Below are positions 1 to 64,000 of a DNA stretch of 64,000 nucleotides, piece after piece. Within the stretch, counting starts at the first letter, position 1, and the number at the start of each line of letters is the position of its first letter. The notes below the pieces were generated by a model that searched no databases, was not told where the DNA came from, and saw only the letters and a list, made by a program, of their open reading frames with translations. The position numbers and the translations under genes were made by a program. The stretch comes from an uncultured Gammaproteobacteria bacterium (lineage in GTDB: Bacteria; Patescibacteriota; Patescibacteriia; CAZSQN01). The stretch lies in assembly GCA_964609095.1 (NCBI GenBank), contig CAZSQN010000001.1, positions 214,117-278,116 of the forward strand, read 5' to 3'.

Positions 1-19
1 TTCCGGTATTTTAGCCGGT

Positions 20-1138
20 TTGCCTTGCGCCAATAACAGCCAATGCAATTACAGCGGTTCATGCAGGTCCACGACCATTACCCAGCCGGCCGGGTATCAA
101 AAAATTCAAGATGGAGCAGGCGCGTCTATTGGCTGGGATAATCGCGAAGAGGCGACTTTGAACGAGCAGCCGTTCGCGCCGGTTATTGGTTCGCCGGACA
201 TTTCCGCTTGCGACCTGCAAAGCCAGAAGTGCCGCTTGCAAGGGCTTGCCATTGGCATAAATGATTTTGATTGCGGCGCAAGTTCTGATTGTCCAACCGG
301 CTGGACCTGCGGCGCAAGGACAACCTTTGGAGGAGGCGGCGATACTTCCGGTTCAACCTGCGTGCCGCCGCGCGGAATTGACGCTAACGCGCTCTCTATC
401 AATAACCGCGTTTCAGGGGAACTGCGCGCCGCCGGCAGTTATCGCGCGATTTTGCGCTTTTACGCTTGGGCCGATCACAATACTATGCCTATAACTTCGC
501 GTTCGGTTGACTGGGGCGACGGATTAGTGGAAAAGACGGTTGATTCCAAATATAAAAATCACAAGCCGACCTGTTCCGCCGGGGATACTGATGATGGCGC
601 CGCCAAAGAGTGCGGCGGAATGCCCGGGCTAACCTGCGCCAAGCAGGCGGACTGCCCGGCCGGCACAGGGCTTTGCGTGCCGGTTGGAAGGTGTTCAAGT
701 TCGCGGACGCGCTGCGCCGTTAACGAGGATTGTCCGCTTGGAGGAAACGGCGTTGAACGATGCGTACTCTCCCGTTTTGGCAATTCCCCAGATGCCTGCG
801 ATGAACAATACTTTGAGTTTGAGCATACTTATGTCTGCAACCGCGAGCTTATGTCCAGATTGCCTGATTGCGTTGGCGCCGATCTTGACCCGACAAATAA
901 AAACGCGCCGCACACGGCTTGCGCCAGAGACCTTGACGGCAATGGTTCCGCTGATTCGTGCCTGTTCCGTCCCAAAGTTCAGGTGCGCGATAATTGGGGA
1001 TACTGCAACGGAATTTGTCCGTCAGTCGGCAGAGACGGCTCGCCCGGCGGTTTGCGCTGTTACGAATCCGAGTGCGATGCGCACCCAGGAGCATGGACGG
1101 GCTTTGGAGGATTTATCACCATTACTCCCAGGAATTAG
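20..1138 (+). CDS. Cysteine-rich secreted protein; the ORF opens at the window edge with a non-ATG codon, so the 5' end is probably outside the window
   Basis: 372-aa ORF with about 40 Cys in recurring C-P-x-G and CxxxC contexts, Gly-rich, no TM segment; sits directly upstream of the VirB6-like gene. Confidence 0.45.
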   Translation: MPCANNSQCNYSGSCRSTTITQPAGYQKIQDGAGASIGWDNREEATLNEQPFAPVIGSPDISACDLQSQKCRLQGLAIGINDFDCGASSDCPTGWTCGARTTFGGGGDTSGSTCVPPRGIDANALSINNRVSGELRAAGSYRAILRFYAWADHNTMPITSRSVDWGDGLVEKTVDSKYKNHKPTCSAGDTDDGAAKECGGMPGLTCAKQADCPAGTGLCVPVGRCSSSRTRCAVNEDCPLGGNGVERCVLSRFGNSPDACDEQYFEFEHTYVCNRELMSRLPDCVGADLDPTNKNAPHTACARDLDGNGSADSCLFRPKVQVRDNWGYCNGICPSVGRDGSPGGLRCYESECDAHPGAWTGFGGFITITPRN

Positions 1139-1141
1139 CTT

Positions 1142-3685
1142 ATGAAATTCTTTAAACACAAATTATCAGTTCCCATAGCCGTCGCGGTGTTCGCGGCTCT
1201 CGCGGTTGCGGTCTTTAGTTTTGCCAAGCCGGTTTGGGCGCAAGGATTCTTTAGCCAGTTTGGGGCGGCAAGCATAACAAGCATAGGAGATATCATCAGA
1301 ATAATTGTCGGCTCAATAGTGTTTATCTACGTTCATTTTATCGGCCTTCTTTTGCTTATTATCATCAATGTTCTGACGCAGGTGGCAAGTTATAATGATT
1401 TTGTAAACAGCGCGGTAGTGGTAAACGGCTGGGCAATTGTGAGAGACCTTTCTAATATGTTTTTTATCCTGATTTTGCTCTACATTGCCTTTGCCACGAT
1501 TTTGGGAGTGAGCGGAATGGACTGGAAACAGCGTCTGCCAAAATTGCTCATCTTTGCGATTCTTATAAACTTTACCCGCGTGATTGCCGGACTCGCCATT
1601 GATTTTGGCCAGGTGATAATGATTACTTTTGTCAATGGCTTCAAAGACGCGGCCGGAGGGAATTTTGCCGAACTTCTGGGCATTAAGGACATGCTTGAGG
1701 TTTCCGTGCCCGGCGGCCTGCAGCAGGCGCAGCAGATTGCCACCGGCAATGTTGGCGGCGCGGCCATTGACTTCTTGCAAGTGATAGGAGGCATGATCGG
1801 CGCCGCGCTTTTTGCAACCGTTGCCTTAATCGTGATTATTGCCATCACTCTTGTGCTTGTCTATCGCATGGTCATGCTCTGGATTTATGTTGTTCTTTCT
1901 CCGCTTGCTTTTATCCTGGGCGCTTTTCCGCAGGGAGAAAGTTATTATGCCCAGTGGTGGAAGCAGTTTACCAGCGCCATTGCCGTCGGGCCGCTTTTGG
2001 CATTTTTCTTGTGGCTTTCGCTTCTCTCCGTCGGTTCCATAACGCAAGGCATAAGCCAAACCGCGATTGCGGAATTGCAGGGGGGCCAATCGGCGGCGGC
2101 GCAGGTCTCCTGCGGCGCGAGTCAAATTTGCCAGCCGGACAATGTTCTTAAATTTATCATTGGCATCGGACTTTTGATGGGCGGGCTTACCATTTCGCAA
2201 TCAATGGCCGCTTCTGCCGGAGGAGGAATGGAAGGAATCGTGGGTTGGGCAAAGAAGGCTGCGCCCGGAGCAATGAAAAAGATAACCGGGGTTGCGGCCA
2301 TTCAGCGCGGATACGCGGCGTATAAGGCGCAGCGCGAAGAATATAAAAAAGGCGGGCTTGTCACGCAGATGGGAACACGAATGGGAGCGGGCACAAATGT
2401 CATATTCGGGTTGGGCTCAAAACGCGCGAAGCAGCAGCAAAGAAACGTGTTAGAAGCGGATTTAGAGAAGAAGAAATCATATATTGACCATCTCACTAAC
2501 GCGGATTTGGCCAAGCAGAGAACAACTGAGGCGTACGCAAAACTTGCCGATCGCGGAGCTCTGACGCGCGAGTTTATCGCCGAGCATGGTTTGGATCCAA
2601 AGATGATGGAAGCCGCGTTTATGCCCGGACTTGAAAAGAGCAAGAATTCTTTTAAGAAGAGTTTGAAAGCTACAAGCCCCAGCCATGCTTTTGATATGAG
2701 CGCGGATAAAGGAAGGGAAGAGGCAGCCGTCGCGGTAATTAAGGGTGAAACATCGCTTGATAAATTTGATCCCAAAGATCTTAATGCGGCTTTTGTCGCC
2801 AAAATCCAGCAAAAGGCCAGCTGGTCGGAAGAACGGTGGAATTCCGAAAAGAGCAAATTGGGCGTTGACGCGCAAGCTAATCTGCTCGGAGCGATGGCGG
2901 CCCATACGCAAAGCGTTGATTTGGGAAAAGTGAGCGGCGCGGATTTTGCCAAAGAATTGGCCTTGAAGCGGGTTGTGGCTAAAAGTATTTCTTTAGAAAA
3001 GGCGAATTTGGGCGCGTATAGTTATACCGATCCCGTGACGGGATTAAAAAAATCCGGAGACGCTTTGCGCGAATACGTGCGCGAGCAGGGCGAACGGTTG
3101 GCTATAACTGTTCCGCCGGACGAATTTGATAAACCGCAGATCGCCGCCGCCATCCAATTGGCAATGCCCGCTGTTGAATATGAAAAGTTCTTAAAAGCTT
3201 TATCGCCGGAGATTAAGGCAAAATACCAGTCGGGCGCCGGCAAGTTAGTCAGCGACCCCACGGCTCTGGGCTTCCTTACTAACGAAGAAAGGCGCAGAGT
3301 TCGCGAGCGTTCTATGGCCGCTGGCGCTGATTTTGGAACTGCTTATGACCAAGCTCCTGGCCGGCCGTGGCCATCTAATCCGTTGGCGGCAAGCGATTTT
3401 AGAGATTCGCTCAAGGGTTCAGAGGCCTCTAAGGTTGTCTTGAATATGAAAGTGCCTGACGTGTCGGCAACGGTCGCGTTTGATATCGTGGACAATCTTG
3501 ATCCCACGCAGTTTGTAGAGGCGGCCAAAGAAGCGGTGCGAACACGTAATAAAGAACAGCTGGATGTTTTGAGAAAGATTATGGCGGAGGTGGCCAGCGC
3601 TCCTGTCGTGCCGGGTTCAAATGCCGATAAGCTCAAAGCTAAGATGGCTGGTCCCACGCGAGCCCGCATCTTTGATGAAATCTAA
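1142..3685 (+). CDS. VirB6/TrbL-like polytopic membrane protein with a long hydrophilic C-terminal extension
   Basis: N-terminal ~350 aa contain a signal/TM segment followed by at least 6 strongly hydrophobic helices. C-terminal ~500 aa are charged and Lys-rich. RBS-like aggaa before the ATG. Clustered with PrgI-like and VirB4-like genes. Confidence 0.5.
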   Translation: MKFFKHKLSVPIAVAVFAALAVAVFSFAKPVWAQGFFSQFGAASITSIGDIIRIIVGSIVFIYVHFIGLLLLIIINVLTQVASYNDFVNSAVVVNGWAIVRDLSNMFFILILLYIAFATILGVSGMDWKQRLPKLLIFAILINFTRVIAGLAIDFGQVIMITFVNGFKDAAGGNFAELLGIKDMLEVSVPGGLQQAQQIATGNVGGAAIDFLQVIGGMIGAALFATVALIVIIAITLVLVYRMVMLWIYVVLSPLAFILGAFPQGESYYAQWWKQFTSAIAVGPLLAFFLWLSLLSVGSITQGISQTAIAELQGGQSAAAQVSCGASQICQPDNVLKFIIGIGLLMGGLTISQSMAASAGGGMEGIVGWAKKAAPGAMKKITGVAAIQRGYAAYKAQREEYKKGGLVTQMGTRMGAGTNVIFGLGSKRAKQQQRNVLEADLEKKKSYIDHLTNADLAKQRTTEAYAKLADRGALTREFIAEHGLDPKMMEAAFMPGLEKSKNSFKKSLKATSPSHAFDMSADKGREEAAVAVIKGETSLDKFDPKDLNAAFVAKIQQKASWSEERWNSEKSKLGVDAQANLLGAMAAHTQSVDLGKVSGADFAKELALKRVVAKSISLEKANLGAYSYTDPVTGLKKSGDALREYVREQGERLAITVPPDEFDKPQIAAAIQLAMPAVEYEKFLKALSPEIKAKYQSGAGKLVSDPTALGFLTNEERRRVRERSMAAGADFGTAYDQAPGRPWPSNPLAASDFRDSLKGSEASKVVLNMKVPDVSATVAFDIVDNLDPTQFVEAAKEAVRTRNKEQLDVLRKIMAEVASAPVVPGSNADKLKAKMAGPTRARIFDEI

Positions 3686-3693
3686 ATTAAATT

Positions 3694-5118
3694 ATGGCTG
3701 ACAAAATAAGATCGGAAAGAATAAGCGCTTTGCCTCAAGATATTTTTGATGAATTGTTTAGAGATGACGAATCAGAGTTAATCCAGGATCTGATTAAAGA
3801 ACATAAACTTAAAAAAGGAACCGAAGATATTATCGCGGAGCTTATCAGAGAGTTATTTATAAAAGATATCAGTTTAGAAGATTTTGCTCCAAAAATTGCT
3901 AAAAAAATTAGCATGTCAGACGAACTTGGAAGAAAGATCGCGGTAGATATTGCCAAGACGCGGCTTTTGCCGCACGAAGATTATTTTGCCGGCGTGGGAA
4001 GGCAAATCGTGATTTGGGGAGGAGAGCCGATTAAAGCGGAAAAGATTAAACCAACATCCTTGCCCGCGGATGCCCCCAAGGGCAGGGAAGCCAAGGGCGC
4101 GGCTCCGGTTGCCGCTCCGACGGCGGAGAGCGCGCCGGCGGCCGCAAAATCTTCATTTGAGCAAAGGGCGGAAGTTGAGGAAGAAGCGGAAATTTTAAAA
4201 AAGCAAAAAGAAACGGCGAAAATCACCCCCGTTACCCAATCAATTGAAGATAAATTGAATGAGAAAATAAAAGCGGTAGTCAGCGAGGCAAAGATTGTTT
4301 TTGCCAATCCCGCGTTAACCAAACGATTTGAAACCATAATTTCCGCGCGGCTTCGGGACGTGCGCGACGGGGCGGAAACAAAGGAAATGCTCTTGCGGGC
4401 GGATAAGGTTGGGGGTTTGGGATTGGGCGCGGCAGAAGCGGAGCGGGTTAGTCAGATTCTAAATCGCGTTTTTGCCGAATTTAGCGGTTTATATAGGAAA
4501 GAGGAAGAGGCAAAAAGGAAAGCGTTTTTAGCCGAACAAGCCGAGCGCGAGGCCTTGCGCAAAGCGGAACGGGAGAGGCGCGAGCGCGAGGAGCGGGAGA
4601 AGCTTTACGCCCGCGTTACCGGAGTCGCGCCCAGCATTACGAAGTTAGAAGTTAGAAGTTCGAAGGTGGAACAAGTGTCAGTCAGACCTCCAGCTTCCAG
4701 CTTCTCCCGACATAAAGTCGGGATCCCGACCGAAGTGTCGGGACAAATTCCAACTACCAAGCCGCGCATGGAGGAAGTCAAGTTTACGCCAAAGATAACT
4801 GGTCCGGTGGAAGAACTGGCGCAAATGACTTTAATTGAGTTTCGCCGTCTTTCTAAAGACGCGAAAGAGGCGGTCTTGAAGATTGGGGATAAAATTGACC
4901 TTTTGGAAGAAGAAGATTTTGGGAAAAAAGTCGCCGGCATTAAGGCCTGGCAGGGATCGGGGGTAAACAAGCTTTATCTTGATTTGCTTAAGGATGGCTT
5001 GAACAGGGGTGTCGGCATTTCCGCCATTATTGATGAAAAAGCAAAAGGAGGAGCGGAAACTCTAACCAAAGCCGAATTTGATGCTATAATGGAGTTGAAC
5101 AGAAATTTAAGATTCTAA
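3694..5118 (+). CDS. Hypothetical charged/coiled-coil protein with an internal heptamer-repeat insertion
   Basis: 474-aa ORF, KE-rich, ERERREREEREK stretch. Nucleotides 4641-4707 carry (AGAAGTT)x3 plus a CCAGCTT-type inverted arm translated in frame. Confidence 0.45.
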   Translation: MADKIRSERISALPQDIFDELFRDDESELIQDLIKEHKLKKGTEDIIAELIRELFIKDISLEDFAPKIAKKISMSDELGRKIAVDIAKTRLLPHEDYFAGVGRQIVIWGGEPIKAEKIKPTSLPADAPKGREAKGAAPVAAPTAESAPAAAKSSFEQRAEVEEEAEILKKQKETAKITPVTQSIEDKLNEKIKAVVSEAKIVFANPALTKRFETIISARLRDVRDGAETKEMLLRADKVGGLGLGAAEAERVSQILNRVFAEFSGLYRKEEEAKRKAFLAEQAEREALRKAERERREREEREKLYARVTGVAPSITKLEVRSSKVEQVSVRPPASSFSRHKVGIPTEVSGQIPTTKPRMEEVKFTPKITGPVEELAQMTLIEFRRLSKDAKEAVLKIGDKIDLLEEEDFGKKVAGIKAWQGSGVNKLYLDLLKDGLNRGVGISAIIDEKAKGGAETLTKAEFDAIMELNRNLRF

Positions 5119-5127
5119 CCTTAATGT

Positions 5128-5160
5128 AGTCGCATCCCGATACAAATTATCGGGATGCGA
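5128..5160 (+). other. 11-bp perfect stem-loop (gcatcccgata-caaat-tatcgggatgc) immediately after the stop of the preceding CDS
   Basis: Seen directly. No U-run follows, so a terminator function is uncertain; possible processing or stability element. Confidence 0.4.
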
Positions 5161-5233
5161 AAGCGAGTGGCCGCGTAGCGTTATGAGGGCTACTGCAAGG
5201 AGCCCGAATATCAGCGAAGCGGGAAAAGGAGCT

Positions 5234-5671
5234 ATGCCTGAACAATTCGTCGTGCCGCAATTCCTTGATGTGGAAGATAAAATTTTGGGGCCGATAACGG
5301 CGCGCCAGTTTATTATTTTAATTGTCACTTTTTTGGTCGCGGCCATAATGTACCGCCTGCTTGCTTTCGGATATTTTATTTTTTTTGGAATACTGGTTAT
5401 TGCCGCCGGAGCCGTGATTGCTTTTGTGCGCATCAACGGCCAGCCGTTTCATTATTTTCTGCTTAATTTGGTGCAGACCTTGCGCCGGCCGCCGCTCCGC
5501 GTTTGGAACAAGCAGCTATTCGCGGCAGAATTAAAAGAATTGATGAACATCGCGCCGGCGCCGCCGCCTCCGCCAAAACCGGTAAAAGAAAAATTGGCCG
5601 CCAGCCGCATTAACGAATTGACTTTAATACTTAACACCGGCGGAGCGTATAATCCGGAACAATACAAATAA
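5234..5671 (+). CDS. PrgI-family (VirB3-like) small membrane protein of a type IV secretion/conjugation-like system
   Basis: N-terminal motif VPQFLDVEDKILGPITARQF followed by two TM helices. Strong RBS aaaaggag 5 nt before the ATG at 5234; the ORF track begins earlier at 5183. The motif matches my recollection of PrgI-family proteins. Confidence 0.55.
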   Translation: MPEQFVVPQFLDVEDKILGPITARQFIILIVTFLVAAIMYRLLAFGYFIFFGILVIAAGAVIAFVRINGQPFHYFLLNLVQTLRRPPLRVWNKQLFAAELKELMNIAPAPPPPPKPVKEKLAASRINELTLILNTGGAYNPEQYK

Positions 5672-5675
5672 AAGA

Positions 5676-5750
5676 GGGTACAGGGGACAGGGTAGAGGGT
5701 ATAGTAAATTAAAAAACTAAACCCTAAACCCTAAACCCTAAACCCTAAAA
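5676..5750 (+). repeat. Heptamer-repeat leader element, CCCTAAA class (copy A): GGGTACAGGGGACAGGGTAGAGGGTATAG + spacer + (CCCTAAA)x4, ending ...AAAAATGTG
   Basis: Near-identical copy at 6451-6525; related copies at 39576-39643, 28572-28624 (minus) and 33101-33181 (minus), all abutting start codons. Confidence 0.8.
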
Positions 5751-5761
5751 ATGTGCCTGAG

Positions 5762-6445
5762 ATGCAAAATCCAAAAATTGTTTCCTCTCGTCCGACAACT
5801 GCCACGCAGAGATATTTGGATATTTCCGAAATCAAAGACGATGCGGTGATATTAAAAGACGGCTCTTTGCGCGTCGTGCTTATCTGCTCCAGCATAAATT
5901 TTGCCTTAAAGTCCGAAGACGAGCAGAACGCGCTTATTTCCGCTTATGTGGGATTTTTAAATTCTTTGGATTTTCCCATTCAGGTGGTAGTGCAGTCGCG
6001 GCGGCTTAACATTGAGGATTATATTGAACGGTTAAAAGCGGTTGAAAAGCAGCAAAAAAACGAGCTTCTGCGCGTGCAAATAGCCGATTATCGCACTTTT
6101 ATCGCCGAACTGGTGTCATTGGGGCAGATTATGTCCAAGCGGTTTTATGCGGTCGTGCCTTACAGCCCTTTGGGCAACAAAAGAAAAGGTTTTTTCGCGC
6201 GGTTTAGCGAGGCGCTTTCTCCGGCTCTTTCGGTAAAACTCCGCGAGGAACGGTTTCAGGAAAAGAAAAAGGACATGATGCTCCGCGTAAATCAAGTTAT
6301 TTCAGGATTGGCATCGATGAGCGTGCAGGCGGTCCAGCTTGATTCGCAAGGATTAATAGAGCTTTATTATAATGTTTATAATCCGGATATTTTTGAATCC
6401 CAGCCGCTCGCGGAACTGGGCCAATTGCGGGTGGAACAAAGATAA
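5762..6445 (+). CDS. Hypothetical protein in the T4SS-like cluster (start either GTG 5753 or ATG 5762)
   Basis: ORF track 5753..6445; no TM segments; lies between the PrgI-like and VirB4-like genes. Confidence 0.45.
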   Translation: MQNPKIVSSRPTTATQRYLDISEIKDDAVILKDGSLRVVLICSSINFALKSEDEQNALISAYVGFLNSLDFPIQVVVQSRRLNIEDYIERLKAVEKQQKNELLRVQIADYRTFIAELVSLGQIMSKRFYAVVPYSPLGNKRKGFFARFSEALSPALSVKLREERFQEKKKDMMLRVNQVISGLASMSVQAVQLDSQGLIELYYNVYNPDIFESQPLAELGQLRVEQR

Positions 6446-6450
6446 AACCA

Positions 6451-6525
6451 GGTTATAGGGGACAGGGTAGAGGGTATAGTAAATTAAAAAACTAAACCCT
6501 AAACCCTAAACCCTAAACCCTAAAA
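6451..6525 (+). repeat. Heptamer-repeat leader element, CCCTAAA class (copy B), directly upstream of virB4-like
   Basis: GGTTATAGGGGACAGGGTAGAGGGTATAGTAAATTAAAAAACTAAACCCTAAACCCTAAACCCTAAACCCTAAAAATGTG; the in-frame start of the following gene is the GTG overlapping the terminal ATG. Confidence 0.8.
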
Positions 6526-6527
6526 AT

Positions 6528-8438
6528 GTGGCATTTAGACCGCTCCAAATTTTCAAGAAAAAACAGCCGGGGATAGTGGCTCCTGTTTTGGGCGAGGAGG
6601 CGCGCAAGGCGGAAGAAGCCAAAGCCAAATTGGAAAAGATCGCGCTTGAAGAAGAGCGCGTATATCGCCGCGGCGTTGTTTCTATCCGCGATATTATCGC
6701 TCCGGCCTCTCTTAAAGTTGACCCGTCAATGGTAGTTTTAGGCGACAATTATGTCCGCACTCTTTTTGTGCTTACTTATCCGAGATACATTTCCGTGGGC
6801 TGGTTTGCCCCGATATTGAATCTTTCCATGACGCTTGATGTGGGAATGTTTTTTTATCCCGTGCCGGCGGATATTATTTTGAAACAGTTAAAAAATAAAG
6901 TCGGCACATTGGAGGCGCAAATTATTTCTGATTCAGAAAAAGGCGCGCCGCGCGATCCGCTTCGCGAAACCGCGCTCCGCGATGTTGAAAGTTTGCGCGA
7001 TTCCTTAACCCAGGGCACCGAGCACTTCTTCCAATACGCGCTTTATGTGACTCTTTACGCCAAGAGCGCTGAAGAGCTGAACAAGCGCACGGAAGAGATA
7101 GAAACGCTCTTCGGCTCAAAACTTATCTACACTAAACGGACGTACTACCAATCAGAACAGGGTTTTAATTCTACCATTCCTCTTGGCAATGACGAGCTGA
7201 TGATAACCTTTAACATGAATTCATCTCCGATCGCCTCGTCGTTTCCTTTTATGTCGGCGGACCTTACTTCCGACGGGGGAGTGCTTTACGGCATCAATCG
7301 GCATAATAATTCTTTAATTTTATTTGACCGGTTTTCTCTGCAGAACGCCAATATGGTGGTGTTTGCCACTTCCGGCGCGGGCAAAAGCTACGCGGTCAAG
7401 CTGGAAGTTTTGCGGTCATTGATGATGGGAACAGATGTTATTATTATTGACCCGGAGATGGAGTACAAACATCTTTCCGACGCGGTAGGCGGCACTTATA
7501 TTTCCATTTCTTTGGCTTCGGAGAGCAAAATCAATCCTTTTGAACTGCCGCGGCCCGTGGGAGAGCAGATTAGCACGGAAGACATAATCAGAAGCGCGGT
7601 TATCACGGCCAAAGGCCTGCTGCGCATAATGTTTGGCGCCATCACCCCGGAAGAGGATTCCCTTGTAGACCGCGCCTTGCTTGAAACCTATGCCAAAAAA
7701 GACATTACGGCCGCATCTGATTTGACCAAAGTTGAACCGCCGATAATGCAGGATTTCGCGGAAGTGCTTGAAGGAATGGAGGGCACGGCCAATCTTGTTT
7801 TGAAAATTAAAAAATATACCGAAGGAACTTTTGCCGGCTTGTTTAACTCTCCCACCACGGTTGACCTTAAAAATCCTTTCGTTGTGTTTTCCGTGCGCGA
7901 TCTTGAGGATGAACTGCGGCCTATGGCCATTTACGCCATTGTCAATTTTATCTGGAATGTGGTTAGGAGCGAACGGAAAAAGAGAATCCTCGTTATTGAC
8001 GAGGCCTGGTGGCTGATGCAAAACGATGATTCCGCCAAGTTTATTTTCGCGCTGGTCAAGCGCTGCAGAAAATACTATTTGGGCATAACTACCATTACGC
8101 AGGATGTAAACGACTTTTTGCGTTCTCCATACGGCCAGGCCATAGTCACCAATTCTTCAATTCAGATGCTGTTAAAGCAATCGCCCGCGTCAATTGATTT
8201 GGTGCAAAAAACGTTTCTTTTGACCGAAGGGGAAAAGTATCTGCTCTTGGAGAGCGCGGTTGGCGAGGGCATATTTTTTGCCGGACCGCGGCACGCGGCC
8301 ATAAAGGTTGTGGCTTCTTACACCGAAGACCAGCTTATCACCACGGACCCGCGGCAATTATTGGAAATTGAACAAGCAAAGAAAGAATTTGAGGCGCAGT
8401 TAAAGGGCGGCGAACCGGAAGCGCCGGACATTGGATAG
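6528..8438 (+). CDS. virB4: VirB4/TraC-family type IV secretion ATPase
   Basis: Walker A (FATSGAGKSY) and Walker B (ILVIDEAWWLM) motifs, ~636 aa, typical VirB4 N-terminal region; GTG start overlapping the ATG of the upstream element. Confidence 0.8.
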   Translation: MAFRPLQIFKKKQPGIVAPVLGEEARKAEEAKAKLEKIALEEERVYRRGVVSIRDIIAPASLKVDPSMVVLGDNYVRTLFVLTYPRYISVGWFAPILNLSMTLDVGMFFYPVPADIILKQLKNKVGTLEAQIISDSEKGAPRDPLRETALRDVESLRDSLTQGTEHFFQYALYVTLYAKSAEELNKRTEEIETLFGSKLIYTKRTYYQSEQGFNSTIPLGNDELMITFNMNSSPIASSFPFMSADLTSDGGVLYGINRHNNSLILFDRFSLQNANMVVFATSGAGKSYAVKLEVLRSLMMGTDVIIIDPEMEYKHLSDAVGGTYISISLASESKINPFELPRPVGEQISTEDIIRSAVITAKGLLRIMFGAITPEEDSLVDRALLETYAKKDITAASDLTKVEPPIMQDFAEVLEGMEGTANLVLKIKKYTEGTFAGLFNSPTTVDLKNPFVVFSVRDLEDELRPMAIYAIVNFIWNVVRSERKKRILVIDEAWWLMQNDDSAKFIFALVKRCRKYYLGITTITQDVNDFLRSPYGQAIVTNSSIQMLLKQSPASIDLVQKTFLLTEGEKYLLLESAVGEGIFFAGPRHAAIKVVASYTEDQLITTDPRQLLEIEQAKKEFEAQLKGGEPEAPDIG

Positions 8439-8515
8439 AATCTGGAATATGGAATCTGGAATTTAGAAAAGAAAATTCTAAATTCTAAATTCTAAATTCT
8501 AAATTCAGTTCTACC
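8439..8515 (+). repeat. Heptamer-repeat leader element, ATTCTAA class: imperfect (GGAATNT)n arm + aagaaa + (ATTCTAA)x4, ending 8 nt before the ATG at 8516
   Basis: Arms are imperfect reverse complements; same architecture as the CCCTAAA class; related copy at 42981-43059. Confidence 0.75.
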
Positions 8516-9121
8516 ATGACGCGTACCCGACGCAACATACTAATAATGTCTTCCGGAGCTATCCTTATAGGGTTGGCGATATTTTTATTGCTTCGTCCGA
8601 AGAAGTCCGCGTTTGTCCCTCCATCGGCGCCGCCGGAGGCAAAATTGCCCGAAGCGATTTTGCCGGCGCCTCCGACCGCGCCGGCGGCGGCAAATCTTGC
8701 TCCTGAAGAGCGGACAGAAATTCAGAAACAGCGCAGCCGCGAGTTAGAGGCGCGAAGAGTCGCCCAGTCGTTTTTGGAGCGTTACGGCAGCTTTTCCAAT
8801 CAGGGAAATTTTGAAAATATTTCCGATTTAGAGCCGCTTATGACCGTGAATATGAAAAAAGTCGCGGCAAACTATGTGCGCGAGCAAAAATCCCTTTATC
8901 CGGCGGAGAAGGGATATTATGGAATAACCACCCGCGCGCTGACTTCAGCTCTTTCCGCTATGAGCGAATCGCGCGTTATTGTGACTATCGGAACGCAGAG
9001 GCAGGAGTCGGCGGGGAGTTCGGAGACGCCGCGGATTTTATATCAGGAAGCGACTCTTCAATTGGTTAAAATCGGTTCAGTTTGGAAAATAGACGATGTA
9101 AGCTGGGGGAGCGTAAAATAA
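8516..9121 (+). CDS. Bitopic membrane protein (N-terminal TM, Pro/Ala-rich linker, C-terminal globular domain); VirB8-like topology, identity not established
   Basis: 201-aa ORF; TM ILIMSSGAILIGLAIFLLL; immediately downstream of virB4-like. Confidence 0.4.
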   Translation: MTRTRRNILIMSSGAILIGLAIFLLLRPKKSAFVPPSAPPEAKLPEAILPAPPTAPAAANLAPEERTEIQKQRSRELEARRVAQSFLERYGSFSNQGNFENISDLEPLMTVNMKKVAANYVREQKSLYPAEKGYYGITTRALTSALSAMSESRVIVTIGTQRQESAGSSETPRILYQEATLQLVKIGSVWKIDDVSWGSVK

Positions 9122-9192
9122 ATTTCTAATGACTAATTAAACATGTGTGGATAAGTAAAAATACTTAAACTAAGTTATACTTAAAATTTTAT

Positions 9193-12100
9193 ATGAAATC
9201 TAAACTAAAAACAATTTTATTTACTTTACAGGTGTTTATGAAAAATAAACGTCGGCAAATATGCGCGTTCGCAATATTTTCTATTTTAGTTATCGTTGCC
9301 GCTCCAGTTCGGGCGGAACATCTAACAGATAGAAACGTTATCTTTTCAGAATTTAAGGGCCATATTCAATTTCGCGAGCTTCAGCCAGGCCACGGCAGTA
9401 ATTCTTACCCCGTTCCTTCAACTGAAAAAATTACTTTCTGGGATCCCGGTTATATTGACAGGTTCAGACCCGGCACCGTGGTTACCGACTTAAATGACAG
9501 CACGGTCAATCTTAACAATATCCAACTTGCCGAATGCAGCGGTTCCACCCCTTCGCTTGCTGGCGCGGGAAGCTGTGGCGGGCCCAATCTCTGCGTTTTC
9601 GCGAGAGTGATTCGTCCCAATCGAGCTAGTCCTTACATTGAGTGTACGCCACGGCATTTAAGAGCAGAAACTGTATATCGGCTTATGGCGCGAGGAGTGA
9701 CGGGCAACGGAACGGTAGATAACAATGCCGTAACCGGCATGAGTATGTGGGAGCCCGGAAGAGACGGTTCGCCTAATTCTGAAATTTTACAAACATTTTT
9801 CAAGACGCGCGCATGGACTCCGCCCACAGATTACTTATTTGATTTTGGCGACGCGGGAGTTGGTTTCCCTACGCTTCGCTCTGAAAATGGGCCGCGGCAT
9901 GATGTAAGTGGAAGAGTTTGGCTTGGAAATGACGTTGATGCCGAGTCCATGGCTTTGCGGTTCAATCTTGACGATGCGGATGGCGATGACGAAGACGGGA
10001 TGATAAGCGACAGCCCCCTTGTTGTTCGAGTAAGCTCCGGCAATATGACTGGCCCGGCTTACATCAACGCATGGGAAGATTGGAATAATAACGGCCGATG
10101 GGATATTAATGCCGACGGTAGTCCGGGCGATGAATGGATTGTGCGTAATCAACGTGTTGATGTGCGGCCAAATGCTCGGCAAGATGTTGCTTTGCTGCAG
10201 CCGCGCGTTGATGCGAACGGCAATCCCTTGAGAGCGGCGTGGTCTGACCCCTCGTTTCAGCTGCGTTTAACGGTAACAGAAAGACCAATTCCTGATGGTC
10301 GCCCCGCTATTAGCTCGTATCCAAGCGGAGAAACAGAAGATTATTATAATGGTCCTAATGATGGCGGAGGCGGAGGAGGTGGAGGCGGAGGAGGCGAGGA
10401 TGGAGATAGAGGCGGAGGTTTTGATTTTGGCGACGCGCCAGATCCGCGCTTTCCTTCGCTTCTTGCGAGCAACGGCGCCCGGCACCGCGATACTTCGGTT
10501 GTTTGGTTTGGCAATAGAGTCAGCGCCGAAGCAGACGCGCGAGTAATCGATAATGATACTGAAGATGACGGTCTTTTGTCGGCTTCTCCGTTAACCGTTC
10601 GCTTAAATACCGCCCGGAATGTCAGAGCCGGCGCGCGATTTTTCGTTAACATCCTTATTGACCGGAATAATAACGGCGTTTGGGAGCCGAATTTAGGCGA
10701 GTGGGTGGTGCAAAATCATATTTGGCGAGCATCCAGATTCCCATTTATAGAATCATTAATATTTAGACGGAATGTTTTGAAGTTTAATGTCAATTGGAAA
10801 CCCGAGCGTGAAGGGTGGCTTAGAATGACGGTTACCGAAGTTACCAAAGAGGACGGGAAATTAGTAAATTACAACGGTTCCTGGCTGACTGAATTTAGAG
10901 TCGGAGAAACCGAAGATTATAAAACTTTTAAAAAACCACCGGGTAAGCCACCGGGCAAACCGCCAAGCGAACCGCCGGGCAAACCGCCAGACAAGCCATC
11001 TACATCCACCCCTCCACTGACTCCAGTTGATAAAACTGTCAGCGCGGGTCTTAAACCCTCAAGCCCGCTTTATTTCCTGGACAAGCTTTCAGAAAAAGTA
11101 GATTTGGCGTTGACTTTTAATCCGGAAAAAAAGGTTAAAAAGGCGCTTTCTTACGCCCAGGAACGATTGGATGAAGTTGAAGCGTTGATGGTGGAAAATA
11201 AGCTGGAGGAGGCAAAAAAAGCCGGAGCGCTTTACGGTAAAAATATTGATTCGGCCGTTAAAATAATTAAAAAAATAAAAGACATTGCCCGCGCAGAAAG
11301 TTTGGTAACAAGCTTTTTTGATCAAGTAGCGCATTTCAATGAAAATATTGTCCGTTATGAAGATTCTGGACATGGCCCGTTCGTCCTCCCTCCTTGCTAT
11401 CCCGATCCCACTACTCACAGCAAAGAACCGTGCTTTCCTTATAAACCGCCAGAACCGTTTGTTCCGTTATCCGAAGGAGATCCGCGAAGCGAGGCCTCGG
11501 AAATAGATTTTCGCGCTGATAAATCAGAAATCACCTTAGGCGAAACGGTCACATTATTTTGGAAGATTACCGGTGTTGTTGAAGCAAATTATGGCAATCA
11601 AGCTCAAGGGCAGCTAGGCAATCCGCTCAACGGCTGGGAAGTGAGGCAAGGCGCTCGCGAAGAGATGCCGACTCAAATCGGAATCAATACCTATTTTATT
11701 GTCGCTAAAACACCAACTGGAGCCACGCTTGGTAAGGAAACGCAAGTTAAAGTAGTCGCACCGCCGCCTAAAGATACAGTTTCGCCGCCTCCGCCGCCCG
11801 AGCCGCCGGTCACGCCTTCAAAACCATCAGTAAGTTTAAGCTGCGATCCTGATCCTCTGGTTATATCTCATTATGATGAAGGTTTGTTAAAGATTAAGGT
11901 TTCACCCGAATCAGAAAAAATCAGTTCGCTGGACTACGAACGCGGCTTTAAAAATGTCACTGATGATCATACTGTTGTCATTCAGAAGAATAATAAAGAA
12001 ATTAAACTAATTGCGGCAAAACGGCATATTGCGCCGGATCAAAAAATAGAAATCCCGCTGGTCGCCAAATTTGAACGCAAAGAACTTGGAGAAGCAAAAG

Positions 12101-13017
12101 CAACTTGCCGGGTTATTGTAACTCATAAGCAATTAGGAACGCCCGAAAAAGAATCGTCTAAGGATACTGAACCAACCAGCGTAAAGCCAACGATTGATTC
12201 TTTCGCGAGCGACGCGTCTCAGATCGAAAAAGACCAGAAGGTAACTTTGCAATGGAAGACGAATGGCGCGGATAAAGTCACCTTGAACGGCGTTACCGTG
12301 GCCGCGAGCGGTTCCAAAACCGAAAAACCGGATGCTACCACCGCCTATAAACTTGTAGCGACGAATAAATCCGGGTCGGTTTCTAAAGAATTGACCGTTA
12401 AGGTCGTAGTTTCCACCGAGCCGACTACTCAACAGCCAGTGATTGAATCATTTACTTCGAGCGCGACTGCTGTTGAAGAAGGGCAATCTGTTATCCTGCG
12501 GTGGGATGTTGCCGGCGCTGACAGTGTCACTCTAAATGGCGCCACTGTATCGGCGAGCGGTTCCAAAACCGAAAGTCCAAGCACAATTACTACCTACACG
12601 CTTGTCGCCAAAAATAAAGACGGGTCGGTTTCTAAATCATTAACTGTCAATATCTTGATTCCCACTACACCAGCCGAATTTGACGGCTCTTATACTACGA
12701 GCGGCAGAACTCTCAACGGAAGCTTTACTATTACCGGTGAAGTAGATGTAAACGGATTTGAATTATCTTTGGTGGGTTTACCCGCGCCGGTATCTATTGA
12801 TTTGAATCTTAATAACGGAACCGGCTGGCCGGAGGATTGGAGAGCGGAAGTTGTCGGCACGAAAAAAGTTTTTCAAGGAACAACGCGATTAAACCGCAAT
12901 CAACTCCAGAGATTTTCAGTAACTTTTAACGAAACATTGCAAACTAATACCGCCATTGATTTTAATCTACTTTTTAACGGTAACAGAGTAAGATTCGGCC
13001 AATTAGATAAGCAATAA
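9193..13017 (+). CDS. Very large secreted surface protein with two GEVED-like domains, a poly-Gly tract, a PGKPP linker, a DUF5667-like module and two tandem Ig-like repeats
   Basis: Signal peptide; FDFGDA...GETEDYYNG and FDFGDAPDP...GETEDYKTF motifs (the GEVED-domain signature as I recall it); (GGN)12 at 10363-10398; PGKPPGKPPSEPPGKPPDKP; two ~80-aa tandem repeats (PTIDSF...TVKVVV and PVIESF...TVNILI). The C-terminal ~330 aa are shared with the next gene. Confidence 0.6.
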   Translation: MKSKLKTILFTLQVFMKNKRRQICAFAIFSILVIVAAPVRAEHLTDRNVIFSEFKGHIQFRELQPGHGSNSYPVPSTEKITFWDPGYIDRFRPGTVVTDLNDSTVNLNNIQLAECSGSTPSLAGAGSCGGPNLCVFARVIRPNRASPYIECTPRHLRAETVYRLMARGVTGNGTVDNNAVTGMSMWEPGRDGSPNSEILQTFFKTRAWTPPTDYLFDFGDAGVGFPTLRSENGPRHDVSGRVWLGNDVDAESMALRFNLDDADGDDEDGMISDSPLVVRVSSGNMTGPAYINAWEDWNNNGRWDINADGSPGDEWIVRNQRVDVRPNARQDVALLQPRVDANGNPLRAAWSDPSFQLRLTVTERPIPDGRPAISSYPSGETEDYYNGPNDGGGGGGGGGGGEDGDRGGGFDFGDAPDPRFPSLLASNGARHRDTSVVWFGNRVSAEADARVIDNDTEDDGLLSASPLTVRLNTARNVRAGARFFVNILIDRNNNGVWEPNLGEWVVQNHIWRASRFPFIESLIFRRNVLKFNVNWKPEREGWLRMTVTEVTKEDGKLVNYNGSWLTEFRVGETEDYKTFKKPPGKPPGKPPSEPPGKPPDKPSTSTPPLTPVDKTVSAGLKPSSPLYFLDKLSEKVDLALTFNPEKKVKKALSYAQERLDEVEALMVENKLEEAKKAGALYGKNIDSAVKIIKKIKDIARAESLVTSFFDQVAHFNENIVRYEDSGHGPFVLPPCYPDPTTHSKEPCFPYKPPEPFVPLSEGDPRSEASEIDFRADKSEITLGETVTLFWKITGVVEANYGNQAQGQLGNPLNGWEVRQGAREEMPTQIGINTYFIVAKTPTGATLGKETQVKVVAPPPKDTVSPPPPPEPPVTPSKPSVSLSCDPDPLVISHYDEGLLKIKVSPESEKISSLDYERGFKNVTDDHTVVIQKNNKEIKLIAAKRHIAPDQKIEIPLVAKFERKELGEAKATCRVIVTHKQLGTPEKESSKDTEPTSVKPTIDSFASDASQIEKDQKVTLQWKTNGADKVTLNGVTVAASGSKTEKPDATTAYKLVATNKSGSVSKELTVKVVVSTEPTTQQPVIESFTSSATAVEEGQSVILRWDVAGADSVTLNGATVSASGSKTESPSTITTYTLVAKNKDGSVSKSLTVNILIPTTPAEFDGSYTTSGRTLNGSFTITGEVDVNGFELSLVGLPAPVSIDLNLNNGTGWPEDWRAEVVGTKKVFQGTTRLNRNQLQRFSVTFNETLQTNTAIDFNLLFNGNRVRFGQLDKQ

Positions 13018-13024
13018 ACATAAT

Positions 13025-15484
13025 GTGGCAATGTTTAAAATAATCTTCCTTTCGGTGTTTATTTCGGTTCAGGCGCTGGCCGGAGTTTTTGCGCCGGTCG
13101 GAGTAATCATGGCGCAAGAAAAAAACCCGCTGGAAAACGTAAAAGTATTAACCGTGCCGCCTGATGAATTAGAAGGGCCGGCTACGGTAGACCGCCAACT
13201 AGATTCGCAAACTGTAGATACAGAAATAGTGTCGCTGAGCTTGAAGAGCCCCGAGCCAATAAATCCCGGCCTTGTGCCAAGCAGCCCGTTTTATTTTTTA
13301 GACACGCTTTTTGAAAAAATAAATCTCTTTTTTACTTTTAATCTGGAGAAAAAAGCGGTAAAAGCCCTTGCCTACTCTGAAGAACGGCTGTCGGAAGCGC
13401 TGGTGGAGGCGAATAAAGGCAATGCCAAGGAGGCAGAGAAGGCTTTAAGCGGCTATGAGCGGAGTGCCACTCAAGCGGTAGAAAACGCCAAGAAAATATC
13501 AGATCCGGCGCGAGCTTATTCTGTTCTTTCCCAGCTTTCTGATAAGCAGACCGGCCATAGGGAATTTTTGTCGGATATTCAAAGAGGGAATTCGCAAGTG
13601 AAATTTGATGTTATTCAGAATGCGGCTAATGCTGTTAAAATAACCAATCAAGCGGCTAATGAAAAAGTGGATGTCTTGCGGGAAAAAACCGGCGGGCTGG
13701 TTTTTTCGCCACCAGACCCGCGCGGCCCATACAAAGAAGTAGTTGTACCGTCTTCTGAACAAATTAAAGAGTTTATGAAAAAGGACGCTGAAATTATCAG
13801 CGGGCTAATTAACGATTTGAATCTCGTGAAGGGGAAGCTTCGGCTGGCGATACACAGGATGCATCAATATAAAGAGAGATTGAAATGGACTGATGATTGG
13901 AACGATTCCCAGGAAAAGCTTCTTGGTATTTTAGAAAAACAGCTTGAGGAGCATATAAAGATGATTGATGAAATTTCCTCTGTCTTACAAGGCATACTAA
14001 ATGAAAAAAATGAGTTGGCAAAAGCCCCGCTCGATGCTTTTAAAGATACGGATAAAATACTTGACTTGATTGAGCGTGAAAAAAGATGGCTTTCCGCTCT
14101 CCATGACGAACTTGCCCTTAAAGGGCCTTCAGCTCTTATTAACACATTAGAATCGGTTAGCATTTTCTATCCTCGGCTGGAGAAAGACGAATACCAGGCC
14201 CTGATTGGATTGCTTTGGTCAATAATTGAGAAAGTTCAAGAGAAATTGTTTTTAATAGACAGCTCTTTTATCACTAAAATATCTTGGGATCCGCCTTGGG
14301 AGCCACCTCCGCCGCTGGATGAACCGGAAAAAGAAACTGTATTTTCTGGAGATGAAGAGCGGGGAGCGTTTGCTCCCGGTCTTACCGGTTTGGATTGCGA
14401 TCCTAATCCTTTGACTATTAATCATGGCAAAGAGGGTTATATTATAATTAAAAATCGGGCGGGAGCGCCGTTTAGTTTTACCGAACTCTTTCCTTTTAAA
14501 TTTTTCAATTACAACAACGACGATAGATCGGTGGGTATAGGGAAAACGATTGGCGGTGATTGGTATGTCAGGTATAGTTCTAAAAAAGTTCATCCCATTA
14601 AACAGATTGAGAATGAAGAAGCTTGGTTTACGGTTCGGTTTGGAGCTAAGGGCGTTATGGCGTGGTCTTGTCCAGTAAAAATTATTCACGATGGCGCCGT
14701 TAAGCCGCCCCCACCTCCGCCGCCTCAACCCGAGCCGCCCGTCAAACCTTCAGAGCCTTCAGTTAGTATAAGTTGCAACCCGGACCCGCTGGTTATGAAT
14801 CACTATGATGAAGGTCTATTAAAGGTTAAGATTTTGCCCGAATCGGAAAAAGTCAGTTCGCTTGACTATGAGCGCGGTTTCAAAAACAGCACCGATGATT
14901 TTCTTTCCGTAATTCAGCCGAATCGACGGGATATTAAAATAGTGGCGTTTAGACAACATATCGCGTCGGATCAAAAAATAGAGATCCCACTGGTTGCCAA
15001 ATTTGAACGCAAAGATCTTGGAGAAGCAAAAGCAACTTGTCAGGTCGTCATAAAACATGACATCCAAGGATCATCTAAGGTAGAATCGCCCACTAAAACG
15101 TATAAAGATGAAGGAGCTGTCTCGCCAACCAGCGCCGGTATTATCTGCACCTACACCACCAGCGGCAATACATTAAACGGCAGCTTCCAGTTTTCCGAGG
15201 ATATAAAAGTGGACAGCTTTGCCTTGTCTTTGTCTGGCTTGCCGACTCCGGTGGATGCCGGCGTGACTTTAAATGGAAAAGCCGGTTGGCCGGAAGATTG
15301 GGGAGCGGAAATTTTTGGCACGGAAAAAGTTTTTCAGGGAAGCAAAACGTTGCTGGCGCGCAATCTTCAGCAAAGATTTTCCGTAACTTTCAATCAGGCC
15401 TTGGATTATCTTACCGCCCCTATCGGTTTCCGCCTGCTTTTTAACTGGAACACGGTAAAATCATGTCAATTAAATAAGCCATAA
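13025..15484 (+). CDS. Paralogous secreted protein sharing N-terminal (PSSPFYFLD...) and C-terminal (CNPDPLV...KATCQVV; YTTSGNTLNGSF...) modules with the 9193..13017 gene
   Basis: Signal peptide. Module-by-module similarity to the upstream gene is read directly from the translations (about 60-70% identity in the shared blocks). Confidence 0.6.
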   Translation: MAMFKIIFLSVFISVQALAGVFAPVGVIMAQEKNPLENVKVLTVPPDELEGPATVDRQLDSQTVDTEIVSLSLKSPEPINPGLVPSSPFYFLDTLFEKINLFFTFNLEKKAVKALAYSEERLSEALVEANKGNAKEAEKALSGYERSATQAVENAKKISDPARAYSVLSQLSDKQTGHREFLSDIQRGNSQVKFDVIQNAANAVKITNQAANEKVDVLREKTGGLVFSPPDPRGPYKEVVVPSSEQIKEFMKKDAEIISGLINDLNLVKGKLRLAIHRMHQYKERLKWTDDWNDSQEKLLGILEKQLEEHIKMIDEISSVLQGILNEKNELAKAPLDAFKDTDKILDLIEREKRWLSALHDELALKGPSALINTLESVSIFYPRLEKDEYQALIGLLWSIIEKVQEKLFLIDSSFITKISWDPPWEPPPPLDEPEKETVFSGDEERGAFAPGLTGLDCDPNPLTINHGKEGYIIIKNRAGAPFSFTELFPFKFFNYNNDDRSVGIGKTIGGDWYVRYSSKKVHPIKQIENEEAWFTVRFGAKGVMAWSCPVKIIHDGAVKPPPPPPPQPEPPVKPSEPSVSISCNPDPLVMNHYDEGLLKVKILPESEKVSSLDYERGFKNSTDDFLSVIQPNRRDIKIVAFRQHIASDQKIEIPLVAKFERKDLGEAKATCQVVIKHDIQGSSKVESPTKTYKDEGAVSPTSAGIICTYTTSGNTLNGSFQFSEDIKVDSFALSLSGLPTPVDAGVTLNGKAGWPEDWGAEIFGTEKVFQGSKTLLARNLQQRFSVTFNQALDYLTAPIGFRLLFNWNTVKSCQLNKP

Positions 15485-15522
15485 AAGGTCGCAAAATATT
15501 AATCATTAAAAAGTTATAATTT

Positions 15523-15966
15523 ATGAATTTAAATTTTTTGAATCCTCTGGAAACCAAACTGGCAGGATTGCTCGCTAAAGCGCCGCATCTCCCGGAAAAG
15601 TTCCGGCAGGGGCTGGTGAAAGCCGCGCCTTGGCTGTCTGTAGTCGGCCTTCTCTTGGTTCTGCCGCTTCTTTTAGCCACCCTAGGATTATCGGCTTACC
15701 TCTCGCGAGCGTTGCCATTTTATGGGGTTTCGTATTACGCCAGAACAAGTATCCTGACAATGATTCTTGCTATTGCCTTAGCTGTTCTTTATGCCATGGC
15801 CATCCCCGGGCTTTTTGGGCGAAAACGAATCGGCTGGCAATATCTGTTTCTGGGCTCCCTTGTTTCGGCGCTCCAAAACCTTTTATCAGGCGGCATTGTA
15901 GGCGCGCTTGTCGGCTTGGCGATCGGTCTTTATCTGCTTTTTGAAGTGCGGCAATACTACAAATAG
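15523..15966 (+). CDS. Small polytopic membrane protein
   Basis: 147 aa, about 4 hydrophobic helices. Confidence 0.45.
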   Translation: MNLNFLNPLETKLAGLLAKAPHLPEKFRQGLVKAAPWLSVVGLLLVLPLLLATLGLSAYLSRALPFYGVSYYARTSILTMILAIALAVLYAMAIPGLFGRKRIGWQYLFLGSLVSALQNLLSGGIVGALVGLAIGLYLLFEVRQYYK

Positions 15967-15991
15967 TAGAATTTGTTATAATATAAATTAT

Positions 15992-16594
15992 ATGAAACCC
16001 CCTTTAATTATCGGATTAGTAGTCGCGGTAGCCGTGGTTGGGTTTTTAGTGTGGGGATTGGGAGGGAAAAAAGGCGAAGCGCCGCCCGCGCCCACGCCTG
16101 ATTCCTCGGCGCCCGCGACGGAAACAACTATGACAAAAACAACTAACGGTGAAAATCAGAGTTTGGAATTTGTCCTGTCAGCTTCTAAAACACAAATAAA
16201 AGTTGATTCTGTGTCTGGGGTGCCTGGCGAGACAACTTTAACTTTAACTATAAGAAACCCAAACATTCCAACCGGCCGCTTTACACCTCTTGTTACGCGT
16301 AATGTACGATTAAGCGCTACCGGCGGACCGGAGGGCGGCGAACCAGAACTAAACGAAAAAAGTTCTGGCCCCAGCTTCAAAAAATCGGTTTTGAATGCCC
16401 AGAATATGAATACTTCTATAGTGCCGGGAGAGAGTGAGAGCTATGAGGTCATACTGCGAGTTGGTTCTCCGGGCACATATAAGATTACCGCAGAGCATAT
16501 TGGAGGCGAGGCAACGGACCTTAAAGGCAAAACTTACAAAGTCGGCGGAGAAAAATCAAATACGGTAACCGTGACCGCCGTTGAAGTTAAATAA
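15992..16594 (+). CDS. Membrane-anchored small secreted protein (N-terminal anchor module MKPPLIIGLVVAVAVVGFLVWGLGGKKGE)
   Basis: In-frame ATG at 15992 inside the track ORF 15908..16594; N-terminal 30 aa nearly identical to the product of 17143..17715. Confidence 0.5.
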   Translation: MKPPLIIGLVVAVAVVGFLVWGLGGKKGEAPPAPTPDSSAPATETTMTKTTNGENQSLEFVLSASKTQIKVDSVSGVPGETTLTLTIRNPNIPTGRFTPLVTRNVRLSATGGPEGGEPELNEKSSGPSFKKSVLNAQNMNTSIVPGESESYEVILRVGSPGTYKITAEHIGGEATDLKGKTYKVGGEKSNTVTVTAVEVK

Positions 16595-16645
16595 ACAAAA
16601 ACGACAATACCGTGGGACCCATCCTGTTAAACAAGCAATAAATTA

Positions 16646-17146
16646 ATGGCTAAACCAACCACGTACGCAACGCCCATTTGTGCCGTCTTAACGATTCTCG
16701 CTGTCGTAGGCATTCTTTTGGGTTTAAAATTCCAAAACGCAATTATCGCGCTTCTTTTGCTCTTGCCTTCTGTGGGTTACGAAGTTTACCGTACGGAGGG
16801 GAAATCAACTCGCTGGGCATCATGGGCGCTTCTGGCTACATTCATTGCTGAACTGATCTTCTTTATCTTTAATATTAGTCTTGACCTCGCAAAATTTTTC
16901 GGAGATTCCCAAAAATATATAGCCGGATTTTCCGTTCCCCTGGGAGATATTAAAGTAGTCGGCTCGGTGCTAATGATTGTTCTTGGCGTGATTTTGTTCA
17001 CCCGCACGCGCGGTATTTATACTAAATGGCTGGCCGTGATAATTTTTGCGACTTCGTTTGCAATTGTTTATATTTTAGCGCCGAATATGTTTGAACAACT
17101 TTTAAAATTAGGCATAAATCAAGTCTTAAATTACATCAGATTATGA
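16646..17146 (+). CDS. Polytopic membrane protein
   Basis: 166 aa, about 5 TM helices. Confidence 0.45.
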   Translation: MAKPTTYATPICAVLTILAVVGILLGLKFQNAIIALLLLLPSVGYEVYRTEGKSTRWASWALLATFIAELIFFIFNISLDLAKFFGDSQKYIAGFSVPLGDIKVVGSVLMIVLGVILFTRTRGIYTKWLAVIIFATSFAIVYILAPNMFEQLLKLGINQVLNYIRL

Positions 17147-17715
17147 AATTAAAAATTATTATCGGATTAGTAATTGCGGTAGCCGCAGTCGGGCTTTTGG
17201 TTTGGGGTTTAGGCGGAAAGAAAGGATCGGAAACACCGCCGCCATCTGTCGGGTCGCGAACTGCGCCAGCGCCTCGGAGCGGCGAGGTGGTGAATTGCAA
17301 TTCGTTTCTTACCAACAAAGATGCTCAAGCTCTTGGGTATGATAAGGTGGATGTGAAACGTTGCGATAAAAATGGGTATATTGCTACAATTGGCGATGCT
17401 TCAGTACAAGTTTATAAAAATGGAAAAGCGGGATATGAGAACAGTTTGAAAGCCAACCAAAGGTTGTTTACCGAAGAGGTCGCGCGTGGAATTCGTCCAA
17501 AGGGGACCGCAGTTGAAGAAAATAAATACGGAGAGCGCAGTTTCATTACCCATCCCGAATGGGGAGGATATATAATGCAGCTCAATATCGGAGTGCTTAA
17601 AGGACAATTAGTTTTGAGCATTTCCGCTTTTGAGCGGGACACGCTAAAAGGCGATGCGATTGAAGCGTTAGCGAGAAAATTGGCAGAGCTTTTGACACCC
17701 CGTTTGCCCGAATAA
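17143..17715 (+). CDS. Membrane-anchored protein, paralogous N-terminal anchor to 15992..16594
   Basis: MKLKIIIGLVIAVAAVGLLVWGLGGKKGSETPPP versus MKPPLIIGLVVAVAVVGFLVWGLGGKKGEAPPAP. Confidence 0.5.
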   Translation: MKLKIIIGLVIAVAAVGLLVWGLGGKKGSETPPPSVGSRTAPAPRSGEVVNCNSFLTNKDAQALGYDKVDVKRCDKNGYIATIGDASVQVYKNGKAGYENSLKANQRLFTEEVARGIRPKGTAVEENKYGERSFITHPEWGGYIMQLNIGVLKGQLVLSISAFERDTLKGDAIEALARKLAELLTPRLPE

Positions 17716-17789
17716 TTCATAATGTCTAAGGTTAATTGAGAAATTGTGAATTCAATGAAAATTGTTAAATTAGAAATTAGTCATTTCTG

Positions 17790-18488
17790 ATGGGCGTAGT
17801 CAGCTTAAACTTGTTAAGCAGAATTCAGAAGGGAATAGTTGAAGTGTTGTTTCCTGTCTTTTGCGTTTCTTGCGGCGCTGAAGGGGAATGGTGCTGCAGG
17901 CAATGCCAAGAGATGCTTTTTCGCCAGGCGATTTTAGCTTGTCCCGTTTGCGCTAAAAATACGATTGCGGGAGGAACTTGCCCGGCTTGCGGGAAACAGA
18001 GTCCCCTTAAAGGGCTGATAGCCGCTTCTTCCTATGCCGACCCGGTTTCCAGAAAACTAATCAAGGCATTAAAGTTTGACGCCGCTATGGAGGCGGCAAT
18101 TTTTCTAAAAAGAATGTCCACGCACGCCATAGGCGTGGCCGCGGCAGTGGCTAATGAAGCGATTGTTGTTCCGATGCCTCTTCATAAAAAAAGAGAAAGA
18201 TTTCGCGGATATAATCAGGCGGAAATAATCGTTGACGCTTTTTTCCCCGGAGCAAAAGCAAATGTTTTGGAGCGGATTGGATACAGGAAGCCGCAGACGG
18301 AATTGGATGAGGAGGAAAGAAGGATTAATCCGCAAGGAGTTTTTAGAGCGAAAATTAAATTAAACGGCGAAACAATAATTTTGGTTGATGATGTTTATAC
18401 AACCGGCGCGACCATGAACGAAGCCGCGCGCATTTTGAAAGAAGCCGGAGCGGGAGAGATATGGGGGTTTGTCGCGGCAAGAGGATAG
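17790..18488 (+). CDS. comF: ComF-family protein (double zinc-ribbon plus phosphoribosyltransferase domain)
   Basis: CxxC...CxxC pairs at the N-terminus; PRTase motif IILVDDVYTTGATM at the C-terminus. Confidence 0.7.
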   Translation: MGVVSLNLLSRIQKGIVEVLFPVFCVSCGAEGEWCCRQCQEMLFRQAILACPVCAKNTIAGGTCPACGKQSPLKGLIAASSYADPVSRKLIKALKFDAAMEAAIFLKRMSTHAIGVAAAVANEAIVVPMPLHKKRERFRGYNQAEIIVDAFFPGAKANVLERIGYRKPQTELDEEERRINPQGVFRAKIKLNGETIILVDDVYTTGATMNEAARILKEAGAGEIWGFVAARG

Positions 18489-18569
18489 ATTTTTAAATCT
18501 TGAAAATCGCTCAAAGCGGTGGATGCTGATTTATTAGCTTAATTGTATATGGTATTATAAAAGTATTGT

Positions 18570-18812
18570 ATGAGTTTTAAATCAAAACCGATAATTCTCG
18601 TCTCTATTGTTGTTGCGGTTATTATTGCGGTAGCCGGTTTTTGGTATTGGTCAAAGAGTAAGCAAGCTCCGCCTTCAGAAGAAGTTTCTTCACTGGGGAG
18701 CGAAATTTTTGAAAAAACACAAAATCCGCTGGAAGGAAAAGTGCCGGACACTAACCCCTTCAAAAACCAGAAAAATCCTTTGGATGCAATTTATCAAAAT
18801 CCGTTTGAGTAA
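18570..18812 (+). CDS. Small membrane-anchored protein
   Basis: 80 aa, one TM helix. Confidence 0.4.
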   Translation: MSFKSKPIILVSIVVAVIIAVAGFWYWSKSKQAPPSEEVSSLGSEIFEKTQNPLEGKVPDTNPFKNQKNPLDAIYQNPFE

Positions 18813-18814
18813 AT

Positions 18815-20473
18815 ATGAAAAAACTCCTTGCCTATTTGATAGTAATAACTGCCGCGACTATTTTGTGGAGCGGTTTTTACGTTAATACATATGATGTCCA
18901 GGCTCAATTCTTTGTTAGATACCCAGTAACAGAGCTGGGAAACTGCGCCAACCAGCAAGAGTGTAAATCCTATTGCAGCATATCAAGTAATTATTCAAAA
19001 TGCGCCGTATTTGCTCAAAAAAATAATTTGACGGTAGAAATACCCGATGATAAAAAAGTCGTTTTTGCGGCGATGCAAAAAGGGGAAAGTCCGGGCGGGT
19101 GCAAGGATGAGGTATCCTGCCGCAATTATTGCGAAGACATTGACCGCATAGAGGAATGCGTCAGTTTTGTTGAGAAATTTAATTTGGTCAGCTCTGACGA
19201 GTTAAAAGAAATACGCAAGATATCCGATATCAAAAAGGCGGGGGTGGCGTTTCCTGGTAATTGCAAAACCAAAGAAAGCTGTCTTAAATACTGCGACAAT
19301 TCGGCGAACGCGGTTGAATGCATGGAATTTGCCCAAAAAGCCGGATTTATACCAAAAGAAGATATCGAGTCAGTCAACAAAATACTTCCCTATCTGAAGA
19401 GTGGCGGGAAATTGCCTGGCGGATGCGCGACAAAAGAATCATGCGACGCATATTGCGGGAGCGACGCTAATACCATTGAATGCGTTAACTTTGCAGAAAA
19501 AGCCGGCTTTATGACAAAAGAAGACGCCGACATAGTGAGGAAGACCGGCGGTAAGGGCCCGGGAAACTGTAAGTCGCGGGAAGCATGCGACGCTTACTGC
19601 AAAGATGAAGCGCACATTGACGAATGCGTTGACTTTGCGGTAAAAGCCGGATTTATATCGGCGGAAGAAGCGGAAATGGCCAAAAAATTCAATATCCAGT
19701 CCGGTCCTGGCGGATGTAAGAGCAAGGCCGACTGTGAGGCCTTCTGTGTGGTCAATCAGGATGTTTGCTTTGAATTCGCCAAGGAGCACGGAATGTTAAA
19801 TGAAGAAGACCTTAAAAATATTGAAGAACAGAAAAAGTTCTTGGAATCGCTTGATAAGGCCAATCCGGAGTGGCTTGCCTGTATGGAGAAAGAACTGGGC
19901 CCCGACTTTTTTGGACGATTCAAAGCTGGGAAAATAACACAAGCGGAGGCAAAATCACCCGCCCTGGAAGCGGCGCAGAGAAAATGCGGGAGCGAGATGG
20001 CTCAAGAAAAACAGGCCGCCTGCCTGGCACTTTCTTGCTCTGAGTTTGAGGCCTGTCTAAAAGCTCTGGAGTCAAGCGGCGGAGATCATGGCGGAGAACA
20101 ACAGGGCACGCCGGATCCAAAAGTTGACGCAAAGGTGAAGGCCTGCCAAGCAGAAATACAAAAAGAAAAAACAAGCGCGTGTTTATCAAAATCGTGCGGT
20201 GAATTTGACGCCTGCATTAAATCTCTCCAGCAGGGCGGGGATCAAGGCGGACAGCAACAAGGACAAGGCGAGCAGGACCCGGCAGTTAACGCGAAGGCTC
20301 AGGCCTGTCAAAAAGAAAAAATCAACGCGTGTCTCGCAAAGCCGTGCGGTGAATTTCAGGCCTGCCTCAATTCTTTAGGCGCTGGAGGTGAAGGCGGAGA
20401 ACAACAGGGCACGCCGGATCCGGCTGTTCAATCCAAATTTATGTCCTGTTTCCCCCCGCCTCCAAGCGAATGA
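18815..20473 (+). CDS. Secreted cysteine-rich tandem-repeat protein
   Basis: Signal peptide; 6 repeats of ~45 aa with the pattern GxC-x5-C-x3-C-x8-C-x2-FAxKxGF; then 3 repeats of C-x9-12-C-x4-C-x5-C separated by Gly/Gln-rich linkers. Confidence 0.55.
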   Translation: MKKLLAYLIVITAATILWSGFYVNTYDVQAQFFVRYPVTELGNCANQQECKSYCSISSNYSKCAVFAQKNNLTVEIPDDKKVVFAAMQKGESPGGCKDEVSCRNYCEDIDRIEECVSFVEKFNLVSSDELKEIRKISDIKKAGVAFPGNCKTKESCLKYCDNSANAVECMEFAQKAGFIPKEDIESVNKILPYLKSGGKLPGGCATKESCDAYCGSDANTIECVNFAEKAGFMTKEDADIVRKTGGKGPGNCKSREACDAYCKDEAHIDECVDFAVKAGFISAEEAEMAKKFNIQSGPGGCKSKADCEAFCVVNQDVCFEFAKEHGMLNEEDLKNIEEQKKFLESLDKANPEWLACMEKELGPDFFGRFKAGKITQAEAKSPALEAAQRKCGSEMAQEKQAACLALSCSEFEACLKALESSGGDHGGEQQGTPDPKVDAKVKACQAEIQKEKTSACLSKSCGEFDACIKSLQQGGDQGGQQQGQGEQDPAVNAKAQACQKEKINACLAKPCGEFQACLNSLGAGGEGGEQQGTPDPAVQSKFMSCFPPPPSE

Positions 20474-20486
20474 CTTCATTTCCCAA

Positions 20487-20510
20487 CTGGCGGTGGGGGT
20501 GAGATTCCCC
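20487..20510 (-). other. tRNA 3'-end-like remnant (tggcggTgGgggtgagattc) resembling the 3' end of the tRNA-Ser(GCT) gene 180 bp away
   Basis: 18 of 20 nt match the T-arm/acceptor/CCA end of the tRNA at 20687-20776. Followed by a 10-bp GC hairpin gcccgaggcg-ggtg-cgcctcgggc at 20511-20534. Confidence 0.3.
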
Positions 20511-20560
20511 GCCCGAGGCGGGTGCGCCTCGGGCGCAGAACGCATAAAACCCTTGCAGGG

Positions 20561-20645
20561 CGGAGGGTGCAGGACTCGAACCTGCAAACCCCTTACGGAG
20601 TCCCAGTTTTCAAGACTGGTGCCTTGCCATTCGGCGCAACCCTCC
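20561..20645 (-). tRNA. tRNA-Ser (anticodon TGA), type II with long variable arm; no encoded CCA
   Basis: Reverse complement GGAGGGT-T-...CCAGT-CTTGAAA-ACTGG-(long variable arm)-GCAGG-TTCGAGT-CCTGC-ACCCTCC-G. U33, A37 and a G discriminator are present. Boundaries +/-2 nt. Confidence 0.65.
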
Positions 20646-20686
20646 GCTCTACTAGCGTCTATTCGCTATTTTAAATTTTTATCTAT

Positions 20687-20776
20687 TGGCGGAGAGGGTG
20701 AGATTCGAACTCACGAGACCTCTTACGAGGTCACAGGTTAGCAACCTGTTGCCTTAAGCCGCTCGGCCACCTCTCC
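20687..20776 (-). tRNA. tRNA-Ser (anticodon GCT), type II, CCA encoded
   Basis: Reverse complement GGAGAGG-TG-GCC...ACAGG-TTGCTAA-CCTGT-(long variable arm)-T arm GTTCGAATC-CCTCTCC-G-CCA. Confidence 0.8.
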
Positions 20777-20893
20777 ATATTTTATTTCTCTTCTTTCCAA
20801 AGACCAAGTAATCTTTTGAATAATATGCCACTGTAATATTTATTGATCTTGATGCTTTTTAGAACATACACGATAAACATATTTTAAGAAAGC

Positions 20894-20960
20894 CGCCCCC
20901 GCGTAGCGGGGTCCCGCAGTCCCGCAAAGCGGGACGGGCGCGGGATCGGCCACCCTTCCA
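20894..20960. other. GC-rich cluster of perfect hairpins (ccccgc-gta-gcgggg; gtcccgc-aaa-gcgggac) inside a ~300-nt AT-rich spacer; candidate small structured RNA or protein-binding site
   Basis: Seen directly; local GC is far above the flanks; no ORF. Confidence 0.3.
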
Positions 20961-21039
20961 TTGCCTAATTCCACAATTTATGGTTAACTTTACACATTTT
21001 AGCACAAAAAGTGATTGTTGAACAGGGTGATAGATCCTT

Positions 21040-21052
21040 TAGGTTGTGGTAT
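21040..21052 (+). promoter_or_regulatory. Extended -10 promoter (TGGTATAAT) for the 21093 gene
   Basis: tgTGGTATAATg about 40 nt upstream of the ATG at 21093. Confidence 0.45.
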
Positions 21053-21092
21053 AATGAAACCGAATAGAACTAAATATAAATAATCTAAAATT

Positions 21093-21755
21093 ATGGCAGA
21101 CACAACGCAATCGGCAAAACAGTCGGTTTTTCAAAAACCCTTAGTTAGAGTTGTTATTCTAATTATCGGCCTAGGATTGCTCGTTTCCGGAATTGTTAAA
21201 ATATTTAACAGCGGGGATAAAACTAAAGTGTCGGATGAATTTATTAATAAGTTTAATCAGGTACTGTCATTGAGCAATGAGATTGCTTCCGGCAAAACAT
21301 TAACGGAAACCTTAGCCCCTTTGCCGGAAAAGGACCAGGCTAAAGATTATTCTGGCGCCGCAAAAATACTTAGCGAAGCCGTCGACCAATTAAACGGCTG
21401 GAAATCTAAAACCAATCAATTAAAGGGTTTGTTTATTGAGTTAAAAGATTTGTCTCGGCAAATTACTGACACCGATGTTAAAACCAGCGCCCTGGAATTG
21501 GTAGATTTAATGGATCAGCGAGCTGACCTGTTTTTGGCAGTAATGGCTGATCAGCTTTCATTGCTGTCCCCGACAAAAACTTATTATGAGAATCTGGCTG
21601 CCGGCAAAAAAGCCGTGCCGCTGCCTGACCAGCAAATCGCCGCAGTCAATGCCAGGATTAACAGCGAGGTGGAGCGGATGAATCAACTCATTGAAACTAT
21701 CAATAAAAAGCAAGAGGACTTTGCTAAACTTGCCGGAATATCAGTGAGTAAATAA
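21093..21755 (+). CDS. Hypothetical membrane-anchored protein
   Basis: 220 aa, N-terminal TM helix, coiled-coil-like remainder. Confidence 0.45.
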   Translation: MADTTQSAKQSVFQKPLVRVVILIIGLGLLVSGIVKIFNSGDKTKVSDEFINKFNQVLSLSNEIASGKTLTETLAPLPEKDQAKDYSGAAKILSEAVDQLNGWKSKTNQLKGLFIELKDLSRQITDTDVKTSALELVDLMDQRADLFLAVMADQLSLLSPTKTYYENLAAGKKAVPLPDQQIAAVNARINSEVERMNQLIETINKKQEDFAKLAGISVSK

Positions 21756-21767
21756 ACCAATAATTCT

Positions 21768-22313
21768 ATGAACAAAAAAATTTTAATTGGCGTTATTGCG
21801 GTTGTCTTGGCGGGGGGCGGCGCGGGTGCCTGGTATTATTTTGGAGGTGAGAGGGGTTCAGAGGCAAAGCCGCAAGTGTCTTCCGGCATTCCTAAAACGG
21901 TCAAGGGACTTCTTTCAAAAAATGATTATGGACAATACATAATTGTATCAACTGAATCCGAACGGTCCTATTATGTAAAAAATTATTCCGACTCGAAAGT
22001 TAAGGCCGCGTTGGAACCATTAGTCGGGAAAGAGGTGGAAATATACGGAAGCGTGGCGAATCAAAATACCGGAGATTTGCTGCTTCTCTGGGTAAACGGC
22101 AAAAAAATTATTGAAGAAGCTGAAGCGGAGAGCCAAAGTTCCGGAATCGGACTATCTTTCGCGGAAATGTATAAGACACTTTCACCGGCCGTAAAAGATT
22201 GTTTAACAAAAGCATGGGGCAATGCTAGAGTTCAAGAATTTTTTAACAATCCAAGCGCTTTTCCTACGCAAGAAGAGAGTAATAAGTTTAATGCCTGCCA
22301 ATCTAACCCGTAA
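21768..22313 (+). CDS. Hypothetical secreted protein
   Basis: 181 aa with an N-terminal signal/anchor. Confidence 0.45.
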   Translation: MNKKILIGVIAVVLAGGGAGAWYYFGGERGSEAKPQVSSGIPKTVKGLLSKNDYGQYIIVSTESERSYYVKNYSDSKVKAALEPLVGKEVEIYGSVANQNTGDLLLLWVNGKKIIEEAEAESQSSGIGLSFAEMYKTLSPAVKDCLTKAWGNARVQEFFNNPSAFPTQEESNKFNACQSNP

Positions 22314-22349
22314 ATAGCAAATTCCGCAGGGTATTATATAATAAGCAAT

Positions 22350-22871
22350 ATGGACCAGATTGAGGAAAAATCTCATGAAGAGCCGGCTGGCGGCCACGCG
22401 CACGGCGCCGTCTTATTCGGCTGGAGCGTGCCTGAGTATGTCAAGTATGACCGCGGGCCTTTTTGGTATGTTGGGGCAGCAATAGCCGCCGCGCTTTTGC
22501 TTTTTTACGCTTTTCGCACGGGTAATTTTCTTTTCGCGGTTATATTGGTAATGTTTGGGATTATTATGTTTTTGAACAGCGTAGGCGCTCCGCATGAAGT
22601 AAGGTTTGAGCTTACGGAACGGGGTATAATTTGGGGAAACAAATATTATCCGTATCTTGGCGTCAGGGGGTTTTGGGTCGTCTATCAACCGCCTGAAATT
22701 AAGAATCTTTACATTGAATTTAAGTCCGCGCTTAAGCCGCGCCTGCAAGTGCCTCTTTTGGATCAAAATCCGGTTGCCATTCGCGAGGCGTTAAAAAAAG
22801 TTGCGCGCGAAGATACCACGCGCGCTGACGAGCCGCTTTCTGATTTTTTGGGGCGGGTGCTGAAATTATAA
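22350..22871 (+). CDS. Hypothetical membrane protein
   Basis: 173 aa, two TM helices. Confidence 0.45.
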   Translation: MDQIEEKSHEEPAGGHAHGAVLFGWSVPEYVKYDRGPFWYVGAAIAAALLLFYAFRTGNFLFAVILVMFGIIMFLNSVGAPHEVRFELTERGIIWGNKYYPYLGVRGFWVVYQPPEIKNLYIEFKSALKPRLQVPLLDQNPVAIREALKKVAREDTTRADEPLSDFLGRVLKL

Positions 22872-22885
22872 TTTTTGCGCAAAAA

Positions 22886-22925
22886 AGCGCCCCAAACTTA
22901 AAAAGTTTGGGGCGTCTTGTAATTT
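22886..22925 (+). terminator. Rho-independent terminator (gcgccccaaac-ttaaaaa-gtttggggcg + T-rich tail)
   Basis: Seen directly, downstream of the stop at 22871. Confidence 0.6.
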
Positions 22926-22993
22926 AAGGCAAAATATGATATAAAAAATTGTGATTGACGAATAGAATACGAGTCCCGCCCGCCATCGCTTTT

Positions 22994-23065
22994 GCCCCTG
23001 TAGTTCAACGGATAGAATGCAAGCTTGCGGAGCTTGAGATCGAAGTTCGATTCTTCGCGGGGGCA
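22994..23065 (+). tRNA. tRNA with anticodon GCG (Arg by the genetic code), 72 nt, no encoded CCA. Embedded in an 11-bp extended stem formed by the 5' leader (cccgccatcgc) and 3' trailer (gcgatggcggg)
   Basis: GCCCCTG-TA-GTTC-AACGGATA-GAAT-G-CAAGC-TTGCGGA-GCTTG-AGAT-CGAAG-TTCGATT-CTTCG-CGGGGGC-A; cloverleaf folds by hand, T-loop TTCGATT. The GCG anticodon is unusual for bacteria, so the isotype call is tentative. Confidence 0.6.
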
Positions 23066-23081
23066 TAGGCGATGGCGGGTA

Positions 23082-25175
23082 ATGTATATGAAAAATCTTT
23101 TAATGCTTGGCCAATCGGTTGAAACAGTTTCCTTTTTGGCCAGAAAACATAAAGCGGATTTGAAAAATCTTAAAATCGAGACCATTCGGGATCTCGTTTT
23201 TTATTTTCCGCGAGTATATGAAGACAGAAGCGCGATCTCCGCGATTAGAGAACTTTTTCCCGCCGGTTCCGCAACCGTGGAAGCGCGCATTAAAACAATT
23301 AAAAATCGTCCGGCCAAAAAAAGAAAAATGACGCTTACCGAAGCCGTGTTTGAAGACGCCACTGGAGCCGGCAGCGCGCTTTGGTTTAATCAGCCGTATC
23401 TTTCTAAAATGCTTTCCGCCGGCACGGCGGTTCGCATCTCCGGCTCGTATAAAAAAACTTTTTTCGGTCCTTCTTTCATTTCTCCGGCTTATGAAATTAT
23501 CCGCGGCGAGGCGATTCATACCGGGCGCATTGTTCCGGTATATCCTGCCTTGGGCGGGATTTCGCAAAAGACATTTCGCCGCGTGGTCCACCAATGTTTA
23601 CAGAGGTTTGCGCCTTCCCCCGAATGGCTGCCGGATGGAATTATAAAAAGCGATAAATTGATGCCGCAATCTTCCGCCCTGAGCGAGATTCATTTTCCCA
23701 CGAATTGGAAAAATTTAAGAGAAGCCAGCCGGAGATTTAAATTTGAAGAGTTATTTTTATTTTTAATGCGGGGAGAGATGACGCGGCAAGAGCTTAAAAG
23801 CGAGCGCTCCACGGCAGTGCCGATAGATATTCCAAAAATAAAGCAATTTATTGCCGGCCTCCCGTTTTCTCTGACTGTTTCGCAAAAGCGCGCGGCTTGG
23901 GAGATTATTCAGGATTTAAGCAAAGGTCGCCCGATGAACCGCTTGCTTGACGGCGATGTGGGCAGCGGCAAAACGGCGGTTGCCGCCATCGCCGCTCATT
24001 CGGTCGCATCTTCTTCGGGGCAAGCGGCATTTATGGCGCCGACTGAAATTCTGGCTAAACAGCATTTTGCCACTTTTTTAAAATTTTTTGAAAAAGAAAG
24101 AACAGGCATCGGCCTGCTTACCGGTTCAGGCGCCTATCTTGGCTCAGATGGAATGGGAAGAGAAGTAAAACGGACAGAATTGCTTAAAGCCATAGCGGAG
24201 AACGGAGTGGAAATTATAATTGGCACGCACGCGCTTATTTTTTGCGCCAAAGACGCGCAGCTTGTTTTTAAAAATCTGGTTTTGGCAATAATTGATGAAC
24301 AGCATCGGTTCGGCGTGGAACAACGGCACGCTCTTAAAAATTTCGGAGAAAAATCTCCGCATTTATTATCAATGACGGCGACGCCGATTCCGCGGTCTTT
24401 GGCTCTTGTTTTTTACGGAGATCTTGATGTCTCTCTCCTAAAAGAATTGCCGGCGGGCAGAAAGGCGGTAAAAACCGTTCTTGTTCCGTCGCGCAATGAG
24501 ACCCAAGTTGATGCGCAAATTCGCGAAGAAATCGCTTCCGGCAGGCAAGCGTTTGTCATTTGTCCCCTCATTGACCCATCCGATATTTTAGAAGTGAGAT
24601 CTGCCAAAGAAGAGTTTGAGCGGCTGCGGCTGGTGTTTCCCGATATAAATGTTGGCCTTTTGCACGGCAAACTCAAAGCGCAAGAAAAAGACAAGGTTAT
24701 GGCGGATTTTAAGAATAACAAAATATCAATTCTTGTTTCCACGTCCGTTGTGGAAGTGGGGGTTGACGTGCCTAACGCTACGGCGATGATTATCCGCGGG
24801 GCGGAACGGTTTGGATTATCCCAGCTTCATCAGTTTCGCGGACGCATCGGAAGAGGGGAGCAGAGGAGCGTTTGCTATGTGTTTTTTGAAAATAAAAATC
24901 CGTTGACTTTGGCGCGGTTAAAATTTTTTGCGGCGGAGGCAAGCGGATTTGCTTTGGCGGAGAAGGATTTGGCTTTTCGCGGTCCGGGCGAAATTTTTGG
25001 CACTCGCCAGTCAGGAGAAAGCGAGCTTGCTTTTTCCGGTTTTGCCGATATGGAAATCGCCTCTGCCGCGCGCGCCGCGGCCCGAACGACATTGGATAAA
25101 GACCGCCGTCTCATTCACGCGCCGCTCCTTGCGGCAAAACTGCGAGAGACAGAGAAGAAAATTCATTTGGAATAA
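23082..25175 (+). CDS. recG: ATP-dependent DNA helicase RecG
   Basis: Walker A DVGSGKTAVAA, DEQH box IIDEQHRFG, helicase C motifs, wedge-domain N-terminus. ATG at 23082 or 23088 immediately after the tRNA trailer; the track ORF 23025.. reads through the tRNA. Confidence 0.85.
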   Translation: MYMKNLLMLGQSVETVSFLARKHKADLKNLKIETIRDLVFYFPRVYEDRSAISAIRELFPAGSATVEARIKTIKNRPAKKRKMTLTEAVFEDATGAGSALWFNQPYLSKMLSAGTAVRISGSYKKTFFGPSFISPAYEIIRGEAIHTGRIVPVYPALGGISQKTFRRVVHQCLQRFAPSPEWLPDGIIKSDKLMPQSSALSEIHFPTNWKNLREASRRFKFEELFLFLMRGEMTRQELKSERSTAVPIDIPKIKQFIAGLPFSLTVSQKRAAWEIIQDLSKGRPMNRLLDGDVGSGKTAVAAIAAHSVASSSGQAAFMAPTEILAKQHFATFLKFFEKERTGIGLLTGSGAYLGSDGMGREVKRTELLKAIAENGVEIIIGTHALIFCAKDAQLVFKNLVLAIIDEQHRFGVEQRHALKNFGEKSPHLLSMTATPIPRSLALVFYGDLDVSLLKELPAGRKAVKTVLVPSRNETQVDAQIREEIASGRQAFVICPLIDPSDILEVRSAKEEFERLRLVFPDINVGLLHGKLKAQEKDKVMADFKNNKISILVSTSVVEVGVDVPNATAMIIRGAERFGLSQLHQFRGRIGRGEQRSVCYVFFENKNPLTLARLKFFAAEASGFALAEKDLAFRGPGEIFGTRQSGESELAFSGFADMEIASAARAAARTTLDKDRRLIHAPLLAAKLRETEKKIHLE

Positions 25176-25187
25176 TGGAAATCAAAT

Positions 25188-26546
25188 TTATTTCAATATC
25201 TCCAGAGCTTCAGTGACGGAGTTGATTTGGATTAAGGATTCGGACGATTCAAGTTTCGCGGCTTTGGGCACGAGCGCGTATTTGAATCCGAGTTTTTGCG
25301 CTTCGCGCACCCGGCGTTCAATTTCTTTTACCGGACGGATTTCGCCGGAGAGGCCGACCTCGCCTATAGCAGTCATATCTTTGGGAAAGGGTCTGCCTAT
25401 ATAAGCGGAAGCGATTGAAGCAAGAATGCCGAGATCGGCGGCTGGCTCGCGTATTTTAAGTCCGCCGCCAACATTCACATGCACGTCGGTATGGTCTAAA
25501 TACAAGCCGGCGCGACGGGAAAGCACGGCTAAAATCAAGTCCAATTTTTTGGGGTCAATTCCGGAGGCGCGCCTTTGCGGATATCCCCAAGATGTCTTGT
25601 GAGTTAAGGCCTGGATTTCCGCCAAAAGCGGCCGTGTGCCCTCAAGGAGCACGGTAATCACAGAGCCGGGAATGGCTGTTTTTCTTTCTTGTATAAAAAG
25701 AGCCGAGGGATTGGGCACTTCCATAAATCCGTTTTCAGTATGATTAAAAATGCCGACTTCGTCTGTCGCGCCAAACCTGTTTTTGCTTGCGCGGAGCACT
25801 CTGAAGGAATGTTGAGAATCGCCTTCAAGAGTAAGTACGACATCAACCAAGTGTTCCAGCGATTTTGGTCCGGCAACCAGCCCGTCTTTTCTGACTTGAC
25901 CCACCAGAATTATCGGAAGATTATTTTGTTTTGCGGTTTCGGTTAAAATGCTTACGGCCGCGCGAATTTCTCTCGGCGAGCCGCTTTTGCCGCCCTCTGC
26001 CCGTAAGGTGTTTACGGAATCAATGATAGAAAGCGCCGGGCGTTCTTTGGCAATGGTGGCGGCGATAGAGGCGGCGTCGGTTTCATTAAGAAAAAGCACG
26101 GAGGAGCCGATGGCGTTAATTCTCGCGAATCTGGAATAAATTTGTTCGGCTGATTCTTCGCCGGAAGTATAGAGCACCGGCCCTGATTTTTTGGCAATCG
26201 TTCCGCACACTTGCGCGAGAAGCGTGGATTTGCCTATGCCCGGTTCTCCGGAGAGGAGTATCACGCTTCCGGCCGCGATTCCTCCGTCCAACACGCGGTC
26301 AAATTCGTTAATGCCGGTTTTTATGCGCGGGGATTTGGGTAAGGATATCTCTTGGAGGGATATTGGTTTTAAGGCAGGGACTGTTGAATTTGGAATTTGG
26401 AATTTGGAATTTGATATTTTAGATTCCATATTCAAGATTCTAGATTCTGATAAAGATCCCCATTCGCCGCATTCAAAACAACGCCCAGCCCACTTTGGGG
26501 TCTGCGCGTCGCATTTGGAACAGACATAAACAATGCTCGATTTCAT
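25188..26546 (-). CDS. radA: DNA repair protein RadA/Sms, carrying an in-frame heptamer-repeat insertion in the zinc-finger/ATPase linker
   Basis: C4 zinc ribbon CSKCDAQ...CFECGEW, Walker A GEPGIGKSTLL, Lon-like C-terminus. Residues ESRILNMESKISNSKFQIPNS are encoded by the repeat at 26386-26452. Confidence 0.85.
   Translation of the reverse strand: MKSSIVYVCSKCDAQTPKWAGRCFECGEWGSLSESRILNMESKISNSKFQIPNSTVPALKPISLQEISLPKSPRIKTGINEFDRVLDGGIAAGSVILLSGEPGIGKSTLLAQVCGTIAKKSGPVLYTSGEESAEQIYSRFARINAIGSSVLFLNETDAASIAATIAKERPALSIIDSVNTLRAEGGKSGSPREIRAAVSILTETAKQNNLPIILVGQVRKDGLVAGPKSLEHLVDVVLTLEGDSQHSFRVLRASKNRFGATDEVGIFNHTENGFMEVPNPSALFIQERKTAIPGSVITVLLEGTRPLLAEIQALTHKTSWGYPQRRASGIDPKKLDLILAVLSRRAGLYLDHTDVHVNVGGGLKIREPAADLGILASIASAYIGRPFPKDMTAIGEVGLSGEIRPVKEIERRVREAQKLGFKYALVPKAAKLESSESLIQINSVTEALEILK
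26386..26452. repeat. Heptamer-repeat hairpin element (GAATTTG/AGATTCT arms) inside the radA coding sequence
   Basis: gaatttggaatttggaatttggaatttgatattttagattccatattcaagattctagattctg; same architecture as the intergenic leader elements; translated in frame. Confidence 0.7.
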
Positions 26547-26605
26547 GTCAAAAATTTATCACAATGCCGCATTAAGTCAATATAAGAAGGTATAATCAAA
26601 TTTAA

Positions 26606-27916
26606 TCATCGTCTTTGACGAGGAGCTTCGGCTCTAAAAACTGCCATAATGGGCGTAGCCCGACCGGGGCAAGCAGTATCTTTTAAGCAAACAGTTCCGC
26701 TCTTTACAAGAAGACCCCAATTACCTTGGGCTATCTTTGCGATTCCTTCACTTGCCCACCCCATGAAGAGTACGGAGTGTCCGCCGCGACCATTTGAATT
26801 AGCGTTAAAAACTATAAGATGATCGCCCTCTTTTAAATCACTTATATATGAATCCGGCCAGTTAGGTATCTCACGTTTAAATTTGGCATATACCTCGCTT
26901 TTTTTGGTCGCGACACAATTTCCATAACTTCCCGTATAACTTCCTGACAGGCATCTCATAGAGGGAAGAAAATTATTTTGAGCTGTAGGAAGACTGATGA
27001 TGCCTCTACCGGGATAGTTTTGGCCGAGTCCGGCTATGTCATAAATTATTTCAACGGTTTTACCGCAGCTTCCCAAACTTACCCCGCATTTAATCGCCGC
27101 TTCAGCTATTTGCACTGCTTTTTCACCAGGTGTTGTTCCCGTTAAAATGGAAGTAATTTCTCTTCTAAATTCCTGATTACGCGGCTGTTGCGGACCGGCT
27201 GCGCCTGAAGGAGGCGGTGGCGTATCAGTTTTTAAAATGGCAAGAGTTTCAAGAGAAATAGGACAGTTGGTGTACGAAGGCGTCGGCGCGTTTGCTTCCG
27301 GCGCAGTTGGATCGCTTGTCACCACTGTTGTTGTGAGCAATTCACTGAAAACCAGAGGTACTTTTTCTACCTGTTTTATTTTTAACGCTCCAAACCGCAC
27401 TAATTCAGGGTTTATTGTGTACAAAATCACATACGAACCCAAGGCGATGACCATGCCGATAAGCGCGTTTCTGATTTTTTCTTTTGCCGCGCCGACGCGG
27501 TCAGGGCTTCCGCCGGAAGTCAGATATTGCGCGCCGCCGACGGCGAGCATCAGGCCGGCAAAAATGCCGACAACGCCTATCAGATAGCGGTAAAGTCCGG
27601 AGAGATAGTCAGCCAAAAAAGGGAGTTTTAAAAATCCGCCTTCCTGCGTAACTTGGGAAAAATTAACAGTGGGGATATTGATTTGAAGACGGGGAACAAT
27701 TGGAGGAGTTGGCGGCGGCGCTTCAGGAGCCGCAGGCGTTGGAGTTGTTGAGGTTGATGGCGATGTTCTTTCTCTTCTGATCTCGTCTCGGGCGTCAATG
27801 TCAATGTCTTGCGTTATTCCATAAGCCGGCGGCGGACTAAACAAACTCAACGATAGAAAAACAAAAAACGCGCCAAAGAGGACGTTTAATTTAGAAAATC
27901 GCGTTTGAAGGCGCAT
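26606..27916 (-). CDS. Membrane-anchored protein with a Pro-rich linker and a C-terminal Cys/His-containing domain (possible CHAP/NlpC-like peptidoglycan hydrolase; not established)
   Basis: 436 aa, two TM helices, PTPPIVP-type linkers; C-terminal GGHSVLFMGW and several conserved Cys. Confidence 0.4.
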   Translation of the reverse strand: MRLQTRFSKLNVLFGAFFVFLSLSLFSPPPAYGITQDIDIDARDEIRRERTSPSTSTTPTPAAPEAPPPTPPIVPRLQINIPTVNFSQVTQEGGFLKLPFLADYLSGLYRYLIGVVGIFAGLMLAVGGAQYLTSGGSPDRVGAAKEKIRNALIGMVIALGSYVILYTINPELVRFGALKIKQVEKVPLVFSELLTTTVVTSDPTAPEANAPTPSYTNCPISLETLAILKTDTPPPPSGAAGPQQPRNQEFRREITSILTGTTPGEKAVQIAEAAIKCGVSLGSCGKTVEIIYDIAGLGQNYPGRGIISLPTAQNNFLPSMRCLSGSYTGSYGNCVATKKSEVYAKFKREIPNWPDSYISDLKEGDHLIVFNANSNGRGGHSVLFMGWASEGIAKIAQGNWGLLVKSGTVCLKDTACPGRATPIMAVFRAEAPRQRR

Positions 27917-27917
27917 A

Positions 27918-28571
27918 TTATTTTAATGCTTCAGAGAGCGCGGCTTGGAGCGCCTCGCGATTGATAACTCCGGAGAAGCGCTGGCCGTTTAAGAAAAAAT
28001 ACGGCACCCCGTTAATTCGCAGGCGCAAGCCTTCTTCAAAAGTTCTGTCAATTAAAGGAGCGGTAAAATCGCCGCCAAGGCAGGCGAGAAAGTTTTGGCC
28101 GTTTAAGCCGAGGGCGTCGGCAATGCCGCTTAATTCCGCTTCGCGCGGGAGATTGGGCGCATTCATTAACGCGTCATGGTATTCCCAGAATTTTCCGGCG
28201 CGTCCGGCGCAGCGGGCAGCTTCGGATGCTTCGCGGCTTCCGGGATTCATCTGCTCAATGGGAAAATCTTTCCAGACGATTCTTACCTCTCCGGGGTGGG
28301 CAAGGAGAAATTCTTTAAGAACATTTTCCGCTTCTTTGCAATGCGAGCAGCCAAAGTCGCCGAATTCAACAATTAAAAGTTTTGCCGTGGCGGCTCCGCG
28401 CGCCGGATCCGCTATGGTAACTTGCGGCGCGGAAAGAGGAGGCAGGTCCTCGGCTTTTTTAGCCGTTTTATCAACCGGCTTGGGAGGCAGGGCATTGGCG
28501 GCAAGGAGAGTGATGGAAAAGACGCCAATCAAACCAAGCGGAAGAAGAATCCAGAGATGGTTTTTGTTCAT
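27918..28571 (-). CDS. DsbA-like thiol:disulfide oxidoreductase (thioredoxin fold)
   Basis: Signal peptide plus CSHC (CxxC) active-site motif within FGDFGCSHCKEA. Confidence 0.7.
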   Translation of the reverse strand: MNKNHLWILLPLGLIGVFSITLLAANALPPKPVDKTAKKAEDLPPLSAPQVTIADPARGAATAKLLIVEFGDFGCSHCKEAENVLKEFLLAHPGEVRIVWKDFPIEQMNPGSREASEAARCAGRAGKFWEYHDALMNAPNLPREAELSGIADALGLNGQNFLACLGGDFTAPLIDRTFEEGLRLRINGVPYFFLNGQRFSGVINREALQAALSEALK

Positions 28572-28624
28572 AGGGTTTAAGGTTTAGGGTTTAGGGTCTT
28601 TTATACCCTGTACCCTGACCCATC
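28572..28624 (-). repeat. Heptamer-repeat leader element, CCCTAAA class (copy D, minus orientation), between the TolB-like stop and the dsbA-like start
   Basis: Minus strand reads GGGTCAGGGTACAGGGTATAAAAGACCCTAAACCCTAAACCTTAAACCCT-ATG. Confidence 0.75.
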
Positions 28625-28630
28625 TATCCT

Positions 28631-29839
28631 TTATTGCAATTTTATTCTATGCACGGCCTGCGTGCCGGTGTCGGTGAAATACAGCAGACGCTCGTTTTTG
28701 GAAACAATCAATTTATTGATGGAATAAGCGCCTTCCGGTTCGGCAATAAGCTGGTTCGCGCCCGTCTCTAAGTCAAGCCGGTAGATTAAATCCGCCGTAT
28801 CTGCCGAAAGCGAGGGTTGGAAGCCGATTCCTTCCGGCATTGTTTTAGGCACGGCGCAATAAATAATATTTTCATCGGCAAAAGCGCATTTATCGGCCCA
28901 AGTTGAAAGATTAAAACTGCGGCGTCCGGCGCCGATTTCGTCGCCCGAGGCAAGAGCCGTCCAAAGCTGCGGCCTGTAGCCGGTTGCTCCCGAATGGGTG
29001 CTCCAAAGCAGGCGTCTTCCGGAAGGCGACCAGAGCGGACGGAAATCCAGCCCGGCCGTCTCCAATCCCTTAAAATTTTCTCCATTCAAGCCGATAAGCA
29101 AAATTTCATTTCGGCTTAATCCAAGTTCGCGTCCGGTATCTGAAAAGGCAACAACTTGGTTGTTCGGCGACCAGCTGATTTTTACTTTATTGGCATTGTC
29201 GCCCAGCGGCTCTAAGACCCTGGCGTTTGAACCGTCGGCATCCACCGTCACCAGCCAGCGGTTTTCCGCGTCAATTCCCAAACTTTTTCCCACGATTTTT
29301 CCCCCGTCGGGAGAAAAATCAAAGTCCTCCCAGTGCTTGGGAAGCGTGACTGATTTTTCTGCTTCAAAATCGTAGACGATGTTGGAGCCGTCGGGAAATT
29401 CAATAACCGCGCGTTTGCCGTCTTTTGCCCATAGAACATTTTGGACGTTAAGAAAAGTTTTGCCGGAGAGTTCCACGGCCGTGCCGTCTTCGCGCAAACG
29501 GATGAATTTGCCGGACGAGCGGTCATAGGAAAGGAGCGTGGAACCGTCAGAAGAAATCGTCGTCCCGATTGTCGGCGCGGAAACAACGACAGAGGCGGCG
29601 GTAAGCCCCCCCCGCGCCACTGCGGACGGAGCGCCGCTTGGCGCGCCCAATCTTTCGGGCGGCCTTGGCGCTCCGGGCGCGGCCGGCGCTAATCCAGGTC
29701 TCGCGACGGGCCTTGCTCCGGGCGCAACTTCTTCAGGCGCCCGCCCTAAAGGCCTAAAAAATAAATAATAAATTCCAAAACCAAAACCAAAAGTTATAAA
29801 GGCAAAAAGCGCGATAATCAAAATTTTTCTTAGGTTCAT
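28631..29839 (-). CDS. Periplasmic beta-propeller protein (TolB-like, WD40/PD40-type repeats)
   Basis: Repeated WSP(N/S)G... blades and an N-terminal TM/signal; start at ATG 29839 (MNLRK) or GTG 29848. Confidence 0.55.
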   Translation of the reverse strand: MNLRKILIIALFAFITFGFGFGIYYLFFRPLGRAPEEVAPGARPVARPGLAPAAPGAPRPPERLGAPSGAPSAVARGGLTAASVVVSAPTIGTTISSDGSTLLSYDRSSGKFIRLREDGTAVELSGKTFLNVQNVLWAKDGKRAVIEFPDGSNIVYDFEAEKSVTLPKHWEDFDFSPDGGKIVGKSLGIDAENRWLVTVDADGSNARVLEPLGDNANKVKISWSPNNQVVAFSDTGRELGLSRNEILLIGLNGENFKGLETAGLDFRPLWSPSGRRLLWSTHSGATGYRPQLWTALASGDEIGAGRRSFNLSTWADKCAFADENIIYCAVPKTMPEGIGFQPSLSADTADLIYRLDLETGANQLIAEPEGAYSINKLIVSKNERLLYFTDTGTQAVHRIKLQ

Positions 29840-29841
29840 AT

Positions 29842-29957
29842 CCCGCACATAATTTGCTTAATACAACACATAATTTATGTTATGCGCTGTGATGGATAAA
29901 CAAATTATATTTTTTTTTAATCAGATAAACGTAAAACATAAGCAAATTATGTGCGGG
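29842..29957. repeat. Perfect 19-bp inverted repeat (cccgcacataatttgctta ... taagcaaattatgtgcggg) separated by 78 nt, immediately upstream of the TolB-like start
   Basis: Seen directly; the arms are exact reverse complements. Confidence 0.8.
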
Positions 29958-29958
29958 A

Positions 29959-30606
29959 TTATCTGCCAAACAAACTTTCAAGTATCTCGCCGAGCGGGCC
30001 TAAGACGGTTGAACCGAATTGGTAGGCAAAGATGAGCGGCGCAAAGGGCGCGATAAAGAGGATAAGAAGAATAGGGGTTAATATCATAAAAAGCACGCCC
30101 ATAGCCAGTTTGTTCACTAATCCGTAAAAAGGAGTGACGAATTTGGCAACATTCGGCGGAGGCGGCGGCACAATCCCAAGCAGGCCGTCTTCGCCCGGTT
30201 CGGGAAGTTTGCCGGCTATCGCCTCCGGAAAAAATTTCTTCCCCAGCCATGAAAAAATGAGCACATAGATAAGAAGCAGTGAAAGGCCGAAGGTGGGAGC
30301 AAAGGCGTCCCAGATTATCTGCCAAACGGCATATTGGCCTGTTGCCACGGCTTTGGCCGCGGCATCCAATGTCTTTCCTGTTTTTTGAGTTTTTTTGCCC
30401 AATCTTTCCAAAATGCCGCCCGCGCTTTCTTTTTCTTGCGCGGCTTCCCCTGAATCTTCCTGGTCGGGCGGGTCGGCTAAACTTTCTTCAAGGCGGGATT
30501 GTTCAAGCCGCGCCGCATAATCATTTTCAATTGTAGCACGGAGCATATTCTTTATTATAACAAAAATTCCGCACTTTGGTGAGGCGGGATTGGCAATTTT
30601 TGTCAA
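29959..30606 (-). CDS. Hypothetical membrane protein
   Basis: 215 aa, acidic N-terminal region and 3 C-terminal TM helices. Confidence 0.45.
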   Translation of the reverse strand: MTKIANPASPKCGIFVIIKNMLRATIENDYAARLEQSRLEESLADPPDQEDSGEAAQEKESAGGILERLGKKTQKTGKTLDAAAKAVATGQYAVWQIIWDAFAPTFGLSLLLIYVLIFSWLGKKFFPEAIAGKLPEPGEDGLLGIVPPPPPNVAKFVTPFYGLVNKLAMGVLFMILTPILLILFIAPFAPLIFAYQFGSTVLGPLGEILESLFGR

Positions 30607-30622
30607 CTTGTCCGCTTTAAGT

Positions 30623-33100
30623 TTATCTTTTTTGTTCTATGCCCACATTGCCTTTGGCGCATTTGACGGTAAAAACAGAGCCGGGAGCGATTTTTTGGGT
30701 TAAAAGCGTATTGGCCAGCGCTGATTCCACGCGGGTTTCAATAACGCGCCTTACGGCCCGCGCTCCTTCTTTTTTGGCCATTGCTTCTTCTGCCAGCATG
30801 GCGGCAGCCGTTGGGGAGAGCGTCAGACGGATGCCCTTTTCTCTGATGCGCCAGTTAAGCTCTTCCAAACGAAGTTCAACTATCTCCTCCATGGCGCTGA
30901 CGGTAAGTTCGCGAAAAATGTGTATCTGGTCAAGGCGGTTTATAAATTCCGGCCGCAAAATATTTTTAACTTCATCCAAAACACATTTTTTTACTTCCTC
31001 GTTTTCACCTCCGCCTGCGGCTGGTCCGCCTTGGGCGGAAAAACCCAAAGCTGATTTTTTGAAAAGGTTGCCGCCGAGATTTGAGGTAAGGATAATAATG
31101 GTGTTGCGGAAATTTATTTTTCTGCCAACGGAGTCGGTAAGCTCTCCCTCTTCCAGGATTTGCAGAAGGAGGTTCAAAACGTCACTGTGAGCTTTTTCTA
31201 TTTCGTCAAAGAGGACAAGAGAATACGGCCGGGCTTTAACAAGGTCGGTGAGCTTGGTTGCTTCGCGATAACCGACATAGCCGGCCGGAGCGCCTATTAG
31301 CTTGCTCATCTGAAACGGCTCGCGGAACTCTGACATATCAATCCTGATAAACGCGTCTTTGCGCCCAAAGTATTCGGCCGCGAGGCATTTGGCTAATTCT
31401 GTTTTGCCCACTCCGGTCGGGCCGAGAAACAGGAACGAGGCCAAGGGCCGTTCCGCGGCGCGCAAATCCGCTCTGGCTCTCCCTAGCGTCTCCGCCACAA
31501 GTTTTATTATTTCATCCTGGCCGCGTATTTTTGCGCGAAGCCGCGTTTCAATTTCGGCCATGGGAGCGCCGTTGCCCAAAAGATCCGCCTCCGGTATGCG
31601 GGTGATGCGGGATACTGTTTTGGCAATGTCATAACCGTTTACTTCCGGCCAGTCCTTTTCTTTGTTTTGGGATTTTTGCGCTTCGGAGATATTCATGTTC
31701 AAGTCCGATTCCCGCGCTTTAAGCTCCAGCGCCAGTTTAAAGTTTTCATCAAGCACGGCTTTTTGTTTTTCTTCCGCCAGTTTTTCGCGCTCTTGGAGGA
31801 GCGAACGGACTTGATTCGCGCCCGAATTTTGCCGCGAGATTTTTTTCGCGGCCGCGGCCTCATCAATTAAATCAATGGCCTTATCGGGAAAATATTTTTC
31901 TTGAATATAGCGGCCGGCTAGCTCCACGGCTTTATTTATGGCCTCCTCGCTGATGCGGACGCGATGATATGATTCATATTTTTCTTTAAGGGCGCGGAGG
32001 ATGTTTGAGGTTTCATCATTTGTCGGTTCGGCGATAATCACGCTTTGAAAGCGGCGTTCCAGGGCCGCGTCCGTTTCTATGTGTTTTTTGTATTCGGCAA
32101 AAGTGGTGGCGCCGATGCAGCGGATTTCGCCCCGCGCCAGAGCCGGTTTTAATATATTGGCGGCGTCTAACGAGCCGGAAGCCGCGCCAGCGCCGACAAT
32201 CATATGGACTTCATCAATAAAAAGAATGATGTCGGGATCGTTTTTGGCCTCGTCTAAAATTTGTTTCAAGCGCGATTCAAATTCGCCCCGATAAACGGCG
32301 CCGGAAATTAAAAGCGCCAAATCAACCGTTAATATCCGCTTGCCCAAAAGCGTGTCGGGCACGTTGCTTTGGGCAATCCGCTGGGCAAGCCCTTCCACGA
32401 TGGCTGTTTTGCCGACTCCTGGGTCGCCCAAAAGAATAGGATTATTTTTTGTTCTCCGCGAAAGAATCTGGATAACCCGTTCCAGCTCCGCTTCGCGGCC
32501 GAAGATGGGGTCAAGGCGCGAAAGCGTCTCGCTTTTGCTCAAATCAACGGCAAAAAAGTCCAAAGCCGGAGTTTTGCTGCGGCGCTGTTTATGTTCTTTA
32601 ATGCCGACGGCTTTTGCTCCTTTGGTTTCGCGAAAATTCGAAGCAATATCCGGAAATTTAGAAGTTGTTTTTAAGACCGTCTGAAGTTCGTGTTTGATTA
32701 TTTTTATATCGCTTTCGGCAACGCCCAGCGATGAAGGCAAATCTTTTTCCGCCGCCGCCACGGCCGCCAGCAAGTGCTCCGTGCCCACATAAGAATGGTC
32801 GTAAAGCGAAGCGGTCAGCACCGCTTTTTGCAGTATTTTTTTTGCCGCGGCGGAAAATTCCGGCATGTTGTTTGTTTCGCCGCCGATCCTCTTTTCATCG
32901 TTGATTTTTTTAAATATGTCTTCCGGTTTAAATTTTGTTTTTTGCAAAATTTCCGCTCCCAAAGAACCGCGCTCGGAACTAAGCGCGTAAAGAAGATGGT
33001 TTAATTCCACGGTTTTGGCAAATCCTTCTTCGGCAAATGTAACCGAGCGGACAAGGACGCTTCGCAAGTGGGTGGTAAATTTTTCTACGATGTCATTCAT
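30623..33100 (-). CDS. clpC: Clp/Hsp100 AAA+ chaperone (ClpC-type: two AAA modules, Clp_N repeats, short middle domain)
   Basis: Walker A1 GDPGVGKTAIVEGLA, Walker A2 GPTGVGKTELAKCLA, sensor/arginine-finger motifs, N-terminal Clp_N repeats, ~60-aa coiled-coil linker. Confidence 0.8.
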   Translation of the reverse strand: MNDIVEKFTTHLRSVLVRSVTFAEEGFAKTVELNHLLYALSSERGSLGAEILQKTKFKPEDIFKKINDEKRIGGETNNMPEFSAAAKKILQKAVLTASLYDHSYVGTEHLLAAVAAAEKDLPSSLGVAESDIKIIKHELQTVLKTTSKFPDIASNFRETKGAKAVGIKEHKQRRSKTPALDFFAVDLSKSETLSRLDPIFGREAELERVIQILSRRTKNNPILLGDPGVGKTAIVEGLAQRIAQSNVPDTLLGKRILTVDLALLISGAVYRGEFESRLKQILDEAKNDPDIILFIDEVHMIVGAGAASGSLDAANILKPALARGEIRCIGATTFAEYKKHIETDAALERRFQSVIIAEPTNDETSNILRALKEKYESYHRVRISEEAINKAVELAGRYIQEKYFPDKAIDLIDEAAAAKKISRQNSGANQVRSLLQEREKLAEEKQKAVLDENFKLALELKARESDLNMNISEAQKSQNKEKDWPEVNGYDIAKTVSRITRIPEADLLGNGAPMAEIETRLRAKIRGQDEIIKLVAETLGRARADLRAAERPLASFLFLGPTGVGKTELAKCLAAEYFGRKDAFIRIDMSEFREPFQMSKLIGAPAGYVGYREATKLTDLVKARPYSLVLFDEIEKAHSDVLNLLLQILEEGELTDSVGRKINFRNTIIILTSNLGGNLFKKSALGFSAQGGPAAGGGENEEVKKCVLDEVKNILRPEFINRLDQIHIFRELTVSAMEEIVELRLEELNWRIREKGIRLTLSPTAAAMLAEEAMAKKEGARAVRRVIETRVESALANTLLTQKIAPGSVFTVKCAKGNVGIEQKR

Positions 33101-33181
33101 TGTTTTGAGGGTATAGGGTTTAGCGTTTAGGGTTTAGGGAAATTCACTAAACGCTATACGCTAACCGCTAAACGCTTTGGT
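33101..33181 (-). repeat. Heptamer-repeat leader element (copy E; GCGTTTA-type arm + CCCTAAA-type arm), filling the entire htpX-stop to clpC-start spacer
   Basis: Minus strand: TAA-ACCAAAGCGTTTAGCGGTTAGCGTATAGCGTTTAGTGAATTTCCCTAAACCCTAAACGCTAAACCCTATACCCTCAAAACA-ATG. Confidence 0.75.
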
Positions 33182-34057
33182 TTAAGCCATTTGGCGCAAA
33201 GTTTTTATTCTCTCCTCAATCGGCGGATGGGTGGAGAAGAGTGTGCGCAATCGCGAAGCGCCGAAAGGGTTGGAGATAAAGAGATGGGCGGTGGCCGTGT
33301 TGGCGCGCGTCAAGGGTTTTTTTTCCAGATTTATTTTTTCCAGCGCGCGAGCCAGTCCTTCCGGAAATCTGGTTAAAAGCGCGCCGGAAGCGTCAGCCAG
33401 GTATTCGCGGCGGCGCGACACGGCCAGTTGGATAAGCTGGGCGATTAAAGGAGTTAAAATCGCCAAGAGGAGTCCGATTAACAAAAAGATGGGATGCGCG
33501 CCGCGGTCTCGGTCGCGGCGTCCCATAAGAAAATGCGCGCGGAACATCCAGTCAGAGAGAAGGGCGATGGTGCCCACCAGCACGATTACGATGGTCATCA
33601 CGCGGATATCATAATTTTTAACGTGTGAAAGTTCGTGGGCTAGAACGCCTTCCAACTCTTCATTTTCCAATTTTTCAATCGCGCCGGTGGTGACGGCGAC
33701 CGAAGCGTGAGACGGATCGCGGCCGGTGGCAAAAGCATTGATGGCGCCGTCGTTTATAATATGGAGTTTGGGCATTGGCAAGCCGGCGGCGATAGAGAGA
33801 TTTTCCACAATTCTCCAAAGATAAGGATTATCCGTCTTTTCTATTTTTTTGGCGCCGGAAGTCGCCAAGGCCAATTTGTCTCCGCCGTAATAAGAAATCA
33901 GCGTCATTAAAAATGAAATGCCTACGGCAATCAAAATTCCCTCGTTGCCATAGCCGGAAGTTTGTCCCAAAACATAGCCAAGGCCTAAAATTATTCCGAC
34001 GAAAATCGAAATTAAAAGAAAAGTTTTCCGCTTGTTAGAAGAGATTTGAGAATACAT
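33182..34057 (-). CDS. htpX: Zinc metalloprotease HtpX (M48 family)
   Basis: HELSHVKNYD (HExxH) motif, 4 TM helices, ~291 aa. Confidence 0.8.
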   Translation of the reverse strand: MYSQISSNKRKTFLLISIFVGIILGLGYVLGQTSGYGNEGILIAVGISFLMTLISYYGGDKLALATSGAKKIEKTDNPYLWRIVENLSIAAGLPMPKLHIINDGAINAFATGRDPSHASVAVTTGAIEKLENEELEGVLAHELSHVKNYDIRVMTIVIVLVGTIALLSDWMFRAHFLMGRRDRDRGAHPIFLLIGLLLAILTPLIAQLIQLAVSRRREYLADASGALLTRFPEGLARALEKINLEKKPLTRANTATAHLFISNPFGASRLRTLFSTHPPIEERIKTLRQMA

Positions 34058-34109
34058 AGTTATAAAATCCTCAATTCCGAAGTCCGAATACCGAAAAAAT
34101 AACTAATAC

Positions 34110-34300
34110 CCAATAAATGTCTAATGTCTAATTGCTCTAATTTCTAATCAATGACTAAATCCTAATTTGCAATTCTCAATTTAACAATTTTCATTGAATT
34201 TACAATTTTCCAATTGACATTTATGATTGAATCATTGAGAATTTATTGAAAATTAGAAATTAGAAATTGATAATTGGAGTTTGTTTAGAAATTAGGAATT
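34110..34300. repeat. ~190-bp imperfect palindrome built from AATTAGA/TCTAATT and CAATT heptamer/pentamer units between htpX and lemA
   Basis: Left arm ctaatgtctaattgctctaatttctaat...; right arm ...aattagaaattagaaattgataatt; symmetric about ~34200. Confidence 0.65.
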
Positions 34301-34337
34301 AGAAATTTCTTCGTGATTCTGGTTTCGGGATTGGTTA

Positions 34338-34907
34338 TTAGAATTGCACTTTAGGCGCAATTCTCGCCGCTTCTTCCTGCAGTTCAAAAAAGTCGCGGGC
34401 GGCAAAACCAAAGATGGAAGCCACTAAATTTCTGGGAAATGTCTGAATGGCGGTATTAAAATCGCGCACATTGCCGTTATAGAAGCGGCGGGCGGCTTGG
34501 ATTTTGTCTTCGGCGTCTTTGAGCTCGTCTTGGAGCTGGAGAAAGTTTTGCGAGGCCTTAAGGTCTGGATAATTTTCCGCCACGGCAAAAAGCGATTTTA
34601 GCGCGCCGGTAAGCATATTTTCCGCGGCCCCGTGTTCATCCAAGGTTTTGGCGCCCATGGCGGCGGCGCGCGCCGCCGTTACTTTTTCAAACACGCTTGT
34701 CTCGTGTTTCATATATCCTTTGACCGCTTCCACTAAATTGGGAATAAGGTCATAGCGGCGTTTAAGCTGCACGTCAATATCCGACCATGATTCGTCAACG
34801 CGGTTTCTGCGGGTAATAAGCGAGTTATAGGTGGCCACAAGCCATGTGGCGAGGAGAACGGCGACAATAATCGCCGCCCAGGCGGTGGCAGATAGGCCTA
34901 AAGGCAT
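34338..34907 (-). CDS. lemA: LemA-family membrane protein
   Basis: N-terminal TM plus the conserved LemA core (RRYDLIPNLVE...FYNGNVRDFN). Confidence 0.7.
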   Translation of the reverse strand: MPLGLSATAWAAIIVAVLLATWLVATYNSLITRRNRVDESWSDIDVQLKRRYDLIPNLVEAVKGYMKHETSVFEKVTAARAAAMGAKTLDEHGAAENMLTGALKSLFAVAENYPDLKASQNFLQLQDELKDAEDKIQAARRFYNGNVRDFNTAIQTFPRNLVASIFGFAARDFFELQEEAARIAPKVQF

Positions 34908-35045
34908 AATGTTGGTTTGAGGGTTGAGTATTGAGGTTTGAGGGCTTTATATAGTCCTAAAATCTCATACCTCATTTCTCAAATCTTTTAGAGAATAATC
35001 TTAAACTTATTATATTCCTGTGTCAAGAGATTGTAAATTAAAAAA

Positions 35046-35068
35046 AGACGGCTTTTAGCCGTCTCGGA
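35046..35068 (-). terminator. Rho-independent terminator for the 35069..35497 gene (gagacggc-taaaa-gccgtctc + T7)
   Basis: Seen directly on the minus strand. Confidence 0.6.
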
Positions 35069-35497
35069 TTACCAGTACATTGTGATTTGCATACTAGTAA
35101 AATAACGCTGACCCCAAAATGTAACTTCTGTTTGCAACCCAGGGTTTTGGCTTTTTAGAAGTTTTACAACTTCATCCGCCACTATTCTATTTGTATTTTT
35201 ATCAGCAGTACAAAGGCCGCGTTCACCTCCCTCGGTATAGTCATTTTCTCCGGGGCCGCACCATTCAGGAGACCAGCTGGTCCAGATATCAAGACCAGCG
35301 ATGTTATGGCCAGTCTCGGCGTACGCTCGCGCTATCTCAATACACTTTGAATAAATTGTTGGAACGAATTGTTTTGCCTCTTCTATTTGTTGTAATCTCT
35401 TTTGTTCCTCTTGTTCTCCATGTTCTCTTTTAGCGGCGTTTTCCTTCTCTCTGTGTTTACGCGTAAGCATTTGTAATTCGTCTTTTAAAGGACACAT
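35069..35497 (-). CDS. Hypothetical protein
   Basis: 142 aa; charged N-terminus; C-terminal Trp/Cys-containing domain. Confidence 0.4.
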   Translation of the reverse strand: MCPLKDELQMLTRKHREKENAAKREHGEQEEQKRLQQIEEAKQFVPTIYSKCIEIARAYAETGHNIAGLDIWTSWSPEWCGPGENDYTEGGERGLCTADKNTNRIVADEVVKLLKSQNPGLQTEVTFWGQRYFTSMQITMYW

Positions 35498-35782
35498 TTG
35501 GCCCTCCTTGGTCGGGTTTTGTTGGCGGAAAATTAAGATAAGAAAGAACGCGGGTTAAGCTTACTTATATGACCCAAAATTGTCAACATAATATATCGCC
35601 ACGAAAGAATCAAAGTGTCTTCTTTTGAAGAGTATTTGCGCGAGTGCCACGGAGACGCAGGAACTCCGAAAGGAAGATAAAAAACAACCCCGATTTAGGT
35701 CGGGGTTTTGTAATCTTACAATGATAAAATAGCTAATTTCAGCCATTTTCCGTTTATTTTAGTCTAAAACTGTCATACAACT

Positions 35783-35811
35783 CTTGACAACTTATCAACA
35801 ATCTGCTATTG
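35783..35811 (+). promoter_or_regulatory. Sigma70-like promoter (TTGACA-17-TATTGT) for the DGR target gene
   Basis: cTTGACAacttatcaacaatctgcTATTGTatg; RBS agaaagg 8 nt before the ATG at 35891. Confidence 0.5.
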
Positions 35812-35890
35812 TATGCTTACGATCAAGCTCTTTTGGGCGACCGAAATAGGTTCGGTTACCCTCAAAAACCAACAAAAGAAAGGCAGAACA

Positions 35891-36301
35891 ATGGACAAGA
35901 TAGTTCTTTCTCTCCCGACCGATCTCATCTACGACAAGCGCAAGGACGGCTGGACGCTTCTGGAAGATGCACCTTTGGTCGGCACGCCCATCCTGGAGCT
36001 CGCCGAGTTCCTCCGTGACAGCGAATCGTACGTGAACGGCGAGGTCATGCTTTCCCGAGCCAAGGAGCTCGGCAACCTGGCTGGTCAGCGCCACGCCGAG
36101 CGGATGCTCGCTTGTGCCAGTCAGATTCCCGAGAGTTGGCGAAGCTTCTACCTCGTCTTCCCCGGAACGGTCTGGCGGGGTGGGAGCGGCGGCCGCGGCG
36201 TTCCGTACCTCGACTGGGGCGGCGACGGGTGGAGCCTGTACTGGGATTGGCTTGGCCGCGACTGGTACGGGGACGGTCGCGTCGTCCGTCTCAGCAAGTA
36301 G
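35891..36301 (+). CDS. DGR target (variable) protein; the C-terminal ~43 aa are encoded by the variable repeat
   Basis: 137 aa from MDKIVLS. The C-terminus ...TVWRGGSGGRGVPYLDWGGDGWSLYWDWLGRDWYGDGRVVRLSK aligns with the TR-encoded ...LVWRDGSGNRNVPYLNWNGDKWNLNWNWLDNDWNRNNRVVRLGN. The GC-rich, A-depleted 3' end is expected after adenine mutagenesis. Confidence 0.7.
   Translation: MDKIVLSLPTDLIYDKRKDGWTLLEDAPLVGTPILELAEFLRDSESYVNGEVMLSRAKELGNLAGQRHAERMLACASQIPESWRSFYLVFPGTVWRGGSGGRGVPYLDWGGDGWSLYWDWLGRDWYGDGRVVRLSK
36169..36297 (+). repeat. DGR variable repeat (VR)
   Basis: Pairs with 36650-36778; differs only at positions where the TR has A. Confidence 0.8.
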
Positions 36302-36363
36302 CTGAACCTTGGGATCTTGAATCCTTGCCACGCTTGGATCCTTGATCCCTTGAAACCTTGGTC

Positions 36364-36397
36364 CTCGCACCTGCGTTATCGGTGCGAGGGCTTTTTC
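36364..36397 (+). terminator. Hairpin (ctcgcacc-tgcgttatc-ggtgcgag) + T5 downstream of the VR: terminator and/or DGR target-recognition stem-loop
   Basis: Seen directly, 60 nt after the target stop. Confidence 0.55.
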
Positions 36398-36649
36398 TAA
36401 ATTAGAAATTTCTGATATTCTATTCTTTGGATAGTAGGCTCTTAAGTTCACGGCTACGGCTTTGAACGGCCGAATTTCGAAATTAATAAACGCGGAGCGA
36501 AAGCGGGCAAGCCTTCTTTCGGAGTCGGTTATTAGTTTCTTTAAAATGAAGCTACTTGGTGCGAAATATTAGAGGGCTTTTAGGCCCCGAATTAGATTCA
36601 GCTCCGAGAGCAATCAAAGAGCGGTGATTTTGGCGATATTTCGTACATT

Positions 36650-36778
36650 GGTCTGGCGGGATGGGAGCGGCAACCGCAACGTTCCGTACCTCAACTGGAA
36701 CGGCGACAAGTGGAACCTGAACTGGAATTGGCTTGACAACGACTGGAACAGGAACAATCGCGTCGTCCGTCTCGGCAA
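36650..36778 (+). repeat. DGR template repeat (TR), AAC-codon rich
   Basis: Invariant template; TR adenines correspond to the variable VR positions. The spurious ORFs 36624..36929 (+) and 36552..36920 (-) are its translations. Confidence 0.8.
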
Positions 36779-36789
36779 CTCGCTTCGTT

Positions 36790-36815
36790 CTCCTCCGACA
36801 ACCGTCGGAGGAGTT
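36790..36815. terminator. 10-bp hairpin ctcctccgac-aacc-gtcggaggag + T-run directly after the TR and abutting the avd stop; bidirectional terminator or DGR RNA 3' structure
   Basis: Seen directly. Confidence 0.5.
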
Positions 36816-37222
36816 TATTTTTGGAGCCCCTTTATCCATCCTCCAAGCATTTTGCCGATTTCGTTTAAATGCTCCGAAAGCATAATGTATTTTTTGTTGT
36901 CTATATTTTTTAGCTCCCAAGCGATCTGAAGAAAGAATTTTAGCAAATTCAATTTTCCGCTTGCCTTATACAACAACGGCAATTTTTGTTCTTTGCTTAA
37001 AGAGCCGGAGATGAACAAGAGTTCTAAAATATCAAGAAAACAAAGTTCAATTTTTGTTCCCAGCGCGTATTTTGATTTTTTAGGAAGATGATTTTTAAAT
37101 TCATCCCAAAGCTTATATACCGAGACAAATCTTTGGATTATCGGTAGTGTGTGTGTGTGTGTGTGTGTGTGTGGAAGCTTTTTCTCTGATTCGTTTATAT
37201 TATGAAAATCCAATTGAGCCAT
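36815..37222 (-). CDS. avd: Avd-like accessory variability determinant (four-helix-bundle protein), encoded divergently to the RT. The N-terminal region contains a (HT)n stretch encoded by the (GT)13 microsatellite
   Basis: C-terminal EHLNEIGKMLGGWIKGLQK and internal KSKYALGTKIELCFLDILELL match the four-helix-bundle/Avd family as I recall it. 135 aa from the ATG at 37222, which overlaps the RT start by 21 nt on the other strand. Confidence 0.55.
   Translation of the reverse strand: MAQLDFHNINESEKKLPHTHTHTHTLPIIQRFVSVYKLWDEFKNHLPKKSKYALGTKIELCFLDILELLFISGSLSKEQKLPLLYKASGKLNLLKFFLQIAWELKNIDNKKYIMLSEHLNEIGKMLGGWIKGLQK
37147..37172. repeat. (GT)13 dinucleotide microsatellite
   Basis: tgtgtgtgtgtgtgtgtgtgtgtgtg, 30 nt upstream of the RT start codon and inside the avd 5' coding region. 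Confidence 0.95.
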
Positions 37223-38224
37223 AAGTTTGAAGATATAATTAGTATTGATAATCTGTTGGAAGCCTGGAAAGAGTTTGCGAAAGGGAAGAAGGGCAAGCGT
37301 GATGTTCAGGAGTTTTCTTTTCGTTTGATGGATAACATTCTGGCTTTAAACGCCGAACTTTTTAATCATACCTATTGCCATGGCGGGTATCAAGCATTTA
37401 ACATTTCCGACCCCAAGCCGAGGAATATCCATAAAGCCAGCGTGAGAGACCGTCTTTTGCACCATGCCATTTACAGAATTTTATATCCTTTTTTTGATAA
37501 AACCTTTATCAGCGATTCTTATTCGTGCCGGATTGATAAGGGAACGCACAAGGCCTTAAACCGTTTCCGTTCATTCGCTTATAAAGCCGGCAGAAACAAG
37601 ACCGGAACCTGTTGGGTATTAAAGTGCGATATCAGGAAGTTCTTTGCCAATATTAACCATGAGATTTTGCTAAACATCCTTAAGAGCTATATTCCGGACA
37701 AAGATATTCTATGGCTGCTCAATGAGATTATAGGGAGTTTTCATTCTTTCTCGCATGGTATTGGATTGCCGCTCGGCAACCTTACCTCCCAACTGCTTGT
37801 TAATATCTATATGAATGAGTTTGACCAGTTCGCGAAGCATAAGCTCAAAGTCAAATACTATATCCGCTATGCCGATGATTTTGCGATTTTGTCTCCAAAC
37901 AAGAGGGAGCTTGAAGAGTTGGTGTCTCAAATCGCTTTGTTTTTGGGCGAACGGCTAAAACTAACTCTTCATCCAAACAAGACCTTTATTAAAACTTTGG
38001 CTTCGGGCGTTGATTTTCTGGGTTGGGTGCATTTTAGCGACCATAGAGTGCTCCGAACCGCGACTAAGAGGAGGGTGATTGCCATGCTGAGGGAACACCC
38101 GGCTAAAGAAACCCGAGCTTCGTATCTCGGATTATTGAGTCATGGGAATACGAATCTCATTAAAGCAAAGATTTTGGATAAAAGAGATTTTTTGGACTTT
38201 ACGACTGATTTTATAGTAAAGTAA
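37202..38224 (+). CDS. DGR-type reverse transcriptase
   Basis: RT motifs including LPLGNLTSQ (the DGR-typical LGxxxSQ) and YADDF (YxDD); ~340 aa, no maturase/endonuclease extension; adjacent to the TR. Confidence 0.8.
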   Translation: MKIQLSHKFEDIISIDNLLEAWKEFAKGKKGKRDVQEFSFRLMDNILALNAELFNHTYCHGGYQAFNISDPKPRNIHKASVRDRLLHHAIYRILYPFFDKTFISDSYSCRIDKGTHKALNRFRSFAYKAGRNKTGTCWVLKCDIRKFFANINHEILLNILKSYIPDKDILWLLNEIIGSFHSFSHGIGLPLGNLTSQLLVNIYMNEFDQFAKHKLKVKYYIRYADDFAILSPNKRELEELVSQIALFLGERLKLTLHPNKTFIKTLASGVDFLGWVHFSDHRVLRTATKRRVIAMLREHPAKETRASYLGLLSHGNTNLIKAKILDKRDFLDFTTDFIVK

Positions 38225-38230
38225 AAAGGT

Positions 38231-39583
38231 ATGAAATTCCCTGTTTCCATATTTAAGGCCTACGACATAAGAGGCGAGTCGCCGGGCGAGATTACTTCAG
38301 AATTTGCCGAGCGGTTAGGCCGGGCGTTTCCTCATTTTACGGACGCCAAAACGGTTGTGGTTGGCCGCGACGCGCGCAAGACATCGCCGGAATTGGCAGA
38401 CGCGCTTATAAAAGGAATAATCTCGCAGGGCGTGGATGTGATTGATATTGGTATGGTTTCCACTCCCATGTTTTATTTTGCGGTCGGTGAATACGAGCTA
38501 CATGATGCCGGCATTATGGTGACGGCCTCGCATAATCCGGCAAAGTACAACGGGTTCAAGCTGGTGCGCGGTGACGCTTTTCCCATAGGCGCCAATTCCG
38601 GAATGTATGAGTTGCGGGATTTGGTCACCTCCGACGCCGAATTTCCGAACCAAAAAATCGGGAATGTTGTGGAGACGGATATTTCCGAAGCGTATTTGGA
38701 AAAGATTTTTTCTTTGGTTGATCCGGAGACATTAAAACAATTTAATTTGGCAATTGATAACGGCAACGGCATGGGCGGCGTTATCCTGCCGCGCTTGCTT
38801 AAAGCCATACCCGGATGGAACTCAGTTTTGTATATGGAGCCGGACGGCAATTTTCCAAACCACGAGGCCAATCCTTTGAAAGAAGAAACCCTTGACGATC
38901 TAAAAAAATTGATAAAAGAAAAAAAATCCGATCTGGGCGCGGCTTTTGACGGAGACGCTGACAGAATAGGATTTGTTGACGAGAACGGAGCAATCGTGTC
39001 TGGAGATTTGATTACCGGCATACTGGCGGCGCGAATTTTGGAAGAGCATCCCGGCAGTCCCGTCCTCTACGATGTTCGTTCCAGCTGGGCGACCAAAGAA
39101 GCGATTCTCGTGGCTGGCGGAAAGCCAATAATGTGTCCAGTGGGACACGCGCTGGTTAAAAAGATGCTCCGCGATACCGGCGCGGCCTTTGGCGGAGAAG
39201 TATCCATGCATTATTACTTCCGTGATTTTTACAATGGAATGGAGTCGTCTGACCTCGCGTTTTTGATTTTGCTTTCCATTTTAACTGATGCGGGCAAAAC
39301 GCTTTCCGAACTTGTCGCGCCGCATCGGAAATATTTCCATTCCGGGGAAATAAATTTTAAAGTGGAAGACAAAGAAGGAAAGTTTAAGGAGATTGAGGAA
39401 AAATATAAAAGCGGCGCCAAAGAGATTATCCGCATTGACGGAATACGAATGGAATTTAACGATTGGTGGCTTAATTTGCGCGCGTCCAATACCGAACCGC
39501 TGATGCGGCTCAATTTGGAGGCAAAATCAGAAAGCAAGATGCGTGAAATGAAAGAGGAAATAAGCAATTTATTAAGGGTATAG
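38231..39583 (+). CDS. Phosphoglucomutase/phosphomannomutase family protein
   Basis: Active-site TASHNP(A) (phosphoserine loop), Mg-binding DGDADR, ~450 aa. Confidence 0.75.
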   Translation: MKFPVSIFKAYDIRGESPGEITSEFAERLGRAFPHFTDAKTVVVGRDARKTSPELADALIKGIISQGVDVIDIGMVSTPMFYFAVGEYELHDAGIMVTASHNPAKYNGFKLVRGDAFPIGANSGMYELRDLVTSDAEFPNQKIGNVVETDISEAYLEKIFSLVDPETLKQFNLAIDNGNGMGGVILPRLLKAIPGWNSVLYMEPDGNFPNHEANPLKEETLDDLKKLIKEKKSDLGAAFDGDADRIGFVDENGAIVSGDLITGILAARILEEHPGSPVLYDVRSSWATKEAILVAGGKPIMCPVGHALVKKMLRDTGAAFGGEVSMHYYFRDFYNGMESSDLAFLILLSILTDAGKTLSELVAPHRKYFHSGEINFKVEDKEGKFKEIEEKYKSGAKEIIRIDGIRMEFNDWWLNLRASNTEPLMRLNLEAKSESKMREMKEEISNLLRV

Positions 39584-39643
39584 GGGATAGGGTAGAGGGT
39601 ATAGAAACTACTAAACCCTAAACCCTAAACCCTAAACCCTAAA
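39576..39643 (+). repeat. Heptamer-repeat leader element, CCCTAAA class (copy C), overlapping the PGM stop codon and ending at the murI ATG
   Basis: GGGTATAGGGGATAGGGTAGAGGGTATAGAAACTACTAAACCCTAAACCCTAAACCCTAAATTG-ATG. Confidence 0.8.
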
Positions 39644-40429
39644 TTGATGATTGGCGTTTTTGATTCCGGCATCGGCGGCCTGACAGTGCTAAAAGCTCTC
39701 CGGGAAAAATTGCCGGAGTATTCTTTTATATACTTTGGCGACACTGCCCGAACCCCTTATGGCAGTAAAAGTCCGGAAACAGTGGTGCGCTATGGACGCG
39801 AAGACGCAGCTTTGTTATTGAAAGAGGGGGTAAAACTGATAGTTATCGCTTGCAACACTGTTTCCGCGCTTGCTTATCAGGTATTAAAGCAAGAATTTAA
39901 TCTGCCTATTTTTGAAGTGGTTAATCCGGCCGTGAGAGAGGCAATTAAAATGACCAAATCCGGCCGAGTCGGCGTCATTGGCACAAGAGCGACCATTGGG
40001 AGCGGTGCGTATCAAGAATTACTGAAAGCAAATTCGGTTGTGACGGAAGTTTGCGGCCTTGCCTGTCCGCTCTTTGTCCCGCTAGTTGAGGAGGGGTGGG
40101 AGAGGGAGGAAGAGGCGGCCGCGATTGTCAAAAAGTCGCTTTATCCGCTAAAATTAAGAGGAATTGACACTTTGATTTTGGGCTGTACGCATTATCCGGT
40201 TTTGCGCTCCGCGATTGAAGAATTTATGGGGCCGGAGGTGCGTTTGATTGATTCCGCTGATGCCGTGGCTCAAGAGGTATCAGAATTTTTGGCCGCTAAT
40301 GCCCAATTGGATAGTTTGATGAAAAAACAAGGGGATATTAGGATTTTGGTCAGCGACAAAACCGAACAAATGGAAAAAGCCGCCGCTTCTTGGCTTGGCG
40401 ATTTAAAAATTGAACAGATTACAACATGA
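39644..40429 (+). CDS. murI: Glutamate racemase
   Basis: FDSGIGGLTV, IACNTVSA and GCTHYP motifs. Confidence 0.85.
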   Translation: MMIGVFDSGIGGLTVLKALREKLPEYSFIYFGDTARTPYGSKSPETVVRYGREDAALLLKEGVKLIVIACNTVSALAYQVLKQEFNLPIFEVVNPAVREAIKMTKSGRVGVIGTRATIGSGAYQELLKANSVVTEVCGLACPLFVPLVEEGWEREEEAAAIVKKSLYPLKLRGIDTLILGCTHYPVLRSAIEEFMGPEVRLIDSADAVAQEVSEFLAANAQLDSLMKKQGDIRILVSDKTEQMEKAAASWLGDLKIEQITT

Positions 40430-41520
40430 GCATTGTTACTATTTTAATTTTTCTTGCCGTTTTGTCTCTTTTGGTTTTTGTCCATGAGTTTGGCCATTTT
40501 ATCACTGCCAAACGCGCCGGCGTCAAAGTGGAAGAGTTTGGATTCGGGTTTCCTCCGTGCGCTTTTGGCATTAAAAAAGGAGGCACGGTTTATTCCATAA
40601 ATTGGCTGCCGCTGGGAGGTTTTGTGAAAATCAAGGGCGAGAGCGGGCAGGATTGGGAAGATAAAGACAGTTTTTCCAATAAAAAAATTTGGAAAAGAAT
40701 GTTGATTGTCGGAGCGGGCGTTTTAATGAATGTTTTTCTTACCGCCGTTCTTCTTGCTATCGGCGCCGGAGCGGGTATGCCGCGAGTGGTGCCGGAAGAG
40801 GACAGGTTTGCGCGGGTTAAAGACGATTCCATTGAAGTGGTCTCGGTGCTTTCCAACTCTCCGGCCGAGAAGGCGGGTATAATGGAGGGCGATGCGGTGG
40901 CGGCCATTGACGGCGTTTCTTTTGGAAAAATTGAGGAAGCGCGCGCTTATATCGCTTCAAAGGAAGAGGTTCAGATTAAAATCAAGCGCGAGGAGCTGGA
41001 ACTTGTTAAGTCCATTAAAACGGAAGAACTGAAAGAGGCGGGAAGGCGGGGGATCGGAGTCGCGCTTTTGCATACCGGCATTGTAAGCTATCCTTGGTAC
41101 ATAGCCCCGCTTAAAGGCATTGAAGAAACGGGGATTTATATCAGAGAAATATCTTTTGCCTTTGGACGGATAATCGGAGATATGTTTGTCGGACGGCCGG
41201 TTTCCGTGGATTTGCAGGGGCCGGTGGGCATAGCCGTGCTTACCGGTAGGGTGGCCCGTCTCGGTTTTGTTTATCTTCTGCAGTTTACCGCGCTTCTTTC
41301 CATCAATCTGGCTTTTATAAATATATTTCCGTTTCCGGCGCTTGACGGGGGCAGAATATTATTTTTGGCCATTGAGGGAATCAGGAAGAAGCCGGTGCCT
41401 AAAAAAGTGGAAGCAATGATCCATAACATAGGATTTATTTTGCTTATAACTCTCGTGATTATTGTGACTTTTAGAGACATATTGAGATATGGAGGCGGAT
41501 TTTTGGACAGATTTAATTAA
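40426..41520 (+). CDS. rseP: RseP-like site-2 protease (M50 zinc metalloprotease with PDZ domain)
   Basis: HEFGHF (HExxH), central PDZ-like region, C-terminal LDGG motif, 4 TM helices. Confidence 0.75.
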   Translation: MSIVTILIFLAVLSLLVFVHEFGHFITAKRAGVKVEEFGFGFPPCAFGIKKGGTVYSINWLPLGGFVKIKGESGQDWEDKDSFSNKKIWKRMLIVGAGVLMNVFLTAVLLAIGAGAGMPRVVPEEDRFARVKDDSIEVVSVLSNSPAEKAGIMEGDAVAAIDGVSFGKIEEARAYIASKEEVQIKIKREELELVKSIKTEELKEAGRRGIGVALLHTGIVSYPWYIAPLKGIEETGIYIREISFAFGRIIGDMFVGRPVSVDLQGPVGIAVLTGRVARLGFVYLLQFTALLSINLAFINIFPFPALDGGRILFLAIEGIRKKPVPKKVEAMIHNIGFILLITLVIIVTFRDILRYGGGFLDRFN

Positions 41521-41583
41521 TTTCAAATTTATGATTTCAAATTTCAGAATTTTGAAATCAACAATCTGAAATCTGAAATTAAA
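41521..41583 (+). repeat. Heptamer-repeat leader element, CTGAAAT/TTTCAAA class, spanning the rseP stop to the pheS ATG
   Basis: tttcaaatttatgatttcaaatttcagaattttgaaatcaacaatctgaaatctgaaattaaa-ATG; arms are imperfect complements. Confidence 0.75.
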
Positions 41584-42645
41584 ATGATGGAAGCAGAACT
41601 AAAAAATCTAAAAGATAAATCTATTGCCGAGCTTGGCGGCTTAAAGAGCACGGCCGAACTTGGAGATTTTGAAATCCGCGTTTTGGGCCGCAAAGGCGAG
41701 CTTACAATGCTGCTTCGCGGGCTTTCCGCTTTAAGCGCGGAGGAGCGGCCAAAAGCCGGAGCGTTGGCCAATGAAATAAAAAAAGAAATTGAAGCGGCGC
41801 TGAATGATAAAAAATCCAAATTGCGGGAGAAAATATTGGGCAATTTAGCCGAATCAGAATGGATAGACACGAGTTTGCCCGGAGAGCGTTTGCCTAACGG
41901 CTCGCTCCATCTTGTCACCCGCGCCATAAGAGAAATCACGGATATTTTTTCGCGCATCGGTTTTACGCGGGTGCGATACCCGGAAGTTGAATGGGATTAT
42001 TACGCTTTTGAGGCGTTGAATATGCCAGAGGGGCACCCGGCGCGCGACGAATGGGAGACGTTTTTTATTGACGCTCCGGCGCATTCTAAATGGGGAAAGA
42101 TGATTTTAACCCCGCATACCTCCTCCGGGCAGGTGCGCGAGATGGAACGGAAAGAGCTGCCGATTCGGATGATAAATATTGGCAAAACATATCGCCGCCA
42201 ATCCGATATTTCTCACGTGCCGATGTTCCACCAGTTTGAAGGGCTTTTTATTGACAAAGACGTTTCCGTGGCCAATTTAAAAGGCGTGCTTGATTATTTT
42301 GTGCGAGAGTTTTTTGGAAAAGAACGCAAAATCCGTCTGCGCCCGTTTCATTTTCGTTTTACCGAGCCAAGTTTTGAGATTGACATTTCCTGCGGGGTTT
42401 GCGGAGGAGGAGGCAAGGTGGAAGGAATCCGCTGCCGGCTCTGCAAAGAAGGATGGCTGGAGCTTGGAGGAGCCGGGATGGTGCATCCGAATGTTTTGAA
42501 AGCGGGCAAAATTGACCCTAAAAAATGGAGCGGGTTTGCTTTCGGCTGGGGAGTGGAGAGGACGGCGATGATGCGAAGCGGAGTAAAAATAGATGATGTG
42601 AGGATTTTGTACGAAAATGATTTGAGATTTTTGAAACAATTTTAA
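41584..42645 (+). CDS. pheS: Phenylalanine--tRNA ligase alpha subunit
   Basis: Class II aaRS motifs (FRFTEPSFEID, GAGMVHPNVL), ~353 aa, followed by pheT. Confidence 0.85.
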   Translation: MMEAELKNLKDKSIAELGGLKSTAELGDFEIRVLGRKGELTMLLRGLSALSAEERPKAGALANEIKKEIEAALNDKKSKLREKILGNLAESEWIDTSLPGERLPNGSLHLVTRAIREITDIFSRIGFTRVRYPEVEWDYYAFEALNMPEGHPARDEWETFFIDAPAHSKWGKMILTPHTSSGQVREMERKELPIRMINIGKTYRRQSDISHVPMFHQFEGLFIDKDVSVANLKGVLDYFVREFFGKERKIRLRPFHFRFTEPSFEIDISCGVCGGGGKVEGIRCRLCKEGWLELGGAGMVHPNVLKAGKIDPKKWSGFAFGWGVERTAMMRSGVKIDDVRILYENDLRFLKQF

Positions 42646-42646
42646 T

Positions 42647-42979
42647 ATGCCGGTGATTTATATCTTTTTAGCCCAGCTCATATACAGCCTTTCCGACTTG
42701 GGAAAGAAGATTATTTTAAATAAAGCCGGTTTCGGATGGGGATTGCTCACAAACGCGGCATTCCTGGCCATAACTGCGGTTTCGGTCATTGGATTTGCCC
42801 TGCAGATGTTCGCGCTTTCCCGCTACGACCTTTCGCGCACCATAATATTGCTCGGGGTTTTCGCGGTGCTTATTTCAAGCGTTTTGGGCGTATTGGTTTT
42901 ACACGAAAGGTTGTCGCCAATAAATTATCTTGGTTTAGGTTTTGCTGTTATAGCGATTGTGCTGGTGCAATTAAAATAG
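42647..42979 (+). CDS. Small 4-TM membrane protein (EamA/SMR-like half-transporter topology)
   Basis: 110 aa, four hydrophobic helices. Confidence 0.4.
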   Translation: MPVIYIFLAQLIYSLSDLGKKIILNKAGFGWGLLTNAAFLAITAVSVIGFALQMFALSRYDLSRTIILLGVFAVLISSVLGVLVLHERLSPINYLGLGFAVIAIVLVQLK

Positions 42980-42980
42980 A

Positions 42981-43059
42981 TGAATTTGGAATCTGGAATC
43001 TTGAATTTTGATTTAATTAAATTCTAGATTCTAATTTCTAAATTCTAGATTCTTGAAAG
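42981..43059 (+). repeat. Heptamer-repeat leader element, ATTCTAA/GGAATNT class, upstream of pheT
   Basis: gaatttggaatctggaatcttgaattttgatttaattaaattctagattctaatttctaaattctagattcttgaaag-ATG. Confidence 0.75.
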
Positions 43060-45501
43060 ATGAATATCAACATTTCTTACAACTGGCTTAAAGAGTATCT
43101 TTCGACGAAAAAATCGCCGGCAGATTTGGCGCGCCTGCTCTCTCTTTCCGGCCCATCGGTTGAGAGAATCCATCATTTTGGGAGCGAATGGGATAAAATC
43201 GTGGTTGGCAAGGTTTTGGAGATTAAACCGCATCCCAACGCGGATAAATTAAGAATTGCGATTACTGATATTGGCAGTAGAAAAATGGAGATTGTCTGCG
43301 GCGGAACAAATCTTCAAAAAGAAATGAAGGTGGCGGTGGCGCTCTCCGGCGCTCGCGTGCGCTGGCACGGAGAAGGGGAATTGATTGAGCTTAAGCCAAC
43401 GGAAATCCGCGGCGTAAAGTCCGAGGCCATGATCGCGGCCGCCAATGAAATAGGATTATTTGAGCTTTTTCCGCACAAAGAAAGGGAAGTGATGGATTTA
43501 AGCGGACTAAAGGCAAAACCCGGCGCGGCCCTGACTCTTGCTTTGGGTCTTGAAGATTATGTTTATGACACGGAAGTGACCACCAACAGGCCGGACCTTT
43601 TGGGGATAATCGGCTTTGCCCGCGAGGCCAGCGCCATCACGCGCGAGAAATTTGACGAGAAAAAGATTTTGTCTTTGGAAAAATATCCCAAGCCGGGTTT
43701 AAAAGACGCGATTGCGGTTAAGGTCTTGGATAAGAGACATTGTCCGCGCTACACGGCCGCGGTTGTGCGTGGCGTAAAAGTTGGTCCGTCTCCTTTGTGG
43801 ATGAGGATTCGTCTTGCCCGCGCCGGCATAAGACCGATTTCAAATATCGTTGACATTACAAATTATGTGATGCTGGAGATGGGAGAGCCAATGCACGCGT
43901 TTGATTTAAAAAAGCTTAACGGCGGCATTGTTGCGCGCAAAGCCCGCGCCGGAGAAAAGATTAAAGTTTTAAATGGGGCCGATTATAAGCTTTCCGATGA
44001 AACATTAGTTATTGCCGACGCGGAAAAACCCATTGCCATTGCCGGCATTATGGGCGGAGCGGAAACCGGAGTCAGCGGTGAAACAACCGACATTGTTTTG
44101 GAAGCGGCGACTTTTGATCCTGTGAGTATCAGGAGGAGTTCGCGTTTATTAAATCTCCGAAGCGAGTCGTCATTGCGGTTTGAAAAGGGTCTCTCAACCG
44201 ACTTGCCGCACCGCGCGTTGGCTAGAGCTCTTCAGCTTGTGCTGGAGATTGCCGGCGGAACTTGTGGGCCGATGTCTGACATTCGTTCCGCGGTTTATAA
44301 ACCGTTCAAATTTTCCATAGGCGTGGAAGAAGCGCAAAGGTTAATCGGCGCTCCCATTGCCGTCGGAGAGATGAAACGGATTTTGACCTCATTGGGCTTT
44401 AAGCTACAAGCTACAAGCTACCCCGCACCAGAACAAGTTCGGTACGGGGCAGGCAAGCTACAAGCTCGTGTGCCCTATTTCCGCGACCACGATATTGAAT
44501 CTGGACGGGATTTGGCAGAGGAAGTGGCGCGCGTTTACGGCTATCATAAACTTCCGTCAGTTCTGCCTGAAGGCAAAATCCCGTTGCGCGAGCGCCCCGA
44601 TGAACTTATTTGGGAGGACAAAATTAAAGAAGCGCTGGCCGGAGCGGGAGGAACAGAAATAATCACTTATTCTTTCACCTCGGCGGGCGCGATGAGAAAA
44701 GTTGATTTTGATGAAAAAAGCGCAACGCGCATTGCCAATCCTCTGACTTCTGATTTTGAATATATGCGGACTAGTTTAATCCCGTCGGCCCTGGAAGTTG
44801 TGTCAAAAAATCAGGAAAATTTTCCAACGGTGAAACTTTTTGAAATCGCCAATACTTATCATCCGCGGAAAAATGATTTGCCGGAAGAGTCGCCAAATCT
44901 TCTTGTGGCCGTTTCCGCAAAGAAAAATGAGCCCTCGCCTTACTACACGGTAAAAGGAATACTGGAATTGGTTTCTTGCAGGTTGGGGTTAGATTTTGAT
45001 TTTGAAAATAAATGTCTCCAAGCCGAACTTTGGCATCGGGGAAGGAGCGTTTGTGTTAGAAATAACGGGAAGATTGTCGGCGCCATGGGCGAACTGCATC
45101 CAAAAGTTCTTGCCAATTTTGGCATAGAACATCGGCTGGCCGCGCTTGAACTTCATCTTGGCGAGCTCTATGGGGCAATGAGAGAGATTGGCGCATATAT
45201 TCCGGTTCCGGAGTTTCCGGCCGCAAAAAGGGACGTTTCTTTCATTATTTCCGAGCGTACGCCGTATGAAGAGGTTGTAAAAATAATGAAGGCGGCGGAT
45301 AAACTGATTGTTGGCGCGGAGCTTTTTGATATTTTCACTGGCCCCTCAACTGCGCTCGGGGCGGGCAAAAAGAGCATGGCGTTTCATATAACCTATCAAT
45401 CAAAAGAACGGACGCTTTCTTCGGAAGAGGTGGAAGCGGCGCACAAAAGATTGGCTGATATGCTTAAATTGAAGATTAGAGCGGAAGTGAGAAAGGGTTA
45501 A
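43060..45501 (+). CDS. pheT: Phenylalanine--tRNA ligase beta subunit, with an in-frame palindromic repeat insertion in the B5-like region
   Basis: tRNA-binding N-terminus, B3/4, B5 and anticodon-binding C-terminus recognisable. The conserved LGF...VPYFR...DLAEEVARVYGY block is interrupted by ATSYPAPEQVRYGAGKLQ, encoded by the element at 44401-44468. Confidence 0.85.
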   Translation: MNINISYNWLKEYLSTKKSPADLARLLSLSGPSVERIHHFGSEWDKIVVGKVLEIKPHPNADKLRIAITDIGSRKMEIVCGGTNLQKEMKVAVALSGARVRWHGEGELIELKPTEIRGVKSEAMIAAANEIGLFELFPHKEREVMDLSGLKAKPGAALTLALGLEDYVYDTEVTTNRPDLLGIIGFAREASAITREKFDEKKILSLEKYPKPGLKDAIAVKVLDKRHCPRYTAAVVRGVKVGPSPLWMRIRLARAGIRPISNIVDITNYVMLEMGEPMHAFDLKKLNGGIVARKARAGEKIKVLNGADYKLSDETLVIADAEKPIAIAGIMGGAETGVSGETTDIVLEAATFDPVSIRRSSRLLNLRSESSLRFEKGLSTDLPHRALARALQLVLEIAGGTCGPMSDIRSAVYKPFKFSIGVEEAQRLIGAPIAVGEMKRILTSLGFKLQATSYPAPEQVRYGAGKLQARVPYFRDHDIESGRDLAEEVARVYGYHKLPSVLPEGKIPLRERPDELIWEDKIKEALAGAGGTEIITYSFTSAGAMRKVDFDEKSATRIANPLTSDFEYMRTSLIPSALEVVSKNQENFPTVKLFEIANTYHPRKNDLPEESPNLLVAVSAKKNEPSPYYTVKGILELVSCRLGLDFDFENKCLQAELWHRGRSVCVRNNGKIVGAMGELHPKVLANFGIEHRLAALELHLGELYGAMREIGAYIPVPEFPAAKRDVSFIISERTPYEEVVKIMKAADKLIVGAELFDIFTGPSTALGAGKKSMAFHITYQSKERTLSSEEVEAAHKRLADMLKLKIRAEVRKG
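44401..44468. repeat. Palindromic heptamer-repeat element inside pheT: (AAGCTAC)x2-3, a ccccg...cgggg hairpin, then (CAAGCTA)x2
   Basis: aagctacaagctacaagctaccccgcaccagaacaagttcggtacggggcaggcaagctacaagct; duplicated KLQA codons flank it. Confidence 0.7.
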
Positions 45502-45542
45502 GGGGTTGATTTACATATTTAAGTTTTTGTTTGTTTAAACAT

Positions 45543-45570
45543 AAAAATGGCTTAAATCGGCCATTTTTAT
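45543..45570 (+). terminator. Rho-independent terminator after pheT (aaaaatggc-ttaaatc-gccattttt)
   Basis: Seen directly. Confidence 0.55.
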
Positions 45571-45656
45571 TTATCCCCTTAAAATTGGCCTTTTCCATAT
45601 CCACATTTTTTGAATTTTGATATAATAAAGACATAATAATTAAGTGAGAAGATATG

Positions 45657-45974
45657 CCAGGTAGTGAAAGTTTGACCTCGCGATTATGTTCTATTATGTC
45701 TATGTGTTAAAGAGTAAGAAGACAGGAGGATTGTATATTGGTTTTACTACAGATTTAAAAAGACATTTTCAAGAACATAATCACGGACAAGTTTTTTCAA
45801 CAAAACCATATCTGCCTTGGCAACTAATCTATTACGAAGCGATGCTTAATCAAGATGATGCGAAACGGCGTGAAAAGTATCTTAAAACCAACCAAGGAGC
45901 AAGAATGCTCAAAAGGAAATTAAAAGAATATTTTTACTCACTAAAATAATTTAAGTCAAACTTCTACTACCTGG
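45657..45974 (+). mobile_element. Candidate mini mobile element: GIY-YIG gene bracketed by 20-bp imperfect inverted repeats (CCAGGTAGTGAAAGTTTGAC ... GTCAAACTTCTACTACCTGG)
   Basis: 18 of 20 positions complementary; the arms lie at 45657-45676 and 45955-45974, flanking the ORF 45686..45949. Confidence 0.35.
45686..45949 (+). CDS. GIY-YIG nuclease-family small protein
   Basis: N-terminal YYVYVLKSKKTGGLYIGFTTDLKRHFQEH (GIY-YIG core), 87 aa. Confidence 0.7.
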   Translation: MFYYVYVLKSKKTGGLYIGFTTDLKRHFQEHNHGQVFSTKPYLPWQLIYYEAMLNQDDAKRREKYLKTNQGARMLKRKLKEYFYSLK

Positions 45975-45975
45975 T

Positions 45976-46275
45976 ATGTTCCAATCATCAAGCGATTTAT
46001 TAAATGTCGTCCTCGCGTTTTCGGTCTTGTGGGTGGCGATATTTTTGTCTTTGGCCTTGTTTTACCTCATATTGCTCTTGCGCGAGGCGCACAGGACCGT
46101 CCACGGCATCAGGGAGAAAACGGAAAAGTTCCACAAAGCTATTGAGAACATAAGAGAAAAGATAGAAAATTCCGCCACCTATATCACGCTCGGCATGGAA
46201 GGCGTAAAAGAGCTCGTGAAATACGTGATGGAGAAAAGGGAGGAGAAGAAAGAACGGAAACTGGCTAAGAAATGA
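45976..46275 (+). CDS. Hypothetical small membrane-anchored coiled-coil protein
   Basis: 99 aa, one TM helix, KE-rich tail. Confidence 0.4.
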   Translation: MFQSSSDLLNVVLAFSVLWVAIFLSLALFYLILLLREAHRTVHGIREKTEKFHKAIENIREKIENSATYITLGMEGVKELVKYVMEKREEKKERKLAKK

Positions 46276-46325
46276 TAAGCTGTTAGCTTTAAGCCGTTAG
46301 AAATTCGTTATCTATAAGCTGATAA

Positions 46326-49300
46326 ATGAAGTTCGTCCACCTTCACAACCACTCTCATTATTCTCTTTTAGACGGGCTGGGGAAAATCCCCGAGCTGGTT
46401 AACCGCGCCAAAGAATTGGGAATGGAAGCGCTTGCCATTACCGACCACGGCAATATGTACGGCGCGATTGAGTTTTATGAGGAATGCGTCAAGGCCGGCA
46501 TTAAGCCGATTATCGGGATGGAGACCTATGTGGCCCCGAATAAAATGGGTGATAAAAGGCCAAAAATTGACGACCATAATTCGCATTTGATTTTGCTCGC
46601 GCGAAATCTGGCCGGTTATAAAAATTTAATGTTTCTCTCTTCCAAAGCGCATTTGGAAGGTTTTTATTATAAGCCGCGCGTGGACAAAGAATTGCTCCGC
46701 GCTCGCCATGAAGGGTTAATCGCGCTCTCCGGCTGTTTGAATTCAGAAGTTTCCAAAGCCATCCAGTCAAATGATTTGGAAAGGGCGGAACGGCTGGCAT
46801 TGGAATACCGCGATATTTTCGGACCGGATAATTTTTATTTAGAAGTACAAGACCATCCGGAAATGCCTTTGCAAATGTCGGTAAACGAGGAGATTTTTAA
46901 ATTATCTCTGCGCGCGGGCATTCCGGTTGCGGCCACCAAAGATTGCCATTATATCCGCAAAGAAGACGCGGAAGCGCAGGATCTGATGCTTTGCATTCAG
47001 ATGGGCAAAACGGTTGACGACCCGACGAGGATGAGCATGCGCGATTGCGATTACTCTCTGGCCTCCGGAGAAGAAATGGCCGCGGCTTTTATCGCTCATC
47101 CGGAAGCGGTGGAAAATACCTGGAAGATAGCGGAAAAATGCGACCTTAAACTGGAACTTAACAAATGGAATTTTCCGGTATTTCCGGAATTGGAAGGGCG
47201 CGACGCCGACTCGTATCTGCGTGAATCGGCTTTACGCGGACTCGCGTCCAAATTTGGAGAGCTAAATCAAGAAATCCTTTCACGGTTGGATTATGAATTG
47301 GATATTATTGCTAAAAAGGGCTATGCCACTTATTTTTTAGTCGTGGCCGATTACGTGAATTGGGCCCGGAGCCGCGGCATCATTGCCACCACCCGCGGTA
47401 GCGCCGCCGGCTCATTGGTTTCTTTTGCCATCGGCATCATCACCATCAATCCTCTTGATTACAAGCTTCCCTTTGAAAGATTTCTAAATCCTTACAGGCC
47501 ATCGCCGCCTGATATTGACGTTGATTTTGCCGATAACCGGCGCGATGAAGTGCTGGAATACGTGACGGCTCGCTACGGCGCCGATAAAGTGGCGCAGATC
47601 TGCACTTTTGGAACCATGGCCGCGCGCGGCTCCGTGCGTGATGTTGCCCGCGCGCTGGGCTATCCCTACGGCTTTGGCGACAGGGTCGCCAAGCTTATTC
47701 CATTTGGCTCGCAAGGGTTTCCCATGACTTTGGAGCGGGCGTTGGTTGAAAGTCCGGAGCTCGCCGAGGCCTATAAGGAACCGGACGTCAAAAGAGTGAT
47801 AGATCTGGCGCGAAAGATGGAAGGATGCGCCAGGCACACGTCCGTGCACGCGGCCGGCGTGGTCATCGGGTCGCGGGCTTTGACCGAATTCACGCCTTTG
47901 CAAAAAGAAACCGGAGGCGAAAAAATTATTACGCAGTACGAGATGAACGCTGTGGAAAAGGCGGGCGTGCTCAAAATGGATTTTCTCGGAATCAGGAACC
48001 TTTCCATTTTGGGGCAGGCGGTGGATTTGGTTAAAAAAACAAAAAACGTTGAAGTCAATCTTCTTAATTTGCCTCTTGACGACCAAAAGACATTTGAGCT
48101 TTTGGCGGCCGGAGACACCATTGGACTCTTTCAGCTTAACGGCTCCGGCATGACGCGGTATCTCCGCGAGCTTAAGCCGTCGTCAATTTTTGACATTATG
48201 GCCATGGTGGCTCTTTATCGTCCGGGGCCGATTGAAAGCATTCCGGAATACGTAAGAAGAAAGCACAATCCCGCTCTGGTTAAATATCTTGACCCGAGAA
48301 TGAAGGACATTTTGCAAACGTCTTACGGAATCATAACTTATCAGGATGACGTCTTGCTCATCTCCATTCATCTCGCCGGTTATTCATGGGAAGAGGCGGA
48401 CAAATTGCGCAAGGCCATCGGCAAAAAAATACCGGAGGAGATGGCCAAACAAAAGGAAAAATTTATTTCCGGCTGCGTTAAAAACGGAATGGAAGAGATA
48501 CCGGCGCGCGAGCTCTGGGCTTTAATTGAGCCGTTTGCCGCTTACGGATTTAACAAAGCGCACGCCGCAAGCTACGCCATGGTGGCCTATCAGACCGCTT
48601 ATATGAAAGCGAACTTTCCGGCGGAATATATGACCGCGGTTATGACCGCCGAAGAAGGCGATTTGGAAAAAATCGCCGAAGCGGTGGCCGAATGCAAAAG
48701 AATGAGAATTGAAGTTTTGCCCCCGTCCATTAACGAAAGCAACGGCAATTTTACCTACATTGACGACAGGCATATAAGATTCGGGCTTTTGGCAATTAAA
48801 AATCTGGGCGCGGATGTGACCGATGCCATTATTGCCGAACGGCGCAAAAACGGAATTTTCGCCTCTTTATCAGATTTTGCTTCCCGTCTTTCGGTAAAAT
48901 ATTTTAATAAAAGGTCATTAGAGGCGCTGATTAAATCAGGCGCCATGGATTCGTTGGACGAAAGAAACGCGATGCTGTCAAATTTGCCGGAAATACAGAA
49001 TTTTAACAAAGACATCCAGTCCTCCTCTTTGGCCGGACAGGGAAACTTGTTCGCGGCTTCTGATTCCACGGTTGGTTTGCTAAAATTAAAGCATATCCCG
49101 CCGGCCGGGAAAGCCGAAATGCTTTCATGGGAAAAAGAGCTTCTCGGCCTTTATGTGACAGAACATCCGTTTACTGATTATGCGGCCGCGTTAGACGGGC
49201 ACGCGGAAAAAATCCAAAATCTTAAATCGCTGCCAAAAGGATACGGATGCAATCTGGGTGGCATAGTTGCCTCGGCGAAAAAGATTTTAACCAAGAAGAA

Positions 49301-49757
49301 CGAAACAATGCTTTTTGCCAAAATTGAAGACGAAACCGGAACAATAGAGGCGATTGTTTTTCCGCGGGTTTACGCGGAGGAACCGCAATTATGGAAGGAG
49401 GGAGAGCCGCTGTTTTTGGCCGGAAAGATTTCAGAAAAAGAAGAAGAGCTGCGTTTTATAGTTGAACGCGCGCAAACCCTTGCGAATCGCAAATTGGCAG
49501 ATTGGAGGCAGACGGCTTCTCCCGCCGCTCCGGCGGCGATTATGGTAAAGATTGAAGAAATGGCGGACCCGCATTTTTTTGAGGACTTGCGGCGAGTGCT
49601 GATACGGTATCCGGGAGAGCGGCGCGTGGTATTATTCCTTCCCGAAGGGGAAGAAACCAGAAAAATTGAAACGGATTTTCGCGTTGCCGACAGCGATGAA
49701 CTGCGGCTGGCCATAGAACAGCTGGCGGGCAGCGGCAGCATTTTGGCGGCAAATTGA
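46326..49757 (+). CDS. dnaE: DNA polymerase III alpha subunit
   Basis: PHP domain HLHNHSHYSLLDG, polymerase core, OB-fold C-terminus; 1143 aa. Confidence 0.9.
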   Translation: MKFVHLHNHSHYSLLDGLGKIPELVNRAKELGMEALAITDHGNMYGAIEFYEECVKAGIKPIIGMETYVAPNKMGDKRPKIDDHNSHLILLARNLAGYKNLMFLSSKAHLEGFYYKPRVDKELLRARHEGLIALSGCLNSEVSKAIQSNDLERAERLALEYRDIFGPDNFYLEVQDHPEMPLQMSVNEEIFKLSLRAGIPVAATKDCHYIRKEDAEAQDLMLCIQMGKTVDDPTRMSMRDCDYSLASGEEMAAAFIAHPEAVENTWKIAEKCDLKLELNKWNFPVFPELEGRDADSYLRESALRGLASKFGELNQEILSRLDYELDIIAKKGYATYFLVVADYVNWARSRGIIATTRGSAAGSLVSFAIGIITINPLDYKLPFERFLNPYRPSPPDIDVDFADNRRDEVLEYVTARYGADKVAQICTFGTMAARGSVRDVARALGYPYGFGDRVAKLIPFGSQGFPMTLERALVESPELAEAYKEPDVKRVIDLARKMEGCARHTSVHAAGVVIGSRALTEFTPLQKETGGEKIITQYEMNAVEKAGVLKMDFLGIRNLSILGQAVDLVKKTKNVEVNLLNLPLDDQKTFELLAAGDTIGLFQLNGSGMTRYLRELKPSSIFDIMAMVALYRPGPIESIPEYVRRKHNPALVKYLDPRMKDILQTSYGIITYQDDVLLISIHLAGYSWEEADKLRKAIGKKIPEEMAKQKEKFISGCVKNGMEEIPARELWALIEPFAAYGFNKAHAASYAMVAYQTAYMKANFPAEYMTAVMTAEEGDLEKIAEAVAECKRMRIEVLPPSINESNGNFTYIDDRHIRFGLLAIKNLGADVTDAIIAERRKNGIFASLSDFASRLSVKYFNKRSLEALIKSGAMDSLDERNAMLSNLPEIQNFNKDIQSSSLAGQGNLFAASDSTVGLLKLKHIPPAGKAEMLSWEKELLGLYVTEHPFTDYAAALDGHAEKIQNLKSLPKGYGCNLGGIVASAKKILTKKNETMLFAKIEDETGTIEAIVFPRVYAEEPQLWKEGEPLFLAGKISEKEEELRFIVERAQTLANRKLADWRQTASPAAPAAIMVKIEEMADPHFFEDLRRVLIRYPGERRVVLFLPEGEETRKIETDFRVADSDELRLAIEQLAGSGSILAAN

Positions 49758-49872
49758 ACCCCGCGCATAAATTTGTTGAGCGCGAATAGGGTGTGGAAAA
49801 ACTAATAAAATAATTCATTAACGCAGAAGCGTCTGTCGTACAGACGCTTAGCGCGGCGAGACACGAGCAAAA

Positions 49873-51099
49873 GTGAGGGCGAAGCCCGAACGGGCGCGAG
49901 TGTCGGAAGCGAGCATGCCGAAGCGAATTTCAGGCAAAAAAAGGACAGCGGACGAGGAGGCGCCGCGGATTTCGCAGCCCGAACATTTATCATTGCGCGC
50001 TTATAAAAAGACAGCCGTTGCGTTTTTGGCTTTGGTTTTTGTTTTGCTCGCGGCCATTGCCTATGTTTCTTTTGCCAAAGCCACGGTTATTATTAAAGCC
50101 AGAACAACAGACGCGGAGGCGGAATTTAGAGCGGACGCGAGAAGCGACCCCAATCAAAGCGAAGTAAGGGGAGAAGTCAGAGAAATCGCCTTGGAAGGAG
50201 AAAGCGCGGCGCAAATTTCCGCCGATGTCAAAGAACTGCCTAGCGCGGCCACAGGCACGGTTAGAATATTAAATGAGATGAAACGTTCGCAAACTTTGGT
50301 GGTGAAAACGCGCCTGCTCTCCCCGGATGGAGTTCTTTTCCGCCTTAAGAAGACCGTTTCGGTGCCGGCCGGAGGAGAGATAAAAACGGAGGTTTATGCC
50401 GATAAAGAAGGCGCGAGCGGCGATATCGGGCCGACAAGGTTTGTCATCCCCGGCCTTAATGCGGAAAATCAAAAAAAAGTTTATGCCGTCTCTGACGCCC
50501 CTATGACCGGCGGGCTTACTTTGAAAATCGGCGTGGGGCAGGCGGATATTGATCGCGCCTTGGAGGAAATCGGTAACCGATTACTGGAAGAAGGAAAGCA
50601 GAAATTGGGCGCGCAGTGGTCTCCCGGGGCCGGCAATGCCGAAATTTATCAGAAAAAGATAATCTCCTGGAAAGCGGACCAGAAAATAGGCGGACAGGCG
50701 GAGAATGTGAAAGTGAAAGCAAAAGTGGCTATTACCGGAGTGCGCTACGACCGGGAAAAATTATTGGAATTAGCCGAAGCCAAACTGCGCGAGCGGGCCA
50801 AAGATGAGGAAGAGCTGCGCGATATAGACAGGGAAGGGTTTGAGGTAAACATAATCTCCGCTGACTCCATCGTTAATGCCGCGGTGCTTTCCGCCCGGCT
50901 TAAGGGCAAGCTCGCCATTTCTTCTAAGAGCAAGGTTTTGGATCCGGACCAGCTTATCGGGCTGACAAAATCGTCGGCCGAAGAATATCTGCGCGGATTT
51001 AACGCCGTGGAAGACGCTCAAATCAAGGTACGGCCTTTCTGGCTCCGCCGATTGCCAAATTTGCGGGAGAGGATTAAGATAAAGGTCATAACGGAGTAG
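49873..51099 (+). CDS. Hypothetical membrane-anchored protein (start uncertain: 49873 or the ATG near 49915)
   Basis: Basic N-terminus, one TM helix, ~350-aa extracytoplasmic region. Confidence 0.4.
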   Translation: MRAKPERARVSEASMPKRISGKKRTADEEAPRISQPEHLSLRAYKKTAVAFLALVFVLLAAIAYVSFAKATVIIKARTTDAEAEFRADARSDPNQSEVRGEVREIALEGESAAQISADVKELPSAATGTVRILNEMKRSQTLVVKTRLLSPDGVLFRLKKTVSVPAGGEIKTEVYADKEGASGDIGPTRFVIPGLNAENQKKVYAVSDAPMTGGLTLKIGVGQADIDRALEEIGNRLLEEGKQKLGAQWSPGAGNAEIYQKKIISWKADQKIGGQAENVKVKAKVAITGVRYDREKLLELAEAKLRERAKDEEELRDIDREGFEVNIISADSIVNAAVLSARLKGKLAISSKSKVLDPDQLIGLTKSSAEEYLRGFNAVEDAQIKVRPFWLRRLPNLRERIKIKVITE

Positions 51100-51183
51100 A
51101 GCTTGTAGCTTTTAGCTGTTAGCTTTTAGTTGTTTTGGTTTATTTCTATCAGTTAAAAGCTAAAAGCTAAAAGCTTTTTTATT
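51100..51183 (+). repeat. Heptamer-repeat leader element, AAAAGCT class, upstream of thrS
   Basis: gagcttgtagcttttagctgttagcttttag...ttaaaagctaaaagctaaaagctttttt-att-ATG; arms are complementary. Confidence 0.75.
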
Positions 51184-52986
51184 ATGTCCAAAAAAGAAAC
51201 TTATCCAATTGAAACCGTCCGCCACTCCACCGCCCATGTTCTGGCCGCGGCTGTCTCCGAACTTTATCCGGGAACAAAATTTGGCGTCGGACCGGTGATT
51301 GAAAACGGATTTTTTTACGACCTTGATTTGCCCGCGCCAATCACGCCGCAGGATTTGCTGCGCATAGAAAAAAGAATGAAAGAAATAATCAGGCGCCGGG
51401 AGAAATTTGTGAGAAAAGAAATGCCTTTAACCAAGGCCATATCTTTTTTTGAAAATCTCGGTCAGGGCTACAAAGTGGAATTGCTCCGTGATTTAATGGC
51501 TCGCGGCACGACTTCGATGCGGCCGGAAGAAGCTCAGGACGTGAATCTGGAGAAACCAACATCAGTTTCCGTATACGAAACCGGAAAATTTGTTGATCTT
51601 TGCCGCGGACCGCATATTGGCGACTCTGGCGAGGTTGGCGCTTTTAAATTAACCAAAATCGCCGGAGCTTATTGGCGCGGAAGCGAAAAAAATAAAATGC
51701 TTACCCGCATTTACGGTTTGGCATTTAAGAGCGAAGCCGAACTTAAGGCCTATTTGGTTTTGCTGGAAGAAGCGGAAAAACGAGACCACAGAAAACTCGG
51801 AGCCGAACTTGAACTTTTTATGATCTCCCCGGACGTTGGCATGGGGCTTCCTATCTGGCTGCCCAAGGGCGCGTTTATTAGGAGAAAAATGGCCGATTTG
51901 GTGCGCGCATTTGAAGAAAAAAAGGGCTATCAATATGTGGATACGCCTCACATAGGCAGAAAGCGTCTTTATGAAACATCCGGCCATTGGCAGCATTACA
52001 GGGAAACAATGTATTCGCCTTTGGATATTGAAGGCGAGGAGTATATTTTAAAGCCGATGAATTGCCCGCATCATATTCAGGTCTATGCCCTTCGCCCGAG
52101 GAGCTACCGGGAACTTCCCATTAAATTGGCCGAAGACGGAACCGTCTATCGTTTTGAAAAATCAGGCGAACTTTCAGGATTATCGCGAGTGCGCGGTTTT
52201 ACCCAAAACGACGCGCATATATTTTGCGCTCCCGAGCAGATTAAAAAAGAAGTGGCTCTGCTCATAGGTTTAACCAAGGCGATTTATAAAGCATTGGGAA
52301 TAAAAAATGTGTGGCTGCGCCTTTCTCTCCGCGATCCCAAGGACACGGTAAAGTATGTCGCTGACGGCAAAATGTGGGAAAGAGCCGAGAAAGCTCTGCG
52401 GGACGCGTTGGATAGCCGCAAGGCAAAATATGTTGAGGCCGAGGGAGAGGCGGCTTTTTACGGTCCGAAGATTGATTTTCAGGCTAAGGATGTGCTGGGG
52501 CGCGAGTTCACGGTTTCCACAATCCAGCTTGATTTTTCCCTGCCTCTTAAATTTGGGCTGGAATACATAGGAGACGACGGCGAAAAACATCGTCCGGTGA
52601 TGATTCATCGCGCGTATTTCGGGTCGTTTGAACGTTTTTTCGCTTTTTTGATTGAGCATTACGGAGGCGCGTTCCCGCTCTGGCTCTCTTCGGTACAAGT
52701 CGCCATTTTGCCGGTAGGCAAAGACCATTGGAAGGCGAGCGCGAAACTTGAGGCAATGTTAAAAAAACAGGGAATTAGAGCCGAGGCGGACGCTTCCAGA
52801 GAAACGGTTGGATATAAAATCAGAAAAGCGGAAAAGATGAAGGTGCCTTATATGCTGGTTATCGGCGATAAGGAAAAAGATTTGCGGACTCTTGCGGTGC
52901 GCAAGCGCGGTGAGGCGGAAATAAAAAAGATGACTTTGGCCGGATTCGTTAAAAAACTGCAAACGGATTTAAAAAAGATGAAATAA
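51184..52986 (+). CDS. thrS: Threonine--tRNA ligase
   Basis: TGS/second-additional domain, class II core (HRAYFGSFERF), anticodon-binding C-terminus; 600 aa. Confidence 0.9.
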   Translation: MSKKETYPIETVRHSTAHVLAAAVSELYPGTKFGVGPVIENGFFYDLDLPAPITPQDLLRIEKRMKEIIRRREKFVRKEMPLTKAISFFENLGQGYKVELLRDLMARGTTSMRPEEAQDVNLEKPTSVSVYETGKFVDLCRGPHIGDSGEVGAFKLTKIAGAYWRGSEKNKMLTRIYGLAFKSEAELKAYLVLLEEAEKRDHRKLGAELELFMISPDVGMGLPIWLPKGAFIRRKMADLVRAFEEKKGYQYVDTPHIGRKRLYETSGHWQHYRETMYSPLDIEGEEYILKPMNCPHHIQVYALRPRSYRELPIKLAEDGTVYRFEKSGELSGLSRVRGFTQNDAHIFCAPEQIKKEVALLIGLTKAIYKALGIKNVWLRLSLRDPKDTVKYVADGKMWERAEKALRDALDSRKAKYVEAEGEAAFYGPKIDFQAKDVLGREFTVSTIQLDFSLPLKFGLEYIGDDGEKHRPVMIHRAYFGSFERFFAFLIEHYGGAFPLWLSSVQVAILPVGKDHWKASAKLEAMLKKQGIRAEADASRETVGYKIRKAEKMKVPYMLVIGDKEKDLRTLAVRKRGEAEIKKMTLAGFVKKLQTDLKKMK

Positions 52987-53023
52987 AAAATTCCCCCGGC
53001 ATACGCTCGGGGGAATTTTTTTA
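52985..53023. terminator. Bidirectional rho-independent terminator (A-run, ttcccccg-gcatacgct-cgggggaa, T-run) between convergent genes
   Basis: Seen directly. Confidence 0.7.
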
Positions 53024-53031
53024 CATATCCG

Positions 53032-54285
53032 CTATCTTGTCATAAATTTGGACGCCTGTTCCTCCAATCTTTTTATGTCGCCTTTGTGCGAGAGCCTAAT
53101 CTTGGCCGCGAGTTTGCTTTTGCCGGCGTCCACATAATCAGCGATTTTTTTTTGCATCTCATCAAGCTCTTGCCTGGCTTTTCGCAGTTCTAACTCCGGT
53201 ATGGAGACGCCGCCAAAAAGACGTTTTAATTTTCCGCCCCAGCCGGCTTTTTTCTTTTCTTTTTCAACCGTTTCTTCAAGTAAGGACGTTTGTTTCCTTT
53301 TATCCTCAAAATCTTTGCCCGTGAAAGGAAATAGCTCTGGAAATTCTTTGTGGGCCTCATCAATTGCTTCCAAGCGGTTTTTTCTTAGCGCGGTTTCGAA
53401 TTTGAAAAGCGCCTGCGTTCTTTCCTGCTCGGTTTCCGTTTTCATCGGGATTTGTTTGCCGCCTTCTTCCGCGCTTCGCAAATCGTTTACCGTCTCCAGC
53501 CAGTCGCTAAAGCCGATTTTTGCGTCGCTTGCCCTTTTTTCCATATCAACTGATTCTTGCGCCGCTTCCCGCCTCGCGAGTAAAAGAGGGATTTCGCCGG
53601 AAATAAAGAAAGCGCGTTCAACCGGGTCGCGGTCAAGCTCATCCAATTGTTCATCGGAAAGAATCTTTTCCGCAAAGGCCCGCGCTTGAAGGTCTTCGTT
53701 GACCGCCGCATCCGCCTCGGCCTTGCTTATTTCCGCGATGCCTTGAAGTATTTTAAGATCTTCCGCAATTTCTTTTCTGTACAAGGCCTCTTTGTCTTCC
53801 TCTTCCATCGCTCTCTCTTTCGTCATTTCTAACGCTTCCGCCATCGCGGCTTCAGCTTCGGTTGGCGCAGGCGCTTCTTTCGGCTTTGCGGTCTCTTCAG
53901 CTGCTTTTTCAGCAGTCATTTTCAAAACCTCCGCCACCGCTGTTTCCGCTTCCCGGGGTTCTCTTTCTTTATAGCGCGCTGCTAGCTCTGCCCGCGCTTC
54001 TTCAATAAGTTTTTCTTCCTCCCGCCTTTTTGCTTCCGTTGCTTTTAATTTTTCCAAACCCTTTTTAAAACGCGCTTCCTTGGCTCGTTCGTCAGCTTCT
54101 TTTTTTGTCTGTTCCGCCGCCACTCTTTCGCGCTCCATTTTTAAAATATCCCGCACTTCGGTTTCGGCTTCGGACGGGCCTTTAAGAGCCCTGTCGGAAG
54201 CTTCGCCGGCGGCTCCTTTTTTTCGTTTCTTTTTCTCGTATTGAGCTATTTCCTTTTGATATTCCGGGCTGATTTCTACGGACAT
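53032..54285 (-). CDS. Hypothetical highly charged coiled-coil protein
   Basis: 417 aa, KE/AE-rich, no TM. Confidence 0.45.
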   Translation of the reverse strand: MSVEISPEYQKEIAQYEKKKRKKGAAGEASDRALKGPSEAETEVRDILKMERERVAAEQTKKEADERAKEARFKKGLEKLKATEAKRREEEKLIEEARAELAARYKEREPREAETAVAEVLKMTAEKAAEETAKPKEAPAPTEAEAAMAEALEMTKERAMEEEDKEALYRKEIAEDLKILQGIAEISKAEADAAVNEDLQARAFAEKILSDEQLDELDRDPVERAFFISGEIPLLLARREAAQESVDMEKRASDAKIGFSDWLETVNDLRSAEEGGKQIPMKTETEQERTQALFKFETALRKNRLEAIDEAHKEFPELFPFTGKDFEDKRKQTSLLEETVEKEKKKAGWGGKLKRLFGGVSIPELELRKARQELDEMQKKIADYVDAGKSKLAAKIRLSHKGDIKRLEEQASKFMTR

Positions 54286-54338
54286 AGATTAAAAATTATA
54301 AATTATATAATATATTATAGCACAAAAACGGCTGAAAA

Positions 54339-56078
54339 TCAAGTCAAAACCGATTTACGGAGTTGTTTTAGTATTTTGAGGCGGTCTTTGCGCATCTTTT
54401 TTTCATAATCATGGCCGTATCCTTGAGATAAAATTTGTTCTATGGCCGTTATGGTTTGCGGCGTCAAAGCCAGCTTTTCTTTGGAAGCGGCTTCAAAAAT
54501 CCAGTTGACCGTTTCCAAAGGCGCTTTAGCTTTTATGTCCTCCTCAAGACGGGCGGCAAGCAGTTCTGGTTTGATTCCCGGAGCGGGGATGAGTTCAAGC
54601 CGTTCCCCGAGTTCGTCAAGATTTTGCGCGGCCTCAATTACCGCATAAAGATTTTTAAGATTAATTCCCGAGGTTTGGAGCCGCCGCATCTGGTTTTTCA
54701 CCCGCTCCATTGACTGGATAAGCGGATGGGAATACTCAAGTTCAAGAACTTTGGACGCGTAGGAGCCGAAAAGCTGCCCGTAGCCGTATTGGTATCTTCC
54801 CGCTTTCATATAAGCGGCGAATTCGTCCAAGGCATACGCTTCCATTCGCGGGTCAATTTCGTCGCGCGCCGGCGCGCTCGCGCGCTCTTTCTCCGGCCGG
54901 ATAAAACGGTTGAAAATAACATGCTGAAATTCATGAATTTTTGTTTTTTTCTGTTTTTCCGGCGCGGAGGCCTTGAGAAGGCATATTGCTTTATCCAACG
55001 GCTTGATTCTTTCCGCTTCTTCTCCTTCAAATGCTTTGGAAAAATCTATGTTTAAAAAAGCGCCCGCCACGGTTTCAATAAGAATGCTTTCGCGGGAACC
55101 GGCCATTTCTTTTAGGTATCGTTTCATTTTTTCCGGGTCGGCGACTTCAATGGCAAGGGCAATAGGCAGATCGGTTTGGACGGTTACGTCTTCCGGAGAA
55201 AGATGTTTATCCATCCCGATATCTTTAAGAAACTGCGTTTTGGCGGAAAAATCCGTTTCCAATACGTCTAATGGATTCTCCGGAGGCGCAACCCCTGCTT
55301 TTTTTGCCAGATCTTTAGTGTATTCTACGATTCTTTGACGCGCCTCCGCGTATTTTTCCGCCGCGCGCTCCAGGGCCAGCCGTCCTGCCGGCGTGAGCGG
55401 CAGCGCGCGCTCCGGATTATTGCGGACGGTTTTAACGATATCTTCTTTTGACGCGTCAGGGCTCTCCATCACAAACGTTTCGGCGTCGCGAATGGCCTGC
55501 TCCATTCTGGCGGTATAACGAAATTTTTTTATTTTGCGAAGTATTTGCTTTTGCTCTTGCGCGTATTCTTCCTCGGTCATGTTTTCTGCTTTTTTTCTTT
55601 CTTTAAGGCCGGATAATATCTGTTGCGCGACCTCGGACGCGCCTTGCTCCAAAGACAGCGATTCCTGATTGAGGAGCTCTATTTCTTTTTGCAGCCGTTC
55701 GCGCTCTTCTTTTTCGCGTTCCGCTTCCACGGTTTGTTTTTCGCGGCCGAATAAAGATTGAACGACTTCTATGGCGGCTTTGGAGATTTCCCGGAGTTTG
55801 TTTAACAGTCCGGTTTTTTGCCGTTCATAATCCGCGTTTAATTTGGCGGCTTCAATGTCGGACGCGTCCAGGCCGAGATTTTTTGCCGCCTCCAAAATAG
55901 CCGCTTCTCCCTCCGCTTCCATTGCCGCCGGGTCCGCCTCCGTTTCAATTTGTCTGATTCTTTCGGCGATTAATTTCTCCAAAGAATACGCTTCTTCCGG
56001 CAGCTCCTGATTTCTCATATCTGTTTCCGGCGCGCTCTCCTCTTTGGGGAGAAGTGATTTTTTAACAGGTTTTTCCAT
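54339..56078 (-). CDS. Hypothetical protein
   Basis: 579 aa, charged helical N-terminus, no recognisable catalytic motif. Confidence 0.45.
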   Translation of the reverse strand: MEKPVKKSLLPKEESAPETDMRNQELPEEAYSLEKLIAERIRQIETEADPAAMEAEGEAAILEAAKNLGLDASDIEAAKLNADYERQKTGLLNKLREISKAAIEVVQSLFGREKQTVEAEREKEERERLQKEIELLNQESLSLEQGASEVAQQILSGLKERKKAENMTEEEYAQEQKQILRKIKKFRYTARMEQAIRDAETFVMESPDASKEDIVKTVRNNPERALPLTPAGRLALERAAEKYAEARQRIVEYTKDLAKKAGVAPPENPLDVLETDFSAKTQFLKDIGMDKHLSPEDVTVQTDLPIALAIEVADPEKMKRYLKEMAGSRESILIETVAGAFLNIDFSKAFEGEEAERIKPLDKAICLLKASAPEKQKKTKIHEFQHVIFNRFIRPEKERASAPARDEIDPRMEAYALDEFAAYMKAGRYQYGYGQLFGSYASKVLELEYSHPLIQSMERVKNQMRRLQTSGINLKNLYAVIEAAQNLDELGERLELIPAPGIKPELLAARLEEDIKAKAPLETVNWIFEAASKEKLALTPQTITAIEQILSQGYGHDYEKKMRKDRLKILKQLRKSVLT

Positions 56079-56081
56079 AGA

Positions 56082-56450
56082 TTACAGCGCTTCTTTGATT
56101 TTTTCAGCTTTTATTTTTTCTAACTCTTTCTGCGTTTTTTCCACAAGTTTTTTATATTCGCGTCTGATTTTTTGAATCTTGCCTCGGTGAAGATTAATGG
56201 TTTCCATAAGCTCTGTTTTTTTTGAGGCGGAGGAGACGGAAGAGCGTTTTGTCGTTTCGGACGATAAAGTTTTGGACATAGCGATAATGCCGTCCATTGA
56301 AGCATTTTTGGCAGCCGTTTTTGGCGGCGCGGAAAACCCGGGCGCGGCCGGAATCACGGTGCCGATGGTCGCTTTAATTAAGACCTTCCAAAATCTCATA
56401 AATGAATCGCTTAATCTTTTCAAATTCATAAGCAAAGAGTATACTGCCAC
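56082..56450 (-). CDS. Hypothetical small basic protein
   Basis: 122 aa. Confidence 0.35.
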   Translation of the reverse strand: MAVYSLLMNLKRLSDSFMRFWKVLIKATIGTVIPAAPGFSAPPKTAAKNASMDGIIAMSKTLSSETTKRSSVSSASKKTELMETINLHRGKIQKIRREYKKLVEKTQKELEKIKAEKIKEAL

Positions 56451-56472
56451 AGATTGGATTATATCAATATTT

Positions 56473-57804
56473 ATGCCCCATGGCTACCATATTATAACCT
56501 TTGGCTGTCAAATGAATAAGAATGATTCCGAGCGCGCGGCGGCGCTTTTGGAGGGCTTGGGTTTTTCGTCAAAAGACAAGCCGGAAGATTCCGATTTGGT
56601 CATCATCAATACTTGTTCGGTGCGGCAAACGGCGGAAGACAGGGTTTACGGCATGGTTGAGAAGTTGGCTAAATTGAAGGAGAAAAATTCGCATTTTGTT
56701 TTGGCTGTTATGGGCTGTATGCCCGGGCGCGATAAAGACGGCTCTTTGCGCAAGAAATTGCCGGCAGTTGACTTCTTCTTCCCGACCGCGAGAATTACGG
56801 AGTTGCCGAAATGGATAGCGGAAACCTTTCCGGAAATTGTTAATTCGGATGTTCTGGCCGAAGATTATCTTAAGCTCGCGCCAAAGAGAGAAACGCGGGT
56901 CAGCGGATACTTGACCATCCAGACGGGCTGCAATTATTTTTGCACTTATTGCGTTGTGCCTTTTGCCCGCGGACTGGAGCGGAACAGGCCGGTTGCCGAT
57001 ATTTTGGAAGAGGCGCGCGCTCTGGCGGAGTCCGGGTGCCTGGAAATTACGCTTTTGGGCCAAACGGTTAATTCTTTCCGCGCCGCCGATCCGGAGAACT
57101 TCTCCAAAAATAATCCTTATCACGACCATTTTGCCGCTCTGCTTTGGGAAATAAACCAGATTCCGGGCATTAGCCGCGTACATTGGACGGCGCCGCACCC
57201 GCGCCATATGACCGATGAGGTAATTAACGCGCTTGCTCTTCCCAAACAGGTTAATTTTCTCCATCTGCCGGTGCAATCGGGCGATAACGAAATATTGCGG
57301 AAAATGAATCGGCGCTACAAGGCGGAGGAGTATCTGGAACTTGTAGAAAAGATAAACGCCCGCAGGCCCGGGATAGCTTTGGGCACGGATATAATCGTCG
57401 GGTTTTGCGGAGAGACAGAGGAGCAGTTTGCGCGTACCGTGGAATTATACAAAAAGGCGGATTTTGATATAGCGTTTTTGGCGATGTATTCGCCGCGCTC
57501 CGGCACGGCTGCCAAAACGGCTTTTGCCGACACTGTGCCGCGCGAGGAAAAACGCCGCCGCTGGAGGGTGCTCCAAGATTTGATGGAAGAGATTGTCTTG
57601 GCTAAGAATCAGAAGTTTGTCGGCAACACCGCGGAAGTATTGGTTGATAAATGCGACTCCCGCGGACCGGCTCAAATTTGTTTGGGAAATTCCAATGAGA
57701 TGAAGGTTGTGCAGTTTAACGGCACGCCGGATGATGTGGGCAAGATTGTTAAAGTTAAAATAACCAAAGCGCGCGAATGGGTGCTGGAAGGAACAAAAAT
57801 TTAA
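56473..57804 (+). CDS. miaB: Radical-SAM methylthiotransferase (MiaB/RimO family: MTTase N-terminal domain, CxxxCxxC, TRAM)
   Basis: HIITFGCQMN (MTTase N-terminus), CNYFCTYC radical-SAM cluster, TRAM-like C-terminus. ATG at 56473 inside the longer track ORF. Confidence 0.7.
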   Translation: MPHGYHIITFGCQMNKNDSERAAALLEGLGFSSKDKPEDSDLVIINTCSVRQTAEDRVYGMVEKLAKLKEKNSHFVLAVMGCMPGRDKDGSLRKKLPAVDFFFPTARITELPKWIAETFPEIVNSDVLAEDYLKLAPKRETRVSGYLTIQTGCNYFCTYCVVPFARGLERNRPVADILEEARALAESGCLEITLLGQTVNSFRAADPENFSKNNPYHDHFAALLWEINQIPGISRVHWTAPHPRHMTDEVINALALPKQVNFLHLPVQSGDNEILRKMNRRYKAEEYLELVEKINARRPGIALGTDIIVGFCGETEEQFARTVELYKKADFDIAFLAMYSPRSGTAAKTAFADTVPREEKRRRWRVLQDLMEEIVLAKNQKFVGNTAEVLVDKCDSRGPAQICLGNSNEMKVVQFNGTPDDVGKIVKVKITKAREWVLEGTKI

Positions 57805-57836
57805 ATATTTAAATTTGTTTATTCCTTGTGGCTTGC

Positions 57837-57905
57837 CATAAGACCGTTGACAAAAGCCATTACATTCATTGACAAGCATTTTTTCCTTTGATAATCTGGT
57901 TTCAG
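57837..57905 (+). promoter_or_regulatory. Promoter with tandem TTGACA boxes and a strong RBS (taaggagga) for the small RHH-like gene
   Basis: ccgTTGACAaaagccattacattcaTTGACAagcattttttcctttgaTAATCT...taaggaggaaacaATG. Confidence 0.45.
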
Positions 57906-57924
57906 CCCTTTTAAGGAGGAAACA

Positions 57925-58125
57925 ATGGAAAAATTGACTGTTTCGTTCGATGACGCAACCTGGAGGCAACTGGACACCATCTCGGTAGAAACGGCACTTC
58001 CTAAGGCCGGGGTTCTTCGTCGAGCTATCCGTATTCTGGCCTGGCTGCTCAAGAAACAGGATGAAGGATACAAAGTCGCGCTGCTCAAGGAAGGTGAGCC
58101 GCCGCTTCTTGTGGAGCTTGTCTAA
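57925..58125 (+). CDS. Small ribbon-helix-helix-like DNA-binding protein (antitoxin-like), orphan
   Basis: N-terminal beta-strand KLTVSFDDATWRQL followed by two helices; 66 aa; GC higher than the surroundings; no adjacent toxin ORF. Confidence 0.45.
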   Translation: MEKLTVSFDDATWRQLDTISVETALPKAGVLRRAIRILAWLLKKQDEGYKVALLKEGEPPLLVELV

Positions 58126-58189
58126 TCTGGGAGCGCAGGCTATTCGCTCGGCATGTAGTTGAGTCTTATCCGCCTAAGGGCGGATAGTC

Positions 58190-58218
58190 CCCACATCCAA
58201 ACACTGGTGTGGTTTTTT
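58190..58218 (+). terminator. Rho-independent terminator (ccacatccaaacactggtgtgg + T8)
   Basis: Seen directly. Confidence 0.65.
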
Positions 58219-58272
58219 TTAAAAATTATTTAAGATAAATTGTCCCATTTAAAAATAAATTTGCCTAAATTA

Positions 58273-58305
58273 AAATACTTTGATAATTTGAATAATCAAA
58301 GTAAA
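58273..58305 (+). promoter_or_regulatory. 33-bp palindromic operator-like box AAATACTTTGATAATTTGAATAATCAAAGTAAA (copy 1, upstream of the yerC-like gene)
   Basis: Identical copy at 58778-58810; internal dyad TTTGATAATT/AATAATCAAA. Confidence 0.6.
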
Positions 58306-58324
58306 TCATTAACCTTTAAAATTT

Positions 58325-58768
58325 ATGCCTAAAGTTAATCCAAGACAATTAGACCGATTGCAGAGAATGAAATATCTGGATATTTTATGGACTTCCATTG
58401 CCGGACTGGAAACTCGCGCTGAAGTCAAAGCGTTTTTTAAAGATTTATTAAGCGAAAGCGAAGCTATTATGCTTGGCCGGAGGATTCAGGTAGCCAAGAG
58501 TTTATTGGAAGGGAAGAAGTATGAAGAGATTATTGATGATTTGCATGTCGGAGACGACACCATTGGCAGGGTCCAGCGTTGGCTGACGTCCGGTTTCGGC
58601 GGATATGAGCAAGCGATTAAAAGTTTTGAAAGAGTATTGAATTACAGAGAAGAAATTGAAAGAAATAAAAATATCCAGCCCTACAGTTTTGAATGGTTGA
58701 AAAAGAAATATCCTCTTCATTTTTTGTTGTTTAATATTATGGATAAGGTTGATCGTAAAAAGAAATGA
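58325..58768 (+). CDS. TrpR-like YerC/YecD-family regulatory protein
   Basis: SESEAIMLGRRIQVAKSLLEGKKYEEIIDDLHVGDDTIGRVQRWL resembles the YerC/YecD (Trp repressor-like) signature as I recall it. Confidence 0.55.
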   Translation: MPKVNPRQLDRLQRMKYLDILWTSIAGLETRAEVKAFFKDLLSESEAIMLGRRIQVAKSLLEGKKYEEIIDDLHVGDDTIGRVQRWLTSGFGGYEQAIKSFERVLNYREEIERNKNIQPYSFEWLKKKYPLHFLLFNIMDKVDRKKK

Positions 58769-58777
58769 TCAAAATTT

Positions 58778-58810
58778 AAATACTTTGATAATTTGAATAA
58801 TCAAAGTAAA
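58778..58810 (+). promoter_or_regulatory. 33-bp palindromic operator-like box (copy 2, upstream of miaA)
   Basis: Exact repeat of 58273-58305, 20 nt upstream of the miaA ATG. Confidence 0.6.
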
Positions 58811-58830
58811 GTGTGAGGGTGGTTTATATT

Positions 58831-59772
58831 ATGAGGAAATTACCAAAGATTATCGTTATAGCCGGGCCGACCGCAACGGGTAAGACCGATTTGGGTATTA
58901 AGATTGCCAAAAAATTTAATGGAGAAGTAATTAGCGCTGACTCAAGACAGATTTATCGTGGAATGGATATAGGGACGGGCAAACCTAAAATTTCAGATTT
59001 CAGATTTCAGATTTCAGAAGTTGATGGCATAAAACATCACTTGATAAGTATCGTGGATCCGGATGAAGAATTTACCGTTGCGCTTTGGAAACAAGAAGCA
59101 ATCGCGGCGATTAAAAATATCTTAACGCGCAATAAATTGCCGATAATTGTCGGCGGTACGGGACTTTATATTAAATCATTGGTGGAAAATTTGGATATTC
59201 CTCAAGTGCCGCCGGATTTTGCTTTGCGCAAGAAGCTGGAATTAAGAATTAAGAAGCAAGGATTGAAAGTTTTATATAAAGAACTTTTGAAATTAGATCC
59301 GGGAGCAAAAGGCGTTGTTGACCAGCGTAATTCCCGGCGAGTCATCAGGGCGCTGGAGGTCTGCCTTATAACGGGCAAGCCGTTTAGTTCGCTTCAAAAA
59401 CAAGGTGAGCCGATGTTTGAAGTTTTAGAGCTGGGAATAGACGTCCCGAGAGAAAAACTTTATAAGCGCATAGATAGACGCGTTTTGGAAATGTACAAGG
59501 AAGGGTTGCTTAAAGAAACAAAAAAATTTTTGAAAAGATATTCGCCGCATATTCCCGCAATGAGCGGGATTGGCTATAAGGAAGCAGGGGAGCATTTGGC
59601 CGGTAAAATCAGTTTGGAAGAAGCAATTGTTAAAACGCAGCTTCGTACCCATGCTTATGCCCGCCGCCAGCTTATCTGGTTTAGGAAGGATAAGAAGATC
59701 AAATGGATAAAGACTCAAGAACAGGCGGAAAAGCTGGTTGAGATTTGCCTTTTAGCTCTAAATGTGTTATAG
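58831..59772 (+). CDS. miaA: tRNA dimethylallyltransferase, carrying an in-frame (ATTTCAG)x4 heptamer insertion
   Basis: P-loop IVIAGPTATGKT, conserved QIYRGMDIGT. The block between GT(G/A)KP and HHLI is lengthened by ISDFRFQISE, encoded by 58989-59018. Confidence 0.85.
   Translation: MRKLPKIIVIAGPTATGKTDLGIKIAKKFNGEVISADSRQIYRGMDIGTGKPKISDFRFQISEVDGIKHHLISIVDPDEEFTVALWKQEAIAAIKNILTRNKLPIIVGGTGLYIKSLVENLDIPQVPPDFALRKKLELRIKKQGLKVLYKELLKLDPGAKGVVDQRNSRRVIRALEVCLITGKPFSSLQKQGEPMFEVLELGIDVPREKLYKRIDRRVLEMYKEGLLKETKKFLKRYSPHIPAMSGIGYKEAGEHLAGKISLEEAIVKTQLRTHAYARRQLIWFRKDKKIKWIKTQEQAEKLVEICLLALNVL
58989..59018. repeat. (TTTCAGA)x4 heptamer tandem repeat inside miaA
   Basis: aatttcagatttcagatttcagatttcaga; same heptamer class as the pheS leader element. 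Confidence 0.8.
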
Positions 59773-59803
59773 TATGTAAAGCTATTATTAAGACCTCTTA
59801 TAT

Positions 59804-59980
59804 ATGGCCAATGTTCAAGCAGAACCAGTTGTTGGTTACTGCGTTAAGTGCAAGGAAAAGCGGGAAATGAAGGACCCCAAAGAGGTGGAAATGCCGGGCA
59901 AAGGCGGTCCTCGCCGCGCCATGAAGGGCACTTGCCCTGTCTGCGGCACAGGCATGTTCAGAATTTTGGGGAAAAAGTAA
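59804..59980 (+). CDS. Small zinc-ribbon protein (58 aa; below the ORF-track length cutoff)
   Basis: MANVQAEPVVGYCVKCKEKREMKDP...CPVCGTGMFRILGKK with two CxxC pairs; terminator immediately downstream. Confidence 0.45.
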   Translation: MANVQAEPVVGYCVKCKEKREMKDPKEVEMPGKGGPRRAMKGTCPVCGTGMFRILGKK

Positions 59981-59989
59981 GCATTTATC

Positions 59990-60020
59990 AAAAAATCCGC
60001 CAATTTTGGCGGATTTTTTG
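59990..60020. terminator. Bidirectional terminator (aaaaaatccgcc-aatttt-ggcggatttttt)
   Basis: Seen directly, between convergent genes. Confidence 0.7.
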
Positions 60021-60030
60021 ATATATTTTT

Positions 60031-61545
60031 TTAGGCAAGCCTGTCTTTGAGCAGTTTTTCCGCCACTTGGGGATTTGCCGTGCCGTGAGTTTCTTTCATA
60101 ACCACGCCTTTTAGGAACTGAATGACCTGGATTTTCCCGGCCTTATATTCGGCAACCTGCTCCGGGTGGTGGGCAAGAACCCTTTCCACAACCGGTATAA
60201 GCTCTTCATCGCCGGAAACTTGTCCCAAACCTTTATCCTCAATTATTTCTTCCGGCTCCGCCCCTGTTTTAAGCATTTCTTCCAGAACGGTCTGCGCGGC
60301 CGAGGAGGATATTTTATTGGCGTAAATCATGGTAATGAATTCGGCGAAATTTTCCGGTGTTATTTTAATGTCTTTAATTTCCGTCCCGTCTGCTCCAAGC
60401 AATCCGCCAAGTTTTGACAAGAGCCAGCCGGAGACAAGTTTGGCAAGTTTTTTTCCTTCTTTTTGCCAGACCTCTTCGCCCGAACCCTCAATCTCCGGCA
60501 GGGTGGAAAGCCATTCTTTGAGCTCGGAGATAACCTTTTCCGCATAGTTGGAGAGCTCAAGATCTTCGGAGACGGTTCTGGCGTCTTCGGACGAGAAGAA
60601 GTATTCATTTTTAAATCTTTCTCTTTTTTGCGCCGGAAGCTCCGGCAATTCTCTGCTAAGCCGTGAAGACATTTCAGATAGTTCCAGCGGCGGCAGGTCC
60701 GGTTCCGGAAAATAGCGATAATCGTGCGCTTCTTCTTTTGTCCGTTGCAGCACGGTTATCTGCCGGCTGTCGTCCCAGCCGCGGGTCGTTGTGGCTTCCT
60801 GCGGAGCGCCCTCTTCCCAAAGCTTTGTTTGTCTCATTATTTCGTATTCCAAGGCGCGCTCCACGGCGCGGAAAGAATTGATATTTTTGATTTCTGTTTT
60901 GGGATAGAGTTTGGTTTCGCCCAGGGGACGCAGAGATATATTGGCGTCGCAGCGAAGATGCCCTTTTTCCATATCAGCGTCCGAAACGGCTAAATATCTC
61001 ATCATCAGCCGCAATTCCTGCAGGAATGACTTTGCCTCCAGCGGGCTTCGCATATCCGGCTCGGTGACGATTTCGGCAAGCGGCGTGCCGGCGCGGTTAT
61101 AATCGACTAAAGATGTTTTTTTGTCGGCGGAGTGCAGCAATTTAGCCGCGTCTTCTTCCAAGTGAAGGCGGGTTATGCCGATTCTGGCCGAAGTTCTCTC
61201 GTTTTTTTTAGCCGGAATCTCAATATTGAGAAAACCATTAATCGCTACGGGCTCGTCATACTGGGATATCTGGTATCCCTTGGGGAGATCCGGATAAAAA
61301 TAATTTTTTCTGTCAAATTTGGAACTGTCCGGTATTTGACAATTTAAGGCAAGTCCGGCAAGAACGCCAAAGCGCAGGGCCTGATTATTGATTACCGGCA
61401 AAGTGCCCGGATGTCCTAGGCAGATGGGGCAGATGACGGTATTGGGCGGCAGGTTTTCTCCGCTATTGTCGCAGCCGCAGAACATTTTTGATTTGGTTTT
61501 TAGCTGGACGTGAATTTCCAAACCGATAATTGATTCAAATTTCAT
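60031..61545 (-). CDS. gatB: Asp-tRNA(Asn)/Glu-tRNA(Gln) amidotransferase subunit B
   Basis: N-terminal ESIIGLEIHVQL...FCGC, ~504 aa, GatB/YqeY C-terminal domain. Confidence 0.9.
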   Translation of the reverse strand: MKFESIIGLEIHVQLKTKSKMFCGCDNSGENLPPNTVICPICLGHPGTLPVINNQALRFGVLAGLALNCQIPDSSKFDRKNYFYPDLPKGYQISQYDEPVAINGFLNIEIPAKKNERTSARIGITRLHLEEDAAKLLHSADKKTSLVDYNRAGTPLAEIVTEPDMRSPLEAKSFLQELRLMMRYLAVSDADMEKGHLRCDANISLRPLGETKLYPKTEIKNINSFRAVERALEYEIMRQTKLWEEGAPQEATTTRGWDDSRQITVLQRTKEEAHDYRYFPEPDLPPLELSEMSSRLSRELPELPAQKRERFKNEYFFSSEDARTVSEDLELSNYAEKVISELKEWLSTLPEIEGSGEEVWQKEGKKLAKLVSGWLLSKLGGLLGADGTEIKDIKITPENFAEFITMIYANKISSSAAQTVLEEMLKTGAEPEEIIEDKGLGQVSGDEELIPVVERVLAHHPEQVAEYKAGKIQVIQFLKGVVMKETHGTANPQVAEKLLKDRLA

Positions 61546-61581
61546 AAAATACGAAACATACTGCGGGATTTTCGAATTCGC

Positions 61582-62379
61582 TTATTGAGCCGCCGTTGCC
61601 GTTGTTTCCGTTCCGCTCTCTTTTAGCGCCCGATAGAGCAGGACGCCAACGGCGGTAAGAAGCGGAGCGGAAAGTGATTGAATTAAATTACTGATGGCGT
61701 CCAAAATTGCCGATAAATAAGCCGAGCCCGGCCCCGTGCTTATGATTTCTTTCCACGGAATGGTGGCGGCGGAGAAAAGCTGGAAGATGGCGCTCGTGGC
61801 AAGCCAGACGACAACCGACCAGAAAGCGGCCGGAGCCGCGAGCCGCCAAAGCGCTGCCCAAAATCTGCCGCGCGAGAGGCGGCGGCTTTTTTTAAGAGCG
61901 TCCGCGCCTTTGGCGCCATGGAGAATCGCCTCATAGTAGGCAAACGCAAACCAGATGGAAAAGATTATGCCGGGAATGACGAAAAGCAAAAATCCGCCAA
62001 GCATGGCGAGTCCCGCGAGAATGGAAACGATTAAAACCGGAAGAAACTTTCTGGCCGCGTCTTCGCCAAGCTTTTTAACGTCAAATTCCTGTTTTTGGAT
62101 GGCGGCGTCAAGCGCTAGAACCAGAATTATCGCGGCCCAAAACCTGATTAAATATGATGGGATTGAAACCAAAAGCGAAGTGATGATGGCGGCAATTTCT
62201 CCGACCGAGAGCAGCCGCAAAAGCAGATTGACGGAAGTGACAACAACCGTCGGCGCGAACATCCATAAGGCCACCCTCATCAACGGCTTGCGGTTAGTTT
62301 TATAAAGCAGCCAGGAACCTTCTATAATATCTCCGGCGCCTAAAAGTTTGTTCATAATAAGCGGGACCCTTTGGACCAA
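61582..62379 (-). CDS. Hypothetical polytopic membrane protein
   Basis: 265 aa, about 6 TM helices. Confidence 0.45.
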   Translation of the reverse strand: MVQRVPLIMNKLLGAGDIIEGSWLLYKTNRKPLMRVALWMFAPTVVVTSVNLLLRLLSVGEIAAIITSLLVSIPSYLIRFWAAIILVLALDAAIQKQEFDVKKLGEDAARKFLPVLIVSILAGLAMLGGFLLFVIPGIIFSIWFAFAYYEAILHGAKGADALKKSRRLSRGRFWAALWRLAAPAAFWSVVVWLATSAIFQLFSAATIPWKEIISTGPGSAYLSAILDAISNLIQSLSAPLLTAVGVLLYRALKESGTETTATAAQ

Positions 62380-62472
62380 TAGGTCATATAGGTCTTATTT
62401 AATTATTTTTCTTCAAAAGACACGCTTTATCTTTTGGAGAAAAATCCCGAAAACGGTTTCGGGACGGTTTTA

Positions 62473-63195
62473 TTATTTGTTTGGAAAGATCTTTTGGACT
62501 AGTTTGGCGACTTCCGCGGTTACATCTTCAATGGTTCCGTCATTTCGCAGAATAATCCGTTCAATGCCCTTGCGCTTAAGGTATCCGAGAAACCAATGTC
62601 CCATAAAGGCATTTCGGAGCTTTTCAAGCACTTCAGCGCGTTCAAAAATGGAATCATCCTTTTTTCCGGAACGCCCTTCCAGCCGCTTCATCGCAATCGC
62701 CGGTGAACAATCAATTTGAATAAAATATCCTGGACAATGTTCGTCGGCAAGAGCGTTTCCTGGGAGAGTCAGGATTTTTTGTTCCGTAATTCCGCCTTGG
62801 ACCGGCTGATAAACCAGGGTTGTGAGGTAACTTCTGTCCTGAAGGACGATTCGTCCGTCGGCAAGCGCCGGCAGGATAACGCGGTTATAGAGAATATGGC
62901 GGTCAAGGGCGAAAAGCTGCGCTGTTTCAAGCGCGCCATACGCGGCCTTGTTGCTGATGAGCTCGTTTCTGATGGCCGCGCCGGTCCATGCATGGGTTGG
63001 CTCCGCCGAAAGCAGAATGCCGGCTTTGGGCAGGTCTTCATAGCGTGGAATAGCCCCGGTACTTTTAATGTGTCCGGCCAGGTCAAACGAAGTCAGGCCT
63101 TTTCTTTTTTCCAATTCTTTTTGAATGAGCTTTAAGACAGTGCTTTTGCCGCACCCGTCTATACCGTCCAAGACCAAAAGATTTTTTTGCGGCAT
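62473..63195 (-). CDS. tmk: Thymidylate kinase
   Basis: P-loop LDGIDGCGKST, DRH/DRY-like motif; 240 aa. Confidence 0.8.
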   Translation of the reverse strand: MPQKNLLVLDGIDGCGKSTVLKLIQKELEKRKGLTSFDLAGHIKSTGAIPRYEDLPKAGILLSAEPTHAWTGAAIRNELISNKAAYGALETAQLFALDRHILYNRVILPALADGRIVLQDRSYLTTLVYQPVQGGITEQKILTLPGNALADEHCPGYFIQIDCSPAIAMKRLEGRSGKKDDSIFERAEVLEKLRNAFMGHWFLGYLKRKGIERIILRNDGTIEDVTAEVAKLVQKIFPNK

Positions 63196-63348
63196 AACGC
63201 GTTCCTTTGCTAAAAGACGCCACCCAGGCGCCTTTTTATATTATCATATCTGGTTTCGCGGGGCGAGGCCCCGCACATAGTTTATGGAAATATTTTTATA
63301 GCTTTGTAACTCTATGTTAAGACAGGTTCGCGCTAAATTTAATGTATT

Positions 63349-63816
63349 TTAAGAGTCTATGTGCGGGGCGAGGTGTCCCGCGTATCCTCCGGTAGAGCCG
63401 AATCCGCCTCTGGACTTTGATTGCATCTCGGGAACTTCTTGCCAGTCGGCGCGTTCCATTTTTACAAATATCCCTTGAGCTATGCGCTCGCCGCGGGAAA
63501 TTTGCGCCGGAGCCGATTTGATGTTTAAAATCTGTATTTTTAATTCATCATCCGGACCGCAATAGTCCTGATCAACGATGCCGATGCCGTTAGGCACGAC
63601 CAGCCCCTTTTTAAGCGGAAGCGAGGAGCGGGACGCCAGGATAAGCATATAACCCGGCGGGGTTTGCACAATAACATTTACCGGCACGAGCGCGATTTCT
63701 CCGCCCGGCACCAGCGCGTCTTCTCTCGCGAGCAAATCAAAAGCCACCGCGCCTTCTGACTCATAGCGCGGCAGGGGCAGAGAGTTGTCAACTCGTTTAA
63801 TTTTTATGGACAACAT
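63349..63816 (-). CDS. dut: dUTP diphosphatase
   Basis: dUTPase motifs (GAVAFDL, ASRSSL, GIVDQDYCG, RGGFGSTG); 155 aa. Confidence 0.8.
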   Translation of the reverse strand: MLSIKIKRVDNSLPLPRYESEGAVAFDLLAREDALVPGGEIALVPVNVIVQTPPGYMLILASRSSLPLKKGLVVPNGIGIVDQDYCGPDDELKIQILNIKSAPAQISRGERIAQGIFVKMERADWQEVPEMQSKSRGGFGSTGGYAGHLAPHIDS

Positions 63817-64000
63817 AAATATAACGCAAATCTCGCGAATGAATGCAAATGACGCGAATGCGCGAATACCTTATTTGCATATTCGCATGATATTGGCATG
63901 GGATTCGCATCATTCGCGTTATGGTTATTTAAAGTTTTTCCACATCTGGCTGGCTTGCGGCTCTTTGGCGCCGTAATATTTTGATTGGAGTTTTCCGGAA

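What the first reader, a model, noticed from the sequence alone, without database searches (positions are those of the whole stretch)
8439..8515. Further heptamer classes with the same two-arm architecture in front of start codons
At 8439-8515 the element carries (ATTCTAA)x4 and sits before the gene after virB4. At 42981-43059 the same class sits before pheT. At 41521-41583 a (CTGAAAT) class sits before pheS. At 51100-51183 an (AAAAGCT)x3 class sits before thrS. Each consists of an imperfect purine-rich repeat arm, a spacer, a perfect about four-unit heptamer array, and then the ATG within 3-10 nt. The unit sequences differ while the design is the same. That points to a common generating or selection mechanism, such as a structure-based regulatory leader or a templated repeat-generating activity, rather than one mobile sequence. 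Three of the four are in front of aminoacyl-tRNA synthetase genes.
Basis: seen in the sequence. Interest (0 to 1): 0.6.

Follow-up and report, generated by a model that had tools for sequence, protein, structure and literature searches.

The report
Heptamer-repeat hairpins filling stop-to-start gaps
In this uncultured groundwater bacterium (Candidatus Uhrbacteria), many gaps between neighbouring genes consist almost entirely of a hairpin whose two arms are runs of 7-base repeats; the four reported cases are ordinary members of this population and not special controls of tRNA-synthetase genes.

Summary
All four sites hold two partly complementary heptamer arrays that fill the gap from the upstream stop codon to the next start codon. 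Three of the four fold far better than shuffled sequence.

The four sites are not special. The window holds at least 12 such intergenic elements, and similar arrays lie in frame inside four genes. Period 7 dominates all tandem repeats: 24 arrays, against 0-5 for any other period. Other genomes fetched here carry about 13 times fewer per base.

Syntenic relatives (76-82% PheS identity) have hairpins in the same gaps, built from unrelated units. The AGGGTAN/CCCTAAA class recurs in many metagenomes, 22 times in gene-sense orientation against 1-2 antisense.

The genome almost lacks Shine-Dalgarno sites. The arm next to the start codon is always G-poor and usually a perfect repeat. There is no T-box or other Rfam match, and no usual terminator form.

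My best reading has two parts. The elements are slippage-generated, partly copied repeat hairpins. Their G-poor arm serves as the leader of the downstream gene, and it is masked by the upstream arm until the upstream ribosome opens the stem. That coupling function is inferred, not shown. A purely selfish or neutral origin is a strong rival.

This is a new variant of known heptameric repeats (Xanthomonas/Nostoc GGGNATC, Beggiatoa TAACTGA).

The parts
8438..8469 (+). Site 1, stop-proximal (5') arm: GAATCTG GAATATG GAATCTG GAATTTA GAA. It starts in the TAG stop codon of the VirB4-like gene (8436-8438).
   Evidence: TRF period 7, 3.6 copies, 88%. It pairs with 8473-8506 in the minimum-energy fold, with one mismatch per unit.
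8473..8506 (+). Site 1, start-proximal (3') arm: (AAATTCT) x4.9, perfect, no G. The ATG is at 8516.
   Evidence: TRF 100% match. G fraction 0.00. No Shine-Dalgarno motif.
42980..43059 (+). Site 2, between the EamA-like gene and pheT. 5' arm 42982-43011 (GAATTTG GAATCTG GAATCTT GAATTTT). 3' arm 43018-43053 (TAAATTC/TAGATTC x5.1, 82%). ATG at 43060.
   Evidence: Fold -23.7 kcal/mol, z -4.2.
41519..41583 (+). Site 3, between the M50 peptidase gene and pheS. 5' arm 41519-41552 (ATTTCAA-type, 74%), which begins inside the last codons of the upstream gene. 3' arm 41563-41579 (AATCTGA x2.4). ATG at 41584. This is the weakest of the four.
   Evidence: z -2.7. The gap is absent (3-4 nt) in relatives L083, L086 and L087.
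51100..51183 (+). Site 4, before thrS. 5' arm 51100-51129 (AGCTTGT AGCTTTT AGCTGTT AGCTTTT). 3' arm 51154-51175 (TAAAAGC x3.1, perfect). T run 51176-51183. ATG at 51184.
   Evidence: Fold -31.9 kcal/mol, z -5.7. Identical in an independent assembly (L002).
5672..5752 (+). Main-class element: AGGGTAC AGGGGAC AGGGTAG AGGGTAT / (CTAAACC) x4.7, then AAAAAT GTG. It lies between the PrgI-like gene and the next gene.
   Evidence: z -5.4. 74 nt identical to 6446-6527 with unrelated flanks.
6446..6527 (+). Second copy of the same element, immediately upstream of the VirB4-like gene.
   Evidence: A similar class-1 element precedes a VirB4 homologue (57% identity) in L124.
39575..39643 (+). Main-class element between the phosphoglucomutase (PGM) gene and the Asp/Glu racemase gene. 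The first unit and the TAG stop codon (AGGGTATAG) belong to the upstream gene.
   Evidence: z -5.8. Orthologous gaps in L083, L084, L086 and L087 hold hairpins with other units.
28572..28630 (-). Main-class element on the minus strand. In gene sense it reads AGGATAG ATGGGTC AGGGTAC AGGGTAT aaaag ACCCTAA ACCCTAA ACCTTAA ACCCT, followed directly by ATG.
   Evidence: Its orientation flips with the gene strand.
33101..33181 (-). CGTTTAG/CCCTAAA-type element between the M48 peptidase gene and clpB, with both arms imperfect.
   Evidence: z -6.1. The same unit class occurs in L086 at two other gaps.
34058..34337 (-). 280-nt composite, nested hairpin built from several heptamer classes (AATTCCG, AATGTCT, AAATTAG and others).
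   Evidence: Fold -65 kcal/mol.
34908..34995 (-). GATTTGA/CCTCAAA-type element upstream of the LemA gene.
   Evidence: z -3.5.
26386..26448 (-). Two-arm heptamer element in frame inside radA, in the linker between the zinc ribbon and the ATPase. In sense it reads GAATCTA GAATCTT GAATATG GAATCTA / (AAATTCC) x4.
   Evidence: Protein alignment A1 shows that the linker is variable and that relative P0122 has a related ESRISN repeat.
4641..4704 (+). Two-arm heptamer element (GAAGTTA x3.6 / TCCAGCT x2.3) read through in frame inside ORF 3694-5118.
58990..59018 (+). Solitary perfect (ATTTCAG) x4.1 array in frame inside miaA. It has the same unit as the complement of the pheS leader array.
44401..44466 (+). 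(AAGCTAC) x3 ... AAGCTAC AAGCTCG direct repeats around a small GC hairpin, in frame inside pheT.

Best explanation
**What it is.** The four sites belong to a lineage-wide population of intercistronic 'repeat-armed hairpins' in this Candidatus Uhrbacteria (CPR/Patescibacteria) genome.
- Each element fills the whole gap between a stop codon and the next start codon on the same strand.
- The arm next to the start codon is a G-poor heptamer array and is usually perfect.
- The arm next to the stop codon is an imperfect, G-richer array of roughly the complementary heptamer.
- The two arms form a long stem with about one mismatch per unit.

**Origin (inferred from patterns).** The arrays grow and turn over by slippage of 7-base units, which is a known bias of bacterial simple repeats. 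They are sometimes copied between loci. They survive only where they are tolerated, namely in stop-to-start gaps and in protein linkers.

**Function (inferred, not shown).** This organism starts translation almost without Shine-Dalgarno sites.
1. The G-poor array acts as the unstructured leader of the downstream gene.
2. In the mRNA this leader is masked by the upstream arm.
3. The stem also brings the stop codon and the start codon next to each other.
4. A ribosome finishing the upstream gene sits on the base of the stem, melts it, and frees the leader.
5. Translation of the downstream gene is thereby coupled to that of the upstream gene. The folded stem may also protect the transcript.

The elements are not specific to aminoacyl-tRNA synthetase genes.
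For: **Shown.**
- Period-7 excess and intergenic concentration: 24 period-7 arrays against 0-5 for other periods, and about 21 of 29 TRF rows in the 7% of the window that is intergenic.
- Arm complementarity beyond shuffles in the window and in 10 of 11 spacers of relatives.
- Stems start within or a few bases after the stop codon and end 0-14 bases before the start codon.
- All elements lie between same-strand genes.
- Orientation follows the gene strand.
  - The upstream arm is richer in G in 10 of 11 elements.
  - The downstream arm is perfect in 8 of 12 elements, and the reverse is never seen.
  - Class-1 hits in metagenomes have same-sense ORFs on both sides 22 times, against 1-2 antisense.
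  - Other start-adjacent arrays all have a G fraction of 0.16 or less in sense.
- Only 1 strong Shine-Dalgarno motif precedes 52 start codons. G is 6% in the 20 bases before element-preceded starts, 16% before other starts, and 25% in the window overall.
- The hairpin is kept at the PGM-to-racemase gap in 5 of 5 genomes with unrelated units.
- A class-1 element precedes virB4 both here and in a contig whose VirB4 is only 57% identical.
- Copying between loci: 74 identical bases with unrelated flanks.

**Literature parallels.**
- Heptameric repeat excess has been attributed to polymerase slippage. [quoted passage not shown]
- TAACTGA arrays end about 1 nt before start codons that lack ribosome-binding sites (PMC4679880).
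Against: - No expression, structure-probing or translation data exist for this uncultured organism, so the coupling function is inference from geometry.
- Wobble pairs do not clearly favour the sense RNA. There are 42 G-U pairs against 29 A-C mismatches, which would be G-U on the other strand. The antisense strand folds better for 7 of the 11 clearest elements (10 intergenic plus the radA element).
- Similar two-arm arrays sit in frame inside radA and ORF 3694-5118, where a leader role is impossible.
- Some arrays are solitary, or have no complementary partner (L163, L110, miaA).
- Presence varies between relatives: the M50-to-pheS gap has an element in 2 of 5 genomes.
- In a genome this compact, nearly any tolerated insertion would end up exactly between a stop and a start codon.
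- Why one arm stays perfect and the other does not is not explained.
Confidence: 0.45

Rival explanations
1. The elements are selfish or neutral by-products with no function. Heptamer slippage, inverted duplication and copying between loci create palindromic repeat elements, comparable to REP sequences, miniature transposable elements or Rickettsia palindromic elements. Purifying selection then leaves them only in stop-to-start gaps and protein linkers. Their orientation is fixed only because a G-rich arm next to a start codon would harm Shine-Dalgarno-independent initiation.
For: - In-frame copies lie inside radA, ORF 3694-5118, miaA and pheT.
- Presence or absence differs between relatives, and the load differs strongly between genomes: the window is rich and L087 is poor.
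- Identical copies occur with unrelated flanks.
- The same unit families recur at unlinked loci.
- There is no sense-strand wobble preference.
- G-poor leaders are general in this genome.
Against: - A hairpin is kept at the same gap in 5 of 5 genomes despite complete turnover of the unit sequence.
- The same class precedes virB4 across 57% protein identity.
- There is a regular single mismatch per unit, and the perfect arm is consistently on the start side.
- No transposase, terminal inverted repeat with target duplication, or RAYT-type partner was seen in the window.
Confidence: 0.3
2. The elements are RNA processing or stability elements. The long, mismatch-punctuated stems would be RNase III-type cleavage sites or barriers to exonucleases, and would divide polycistronic transcripts into units with different stabilities, as intercistronic REP hairpins do in E. 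coli.
For: - They lie within same-strand gene runs.
- The stems are stable, -15 to -38 kcal/mol.
- In L089 a tRNA gene lies between complementary heptamer arrays, resembling a processing stem.
- They lack the T run of terminators, whereas ordinary GC-rich terminators with T runs exist elsewhere in the window.
Against: - This does not explain why the G-poor, perfect arm always faces the start codon.
- It does not explain why solitary arrays sit next to start codons.
- One mismatch every 7 base pairs is not what a good RNase III substrate looks like (my own knowledge).
- No transcript data are available.
Confidence: 0.1
3. The elements are regulatory leaders or attenuators specific to aminoacyl-tRNA synthetase genes (T-box-like or terminator-based).
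For: - All three synthetase genes in the window (pheS, pheT, thrS) have an element.
- The thrS element, and the unrelated hairpin before thrS in L083, are both followed by a T run.
Against: - There is no T-box or any other Rfam match; only three tRNAs were found.
- The elements are 63-84 nt long, far shorter than a T-box.
- At least 8 other elements precede unrelated genes.
- pheS has no upstream gap in 3 of 4 relatives.
- The terminator scan calls none of the four sites.
Confidence: 0.03
4. A templated, reverse-transcriptase-based activity writes the upstream arm as an error-prone copy of the downstream arm, for example the diversity-generating retroelement (DGR) reverse transcriptase encoded in the window.
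For: - A DGR (reverse transcriptase, Avd, template and variable repeats) lies at 35.8-38.2 kb.
- Stem mismatches lie opposite downstream-arm adenines in 63 of 122 cases. All 8 mismatches in element 5672 do so.
Against: - Once G-U wobbles are counted as variation, the rates per base even out (A 26%, U 21%, C 15%, G 29%).
- Changes also occur opposite C, as in AGCG and AGCC units.
- The fetched regions of relatives L084, L086 and L087 carry no reverse transcriptase (only 11-20 kb of each was seen), yet they have the hairpins.
- The DGR has its own clean template/variable pair, with 21 of 24 differences at template adenines.
Confidence: 0.03

Closest known systems
Heptameric simple sequence repeats of Xanthomonas (GGGAATC) and Nostoc/Anabaena (GGGGAYT; cyanobacterial STRR repeats)
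   Same: - Tandem 7-base units are strongly over-represented and are mostly intergenic.
- A typical array has about 4 units.
[quoted passage not shown]
- Some occur as inverted pairs.
- They sit at the same intergenic positions in related species while length and sequence turn over.
- Downstream genes are functionally unrelated (PMC4692102).
   Different: - Here many unrelated unit classes coexist in one genome, and most cannot form G-quadruplexes.
- The inverted two-arm arrangement is the rule and not the exception.
- The element fills the whole stop-to-start gap.
- The host is a CPR bacterium.
TAACTGA direct repeats of Beggiatoaceae, cyanobacteria and Bacteroidetes (MacGregor 2015, PMC4679880)
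   Same: - They are perfect tandem heptamers in 'forward' orientation.
- They end a few bases before start codons that lack a ribosome-binding site.
- Some overlap the end of the upstream ORF or lie inside ORFs.
- Downstream genes show no functional pattern.
- A role in translation has been proposed.
   Different: - There is one fixed unit, TAACTGA, against many units here.
- They are almost always direct repeats without a complementary arm (1 inverted case in 170 sets).
- No hairpin model was proposed.
REP/BIME and REPIN elements of proteobacteria
   Same: - They are short palindromic elements dispersed in intergenic regions, often inside operons.
- They form mRNA hairpins that can stabilise upstream transcripts.
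- Copies spread within a genome (PMC3116915; PMC3333891 and PMC3733652, listed).
   Different: - REPs are 20-40 bp, GC-rich, and carry a GTAG or CGTC tag.
- REPs depend on a RAYT transposase.
- REPs are not built from tandem repeats.
- No tag and no RAYT gene was seen here.
Rickettsia palindromic elements (from my own knowledge: Ogata et al. 2000)
   Same: They are palindromic repeats in a reduced genome and are found both between genes and in frame inside protein-coding genes.
   Different: They are 100-150 bp elements with a conserved sequence and are not tandem heptamer arrays. The resemblance was not tested here.
Translational coupling by intercistronic hairpins (general bacterial mechanism; PMC4538824, listed)
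   Same: The geometry matches. A stem sequesters the initiation region of the downstream cistron, and its base is within reach of a ribosome terminating on the upstream cistron.
   Different: This is a functional analogy only. Known cases use unique sequences with Shine-Dalgarno sites, not repeat arrays. Nothing was measured here.

Membership tests
T-box riboswitch / known structured RNA leaders (Rfam) | A match to a curated covariance model at its gathering score | tested here: not met
   cmscan of the whole window found only three tRNAs.
Intrinsic (Rho-independent) terminator | A GC-rich stem with a short loop, followed directly by a T run | tested here: not met
   - The consensus scan called none of the four sites.
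- Only 51100-51183 is followed by a T run.
- Ordinary terminators of that form exist elsewhere, for example 52987-53031.
Heptameric simple sequence repeats (Mrazek 2007, as cited in PMC4692102) | Tandem 7-nt units over-represented relative to other periods and concentrated in non-coding DNA | tested here: met
   - There are 24 period-7 arrays against 0-5 for each other period.
- The density is 13 times that of the other genomes fetched.
- About 21 of 29 TRF rows lie in the 7% of the window that is intergenic.
Heptameric simple sequence repeats (Xanthomonas/Nostoc type) | G-quadruplex-capable unit (four G3 or longer tracts) | tested here: not met
   Only the AGGGTAN class has four G3 tracts. 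The four reported sites (GAATCTG, ATTTCAA and AGCTTTT arms) have none.
TAACTGA-type start-codon-proximal repeats | Forward-oriented tandem heptamers ending a few bases before a start codon that lacks a Shine-Dalgarno site | tested here: met
   - The arrays end 4-9 nt before the ATG at the four sites.
- They end -1 to 9 nt before the start in most metagenome hits.
- No Shine-Dalgarno motifs are present.
TAACTGA-type start-codon-proximal repeats | The unit sequence is TAACTGA | tested here: not met
   The units are AAATTCT, TAAATTC, AATCTGA, TAAAAGC, CTAAACC and others.
REP/REPIN | A GTAG or CGTC tag at one end, a 20-40 bp GC-rich palindrome, and an associated RAYT (Y1 transposase) gene | tested here: not met
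   - The arms are AT-rich tandem arrays without the tag.
- No Y1 transposase domain appears among the Pfam annotations available for 20.6-63 kb or among the ten proteins scanned from 1-15.5 kb, 35.8-36.3 kb and 49.9-51.1 kb. Genes between about 15.5 and 20.6 kb were not scanned.
- The rest of the genome was not seen.
Miniature inverted-repeat transposable element | Terminal inverted repeats with target-site duplications, and identical copies at many loci | tested here: inconclusive
   - One pair of identical copies has sharp borders.
- No target duplication is visible at the junctions compared with empty sites in relatives.
- Only 64 kb of the genome was available.
Integron attC site | R''/L''-L'/R' boxes (RYYYAAC ... 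GTTRRRY) flanking promoterless mobile cassettes | tested here: not met
   - By inspection, no such core sites are present in the sequences.
- The flanking genes are housekeeping genes in conserved synteny.
Diversity-generating retroelement (DGR) target | Differences confined to positions of template adenines | tested here: inconclusive
   - 63 of 122 stem mismatches lie opposite downstream-arm A.
- The bias disappears once wobble pairs are counted.
- Units such as AGCG and AGCC differ at non-A positions.

The most novel reading that the evidence does not exclude
A large clade of CPR/Patescibacteria that largely lacks Shine-Dalgarno sites may use a sequence-independent intercistronic module to pass ribosomes from one gene to the next. 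The module would be a G-poor tandem-heptamer leader paired to an imperfect anti-leader that starts at the upstream stop codon. Passage could work by melting of the stem base, or by hairpin-bridged termination and re-initiation. The module would be continually rebuilt by 7-base slippage, so that its structure is conserved while its sequence is not.
Probability: 0.15. Interest if true: 0.8.

Novelty: new variant of a known kind. Interest (0 to 1): 0.55.

Why it matters
- **Biology of an unstudied group.** CPR/Patescibacteria make up a large share of bacterial diversity. They are uncultured, and their gene-expression signals are essentially unstudied.
- **If the hairpins are functional.** They would show how operons are translated without Shine-Dalgarno sites. 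They would also give heptameric repeats, a long-noted but unexplained bacterial oddity, a testable role.
- **If they are selfish.** They would still be a fast-evolving repeat class that:
  - reshapes stop-to-start junctions;
  - adds residues to protein tails and linkers (PGM tails, the RadA linker);
  - supplies stop and possibly start codons;
  - misleads gene callers, since one public annotation starts RadA inside the element;
  - can confuse metagenome assembly;
  - could serve as strain markers.

Tried and rejected
- **T-box or other known RNA families.** The Rfam scan found only tRNAs.
- **Terminators.** The consensus scan called none of the four sites.
- **Diversity-generating retroelement (DGR) / reverse-transcriptase templating.**
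  - The adenine bias of mismatches looked striking in the AGGGTAN class (8 of 8).
  - It is not general. A hand count over five classes gave 19 of 31, and the per-base rates even out once G-U wobbles are counted.
  - The fetched regions of the relatives carry no DGR but still have hairpins.
- **G-quadruplex.** It is possible only for the AGGGTAN class.
- **Sense-strand RNA selection by wobble asymmetry.** The result was not significant: 42 against 29, and antisense folds are often stronger.
- **Replication-strand explanation of orientation.** Rejected, because minus-strand genes carry flipped elements while GC skew stays positive across the window.
- **Integron attC sites.** Rejected, because the core boxes are absent and the genes are syntenic housekeeping genes.
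- **'T is avoided at unit position 6' in the AGGGTAT arm.** I do not rely on this, because my search pattern forced an AGGGTATA unit and so biased the sample.
- **Metagenome contigs that join the same element to different flanks (L091/L107, L112/L128/L160).** These might mean recombination at the elements, but they may equally be assembly chimeras, so they were not used.
- **Dead ends.**
  - The thrS genome scan returned only distant relatives (57% identity or less) without arrays.
  - Elhai 2008 (cyanobacterial small dispersed repeats) is not held in the library.
  - The look-up for ORF 9193-13017 found no record.
Full report
**Source of the window**

The thrS protein of the window is encoded on contig JACOZF010000007.1 (200,570 bp) of assembly GCA_016181485.1. 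The source names its PheS as Candidatus Uhrbacteria. The window is about 47% G+C, is densely packed with genes in same-strand runs, and has positive GC skew throughout.

**Check of the observation**

| Site | Stop-side (5') arm | Start-side (3') arm | Array to ATG | Fold z-score | Shuffles folding as well (of 200) |
|---|---|---|---|---|---|
| 8439-8515 | GAATCTG GAATATG GAATCTG GAATTTA | (AAATTCT) x4.9, perfect | 9 nt | -5.6 | 0 |
| 42980-43059 | GAATCTG family | TAAATTC x5.1, 82% | 6 nt | -4.2 | 0 |
| 41521-41583 | ATTTCAA type | AATCTGA x2.4 | 4 nt | -2.7 | 3 |
| 51100-51183 | AGCTTGT AGCTTTT AGCTGTT AGCTTTT | (TAAAAGC) x3.1, then TTTTTTATT | 8 nt | -5.7 | 0 |

- The gene upstream of 8439 is a VirB4/TraG-type ATPase.
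- Three descriptors do not hold in general.
  - Only one of the four downstream arrays is 'perfect, about four units'.
  - The upstream arm is purine-rich only at 8439, and marginally at 42980.
  - The rule that does hold is that the upstream arm has more G than the downstream arm.

**The four sites are a small sample of a larger population**

- Reading every gap between called genes shows the same architecture at further sites:
  - 5672-5752, 6446-6527 and 39575-39643;
  - 28572-30, 33101-81 and 34908-95, all on the minus strand;
  - a 280-nt nested composite at 34058-34337;
  - a weak case at 46276-46325.
- The commonest class is AGGGTAN on the stop side and (CTAAACC) x4.7 on the start side.
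- Perfect arrays of at least three copies number 8 for period 7, 1 for period 6, and 0 for every other period from 4 to 12.
- With TRF the window has 24 period-7 arrays (37.5 per 100 kb), against 2.8 per 100 kb elsewhere.
- About 21 of 29 period-7 TRF rows lie in the 7% of the window that is intergenic.
- The three synthetase genes are therefore three of at least a dozen downstream genes. The others include T4SS components, a thioredoxin-like protein, clpB, LemA and a racemase.

**Known RNA elements are excluded**

- Rfam finds only three tRNAs in the window, with no T-box or other leader.
- The terminator scan calls none of the four sites.
- Ordinary GC-rich hairpins with T runs exist at other gene ends, for example 52987-53031.

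**Anatomy in the sense of the genes**

- The stems begin inside the upstream stop codon, or within a few bases after it. At 39575 the first unit and the TAG stop (AGGGTATAG) are the end of the phosphoglucomutase (PGM) gene.
- The stems end 0-14 bases before the start codon.
- The stems carry about one mismatch per repeat unit. The mismatch falls at the same unit position but involves different bases.
- Orientation follows the gene.
  - On minus-strand genes the elements are flipped (28572, and 26386 in radA), although GC skew does not change sign.
  - In sense orientation the start-side arm is a perfect array in 8 of 12 elements, and the reverse is never seen.
  - The stop-side arm has the higher G content in 10 of 11 elements.
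- The genome is nearly devoid of Shine-Dalgarno motifs.
  - Only one strong motif precedes 52 start codons.
  - G makes up 16% of the 20 bases before ordinary starts, 6% before element-preceded starts, and 25% of the window overall.

**Relatives**

PheS homologues of 76-82% identity led to four syntenic contigs: L083, L084, L086 and L087.

| Gap | Window | L083 | L084 | L086 | L087 |
|---|---|---|---|---|---|
| PGM to racemase | AGGGTAN/CTAAACC | GCAAAAN/TTTTACG | period-9 TCTAATTG/AATTAGAAT | CGTTTAG/CTAAACG | GAATYAG/ATTCMTA |
| M50 peptidase to pheS | element | genes 3-4 nt apart | different element | genes 3-4 nt apart | genes 3-4 nt apart |

- In L087 the stop-side arm of the PGM-to-racemase hairpin is translated as a C-terminal tail of PGM.
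- Ten of eleven such spacers fold as single, mismatch-punctuated hairpins with z of -2.3 or lower.
- More distant Uhrbacteria and Patescibacteria loci (thrS 55-57% identical) show no excess of arrays.

**The main class elsewhere**

- A two-arm pattern for the AGGGTATA...CCCTAAACCCTAAACC class hit 118 metagenome stretches. Some are evidently eukaryotic telomere-like DNA.
- About 35 hits are bacterial contexts with the same design.
  - The start-side array has 2.3-7.7 perfect copies.
  - A start codon lies -1 to 9 bases after the array.
  - An ORF ends at or inside the stop-side arm.
  - Same-sense ORFs flank the element on both sides in 22 cases, against 1-2 antisense.
- These contigs are only distantly related to the window, with 40-57% protein identity.
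- They carry further heptamer arrays of many other units (90 period-7 arrays against 12 or fewer for any other period). Part of this excess comes from how the contigs were selected.
- Start-adjacent arrays of other classes are all G-poor in sense.
- L124 has a class-1 element in front of a VirB4 homologue, as the window does at 6446-6527.

**Evidence for a mutational or copying origin**

- The elements at 5672 and 6446 are identical over 74 nt. The identical stretch includes the loop, the AAAAAT tail and the GTG start codon, and the flanks are unrelated.
- The same unit families recur at unlinked loci:
  - the GAAT family at 8439, 42980, radA and L087;
  - the AGCT family at 51100, 46276, pheT and L084;
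  - ATTTCAG at the pheS leader and inside miaA.
- Arrays also lie in frame inside genes:
  - a full two-arm element in the RadA linker between the zinc ribbon and the ATPase;
  - another in ORF 3694-5118;
  - a solitary array in miaA;
  - direct repeats in pheT.
- The RadA linker is variable among homologues, and the closest one carries a related ESRISN repeat.
- The literature attributes the bacterial excess of heptameric repeats to polymerase slippage (PMC4692102).

**Interpretation**

Identity is well supported. These are heptamer-repeat hairpins, a lineage-wide repeat class that is not specific to synthetase genes.

For function I commit to a leader/anti-leader hairpin that gives translational coupling.
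- The G-poor array is the Shine-Dalgarno-independent initiation region.
- The stop-side arm masks it.
- The geometry places the base of the stem under a terminating ribosome.

This model explains four things: the restriction to same-strand gaps, the tight fit between the stop and start codons, the orientation, and the retention of a hairpin at orthologous gaps despite sequence turnover. It rests on inference only.

Several results weigh against it.
- G-U pairs (42) do not significantly outnumber A-C mismatches (29).
- The antisense strand often folds better.
- Two-arm elements also occur inside genes.
- Some arrays are solitary.
- Presence varies among relatives.

The selfish or neutral alternative explains those points. 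In that case orientation would follow simply from the need for a G-poor leader. A processing or stability role is a further possibility, and the tRNA gene lying between complementary arrays in L089 points that way.

**The reverse-transcriptase idea**

- The window does encode a diversity-generating retroelement (DGR).
  - The reverse transcriptase is at 37202-38224 and bAvd is at 36815-37222.
  - The template repeat is at 36650-36784 and the variable repeat at 36169-36303.
  - 21 of 24 differences between the repeats fall at template adenines.
- Stem mismatches are enriched opposite start-side adenines (63 of 122).
- That enrichment vanishes when wobble pairs are counted as variation.
- The regions fetched from relatives carry no DGR but have the hairpins.
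- I reject a link between the DGR and the hairpins.

**Comparison with known systems**

- The closest known systems are:
  - the heptameric repeats of Xanthomonas and Nostoc, which share period, intergenic bias, strand rule, occasional inverted pairs and turnover at conserved positions;
  - the TAACTGA arrays of Beggiatoaceae, which are forward-oriented and end next to start codons that lack ribosome-binding sites.
- The present elements differ in four ways.
  - Many unit classes coexist in one genome.
  - The complementary second arm is the norm.
  - The element spans the whole stop-to-start gap.
  - The host is a CPR bacterium.
- Two full-text searches found no description of such elements in CPR genomes. 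This is absence from the held library, not proof of novelty.
- I class the finding as a new variant of a known kind.

Noticed in passing
window 35800-38230: A complete diversity-generating retroelement (DGR). The reverse transcriptase (RVT_1) is at 37202-38224 (+) and bAvd is at 36815-37222 (-). The template repeat is at 36650-36784 and the variable repeat at 36169-36303, at the 3' end of ORF 35813-36301. 21 of 24 differences fall at template adenines.
   Followed up: yes
window 37147-37173: A (GT)13.5 dinucleotide repeat lies 29 nt upstream of the DGR reverse-transcriptase start codon and inside the 5' end of the called Avd ORF. It could be a length-variable switch for the retroelement.
   Followed up: no
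window 45640-45975; also L083 9097-9539 and 13213-13295, L084 4178-4303 and 11078-11367, L086 12653-12783 and 19045-19217: A different repeat type. A small GIY-YIG ORF (45686-45949, 87 aa) is bracketed by inverted repeats CCAGGTAGTGAAAGTTTGAC / GTCAAACTTCTACTACCTGG. Similar inverted-repeat-bounded inserts (CCCCGTTAGAAGCC...GGCTTCTAACGGGG and CCCCGTGCTACAACTTTGA...) occupy other gaps in relatives.
   Followed up: partly
window 26386-26448 (radA), 4641-4704, 58990-59018 (miaA), 44401-44466 (pheT): Heptamer arrays, two of them full two-arm hairpins, are read through in frame inside protein-coding genes. One public annotation of the same RadA (P0121, 415 aa, without the zinc ribbon) starts at the ATG inside the element.
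   Followed up: partly
L089 1040-1290: A tRNA gene lies between complementary heptamer arrays (ACAAACT x4 upstream, TAGTTNG x4 downstream). A second G-poor array (TAACTAC) and an ATG follow. The downstream G-rich array could pair with either neighbour.
   Followed up: no
window 39575-39583; L087 8030-8065; L086 7361-7369: The stop codon TAG, and sometimes several C-terminal residues of the upstream protein, are supplied by repeat units of the stop-side arm. In L087 the PGM tail ...ENQELGIRN is encoded by GAATCAG GAATTAG GAATCAG GAATTAG. Because 7 is not a multiple of 3, arrays whose unit contains a stop codon place stops in all three frames.
   Followed up: partly
window 1142-8438 and 26606-27916: A type IV secretion or competence-like gene set: a TrbL/VirB6-like gene (weak match), a PrgI-like gene, a VirB4/TraG-type ATPase, and a T4SS pilin-domain protein elsewhere in the window. 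Three of the gaps in this cluster carry heptamer hairpins.
   Followed up: partly
L091/L107 and L112/L128/L160 (metagenome contigs): Elements with the same loop (GTGCCAGCGA) join one downstream gene to different upstream genes, and the reverse. This means either recombination at the elements or assembly chimeras at a repeat.
   Followed up: no
window 5624-5653 and 6353-6382: Two promoter-like matches with the same hexamers (TTAATA, 18 nt, TATAAT) lie in the 3' ends of the genes just upstream of the two identical AGGGTAN/CTAAACC elements. The surrounding sequences are otherwise unrelated.
   Followed up: no

Follow-up and report, generated by a model that had tools for sequence, protein, structure and literature searches.

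Our results indicate that the locus at 35783-38224 of the window (the whole 64-kb stretch of DNA that was analysed) is very probably an intact chromosomal diversity-generating retroelement (DGR) of the CPR type in a Candidatus Uhrbacteria genome. Within 2.4 kb it contains, in this order, a target gene ending in the variable repeat (VR), the template repeat (TR), a reversed avd gene (accessory variability determinant) and a reverse transcriptase (RT) gene, which carry the GenBank labels "hypothetical protein", "four helix bundle protein" and "group II intron RT domain" protein. The original prediction of a complete DGR was borne out, although it had overlooked avd, which is located on the minus strand between the TR and the RT; the alignment of mismatches, the relationship of the RT, the search for intron or retron RNA and the fold of the target all favour the DGR reading. 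The succession of the TR (36650-36778, plus strand), avd (36815-37222, minus strand) and the RT (37202-38224, plus strand) is the core order of architecture B3, TR-(avd)-RT, found in 90% of the CPR DGRs (Wu et al. 2018, PMC5758913), and DGR clade 2 corresponds to the Patescibacteria (Roux et al. 2021, PMC8144416). The reversed orientation of avd, considered as an oddity, was dropped as such, being the published and dominant arrangement in CPR (PMC5758913). At the level of kind, the locus is a further example of an already known DGR type, with nothing different about it. The MAG of the host contains a second DGR (L062), whose RT is 80% identical.

The repeat search matched 36169-36303 with 36650-36784 (135 nt, 82% identity, spacing 481), confirming the two predicted 129-nt repeats with their 481-nt offset: the VR (36169-36297, plus strand), which forms the final 43 codons of the target gene, and the TR (36650-36778, plus strand), which begins 352 nt downstream of the VR in a non-coding region without a credible ORF. 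No third copy is present within the 64-kb window. Base-by-base tabulation gave 22 mismatches rather than the 21 originally counted, in 21 of which the downstream copy does carry A (replaced in the VR by G in 18 cases, by T in two and by C in one); the claim that there are no mismatches at other bases holds up to 36292, with one exception at 36293/36774 (A in the VR, G in the TR), 5 nt before the end of the interval. This exception is located past the final mutated adenine (36276), inside the GC-rich 3' block, which is where IMH and IMH* of DGRs normally differ. With 33 adenines in the 129 nt, 21 or more of 22 mismatches would fall on A with a binomial probability of 6e-12. Altogether 21 of the 33 TR adenines are altered in the VR, all 21 at the first or second codon position in the frame of the target, and the mutated span of the VR extends over 36180-36276. 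Read in the VR frame, the TR encodes the predicted Asn-rich peptide, NWNGDKWNLNWNWLDNDWNRNN, with 10 AAC and 2 AAT codons. The same A-only layout recurs in about 14 independent relatives; the 18 loci tabulated, which include duplicate copies of some contigs, have 311 A>N mismatches and 16 of other kinds. These related loci were found with a tight alignment of 18 sequences, whereas a set of 35 sequences contained no block conserved enough. On the 3' side, the VR/TR alignment delimits an IMH-like zone that consists of the invariant GC-rich block at 36277-36292 and a diverging tail to about 36303 (plus strand; AGCAAGTAGCT in the VR versus GGCAACTCGCT in the TR), followed by inverted repeats at 36311-36349 and 36360-36392; the succession of block, tail and inverted repeats, as read from the alignment, fits an IMH versus IMH* pair.

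The target gene (35891-36301, plus strand; 136 aa and a stop codon) starts at ATG 35891, and its homologues begin at the same MDK. Upstream of it lies a putative promoter (35784-35812, plus strand; TTGACA, 17 nt, TG-TATTGT), proposed from a consensus scan in which it scored 10 of 12 matches, including the extended -10 TG. The GC content of the gene is 60-67%, compared to about 40% for avd and the RT. No sequence family matches the 136-aa protein, which consists of a single domain, and neither a signal peptide nor a transmembrane segment is evident in the sequence inspected by eye. Structure prediction models the target confidently as a divergent C-type-lectin-like fold, and the DGR variable proteins Mtd (1yu0) and TvpA (2y3c), which have the C-type-lectin fold, are among the closest known systems. 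The target of the Bordetella phage BPP-1 DGR is phage-borne, in contrast to the chromosomal 136-aa target considered here; Mtd of BPP-1 has 381 aa. The original estimate of about 137 aa was thus nearly exact, whereas the suggestion that the target is unusually small was not upheld, as this size is typical of CPR DGRs (PMC5758913, PMC8144416); the small, signal-less target was likewise dropped as an oddity, being typical of clade 2 (PMC8144416). With the CPR-type DGRs the locus shares the gene order, the reversed avd, the chromosomal location in a CPR genome, a small target without a recognisable domain or transmembrane segment, and adenine-specific mutagenesis with AAC-rich TR codons (PMC5758913, PMC8144416). 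It differs in having a (GT)13.5 repeat instead of the poly-G of its relatives, and an avd without a start-capable codon beside the domain.

Covariation supports a structured RNA that would enclose the TR. According to RNAalifold applied to 14 independent loci, a leader of conserved structure (36546-36649, plus strand) precedes the TR, and comprises the 5' strand of helix P1 (36546-36552), an invariant single-stranded CTACTTGG (36552-36559), P2 (36559-36570 paired with 36635-36646), the P3 hairpin (36574-36587) and P4 (36601-36605 paired with 36618-36622), all on the plus strand. The 3' strand of P1 (GCTTCGT, 36781-36787, plus strand) lies past the TR and would close the leader and the TR as one domain; compensatory changes are seen at four of its seven pairs. 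Over the 14 loci 95.8% of the cells are paired, as opposed to 40-48% when the partners are slid, and 21 of the 31 pairs are changed on both sides, as opposed to 3-6. The minimum free energy fold of this locus sequence alone recovers P1-P3. A 13-nt motif of the leader occurs once per DGR locus, and no Rfam family corresponds to the TR RNA region. The TR is followed by a stem-loop with a T-run (36790-36822, plus strand; terminator scan), which has a 10-bp stem and a 4-nt loop (36790-36813; fold z = -4.1) and is kept in all relatives despite differing stem sequences. The TR RNA probably ends with this stem-loop, which is also, by analogy to the DGR RNA of the Bordetella phage (bioRxiv 10.1101/2023.10.23.563531), a candidate Avd-binding site. 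No promoter could be assigned to the TR RNA or to the RT.

The locus resembles the BPP-1 DGR (mtd, avd, TR, brt) in its homologous RT and Avd, in the VR at the 3' end of a target with the C-type-lectin fold, and in the GC-rich IMH-like block followed by an inverted repeat. At the RNA level, the pairing of the TR-flanking regions is comparable to the avd:Sp "cPRT Stop" duplex, and the stem-loop just 3' of the TR to the Avd-binding stem-loop (bioRxiv 10.1101/2023.10.23.563531). However, avd here follows the TR and has the opposite orientation, which leaves non-coding RNA upstream of the TR; the structured domain, formed by P2-P4 over about 100 nt, is 5' of the TR, whereas in BPP-1 it resides in the 140-nt 3' spacer; and the RNA 3' of the TR has only about 45 nt, with a U-run at its end. 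The template RNA of this clade appears to be rearranged relative to Bordetella, with a structured leader 5' of the TR closed onto the 3' flank of the TR.

Immediately past the stop codon of the target there is an array of six CTTGG/CTTGA motifs (36308-36361, plus strand; a period-8 array according to TRF), which in this locus folds as an imperfect hairpin (36311-36349). In 14 loci the density of CTTGG over the 90 nt that follow the VR is 23.8 per kb, compared to 1.15 per kb elsewhere, and its reverse complement was never found in these 90 nt. The array shares its core with the invariant single-stranded CUUGG of the leader and might have a role in target recognition, for which we regard it as a candidate. 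It is followed by a GC-rich 12-bp hairpin with a T-run (36360-36397, plus strand; hairpin 36360-36392), with a fold z of -5.4 for 36300-36402 and equivalent hairpins past the VR in relatives; it could serve to terminate transcription of the target gene, represent the inverted repeat that follows the IMH, or both. A hairpin and a T-run had been predicted past each repeat, and both were found, at 36360-36392 and 36790-36813. In the literature searched, we found no description of the TR-enclosing RNA, of the CTTGG repeats past the VR, or of the repeat in the 5' part of avd discussed below.

On the basis of these elements we propose the following mechanism. The TR would be transcribed from the plus strand within a structured RNA that extends from 36546 to about 36822 (some 280 nt, both ends being presumptive), in which the three-helix leader and the closing P1, both supported by covariation, bracket the TR, and the stem-loop with its U-run would form the end. 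The RT and Avd would then bind this RNA and copy the TR to cDNA, misincorporating opposite adenines, as suggested by homology to the Bordetella phage system. The cDNA would replace the VR up to the IMH-like block at 36277-36292, an outcome visible in the changed adenines and their restriction to the first two codon positions, and in this way the C-terminal face of the C-type-lectin-like protein might be recoded to as many as about 1e18 variants. In a further, less certain layer, the length of a repeat would govern the frame of avd.

The avd gene (36815-37222, minus strand) encodes 135 aa (MBI2098970.1, annotated as "four helix bundle protein") and matches PF22296 bAvd with 52 bits (cut-off 40) and NF033474 DivGenRetAVD with 78.8 bits (1.2 below the cut-off of 80), in the latter case over profile positions 1-104 of 104. 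Residues 1-25, HTHTHTHT among them, come from an extension that contains a repeat, and the homology to Avd begins with residue 26. The corresponding (GT)13.5 tract (37147-37173, identified by TRF) is within the avd frame, 29 nt upstream of the RT start, and is the only dinucleotide repeat of at least 6 units in the 64 kb; the first 21 nt of the RT overlap the start of avd on the opposite strand. The codon adjoining the Avd domain is TTG, a potential start, in most relatives and CTA in this locus, and the only start of avd here is ATG 37222, from which translation reads in frame through the repeat into the domain. Since avd starts only there, a change of the repeat length by other than a multiple of three would switch off Avd and hence the DGR, and the repeat may act as an on/off switch of avd. 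As assembled, the gene is in frame. The second DGR of the host could supply Avd in trans.

In the relatives the same position is occupied by G7-G12, with a conserved flank (GTTGGGG...CGTAGAAG), whereas G or C tracts of at least 7 occur elsewhere about once per 20 kb; GGG is found in 15 of the 19 RT homologues called with N-terminal extensions. The tract differs in length between otherwise closely similar sequences: it has 27 nt in the window and at least 29 nt in an identical Logan contig that ends inside it, G10 versus G9 is the sole difference over 7.8 kb between two near-identical contigs of a relative, and seven contigs of relatives that are 99.1-99.9% identical have C7, C7, C7, C9, C8, C8 and C8, although these lengths were read from assemblies, and the differences could partly be sequencing or assembly errors. 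Among six lineages with several near-identical contigs, the tract is polymorphic in three, where it is the main or only indel. A look-up of protein clusters gave no length variants of the Avd from the window, and the exact look-up of the RT retrieved only the source contig, with no independent view of the repeat.

From these observations we suggest that a hypermutable repeat, which is poly-G in most loci and (GT)n in this one, may gate mutagenesis stochastically from within the 5' coding part of avd, and in some loci that of the RT, one mutator thus possibly gating another. The joint reading, in which CPR-type DGRs combine such a switch with a rearranged TR RNA and a role of CTTGG in target recognition, is put forward tentatively, as a possibility to which we give rather less than an even chance. 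For the explanation that the tract is not a switch the chance is close to even: the poly-G would be a fixed cis-element, such as a part of a promoter or of the 5' leader of the RT or avd, and (GT)n a neutral microsatellite. This explanation places (GT)n in a dispensable N-terminal extension of avd. It agrees with the G-rich composition of the tract and the conservation of its flank in nearly all relatives, and with the 14 avd entries tabulated, in which the tract is followed by TTG in nine cases and GTG in one, potential starts independent of the tract. It also agrees with the literature searched, in which we found no link between DGRs and phase variation based on repeats. On the other hand, the replacement of poly-G by (GT)n argues that instability rather than sequence is conserved, and the length polymorphism described above points in the same direction. 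The codon adjoining the Avd domain can be TTG, CTA, CTG, TTA or CCA and therefore is not a conserved start of avd; five loci lack a canonical start at this codon. Nine of the 14 loci have an in-frame start on the far side of the tract (an estimated binomial P of about 0.02 against the one third expected by chance), while in the other five an ATG is 1-2 nt out of frame. Moreover, two loci (L004 and L029) have an RT without its own ATG, whose reading frame begins at a TTG upstream and crosses the tract. A role of poly-G as a mimic of the Shine-Dalgarno sequence for the RT was also considered, and is unlikely, as the 3' end of the tract is 16-29 nt from the ATG.

If the tract is a switch, it resembles the contingency loci, such as the poly-G loci of Campylobacter and Neisseria, in consisting of 7-12 copies of a single base, or of a dinucleotide repeat, in lying both within the 5' coding part of a gene and between divergent genes, in differing in length between otherwise identical sequences, and in the occurrence of both ON-frame and OFF-frame alleles. 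In Haemophilus influenzae a (TA)n repeat lies between the divergent hifA and hifB. The difference is that the candidate controlled gene is an accessory of hypermutation, and not a gene for a surface structure or restriction-modification. To our knowledge, there is no earlier case of phase-variable control over a targeted hypermutation system, and this one would be the first if true. Gating of Avd by the repeat would also explain the static look of many natural DGRs in metagenomes. As a DGR, the locus is one more of a class catalogued in thousands; its value is that of a compact, complete and well-delimited CPR-type example with a single-domain target, in which the leader with the closing helix, the CTTGG array and the unstable avd repeat are testable elements of template recognition, target-site finding and regulation.

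No variation of the VR was seen at this locus: the target protein is found unchanged in the NCBI MAG and in five Logan contigs that stem from other runs, in a comparison at the level of consensus that would hide minority variants, and two of the Logan contigs, compared as DNA, are 100% identical to the window. As the VR is the same in all six assemblies, present-day activity is unproven. It could be argued that the element is a dormant or recently inactivated DGR, with a frozen VR and an avd that is heading to a pseudogene after losing its own start, and this we consider unlikely. The identical VRs would be explained in this way, as would the CTA codon beside the Avd domain, which leaves translation hanging on a slippery repeat. 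Decay is also seen in several relatives: a T7 run interrupts avd in L065-L071, and L052 has a truncated VR and no RT in the approximately 6 kb examined downstream, with 146 nt covered upstream. However, in the window all ORFs are open, the catalytic motifs of the RT are intact, all 31 RNA pairs are retained, avd is in frame as assembled, and the 108-nt mutagenic span with its identical flanks has zero mismatches outside adenines; besides, consensus assemblies can mask minority variants. The clade itself is active in nature: L065 and L069, two contigs that are 99.1% identical, differ at 21 sites of the VR, 19 of them at TR adenines, and their lineage includes L063, whose RT is 76% identical to that of the window.

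The RT (37202-38224, plus strand; 340 aa, RVT_1 E 2e-25) has both motifs given in the original prediction, LPLGNLTSQ (LGxxxSQ) and YADD. Its best match in the PDB is the RT of the Bordetella phage DGR (bRT, 8ub7; E 3e-39, 139 bits), compared to at most 87 bits for the group II and retron-type RTs. The proposed check of the RT clade thus favours a DGR RT as the closest solved relative, with scores far under the NCBIfam cut-offs for the group II, retron (56 versus 235) and DRT families. We regard as refuted, with practically no chance of being correct, the explanation of the repeats as an ordinary duplication or gene-conversion tract that lies next to an RT of the group II intron or retron type, with a coincidental adenine bias: NCBI does annotate the RT as [quoted passage not shown], and group_II_RT_mat (TIGR04416) is its top-scoring NCBIfam match, but it reaches 150 bits where the cut-off is 300, and covers only profile positions 3-272 of 353, while Rfam finds no group II intron or retron RNA at the gathering threshold in the window or at E <=1 in the locus, an Avd gene adjoins the RT, and the adenine restriction is repeated in every relative. 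With 340 aa the RT is presumably too short to contain a group II maturase or endonuclease domain. PADLOC gave generic RT and DRT-like matches without a system call. At least 7996 homologues of the RT have E below 1e-60, and the organism names of the 120 listed are all CPR/Patescibacteria or a generic "bacterium".

The element in the window is a complete diversity-generating retroelement (DGR), as the original prediction held, and it is of the CPR B3 type, which is already well known, so that its novelty as a kind is low. Architecture B3, TR-(avd)-RT, accounts for 90% of CPR DGRs (Wu et al. 2018, PMC5758913). CPR DGRs have been assigned to clade 2, with targets in which transmembrane or other recognisable domains are usually missing (Roux et al. 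2021, PMC8144416). In the light of these two surveys the reversed avd and the features that had looked odd, including the small size of the target, are the norm for the clade. The interest of the locus lies instead in three clade-wide features that go beyond the original prediction, each of them directly testable: a structured template RNA, a CTTGG array and an unstable tract in avd, all of which appear to be undescribed in the literature searched.

The repeat search paired 36169-36303 with 36650-36784 (82% identity, spacing 481), which places the variable repeat (VR) and the template repeat (TR) where they had been predicted, and it found no further copy within the 64-kb window. Base-by-base tabulation of 36169-36297 against the TR copy counted 22 mismatches rather than the predicted 21: at 21 of them an A in the downstream copy is replaced upstream by G (18), T (2) or C (1), whereas at the 22nd (36293/36774) the upstream copy has A and the downstream copy G. 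The claim that every mismatch falls on a TR adenine is therefore correct for the mutagenic span, but not for the whole interval. The exceptional position lies 17 nt beyond the last mutated adenine (36276) and is directly preceded by an identical GC-rich block (36277-36292), from which point the copies diverge (AGCAAGTAGCT in one, GGCAACTCGCT in the other); such a block followed by diverging tails resembles IMH and IMH* in a DGR. By chance, 21 or more of the 22 mismatches would fall on A with a probability of ~6e-12. Among the 33 TR adenines 21 are changed in the VR, all of them at codon position 1 or 2, the TR contains 10 AAC and 2 AAT codons, and the computed number of reachable protein variants is ~1e18. 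The changes are mostly A>G (18/21 here, 30/34 in the related contig L065, and 61% across relatives), which points to a bias of misincorporation in this RT clade or else to selection. The GC content, compared between 36800-38000 and 35900-36300, also differs, with 60-67% in the target gene versus 32-42% in avd and RT and 45-55% in neighbouring genes.

The RT gene (37202-38224) encodes an RVT_1 domain with both of the predicted motifs, the LGxxxSQ type (as LGNLTSQ) and YADD. Its assignment to group II introns or retrons can be dismissed: among solved structures the Bordetella phage DGR RT (8ub7) is the best match, at E 3e-39, and leaves group II and retron-type RTs well behind, the scores lie far under the NCBIfam cut-offs for the group II intron, retron and DRT families, and a search with Rfam found no intron or retron RNA. 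The original gene inventory had overlooked the accessory gene avd (36815-37222, minus strand), whose product matches PF22296 with 52 bits (cut-off 40) and covers the entire profile of NF033474, "diversity-generating retroelement protein Avd", with 78.8 bits against a cut-off of 80. The starts of avd and RT overlap by 21 nt on opposite strands.

Genome and metagenome scans, together with contig look-ups, yielded ~14 independent loci in which target/VR, TR, reversed avd and RT follow one another as in the window, and in all of them the VR/TR differences are essentially adenine-only; over 18 tabulated loci, with some contigs present in more than one copy, the mismatches add up to 190 A>G, 70 A>C and 51 A>T, with 16 of any other kind. 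The RT family is very large, with at least 7996 matches below 1e-60. For many homologues of the target (in L002, L005, L013-L015, L020, L023, L037, L040, L047 and L052) neither RT nor avd was detected in the DNA examined, up to 4-5 kb per side and often less, and on that scope these are orphan or remote targets. The L052 homologue (P0005), which shares 83% identity with the window protein, has a truncated VR, its ORF continues into the CTTGG region, and genes for FtsW and MurG follow downstream.

A Candidatus Uhrbacteria MAG (GCA_016181485.1, contig JACOZF010000007.1) encodes proteins that match the target, Avd and RT at 100% identity. The DGR is chromosomal, since the genes that flank it are housekeeping genes, including those for LemA, phosphoglucomutase and glutamate racemase, as well as others that, from their translations, we take to encode a Clp-type ATPase, an HtpX-like protease and an RseP-like protease. 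The same genome contains, on contig JACOZF010000009.1, a second DGR of identical layout (L062, locus coordinates 1052-3505), with an RT 80% identical to that of the window, a 137-aa avd in frame through a G10 tract, 15 A-only VR/TR mismatches and a 197-aa target unrelated to the 136-aa target of the window. It is conceivable that Avd, RT or template RNA are exchanged between the two. A 142-aa ORF without a Pfam match (35069-35497, minus strand) sits between the LemA gene and that of the target, just upstream of the DGR, and is kept beside the target in the Logan contig L054. Many intergenic regions contain paired tandem heptamer arrays, e.g. (AGGGTTT)n followed by (CTAAACG)n, at 5675-5749, 6492-6524, 8438-8506, 26386-26448, 33108-33176, 39575-39643, 42982-43053 and 51100-51175; being approximate reverse complements, the paired arrays would fold as long intergenic hairpins of 7-nt repeats, and they may represent a terminator or repeat family spread across the genome in this Uhrbacteria lineage.

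No VR variation was seen at the window locus, for which the MAG and five Logan contigs from other sequencing runs encode an identical target (the DNA of two of these contigs, when compared, matched the window at 100%), and the VR is likewise constant in the L001/L016-L018 population. The contigs L065 and L069, from a sister lineage with an RT ~76% identical to that of the window, are 99.1% identical to each other yet have 21 differences in the VR, of which 19 fall on TR adenines. This pattern argues that the clade does carry out mutagenic homing in nature, as judged from the sister lineage and not from the window copy.

The RNA around the TR is the first of the clade-wide features. The 130 nt upstream and 10 nt downstream of the TR are conserved across loci whose TRs differ, and for 14 loci RNAalifold predicts four helices: P1 (36546-36552 with 36781-36787), which closes the leader and the entire TR as a single domain, the 12-bp P2 (36559-36570 with 36635-36646), the hairpin P3 (36574-36587) and P4 (36601-36605 with 36618-36622). 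In the predicted structure 95.8% of cells are paired, versus 40-48% with the partners slid by 1-3 columns; both sides have changed in 21/31 pairs, versus 3-6 with the partners slid; and none of 500 shuffles reached the values observed. When the window sequence is folded alone, P1-P3 and the terminal stem-loop reappear (z = -2.95). Each DGR locus has a single copy of an invariant 13-mer, AAGCTACTTGGTG, on the TR strand, and no Rfam family matches the TR RNA region. The RNA 3' of the TR is ~45 nt long, with a stem-loop (36790-36813) followed by a terminal U-run, in agreement with the hairpin predicted there. In the Bordetella phage, two elements are required for cDNA synthesis: a duplex ("cPRT Stop") in which RNA immediately 5' of the TR pairs with the downstream spacer, and a stem-loop immediately 3' of the TR that binds Avd (bioRxiv 10.1101/2023.10.23.563531). 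P1 resembles the former and the 36790-36813 stem-loop the latter; however, the structured RNA of the window lies mostly 5' of the TR. By analogy, we infer that the rearranged RNA would do the same job.

Directly 3' of the VR stop codon lie six CTTGG/CTTGA motifs (36308-36361), which fold at the window locus as an imperfect hairpin and are succeeded by a terminator-like hairpin (36360-36392), the other one predicted. Over 14 loci CTTGG reaches 23.8 per kb within the 90 nt that follow the VR versus 1.15 per kb elsewhere, and its complement is absent from these 90 nt; the invariant single-stranded segment of the leader likewise contains CUUGG. One may speculate that the array acts in target recognition.

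The third feature is a repeat in avd. The (GT)13.5 repeat at 37147-37173 is the sole dinucleotide repeat of at least 6 units in the 64-kb window, and every relative has a G7-G12 tract at the equivalent position, between avd and RT, where GGG also appears in 15/19 RT homologues extended upstream by gene callers; otherwise, G or C runs of at least 7 occur about once per 20 kb in these loci. Tract lengths, as taken from assemblies and not from reads, vary among close relatives: G10 versus G9 is the sole difference in 7.8 kb between near-identical contigs, seven contigs that are 99.1-99.9% identical have C7, C7, C7, C9, C8, C8 and C8, the tract being among their few indels, and a contig identical to the window breaks off within its GT tract, which reaches at least 29 nt, versus 27 nt in the window. 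The codon adjoining the Avd domain is TTG in most loci and CTA, CTG, TTA or CCA in others, and thus is not a conserved start. Across the tract, an ATG antisense to the RT His-7 codon is in frame in 9/14 loci and off by 1-2 nt in the other five. Since the adjoining codon in the window is CTA, the only avd start there is this ATG (37222), read through the repeat (HTHTHTHT). In L004 (1430-1480) and L029 (5128-5190) the RT lacks an ATG at the usual place, and its frame is open through a G9 tract (encoding GGG) as far as a TTG, which on the other strand overlaps the start codon of avd, so that a single tract lies inside the coding sequence of both divergent genes.

The repeat looks like a contingency locus that gates Avd; a literature search found no report linking DGRs with repeat-mediated phase variation. 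Several points qualify this reading: many loci retain a possible independent avd start, the second DGR of the genome could supply Avd in trans, and the G-tract might be a fixed cis-element and not a switch. In seven of seven contigs (L065-L071) a T7 run (L065 ~1415-1430) divides avd into one ORF of 75-93 aa and another of 40 aa, so that either avd is a pseudogene there or the run is a second slippery site; two of these contigs nonetheless differ in the VR at TR adenines. The only other G/C homopolymer of at least 7 in the window is a C8 tract (29606-29613; G8 on the coding strand) within a 405-aa minus-strand ORF with PD40/WD40-like beta-propeller repeats, which for this reason may be another phase-variable gene.

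Follow-up and report, generated by a model that had tools for sequence, protein, structure and literature searches.

The avd gene of a DGR, a target-hypermutating retroelement, carries a pure dinucleotide repeat between its start codon and the part encoding the Avd fold in the analysed window, a 64,000-nucleotide stretch of a Candidatus Uhrbacteria MAG. This repeat is best read as a slipped-strand on/off switch of Avd that would gate DGR mutagenesis, a reading to which we assign, from sequence comparison, a probability of roughly 0.6. The (GT)13.5 tract of the window would then be the local form of a hypermutable repeat kept by DGRs of the CPR type (architecture B3) between the avd start and the Avd core. 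Translation would begin at an ATG antisense to codon 7 of the reverse transcriptase (RT) gene, cross a short unstructured leader and then the tract, and Avd would be made only if the tract length puts leader and core in one frame. Slipped-strand mispairing during replication would add or remove units, making the ON or OFF state of Avd heritable, reversible and stochastic; a subpopulation would diversify, and the remainder would keep the current target variant. In the Bordetella phage DGR, mutagenic retrohoming needs Avd together with RT, and hence such a switch would gate the diversification of the target protein.

The locus is a canonical DGR, composed of the following features:

35813-36301, plus strand: DGR target gene; longest ORF 162 aa (136 aa as called in the source record), with the variable repeat at its C-terminus
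36169-36303, plus strand: variable repeat (VR); 135-nt direct repeat with 82% identity to the template repeat, covering the last codons of the target ORF
36650-36784, plus strand: template repeat (TR); 33 adenines, 21 of them altered in the VR
36790-36813, plus strand: terminator-like, GC-rich hairpin with T-run, from a consensus scan; between the TR and the avd 3′ end
36815-37147, minus strand: Avd core, codons 26-135 plus stop; four-helix bundle with Pfam, NCBIfam and structure matches
37147-37173, no strand assigned: simple-sequence tract; (GT)13.5 on the plus strand, (CA)13 plus C in the avd sense
37174-37222, minus strand: avd leader, codons 1-16 plus the first base of codon 17; non-conserved, predicted to be disordered
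37220-37222, minus strand: avd start codon ATG, antisense to RT codon 7 (CAT, His)
37202-38224, plus strand: DGR reverse transcriptase, 340 aa; Pfam RVT_1 E 1.8e-25, LGNLTSQ and YADD in the translation; adjoins the TR/VR pair

The TR and VR differ at 24 of 135 positions, 21 of them TR adenines (18 A>G, 2 A>T, 1 A>C), the VR lies at the 3′ end of the target gene, and a DGR-type RT is adjacent. The three remaining differences are grouped at 36774-36781, at the 3′ end of the repeat, where the IMH/IMH* difference of DGR repeats is expected. Motifs of the form [I/L]GxxxSQ and YxDD, both present in the RT, are diagnostic for DGR RTs, and in the NCBIfam search of this protein the group II intron RT and other RT families all remained far under their cut-offs. 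The target ORF (35813-36301) had no match in Pfam or NCBIfam profile searches. The hairpin has a 10-bp stem with seven GC pairs, followed by TTTATTTTTG, and we infer that it may act as a terminator; if it does end the TR transcript, the RT would need its own promoter.

By its coordinates, the minus-strand avd lies between TR and RT, which is the gene order of architecture B3, TR-(avd)-RT. The succession of VR target gene, TR, reverse-strand avd and RT, as well as the CPR host, resemble B3 as given in the main text of Wu et al. (2018, PMC5758913), where this architecture accounts for 90% of CPR DGRs, so that a divergent avd in this position, which the original prediction had considered unusual, is the prevailing arrangement in such hosts. 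For B3, this survey gives gene order only; its main text does not contain the word “homopolymer”, and uses “frameshift” or “frame shift” solely for TR/VR indels (PMC5758913). In every related genome locus that retains the upstream sequence, the avd core immediately precedes the RT and is encoded on the other strand.

The avd ORF (36815-37222, minus strand) encodes 135 aa, begins MAQLDFHNINESEKKLPHTHTHTHTLPIIQ, and overlaps the RT start by 21 nt (37202-37222), as originally noted. The Avd-like four-helix bundle that had been proposed for its product is borne out by profile and structure searches. The protein scored 52.2 bits against Pfam bAvd PF22296 (cut-off 40) and 78.8 bits against NCBIfam DivGenRetAVD (NF033474), just below the cut-off of 80, with the whole NCBIfam profile (positions 1-104) aligning with residues 26-131. 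In the AlphaFold model, helices at residues 27-43, 48-73, 77-103 and 109-134 form a bundle spanning residues 27-134, with a pLDDT of 84.9 overall, above 90 over most of the core and below 50 for residues 1-23. The best Foldseek matches of this model were the Avd chains of 4DWL and 8UB7 (TM 0.8-0.88), the best PDB match being Bordetella phage Avd 4DWL with a TM of 0.88 and an rmsd of 1.5 Å; phmmer against 4DWL gave an E of 0.0097. The ORF is thus a member of the Avd family, with a predicted BPP-1-like four-helix bundle. The avd gene of BPP-1 is co-directional, lies upstream of the TR and has an ordinary start codon. Like BPP-1 Avd (4DWL; RT-Avd-RNA complexes 8UB7-8UBE), the protein of the window is a predicted four-helix bundle encoded beside the DGR RT and TR, but its fold is preceded by a 25-residue leader, predicted to be disordered, that contains the repeat.

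The tract is perfect: at 37147-37173 Tandem Repeats Finder reported a period of 2, 13.5 copies and 100% matches, in agreement with the (GT)13 first seen in the 5′ coding region of avd. It is the sole such tract in the window (the observed count was reached in 0 of 100 shuffles), and apart from one C8 run the 64 kb contain no further G/C or dinucleotide run. In the 135-codon avd ORF it makes up codons 17-25 and is translated as (His-Thr)4, while the RT ATG sits 28 nt past the tract end, close to the 30 nt of the original prediction. The absence of an alternative in-frame start after the tract was also confirmed, the first ATG, GTG or TTG being a TTG at codon 69, deep within the fold, with only the near-cognate codons ATA (28) and ATC (29) near the tract. 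Simulated gain or loss of one or two GT units shifted the frame as anticipated, leading to a stop 2-11 codons past the tract. The window avd therefore has in its 5′ part a pure repeat of unstable-length type in which a one-unit change shifts the frame. Under the proposed switch its allele, a 135-codon fused ORF, is ON, and one GT unit gained or lost would turn it OFF. Exact look-ups of the RT and Avd proteins returned the source contig only, the protein table placing the RT on two contigs, and a 23-nt flank-plus-tract pattern had no match in the metagenome collection.

Of 149 non-redundant related loci, 147 have a homologous simple repeat at this site, whereas 420 kb of flanking DNA contain only two comparable repeats. 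In the avd sense the repeats are poly-C in 141 cases (6-14 nt, mode 9-10), (CA)n in seven and (CT)n in one, with two further loci lacking a repeat; the G/C homopolymer is the common form and (GT)n a minority variant. What is new here is that the tract is, across the loci compared, clade-wide and not local to the window. It is extremely unlikely that it has no function, being a neutral mutational by-product or an assembly artefact, with the frame variation as mere noise. Homopolymers are indeed prone to sequencing error, 6 of 87 metagenome contigs end at most 25 nt from the tract, and one scaffold gap abuts it, but the repeat recurs at this site in loci that stem from many studies and assemblers, its runs are pure, and the constraints on the leader are strong (see below). 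Moreover, all seven repeat-less relatives (the viral loci L226, L227 and L229-L231, plus L006 and L044) have a plain in-frame ATG, which in the five viral loci lies 4-7 codons ahead of the core.

No interruptions were seen in the C-runs, even though CCC represents a minority (31%) of the Pro codons elsewhere in Avd, indicating that the homopolymer itself is kept and the polyproline is not; this, and the occurrence of (CA)n and (CT)n in the same position, led us to reject polyproline as the selected feature. A sequence-specific binding site near the tract was likewise rejected, because no conserved motif adjoins it and the information content of the flanks does not exceed 0.6 bit per position.

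Upstream of the tract, the frame of the leader ATG was free of stops in 113 of 115 loci, the other two frames in 87 and 30. When two insertion-bearing loci were set aside, about 640 intergenic codons contained no stop in the ATG frame, and 30 and 122 in the other frames. RT codon 7, to which the ATG is antisense, is CAT in 118 loci and CAC in one, whereas at the remaining His codons of these RTs CAT makes up 59% (p about 1e-25, with loci taken as independent). Judged from these codon and stop counts, the leader ATG is under nucleotide-level selection and the open leader frame is selected.

Beyond the tract the reading phase varies. Only 21 of 113 loci (~19%) have leader and core in one frame, the phases 0/+1/+2 being 21/62/30; a taxonomically broader genome set gave 4/21/20, and coarse phylogenetic thinning to 21 clusters left the in-frame share at 19%, with significance lost. 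No in-frame ATG, GTG or TTG precedes the core in 57 of 149 loci, and in 52 of the 53 start-less loci that are complete the core ORF is intact, with 95 codons or more. This variable phase with start-less but intact cores, combined with the open leader frame and the CAT bias, shows that translation begins at the ATG antisense to RT codon 7 and passes through the leader into the tract. The mostly out-of-frame consensus alleles fit a costly, mostly-OFF system; alternatively, the functional form may be something other than the in-frame fusion.

In one alternative, Avd would start just past the tract, at a TTG, ATG or GTG at or beside core codon 1, and a tract-dependent stop of the leader would tune this initiation by occlusion or coupling, the tract forming part of a phase-variable upstream ORF that serves as a “volume control”. 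We regard this as unlikely. Among the Leu codons at core codon 1, TTG makes up 49% (53 of 108) versus 17.8% elsewhere in Avd (p about 1e-13, on the same assumption of independence), and in 49 of 149 loci a start codon is found only at or beside core codon 1. Loci L036 and L056, which have an ATG at core codon 1, still keep their C14 and C9 tracts; in-frame fusions are under-represented, and the gap between tract and core (median 9 nt across loci) may provide a weak ribosome-binding site where it contains GG. The TTG enrichment implies that Avd may start after the tract in about one third of the loci, to which a simple frame fusion would not apply: in these relatives, as distinct from the window, the TTG, ATG or GTG near core codon 1 could allow tract-independent or upstream-ORF-modulated initiation. 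The 57 loci without any canonical start argue against such a tuning device, as do the leader stops, which have no consistent geometry with respect to the core start (-13 to about +200 nt), and the in-frame fused forms that gene callers return and that make up 60 of the 120 best protein clusters, 23 of these having an HT repeat and 37 PPP. In the window it cannot work, since core codon 1 is CTA and no canonical start occurs before codon 69. Termination-reinitiation coupling from the leader to a TTG start was rejected on account of the scattered positions of the leader stops.

It is quite improbable that the out-of-frame alleles instead deliver a constitutive, low set level of Avd by programmed recoding, through +1 slippage of tRNA-Pro on CCC-C, helped by polyproline stalling, or through stuttering of RNA polymerase, the changes in DNA length being incidental. 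In favour of recoding, Pro is encoded by poly-C whichever frame is read, phase +1 is the most frequent both overall (62/113) and in each non-tract-length class, and the cores are intact although most alleles are out of frame. The phase, however, is not fixed, as the genome set also illustrates, and past the tract no conserved stop or stimulator was found, with a pre-core stop in only 15 of the 62 phase +1 leaders. The (CA)n and (CT)n tracts are not +1-slippery, and this includes the window, where the ORF is simply in frame. Transcriptional slippage prefers A/T runs. A fixed-phase programmed +1 frameshift site was rejected in view of the phase distributions of both sets, the lack of a consistent stop and the existence of dinucleotide variants.

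The tract might also act on the other gene, as a nucleic-acid element that affects RT expression or the DGR RNA, either as a G-rich tract in the RT 5′ leader or as non-B DNA (Z-DNA for (GT)n, triplex for G/GA runs), comparable to promoter-spacer repeats elsewhere. Its position, which precedes the RT ATG by a median of 18 nt across loci, and the G-richness of every repeat variant on the RT strand would suit such a role, and since the genes are divergent with overlapping starts, their promoters must fall in or near the tract region. We nevertheless hold this to be very improbable. It leaves the selection on the leader ATG and open frame unexplained, the differing repeat chemistries share no single structure, and there is no conserved flanking motif. 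The consensus scan around the window tract detected no sigma-70-like promoter hexamers flanking it, and an Rfam scan of the window returned three tRNAs, all outside the DGR region, and nothing within the DGR. No evidence was found for an action of the tract on the RT leader. On the minus strand, the only decent promoter candidate of the consensus scan sits within the RT gene, some 145 nt ahead of the avd ATG, and the window scan revealed neither a promoter nor a Shine-Dalgarno sequence for the leader ATG.

An on/off switch of Avd by slippage implies that tract length differs between close relatives. The original prediction had looked to unit counts in related genomes, and differences were found between contigs with identical 45+45-nt flanks, namely (CA)10 in L083 and (CA)15 in L084, C10 in L095-L099 and C11 in L100, and C8 (out of frame) in L052 and C9 (in frame) in L185; L009 (C9) and L164 (C8) have near-identical flanks. 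The consensus length was constant in 11 of 15 informative lineages with at least two near-identical contigs, some of which perhaps represent one population, examples being G12 in five contigs, G10 in six and G9 in two. Within each of the multi-contig RT clusters P0123, P0188 and P0187, whose contigs possibly come from the same populations, tract length was identical, and the P0068 contigs are uninformative on length because they were chosen by an identical Avd ORF that includes the tract. The phase-variable switch put forward from the window alone is thus strongly supported, on comparative grounds, by the site-conserved repeat, the translated leader, the variable phase, the start-less cores and the length polymorphism, and is weakened by the third of relatives that may start Avd after the tract and by the minority status of the (GT)n form. 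We further infer that switching is frequent within populations, that OFF alleles lack DGR activity, and that switching itself is selected.

Frameshift-type contingency loci include the poly-G tracts of Campylobacter jejuni (~G8-G13) and of Neisseria hmbR/hpuA, and the tetranucleotides of Haemophilus lic/mod. The avd tract resembles these in being a pure mono- or dinucleotide repeat of unstable length (homopolymer mode 9-10) just past the gene start, in which one unit shifts the frame, and in having alleles in all three phases, intact downstream ORFs and, in four lineages, lengths that differ between near-identical contigs. Unlike in those loci, the gene proposed to be gated encodes the accessory factor of a target-hypermutating retroelement instead of a surface, restriction-modification or receptor protein, so that one mutable site would control another mutational system. 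Further differences are the uncultivated CPR hosts, the repeat type that varies by lineage at a fixed site, and the leader that overlaps the RT start on the opposite strand.

Repeats in promoters, such as the poly-C of the Bordetella pertussis fim promoters and the (TA)n of the divergent Haemophilus influenzae hifA/hifB promoter, act via promoter spacing. Like these, the avd tract lies in a short region between divergent genes and includes C homopolymers, but it is inside an ORF with an open upstream part and a selected ATG, and lacks flanking promoter hexamers. In phasevarions, phase-variable mod methyltransferases control regulons, and mismatch-repair genes can also be switched by repeats. 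The proposed switch is similar in concept, as a stochastic repeat switch placed above a system of wide effect and a form of bet-hedging. It differs in that the DGR downstream carries out targeted adenine mutagenesis of the ligand-binding region of one protein, and not methylation or a change of the genome-wide mutation rate.

Diversification without any control should carry a cost, since functional variants would be lost to it, and CPR bacteria hold a large share of the known DGRs. We see an even chance that most CPR DGRs are two-layer circuits, in which Avd, and thereby all adenine mutagenesis, is turned on and off at random and reversibly by a hypermutable repeat under selection (poly-C, or (CA)n as in the window), allowing tiny episymbionts to hedge between freezing and re-diversifying a surface-protein variant; slippage on poly-C, ribosomal or transcriptional, may add a leaky basal level. 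If the switch is real, targeted hypermutation would have in the avd repeat a simple regulator that is both heritable and reversible, ongoing diversification in a population could be predicted from the tract phase in metagenomic reads, and the ecology of CPR DGR activity would become testable without cultivation. In line with the original prediction, literature searches found no description of a repeat-based avd/DGR switch; they did not cover the main CPR-DGR paper (Paul et al. 2017, Nat Microbiol), where a mention is possible.

There is also a consequence for annotation. About 70% of the related avd genes have no in-frame start upstream of the tract and about 40% have no canonical start at all, with the result that gene callers truncate or miss them. 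The same MAG contains another DGR (L248), which is laid out like that of the window and carries a C10 tract, likewise in frame.

The window contains a complete diversity-generating retroelement (DGR) at 35.8-38.2 kb, hosted by a Candidatus Uhrbacteria (CPR) MAG (GCA_016181485.1, contig JACOZF010000007.1). Its components, in window coordinates, are the following:

35813-36301, + strand: small DGR target gene, the final codons of which are the variable repeat (VR)
36169-36303: VR, at the end of the target gene
36650-36784: template repeat (TR)
36790-36813: GC-rich hairpin with T-run, between the TR and avd
36815-37222, - strand: avd (accessory protein gene), a 135-codon ORF
37202-38224, + strand: reverse transcriptase (RT)

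Across their 135 positions TR and VR show 24 differences, 21 of them at TR adenines; the three non-adenine differences are grouped at the 3' end. The hairpin at 36790-36813 is strong and terminator-like (a 10-bp stem, then the T-run), lies directly 3' of the TR and borders the stop codon of avd. If the TR transcript ended there, the RT would not be co-transcribed with the TR and would need its own promoter inside or beyond avd.

The start of avd overlaps the RT ORF by 21 nt, as had been described. The orientation of avd had been considered unusual, but it is ordinary for the CPR lineage: Wu et al. 2018 (PMC5758913) report architecture B3, TR-(avd)-RT with a reverse-strand avd, in 90% of CPR DGRs. 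Across 80 loci of other species, all of them in CPR MAGs and with RTs 63-73% identical, the Avd core was found on the opposite strand wherever upstream sequence was present, with its first codon within tens of nucleotides of the RT start. The divergent avd-RT orientation is thus already known. Among six loci with identical junction DNA (the 110 nt before the RT start and the first 24 nt of the RT), avd was called, as a 135-aa gene, only in the NCBI record of the Giovannonibacteria locus L240 (CP066687.1); it was missed in five Logan assemblies (L241-L245), where spurious plus-strand ORFs were called in its place. Automatic annotation of avd genes of this kind is unreliable.

The tract noted in the original prediction was accurately described: it is a (GT)13.5 repeat at 37147-37173, without a second copy of such a tract in the window, and it lies inside the avd ORF as a His-Thr repeat (HTHTHTHT, codons 18-25 of 135). 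It is located upstream of the RT ATG, at a measured distance of 28 nt rather than 30. The avd frame holds no ATG, GTG or TTG from the tract to codon 69 of the window ORF, and simulated gain or loss of one or two units led to a stop 2-11 codons past the tract. Positions 1-104 of the NCBIfam Avd profile align with residues 26-131 of the window Avd, and the matches to Pfam bAvd and to the Bordetella phage Avd structure (4DWL) both begin in helix 1. An AlphaFold model built with 51 homologues predicted helices at 27-43, 48-73, 77-103 and 109-134 with pLDDT above 90, and residues 1-23 with pLDDT below 50; its best PDB matches are Avd chains (4DWL, TM 0.88, rmsd 1.5 A; 8UB7). Taken together, family and structural evidence place the predicted start of the conserved Avd protein directly after the tract, so that residues 1-25, including the His-Thr repeat, would form a disordered leader outside the fold.

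Related loci were collected from the 80 other-species loci, contigs with identical Avd or RT proteins, 120 metagenome contigs retrieved with a leader-plus-C8 pattern search, and the window itself. This yielded 176 junctions with an Avd core, 174 of which carried a tract (149 non-redundant tract-bearing loci); the two further loci, L006 and L044, had none. A simple repeat is present at the same avd-RT junction site in almost every locus. In avd sense it is poly-C in 141 loci, (CA)n in seven and (CT)n in one; poly-C length ranges from 6 to 14 nt, with C9 in 51 and C10 in 47 loci, and the median distance is 9 nt to the first core codon and 18 nt to the RT start. Only two comparable repeats occur in the 420 kb flanking 72 genome loci, and no interrupted C-runs were seen among the tracts. 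An artefactual or neutral tract, which is excluded by this site specificity and purity, deserves almost no credence. A binding motif was ruled out as the conserved feature, given that tract-adjacent positions carry at most 0.6 bit each, and so was polyproline, given that the C-runs are pure though CCC makes up only 31% of proline codons elsewhere in Avd. What is conserved is thus a pure run prone to slippage. The 120 best Avd protein clusters include 23 whose core is preceded by an in-frame His-Thr repeat and 37 in which PPP precedes it in frame, which places the window in a populated (CA)n subgroup, where its tract is among the longest. In L182 and L218 an A9 run follows immediately on the C9 tract, so that two homopolymers adjoin at the 5' end of avd.

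A second DGR is present in the MAG of the window (L248, JACOZF010000009.1 11642-15646), whose RT is 80% identical to that of the window. It has the same layout, a C10 tract and a 137-aa Avd in frame from the antisense ATG (MAQLNFHNTNNVPPPRLLPLLQ...); both of the MAG's DGRs are in the ON phase, with the leader ATG in frame with the core.

Three independent signals support, at the sequence level, that the leader is translated. First, an ATG antisense to RT codon 7 occurs in 115 non-redundant loci, and in 113 of them its frame runs without a stop from the RT start to the tract; the other two frames are open less often, in 87 and 30 loci. The ATG frame has 11 stops in total, the others 30 and 122. 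All 11 belong to L014 and L085, in which ~130 nt of inserted AT-rich sequence separate the (CA)n tract from the RT start and interrupt the leader frame. The insertion supplies an in-frame ATG 93 nt upstream of the core in L014, L085 being without an in-frame start, and may be a small mobile or promoter-bearing element. Second, of 145 RTs, 119 have His at residue 7, with CAT as its codon in 118 and CAC in one, compared to only 59% CAT among the remaining His codons of the same RTs (p about 1e-25), which argues for selection of the antisense ATG at the nucleotide level. Third, when the fused avd ORF is in frame, it is annotated as such by gene callers and in the source record. A role for the tract in RT expression or as non-B DNA would leave these antisense ATG and leader-frame constraints unexplained; with neither promoter elements nor an RNA family found, it is quite improbable.

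The leader ATG shares its frame with the core in 21 of 113 loci. Counts for phases 0/+1/+2 are 21/62/30 over all loci, 4/21/20 for the genome loci and 16/38/9 for the metagenome loci. With loci taken as independent, less than one third are in frame (binomial p about 4e-4). Coarse thinning by phylogeny to 21 clusters leaves this share unchanged (19%) but no longer significant, so this depletion is suggestive only. The excess of phase +1 could suggest programmed +1 frameshifting or transcriptional slippage on poly-C. This is unlikely, as the phase is not fixed in the broader set, tract loci show no conserved stimulator and dinucleotide tracts do not fit.

With respect to start codons, 37 of 149 loci have an in-frame ATG upstream of the tract and six an in-frame GTG or TTG there; in 49 the only start codon lies at the first core codon or beside it, and 57 have no in-frame ATG, GTG or TTG before the core. 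In this last class a core ORF of at least 95 codons is intact in 52 of 53 complete members. Conserved ORFs that stay intact but are cut off from their start codon by a repeat prone to change length classically mark phase-variable genes in the OFF state. In about one third of loci Avd might instead start after the tract, the leader being a phase-variable upstream ORF: TTG represents 53 of 108 Leu codons (49%) at the first core codon versus 17.8% elsewhere, suggesting a secondary start right after the tract. We regard this as rather unlikely, and it is inapplicable to the window, where the first core codon (37145-37147) is CTA.

Tract length was compared within lineages for which at least two contigs are available and the flanks (45+45 nt) show no more than 5 differences. 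Four such lineages showed different lengths: (CA)10 in L083 versus (CA)15 in L084, C10 in L095-L099 versus C11 in L100, and C8 in L052 versus C9 in L185, all with identical flanks, and C9 in L009 versus C8 in L164 with near-identical flanks. The L052-L185 difference brings the leader from out of frame into frame. Eleven other lineages had one consensus length, although several of these may stem from a single population sampled more than once. Length also differs between more distant relatives whose flanks are still recognisably homologous (e.g. C14 in L036 versus C9 in L056). Six of 87 metagenome contigs (L119, L139, L142, L189, L202, L215) end within 25 nt of the tract, and in the L033 scaffold a run of N abuts it, which weakly fits length heterogeneity and equally fits sequencing difficulty.

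Five relatives on viral contigs (RT 49-60% identical) share the divergent avd-RT layout, lack the repeat and start Avd at a normal ATG, 4-7 codons ahead of the conserved P-I-(I/F). The tract-less CPR loci L006 and L044 also have an in-frame ATG. All seven repeat-less loci are thus constitutively in frame, compared to about 29% of repeat-bearing loci, and leader and repeat together resemble a derived insertion placed between start codon and protein.

The simplest account of these observations, to which we assign a probability of roughly 0.6, is slipped-strand phase variation of Avd translation. Changes in tract length would switch translation ON and OFF; the leader ATG and open leader would persist as requirements of the ON state, the pure repeat as the source of switching, and the repeat type could differ between lineages because mutability alone matters. 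In the Bordetella phage system Avd is required along with RT for cDNA synthesis (PMC5758913), and by analogy an Avd switch would gate mutagenic retrohoming. The proposed on/off switch was strengthened and generalised by the comparison, while its link to the RT leader was unsupported. DGRs and repeat-based phase variation are each well known; what appears new is their combination, near-universal in a large clade. As the original prediction supposed, the literature searched on DGRs with repeats, slippage, phase variation, frameshifts and CPR describes neither a repeat in or near avd nor phase-variable DGR control, although the main CPR-DGR paper (Paul et al. 2017) lay outside this search and may mention it.

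Elsewhere in the window, the sole other G/C homopolymer of at least 7 nt is a C8 run (29606-29613) within a - strand ORF (28631-29848, 405 aa) with a weak PD40 beta-propeller repeat match, which could be another length-variable site. Finally, many intergenic regions carry 7-bp tandem-repeat arrays (5675-5749, 6492-6524, 28571-28597, 33108-33176 and 39575-39643; further arrays at 8438-8506, 26386-26448, 42982-43053 and 51100-51175). These are often paired in roughly inverted orientation, several being telomere-like with (CCCTAAA)n opposite (AGGGTAT/AGGGTTT)n, and the paired arrays could form long imperfect intergenic hairpins.
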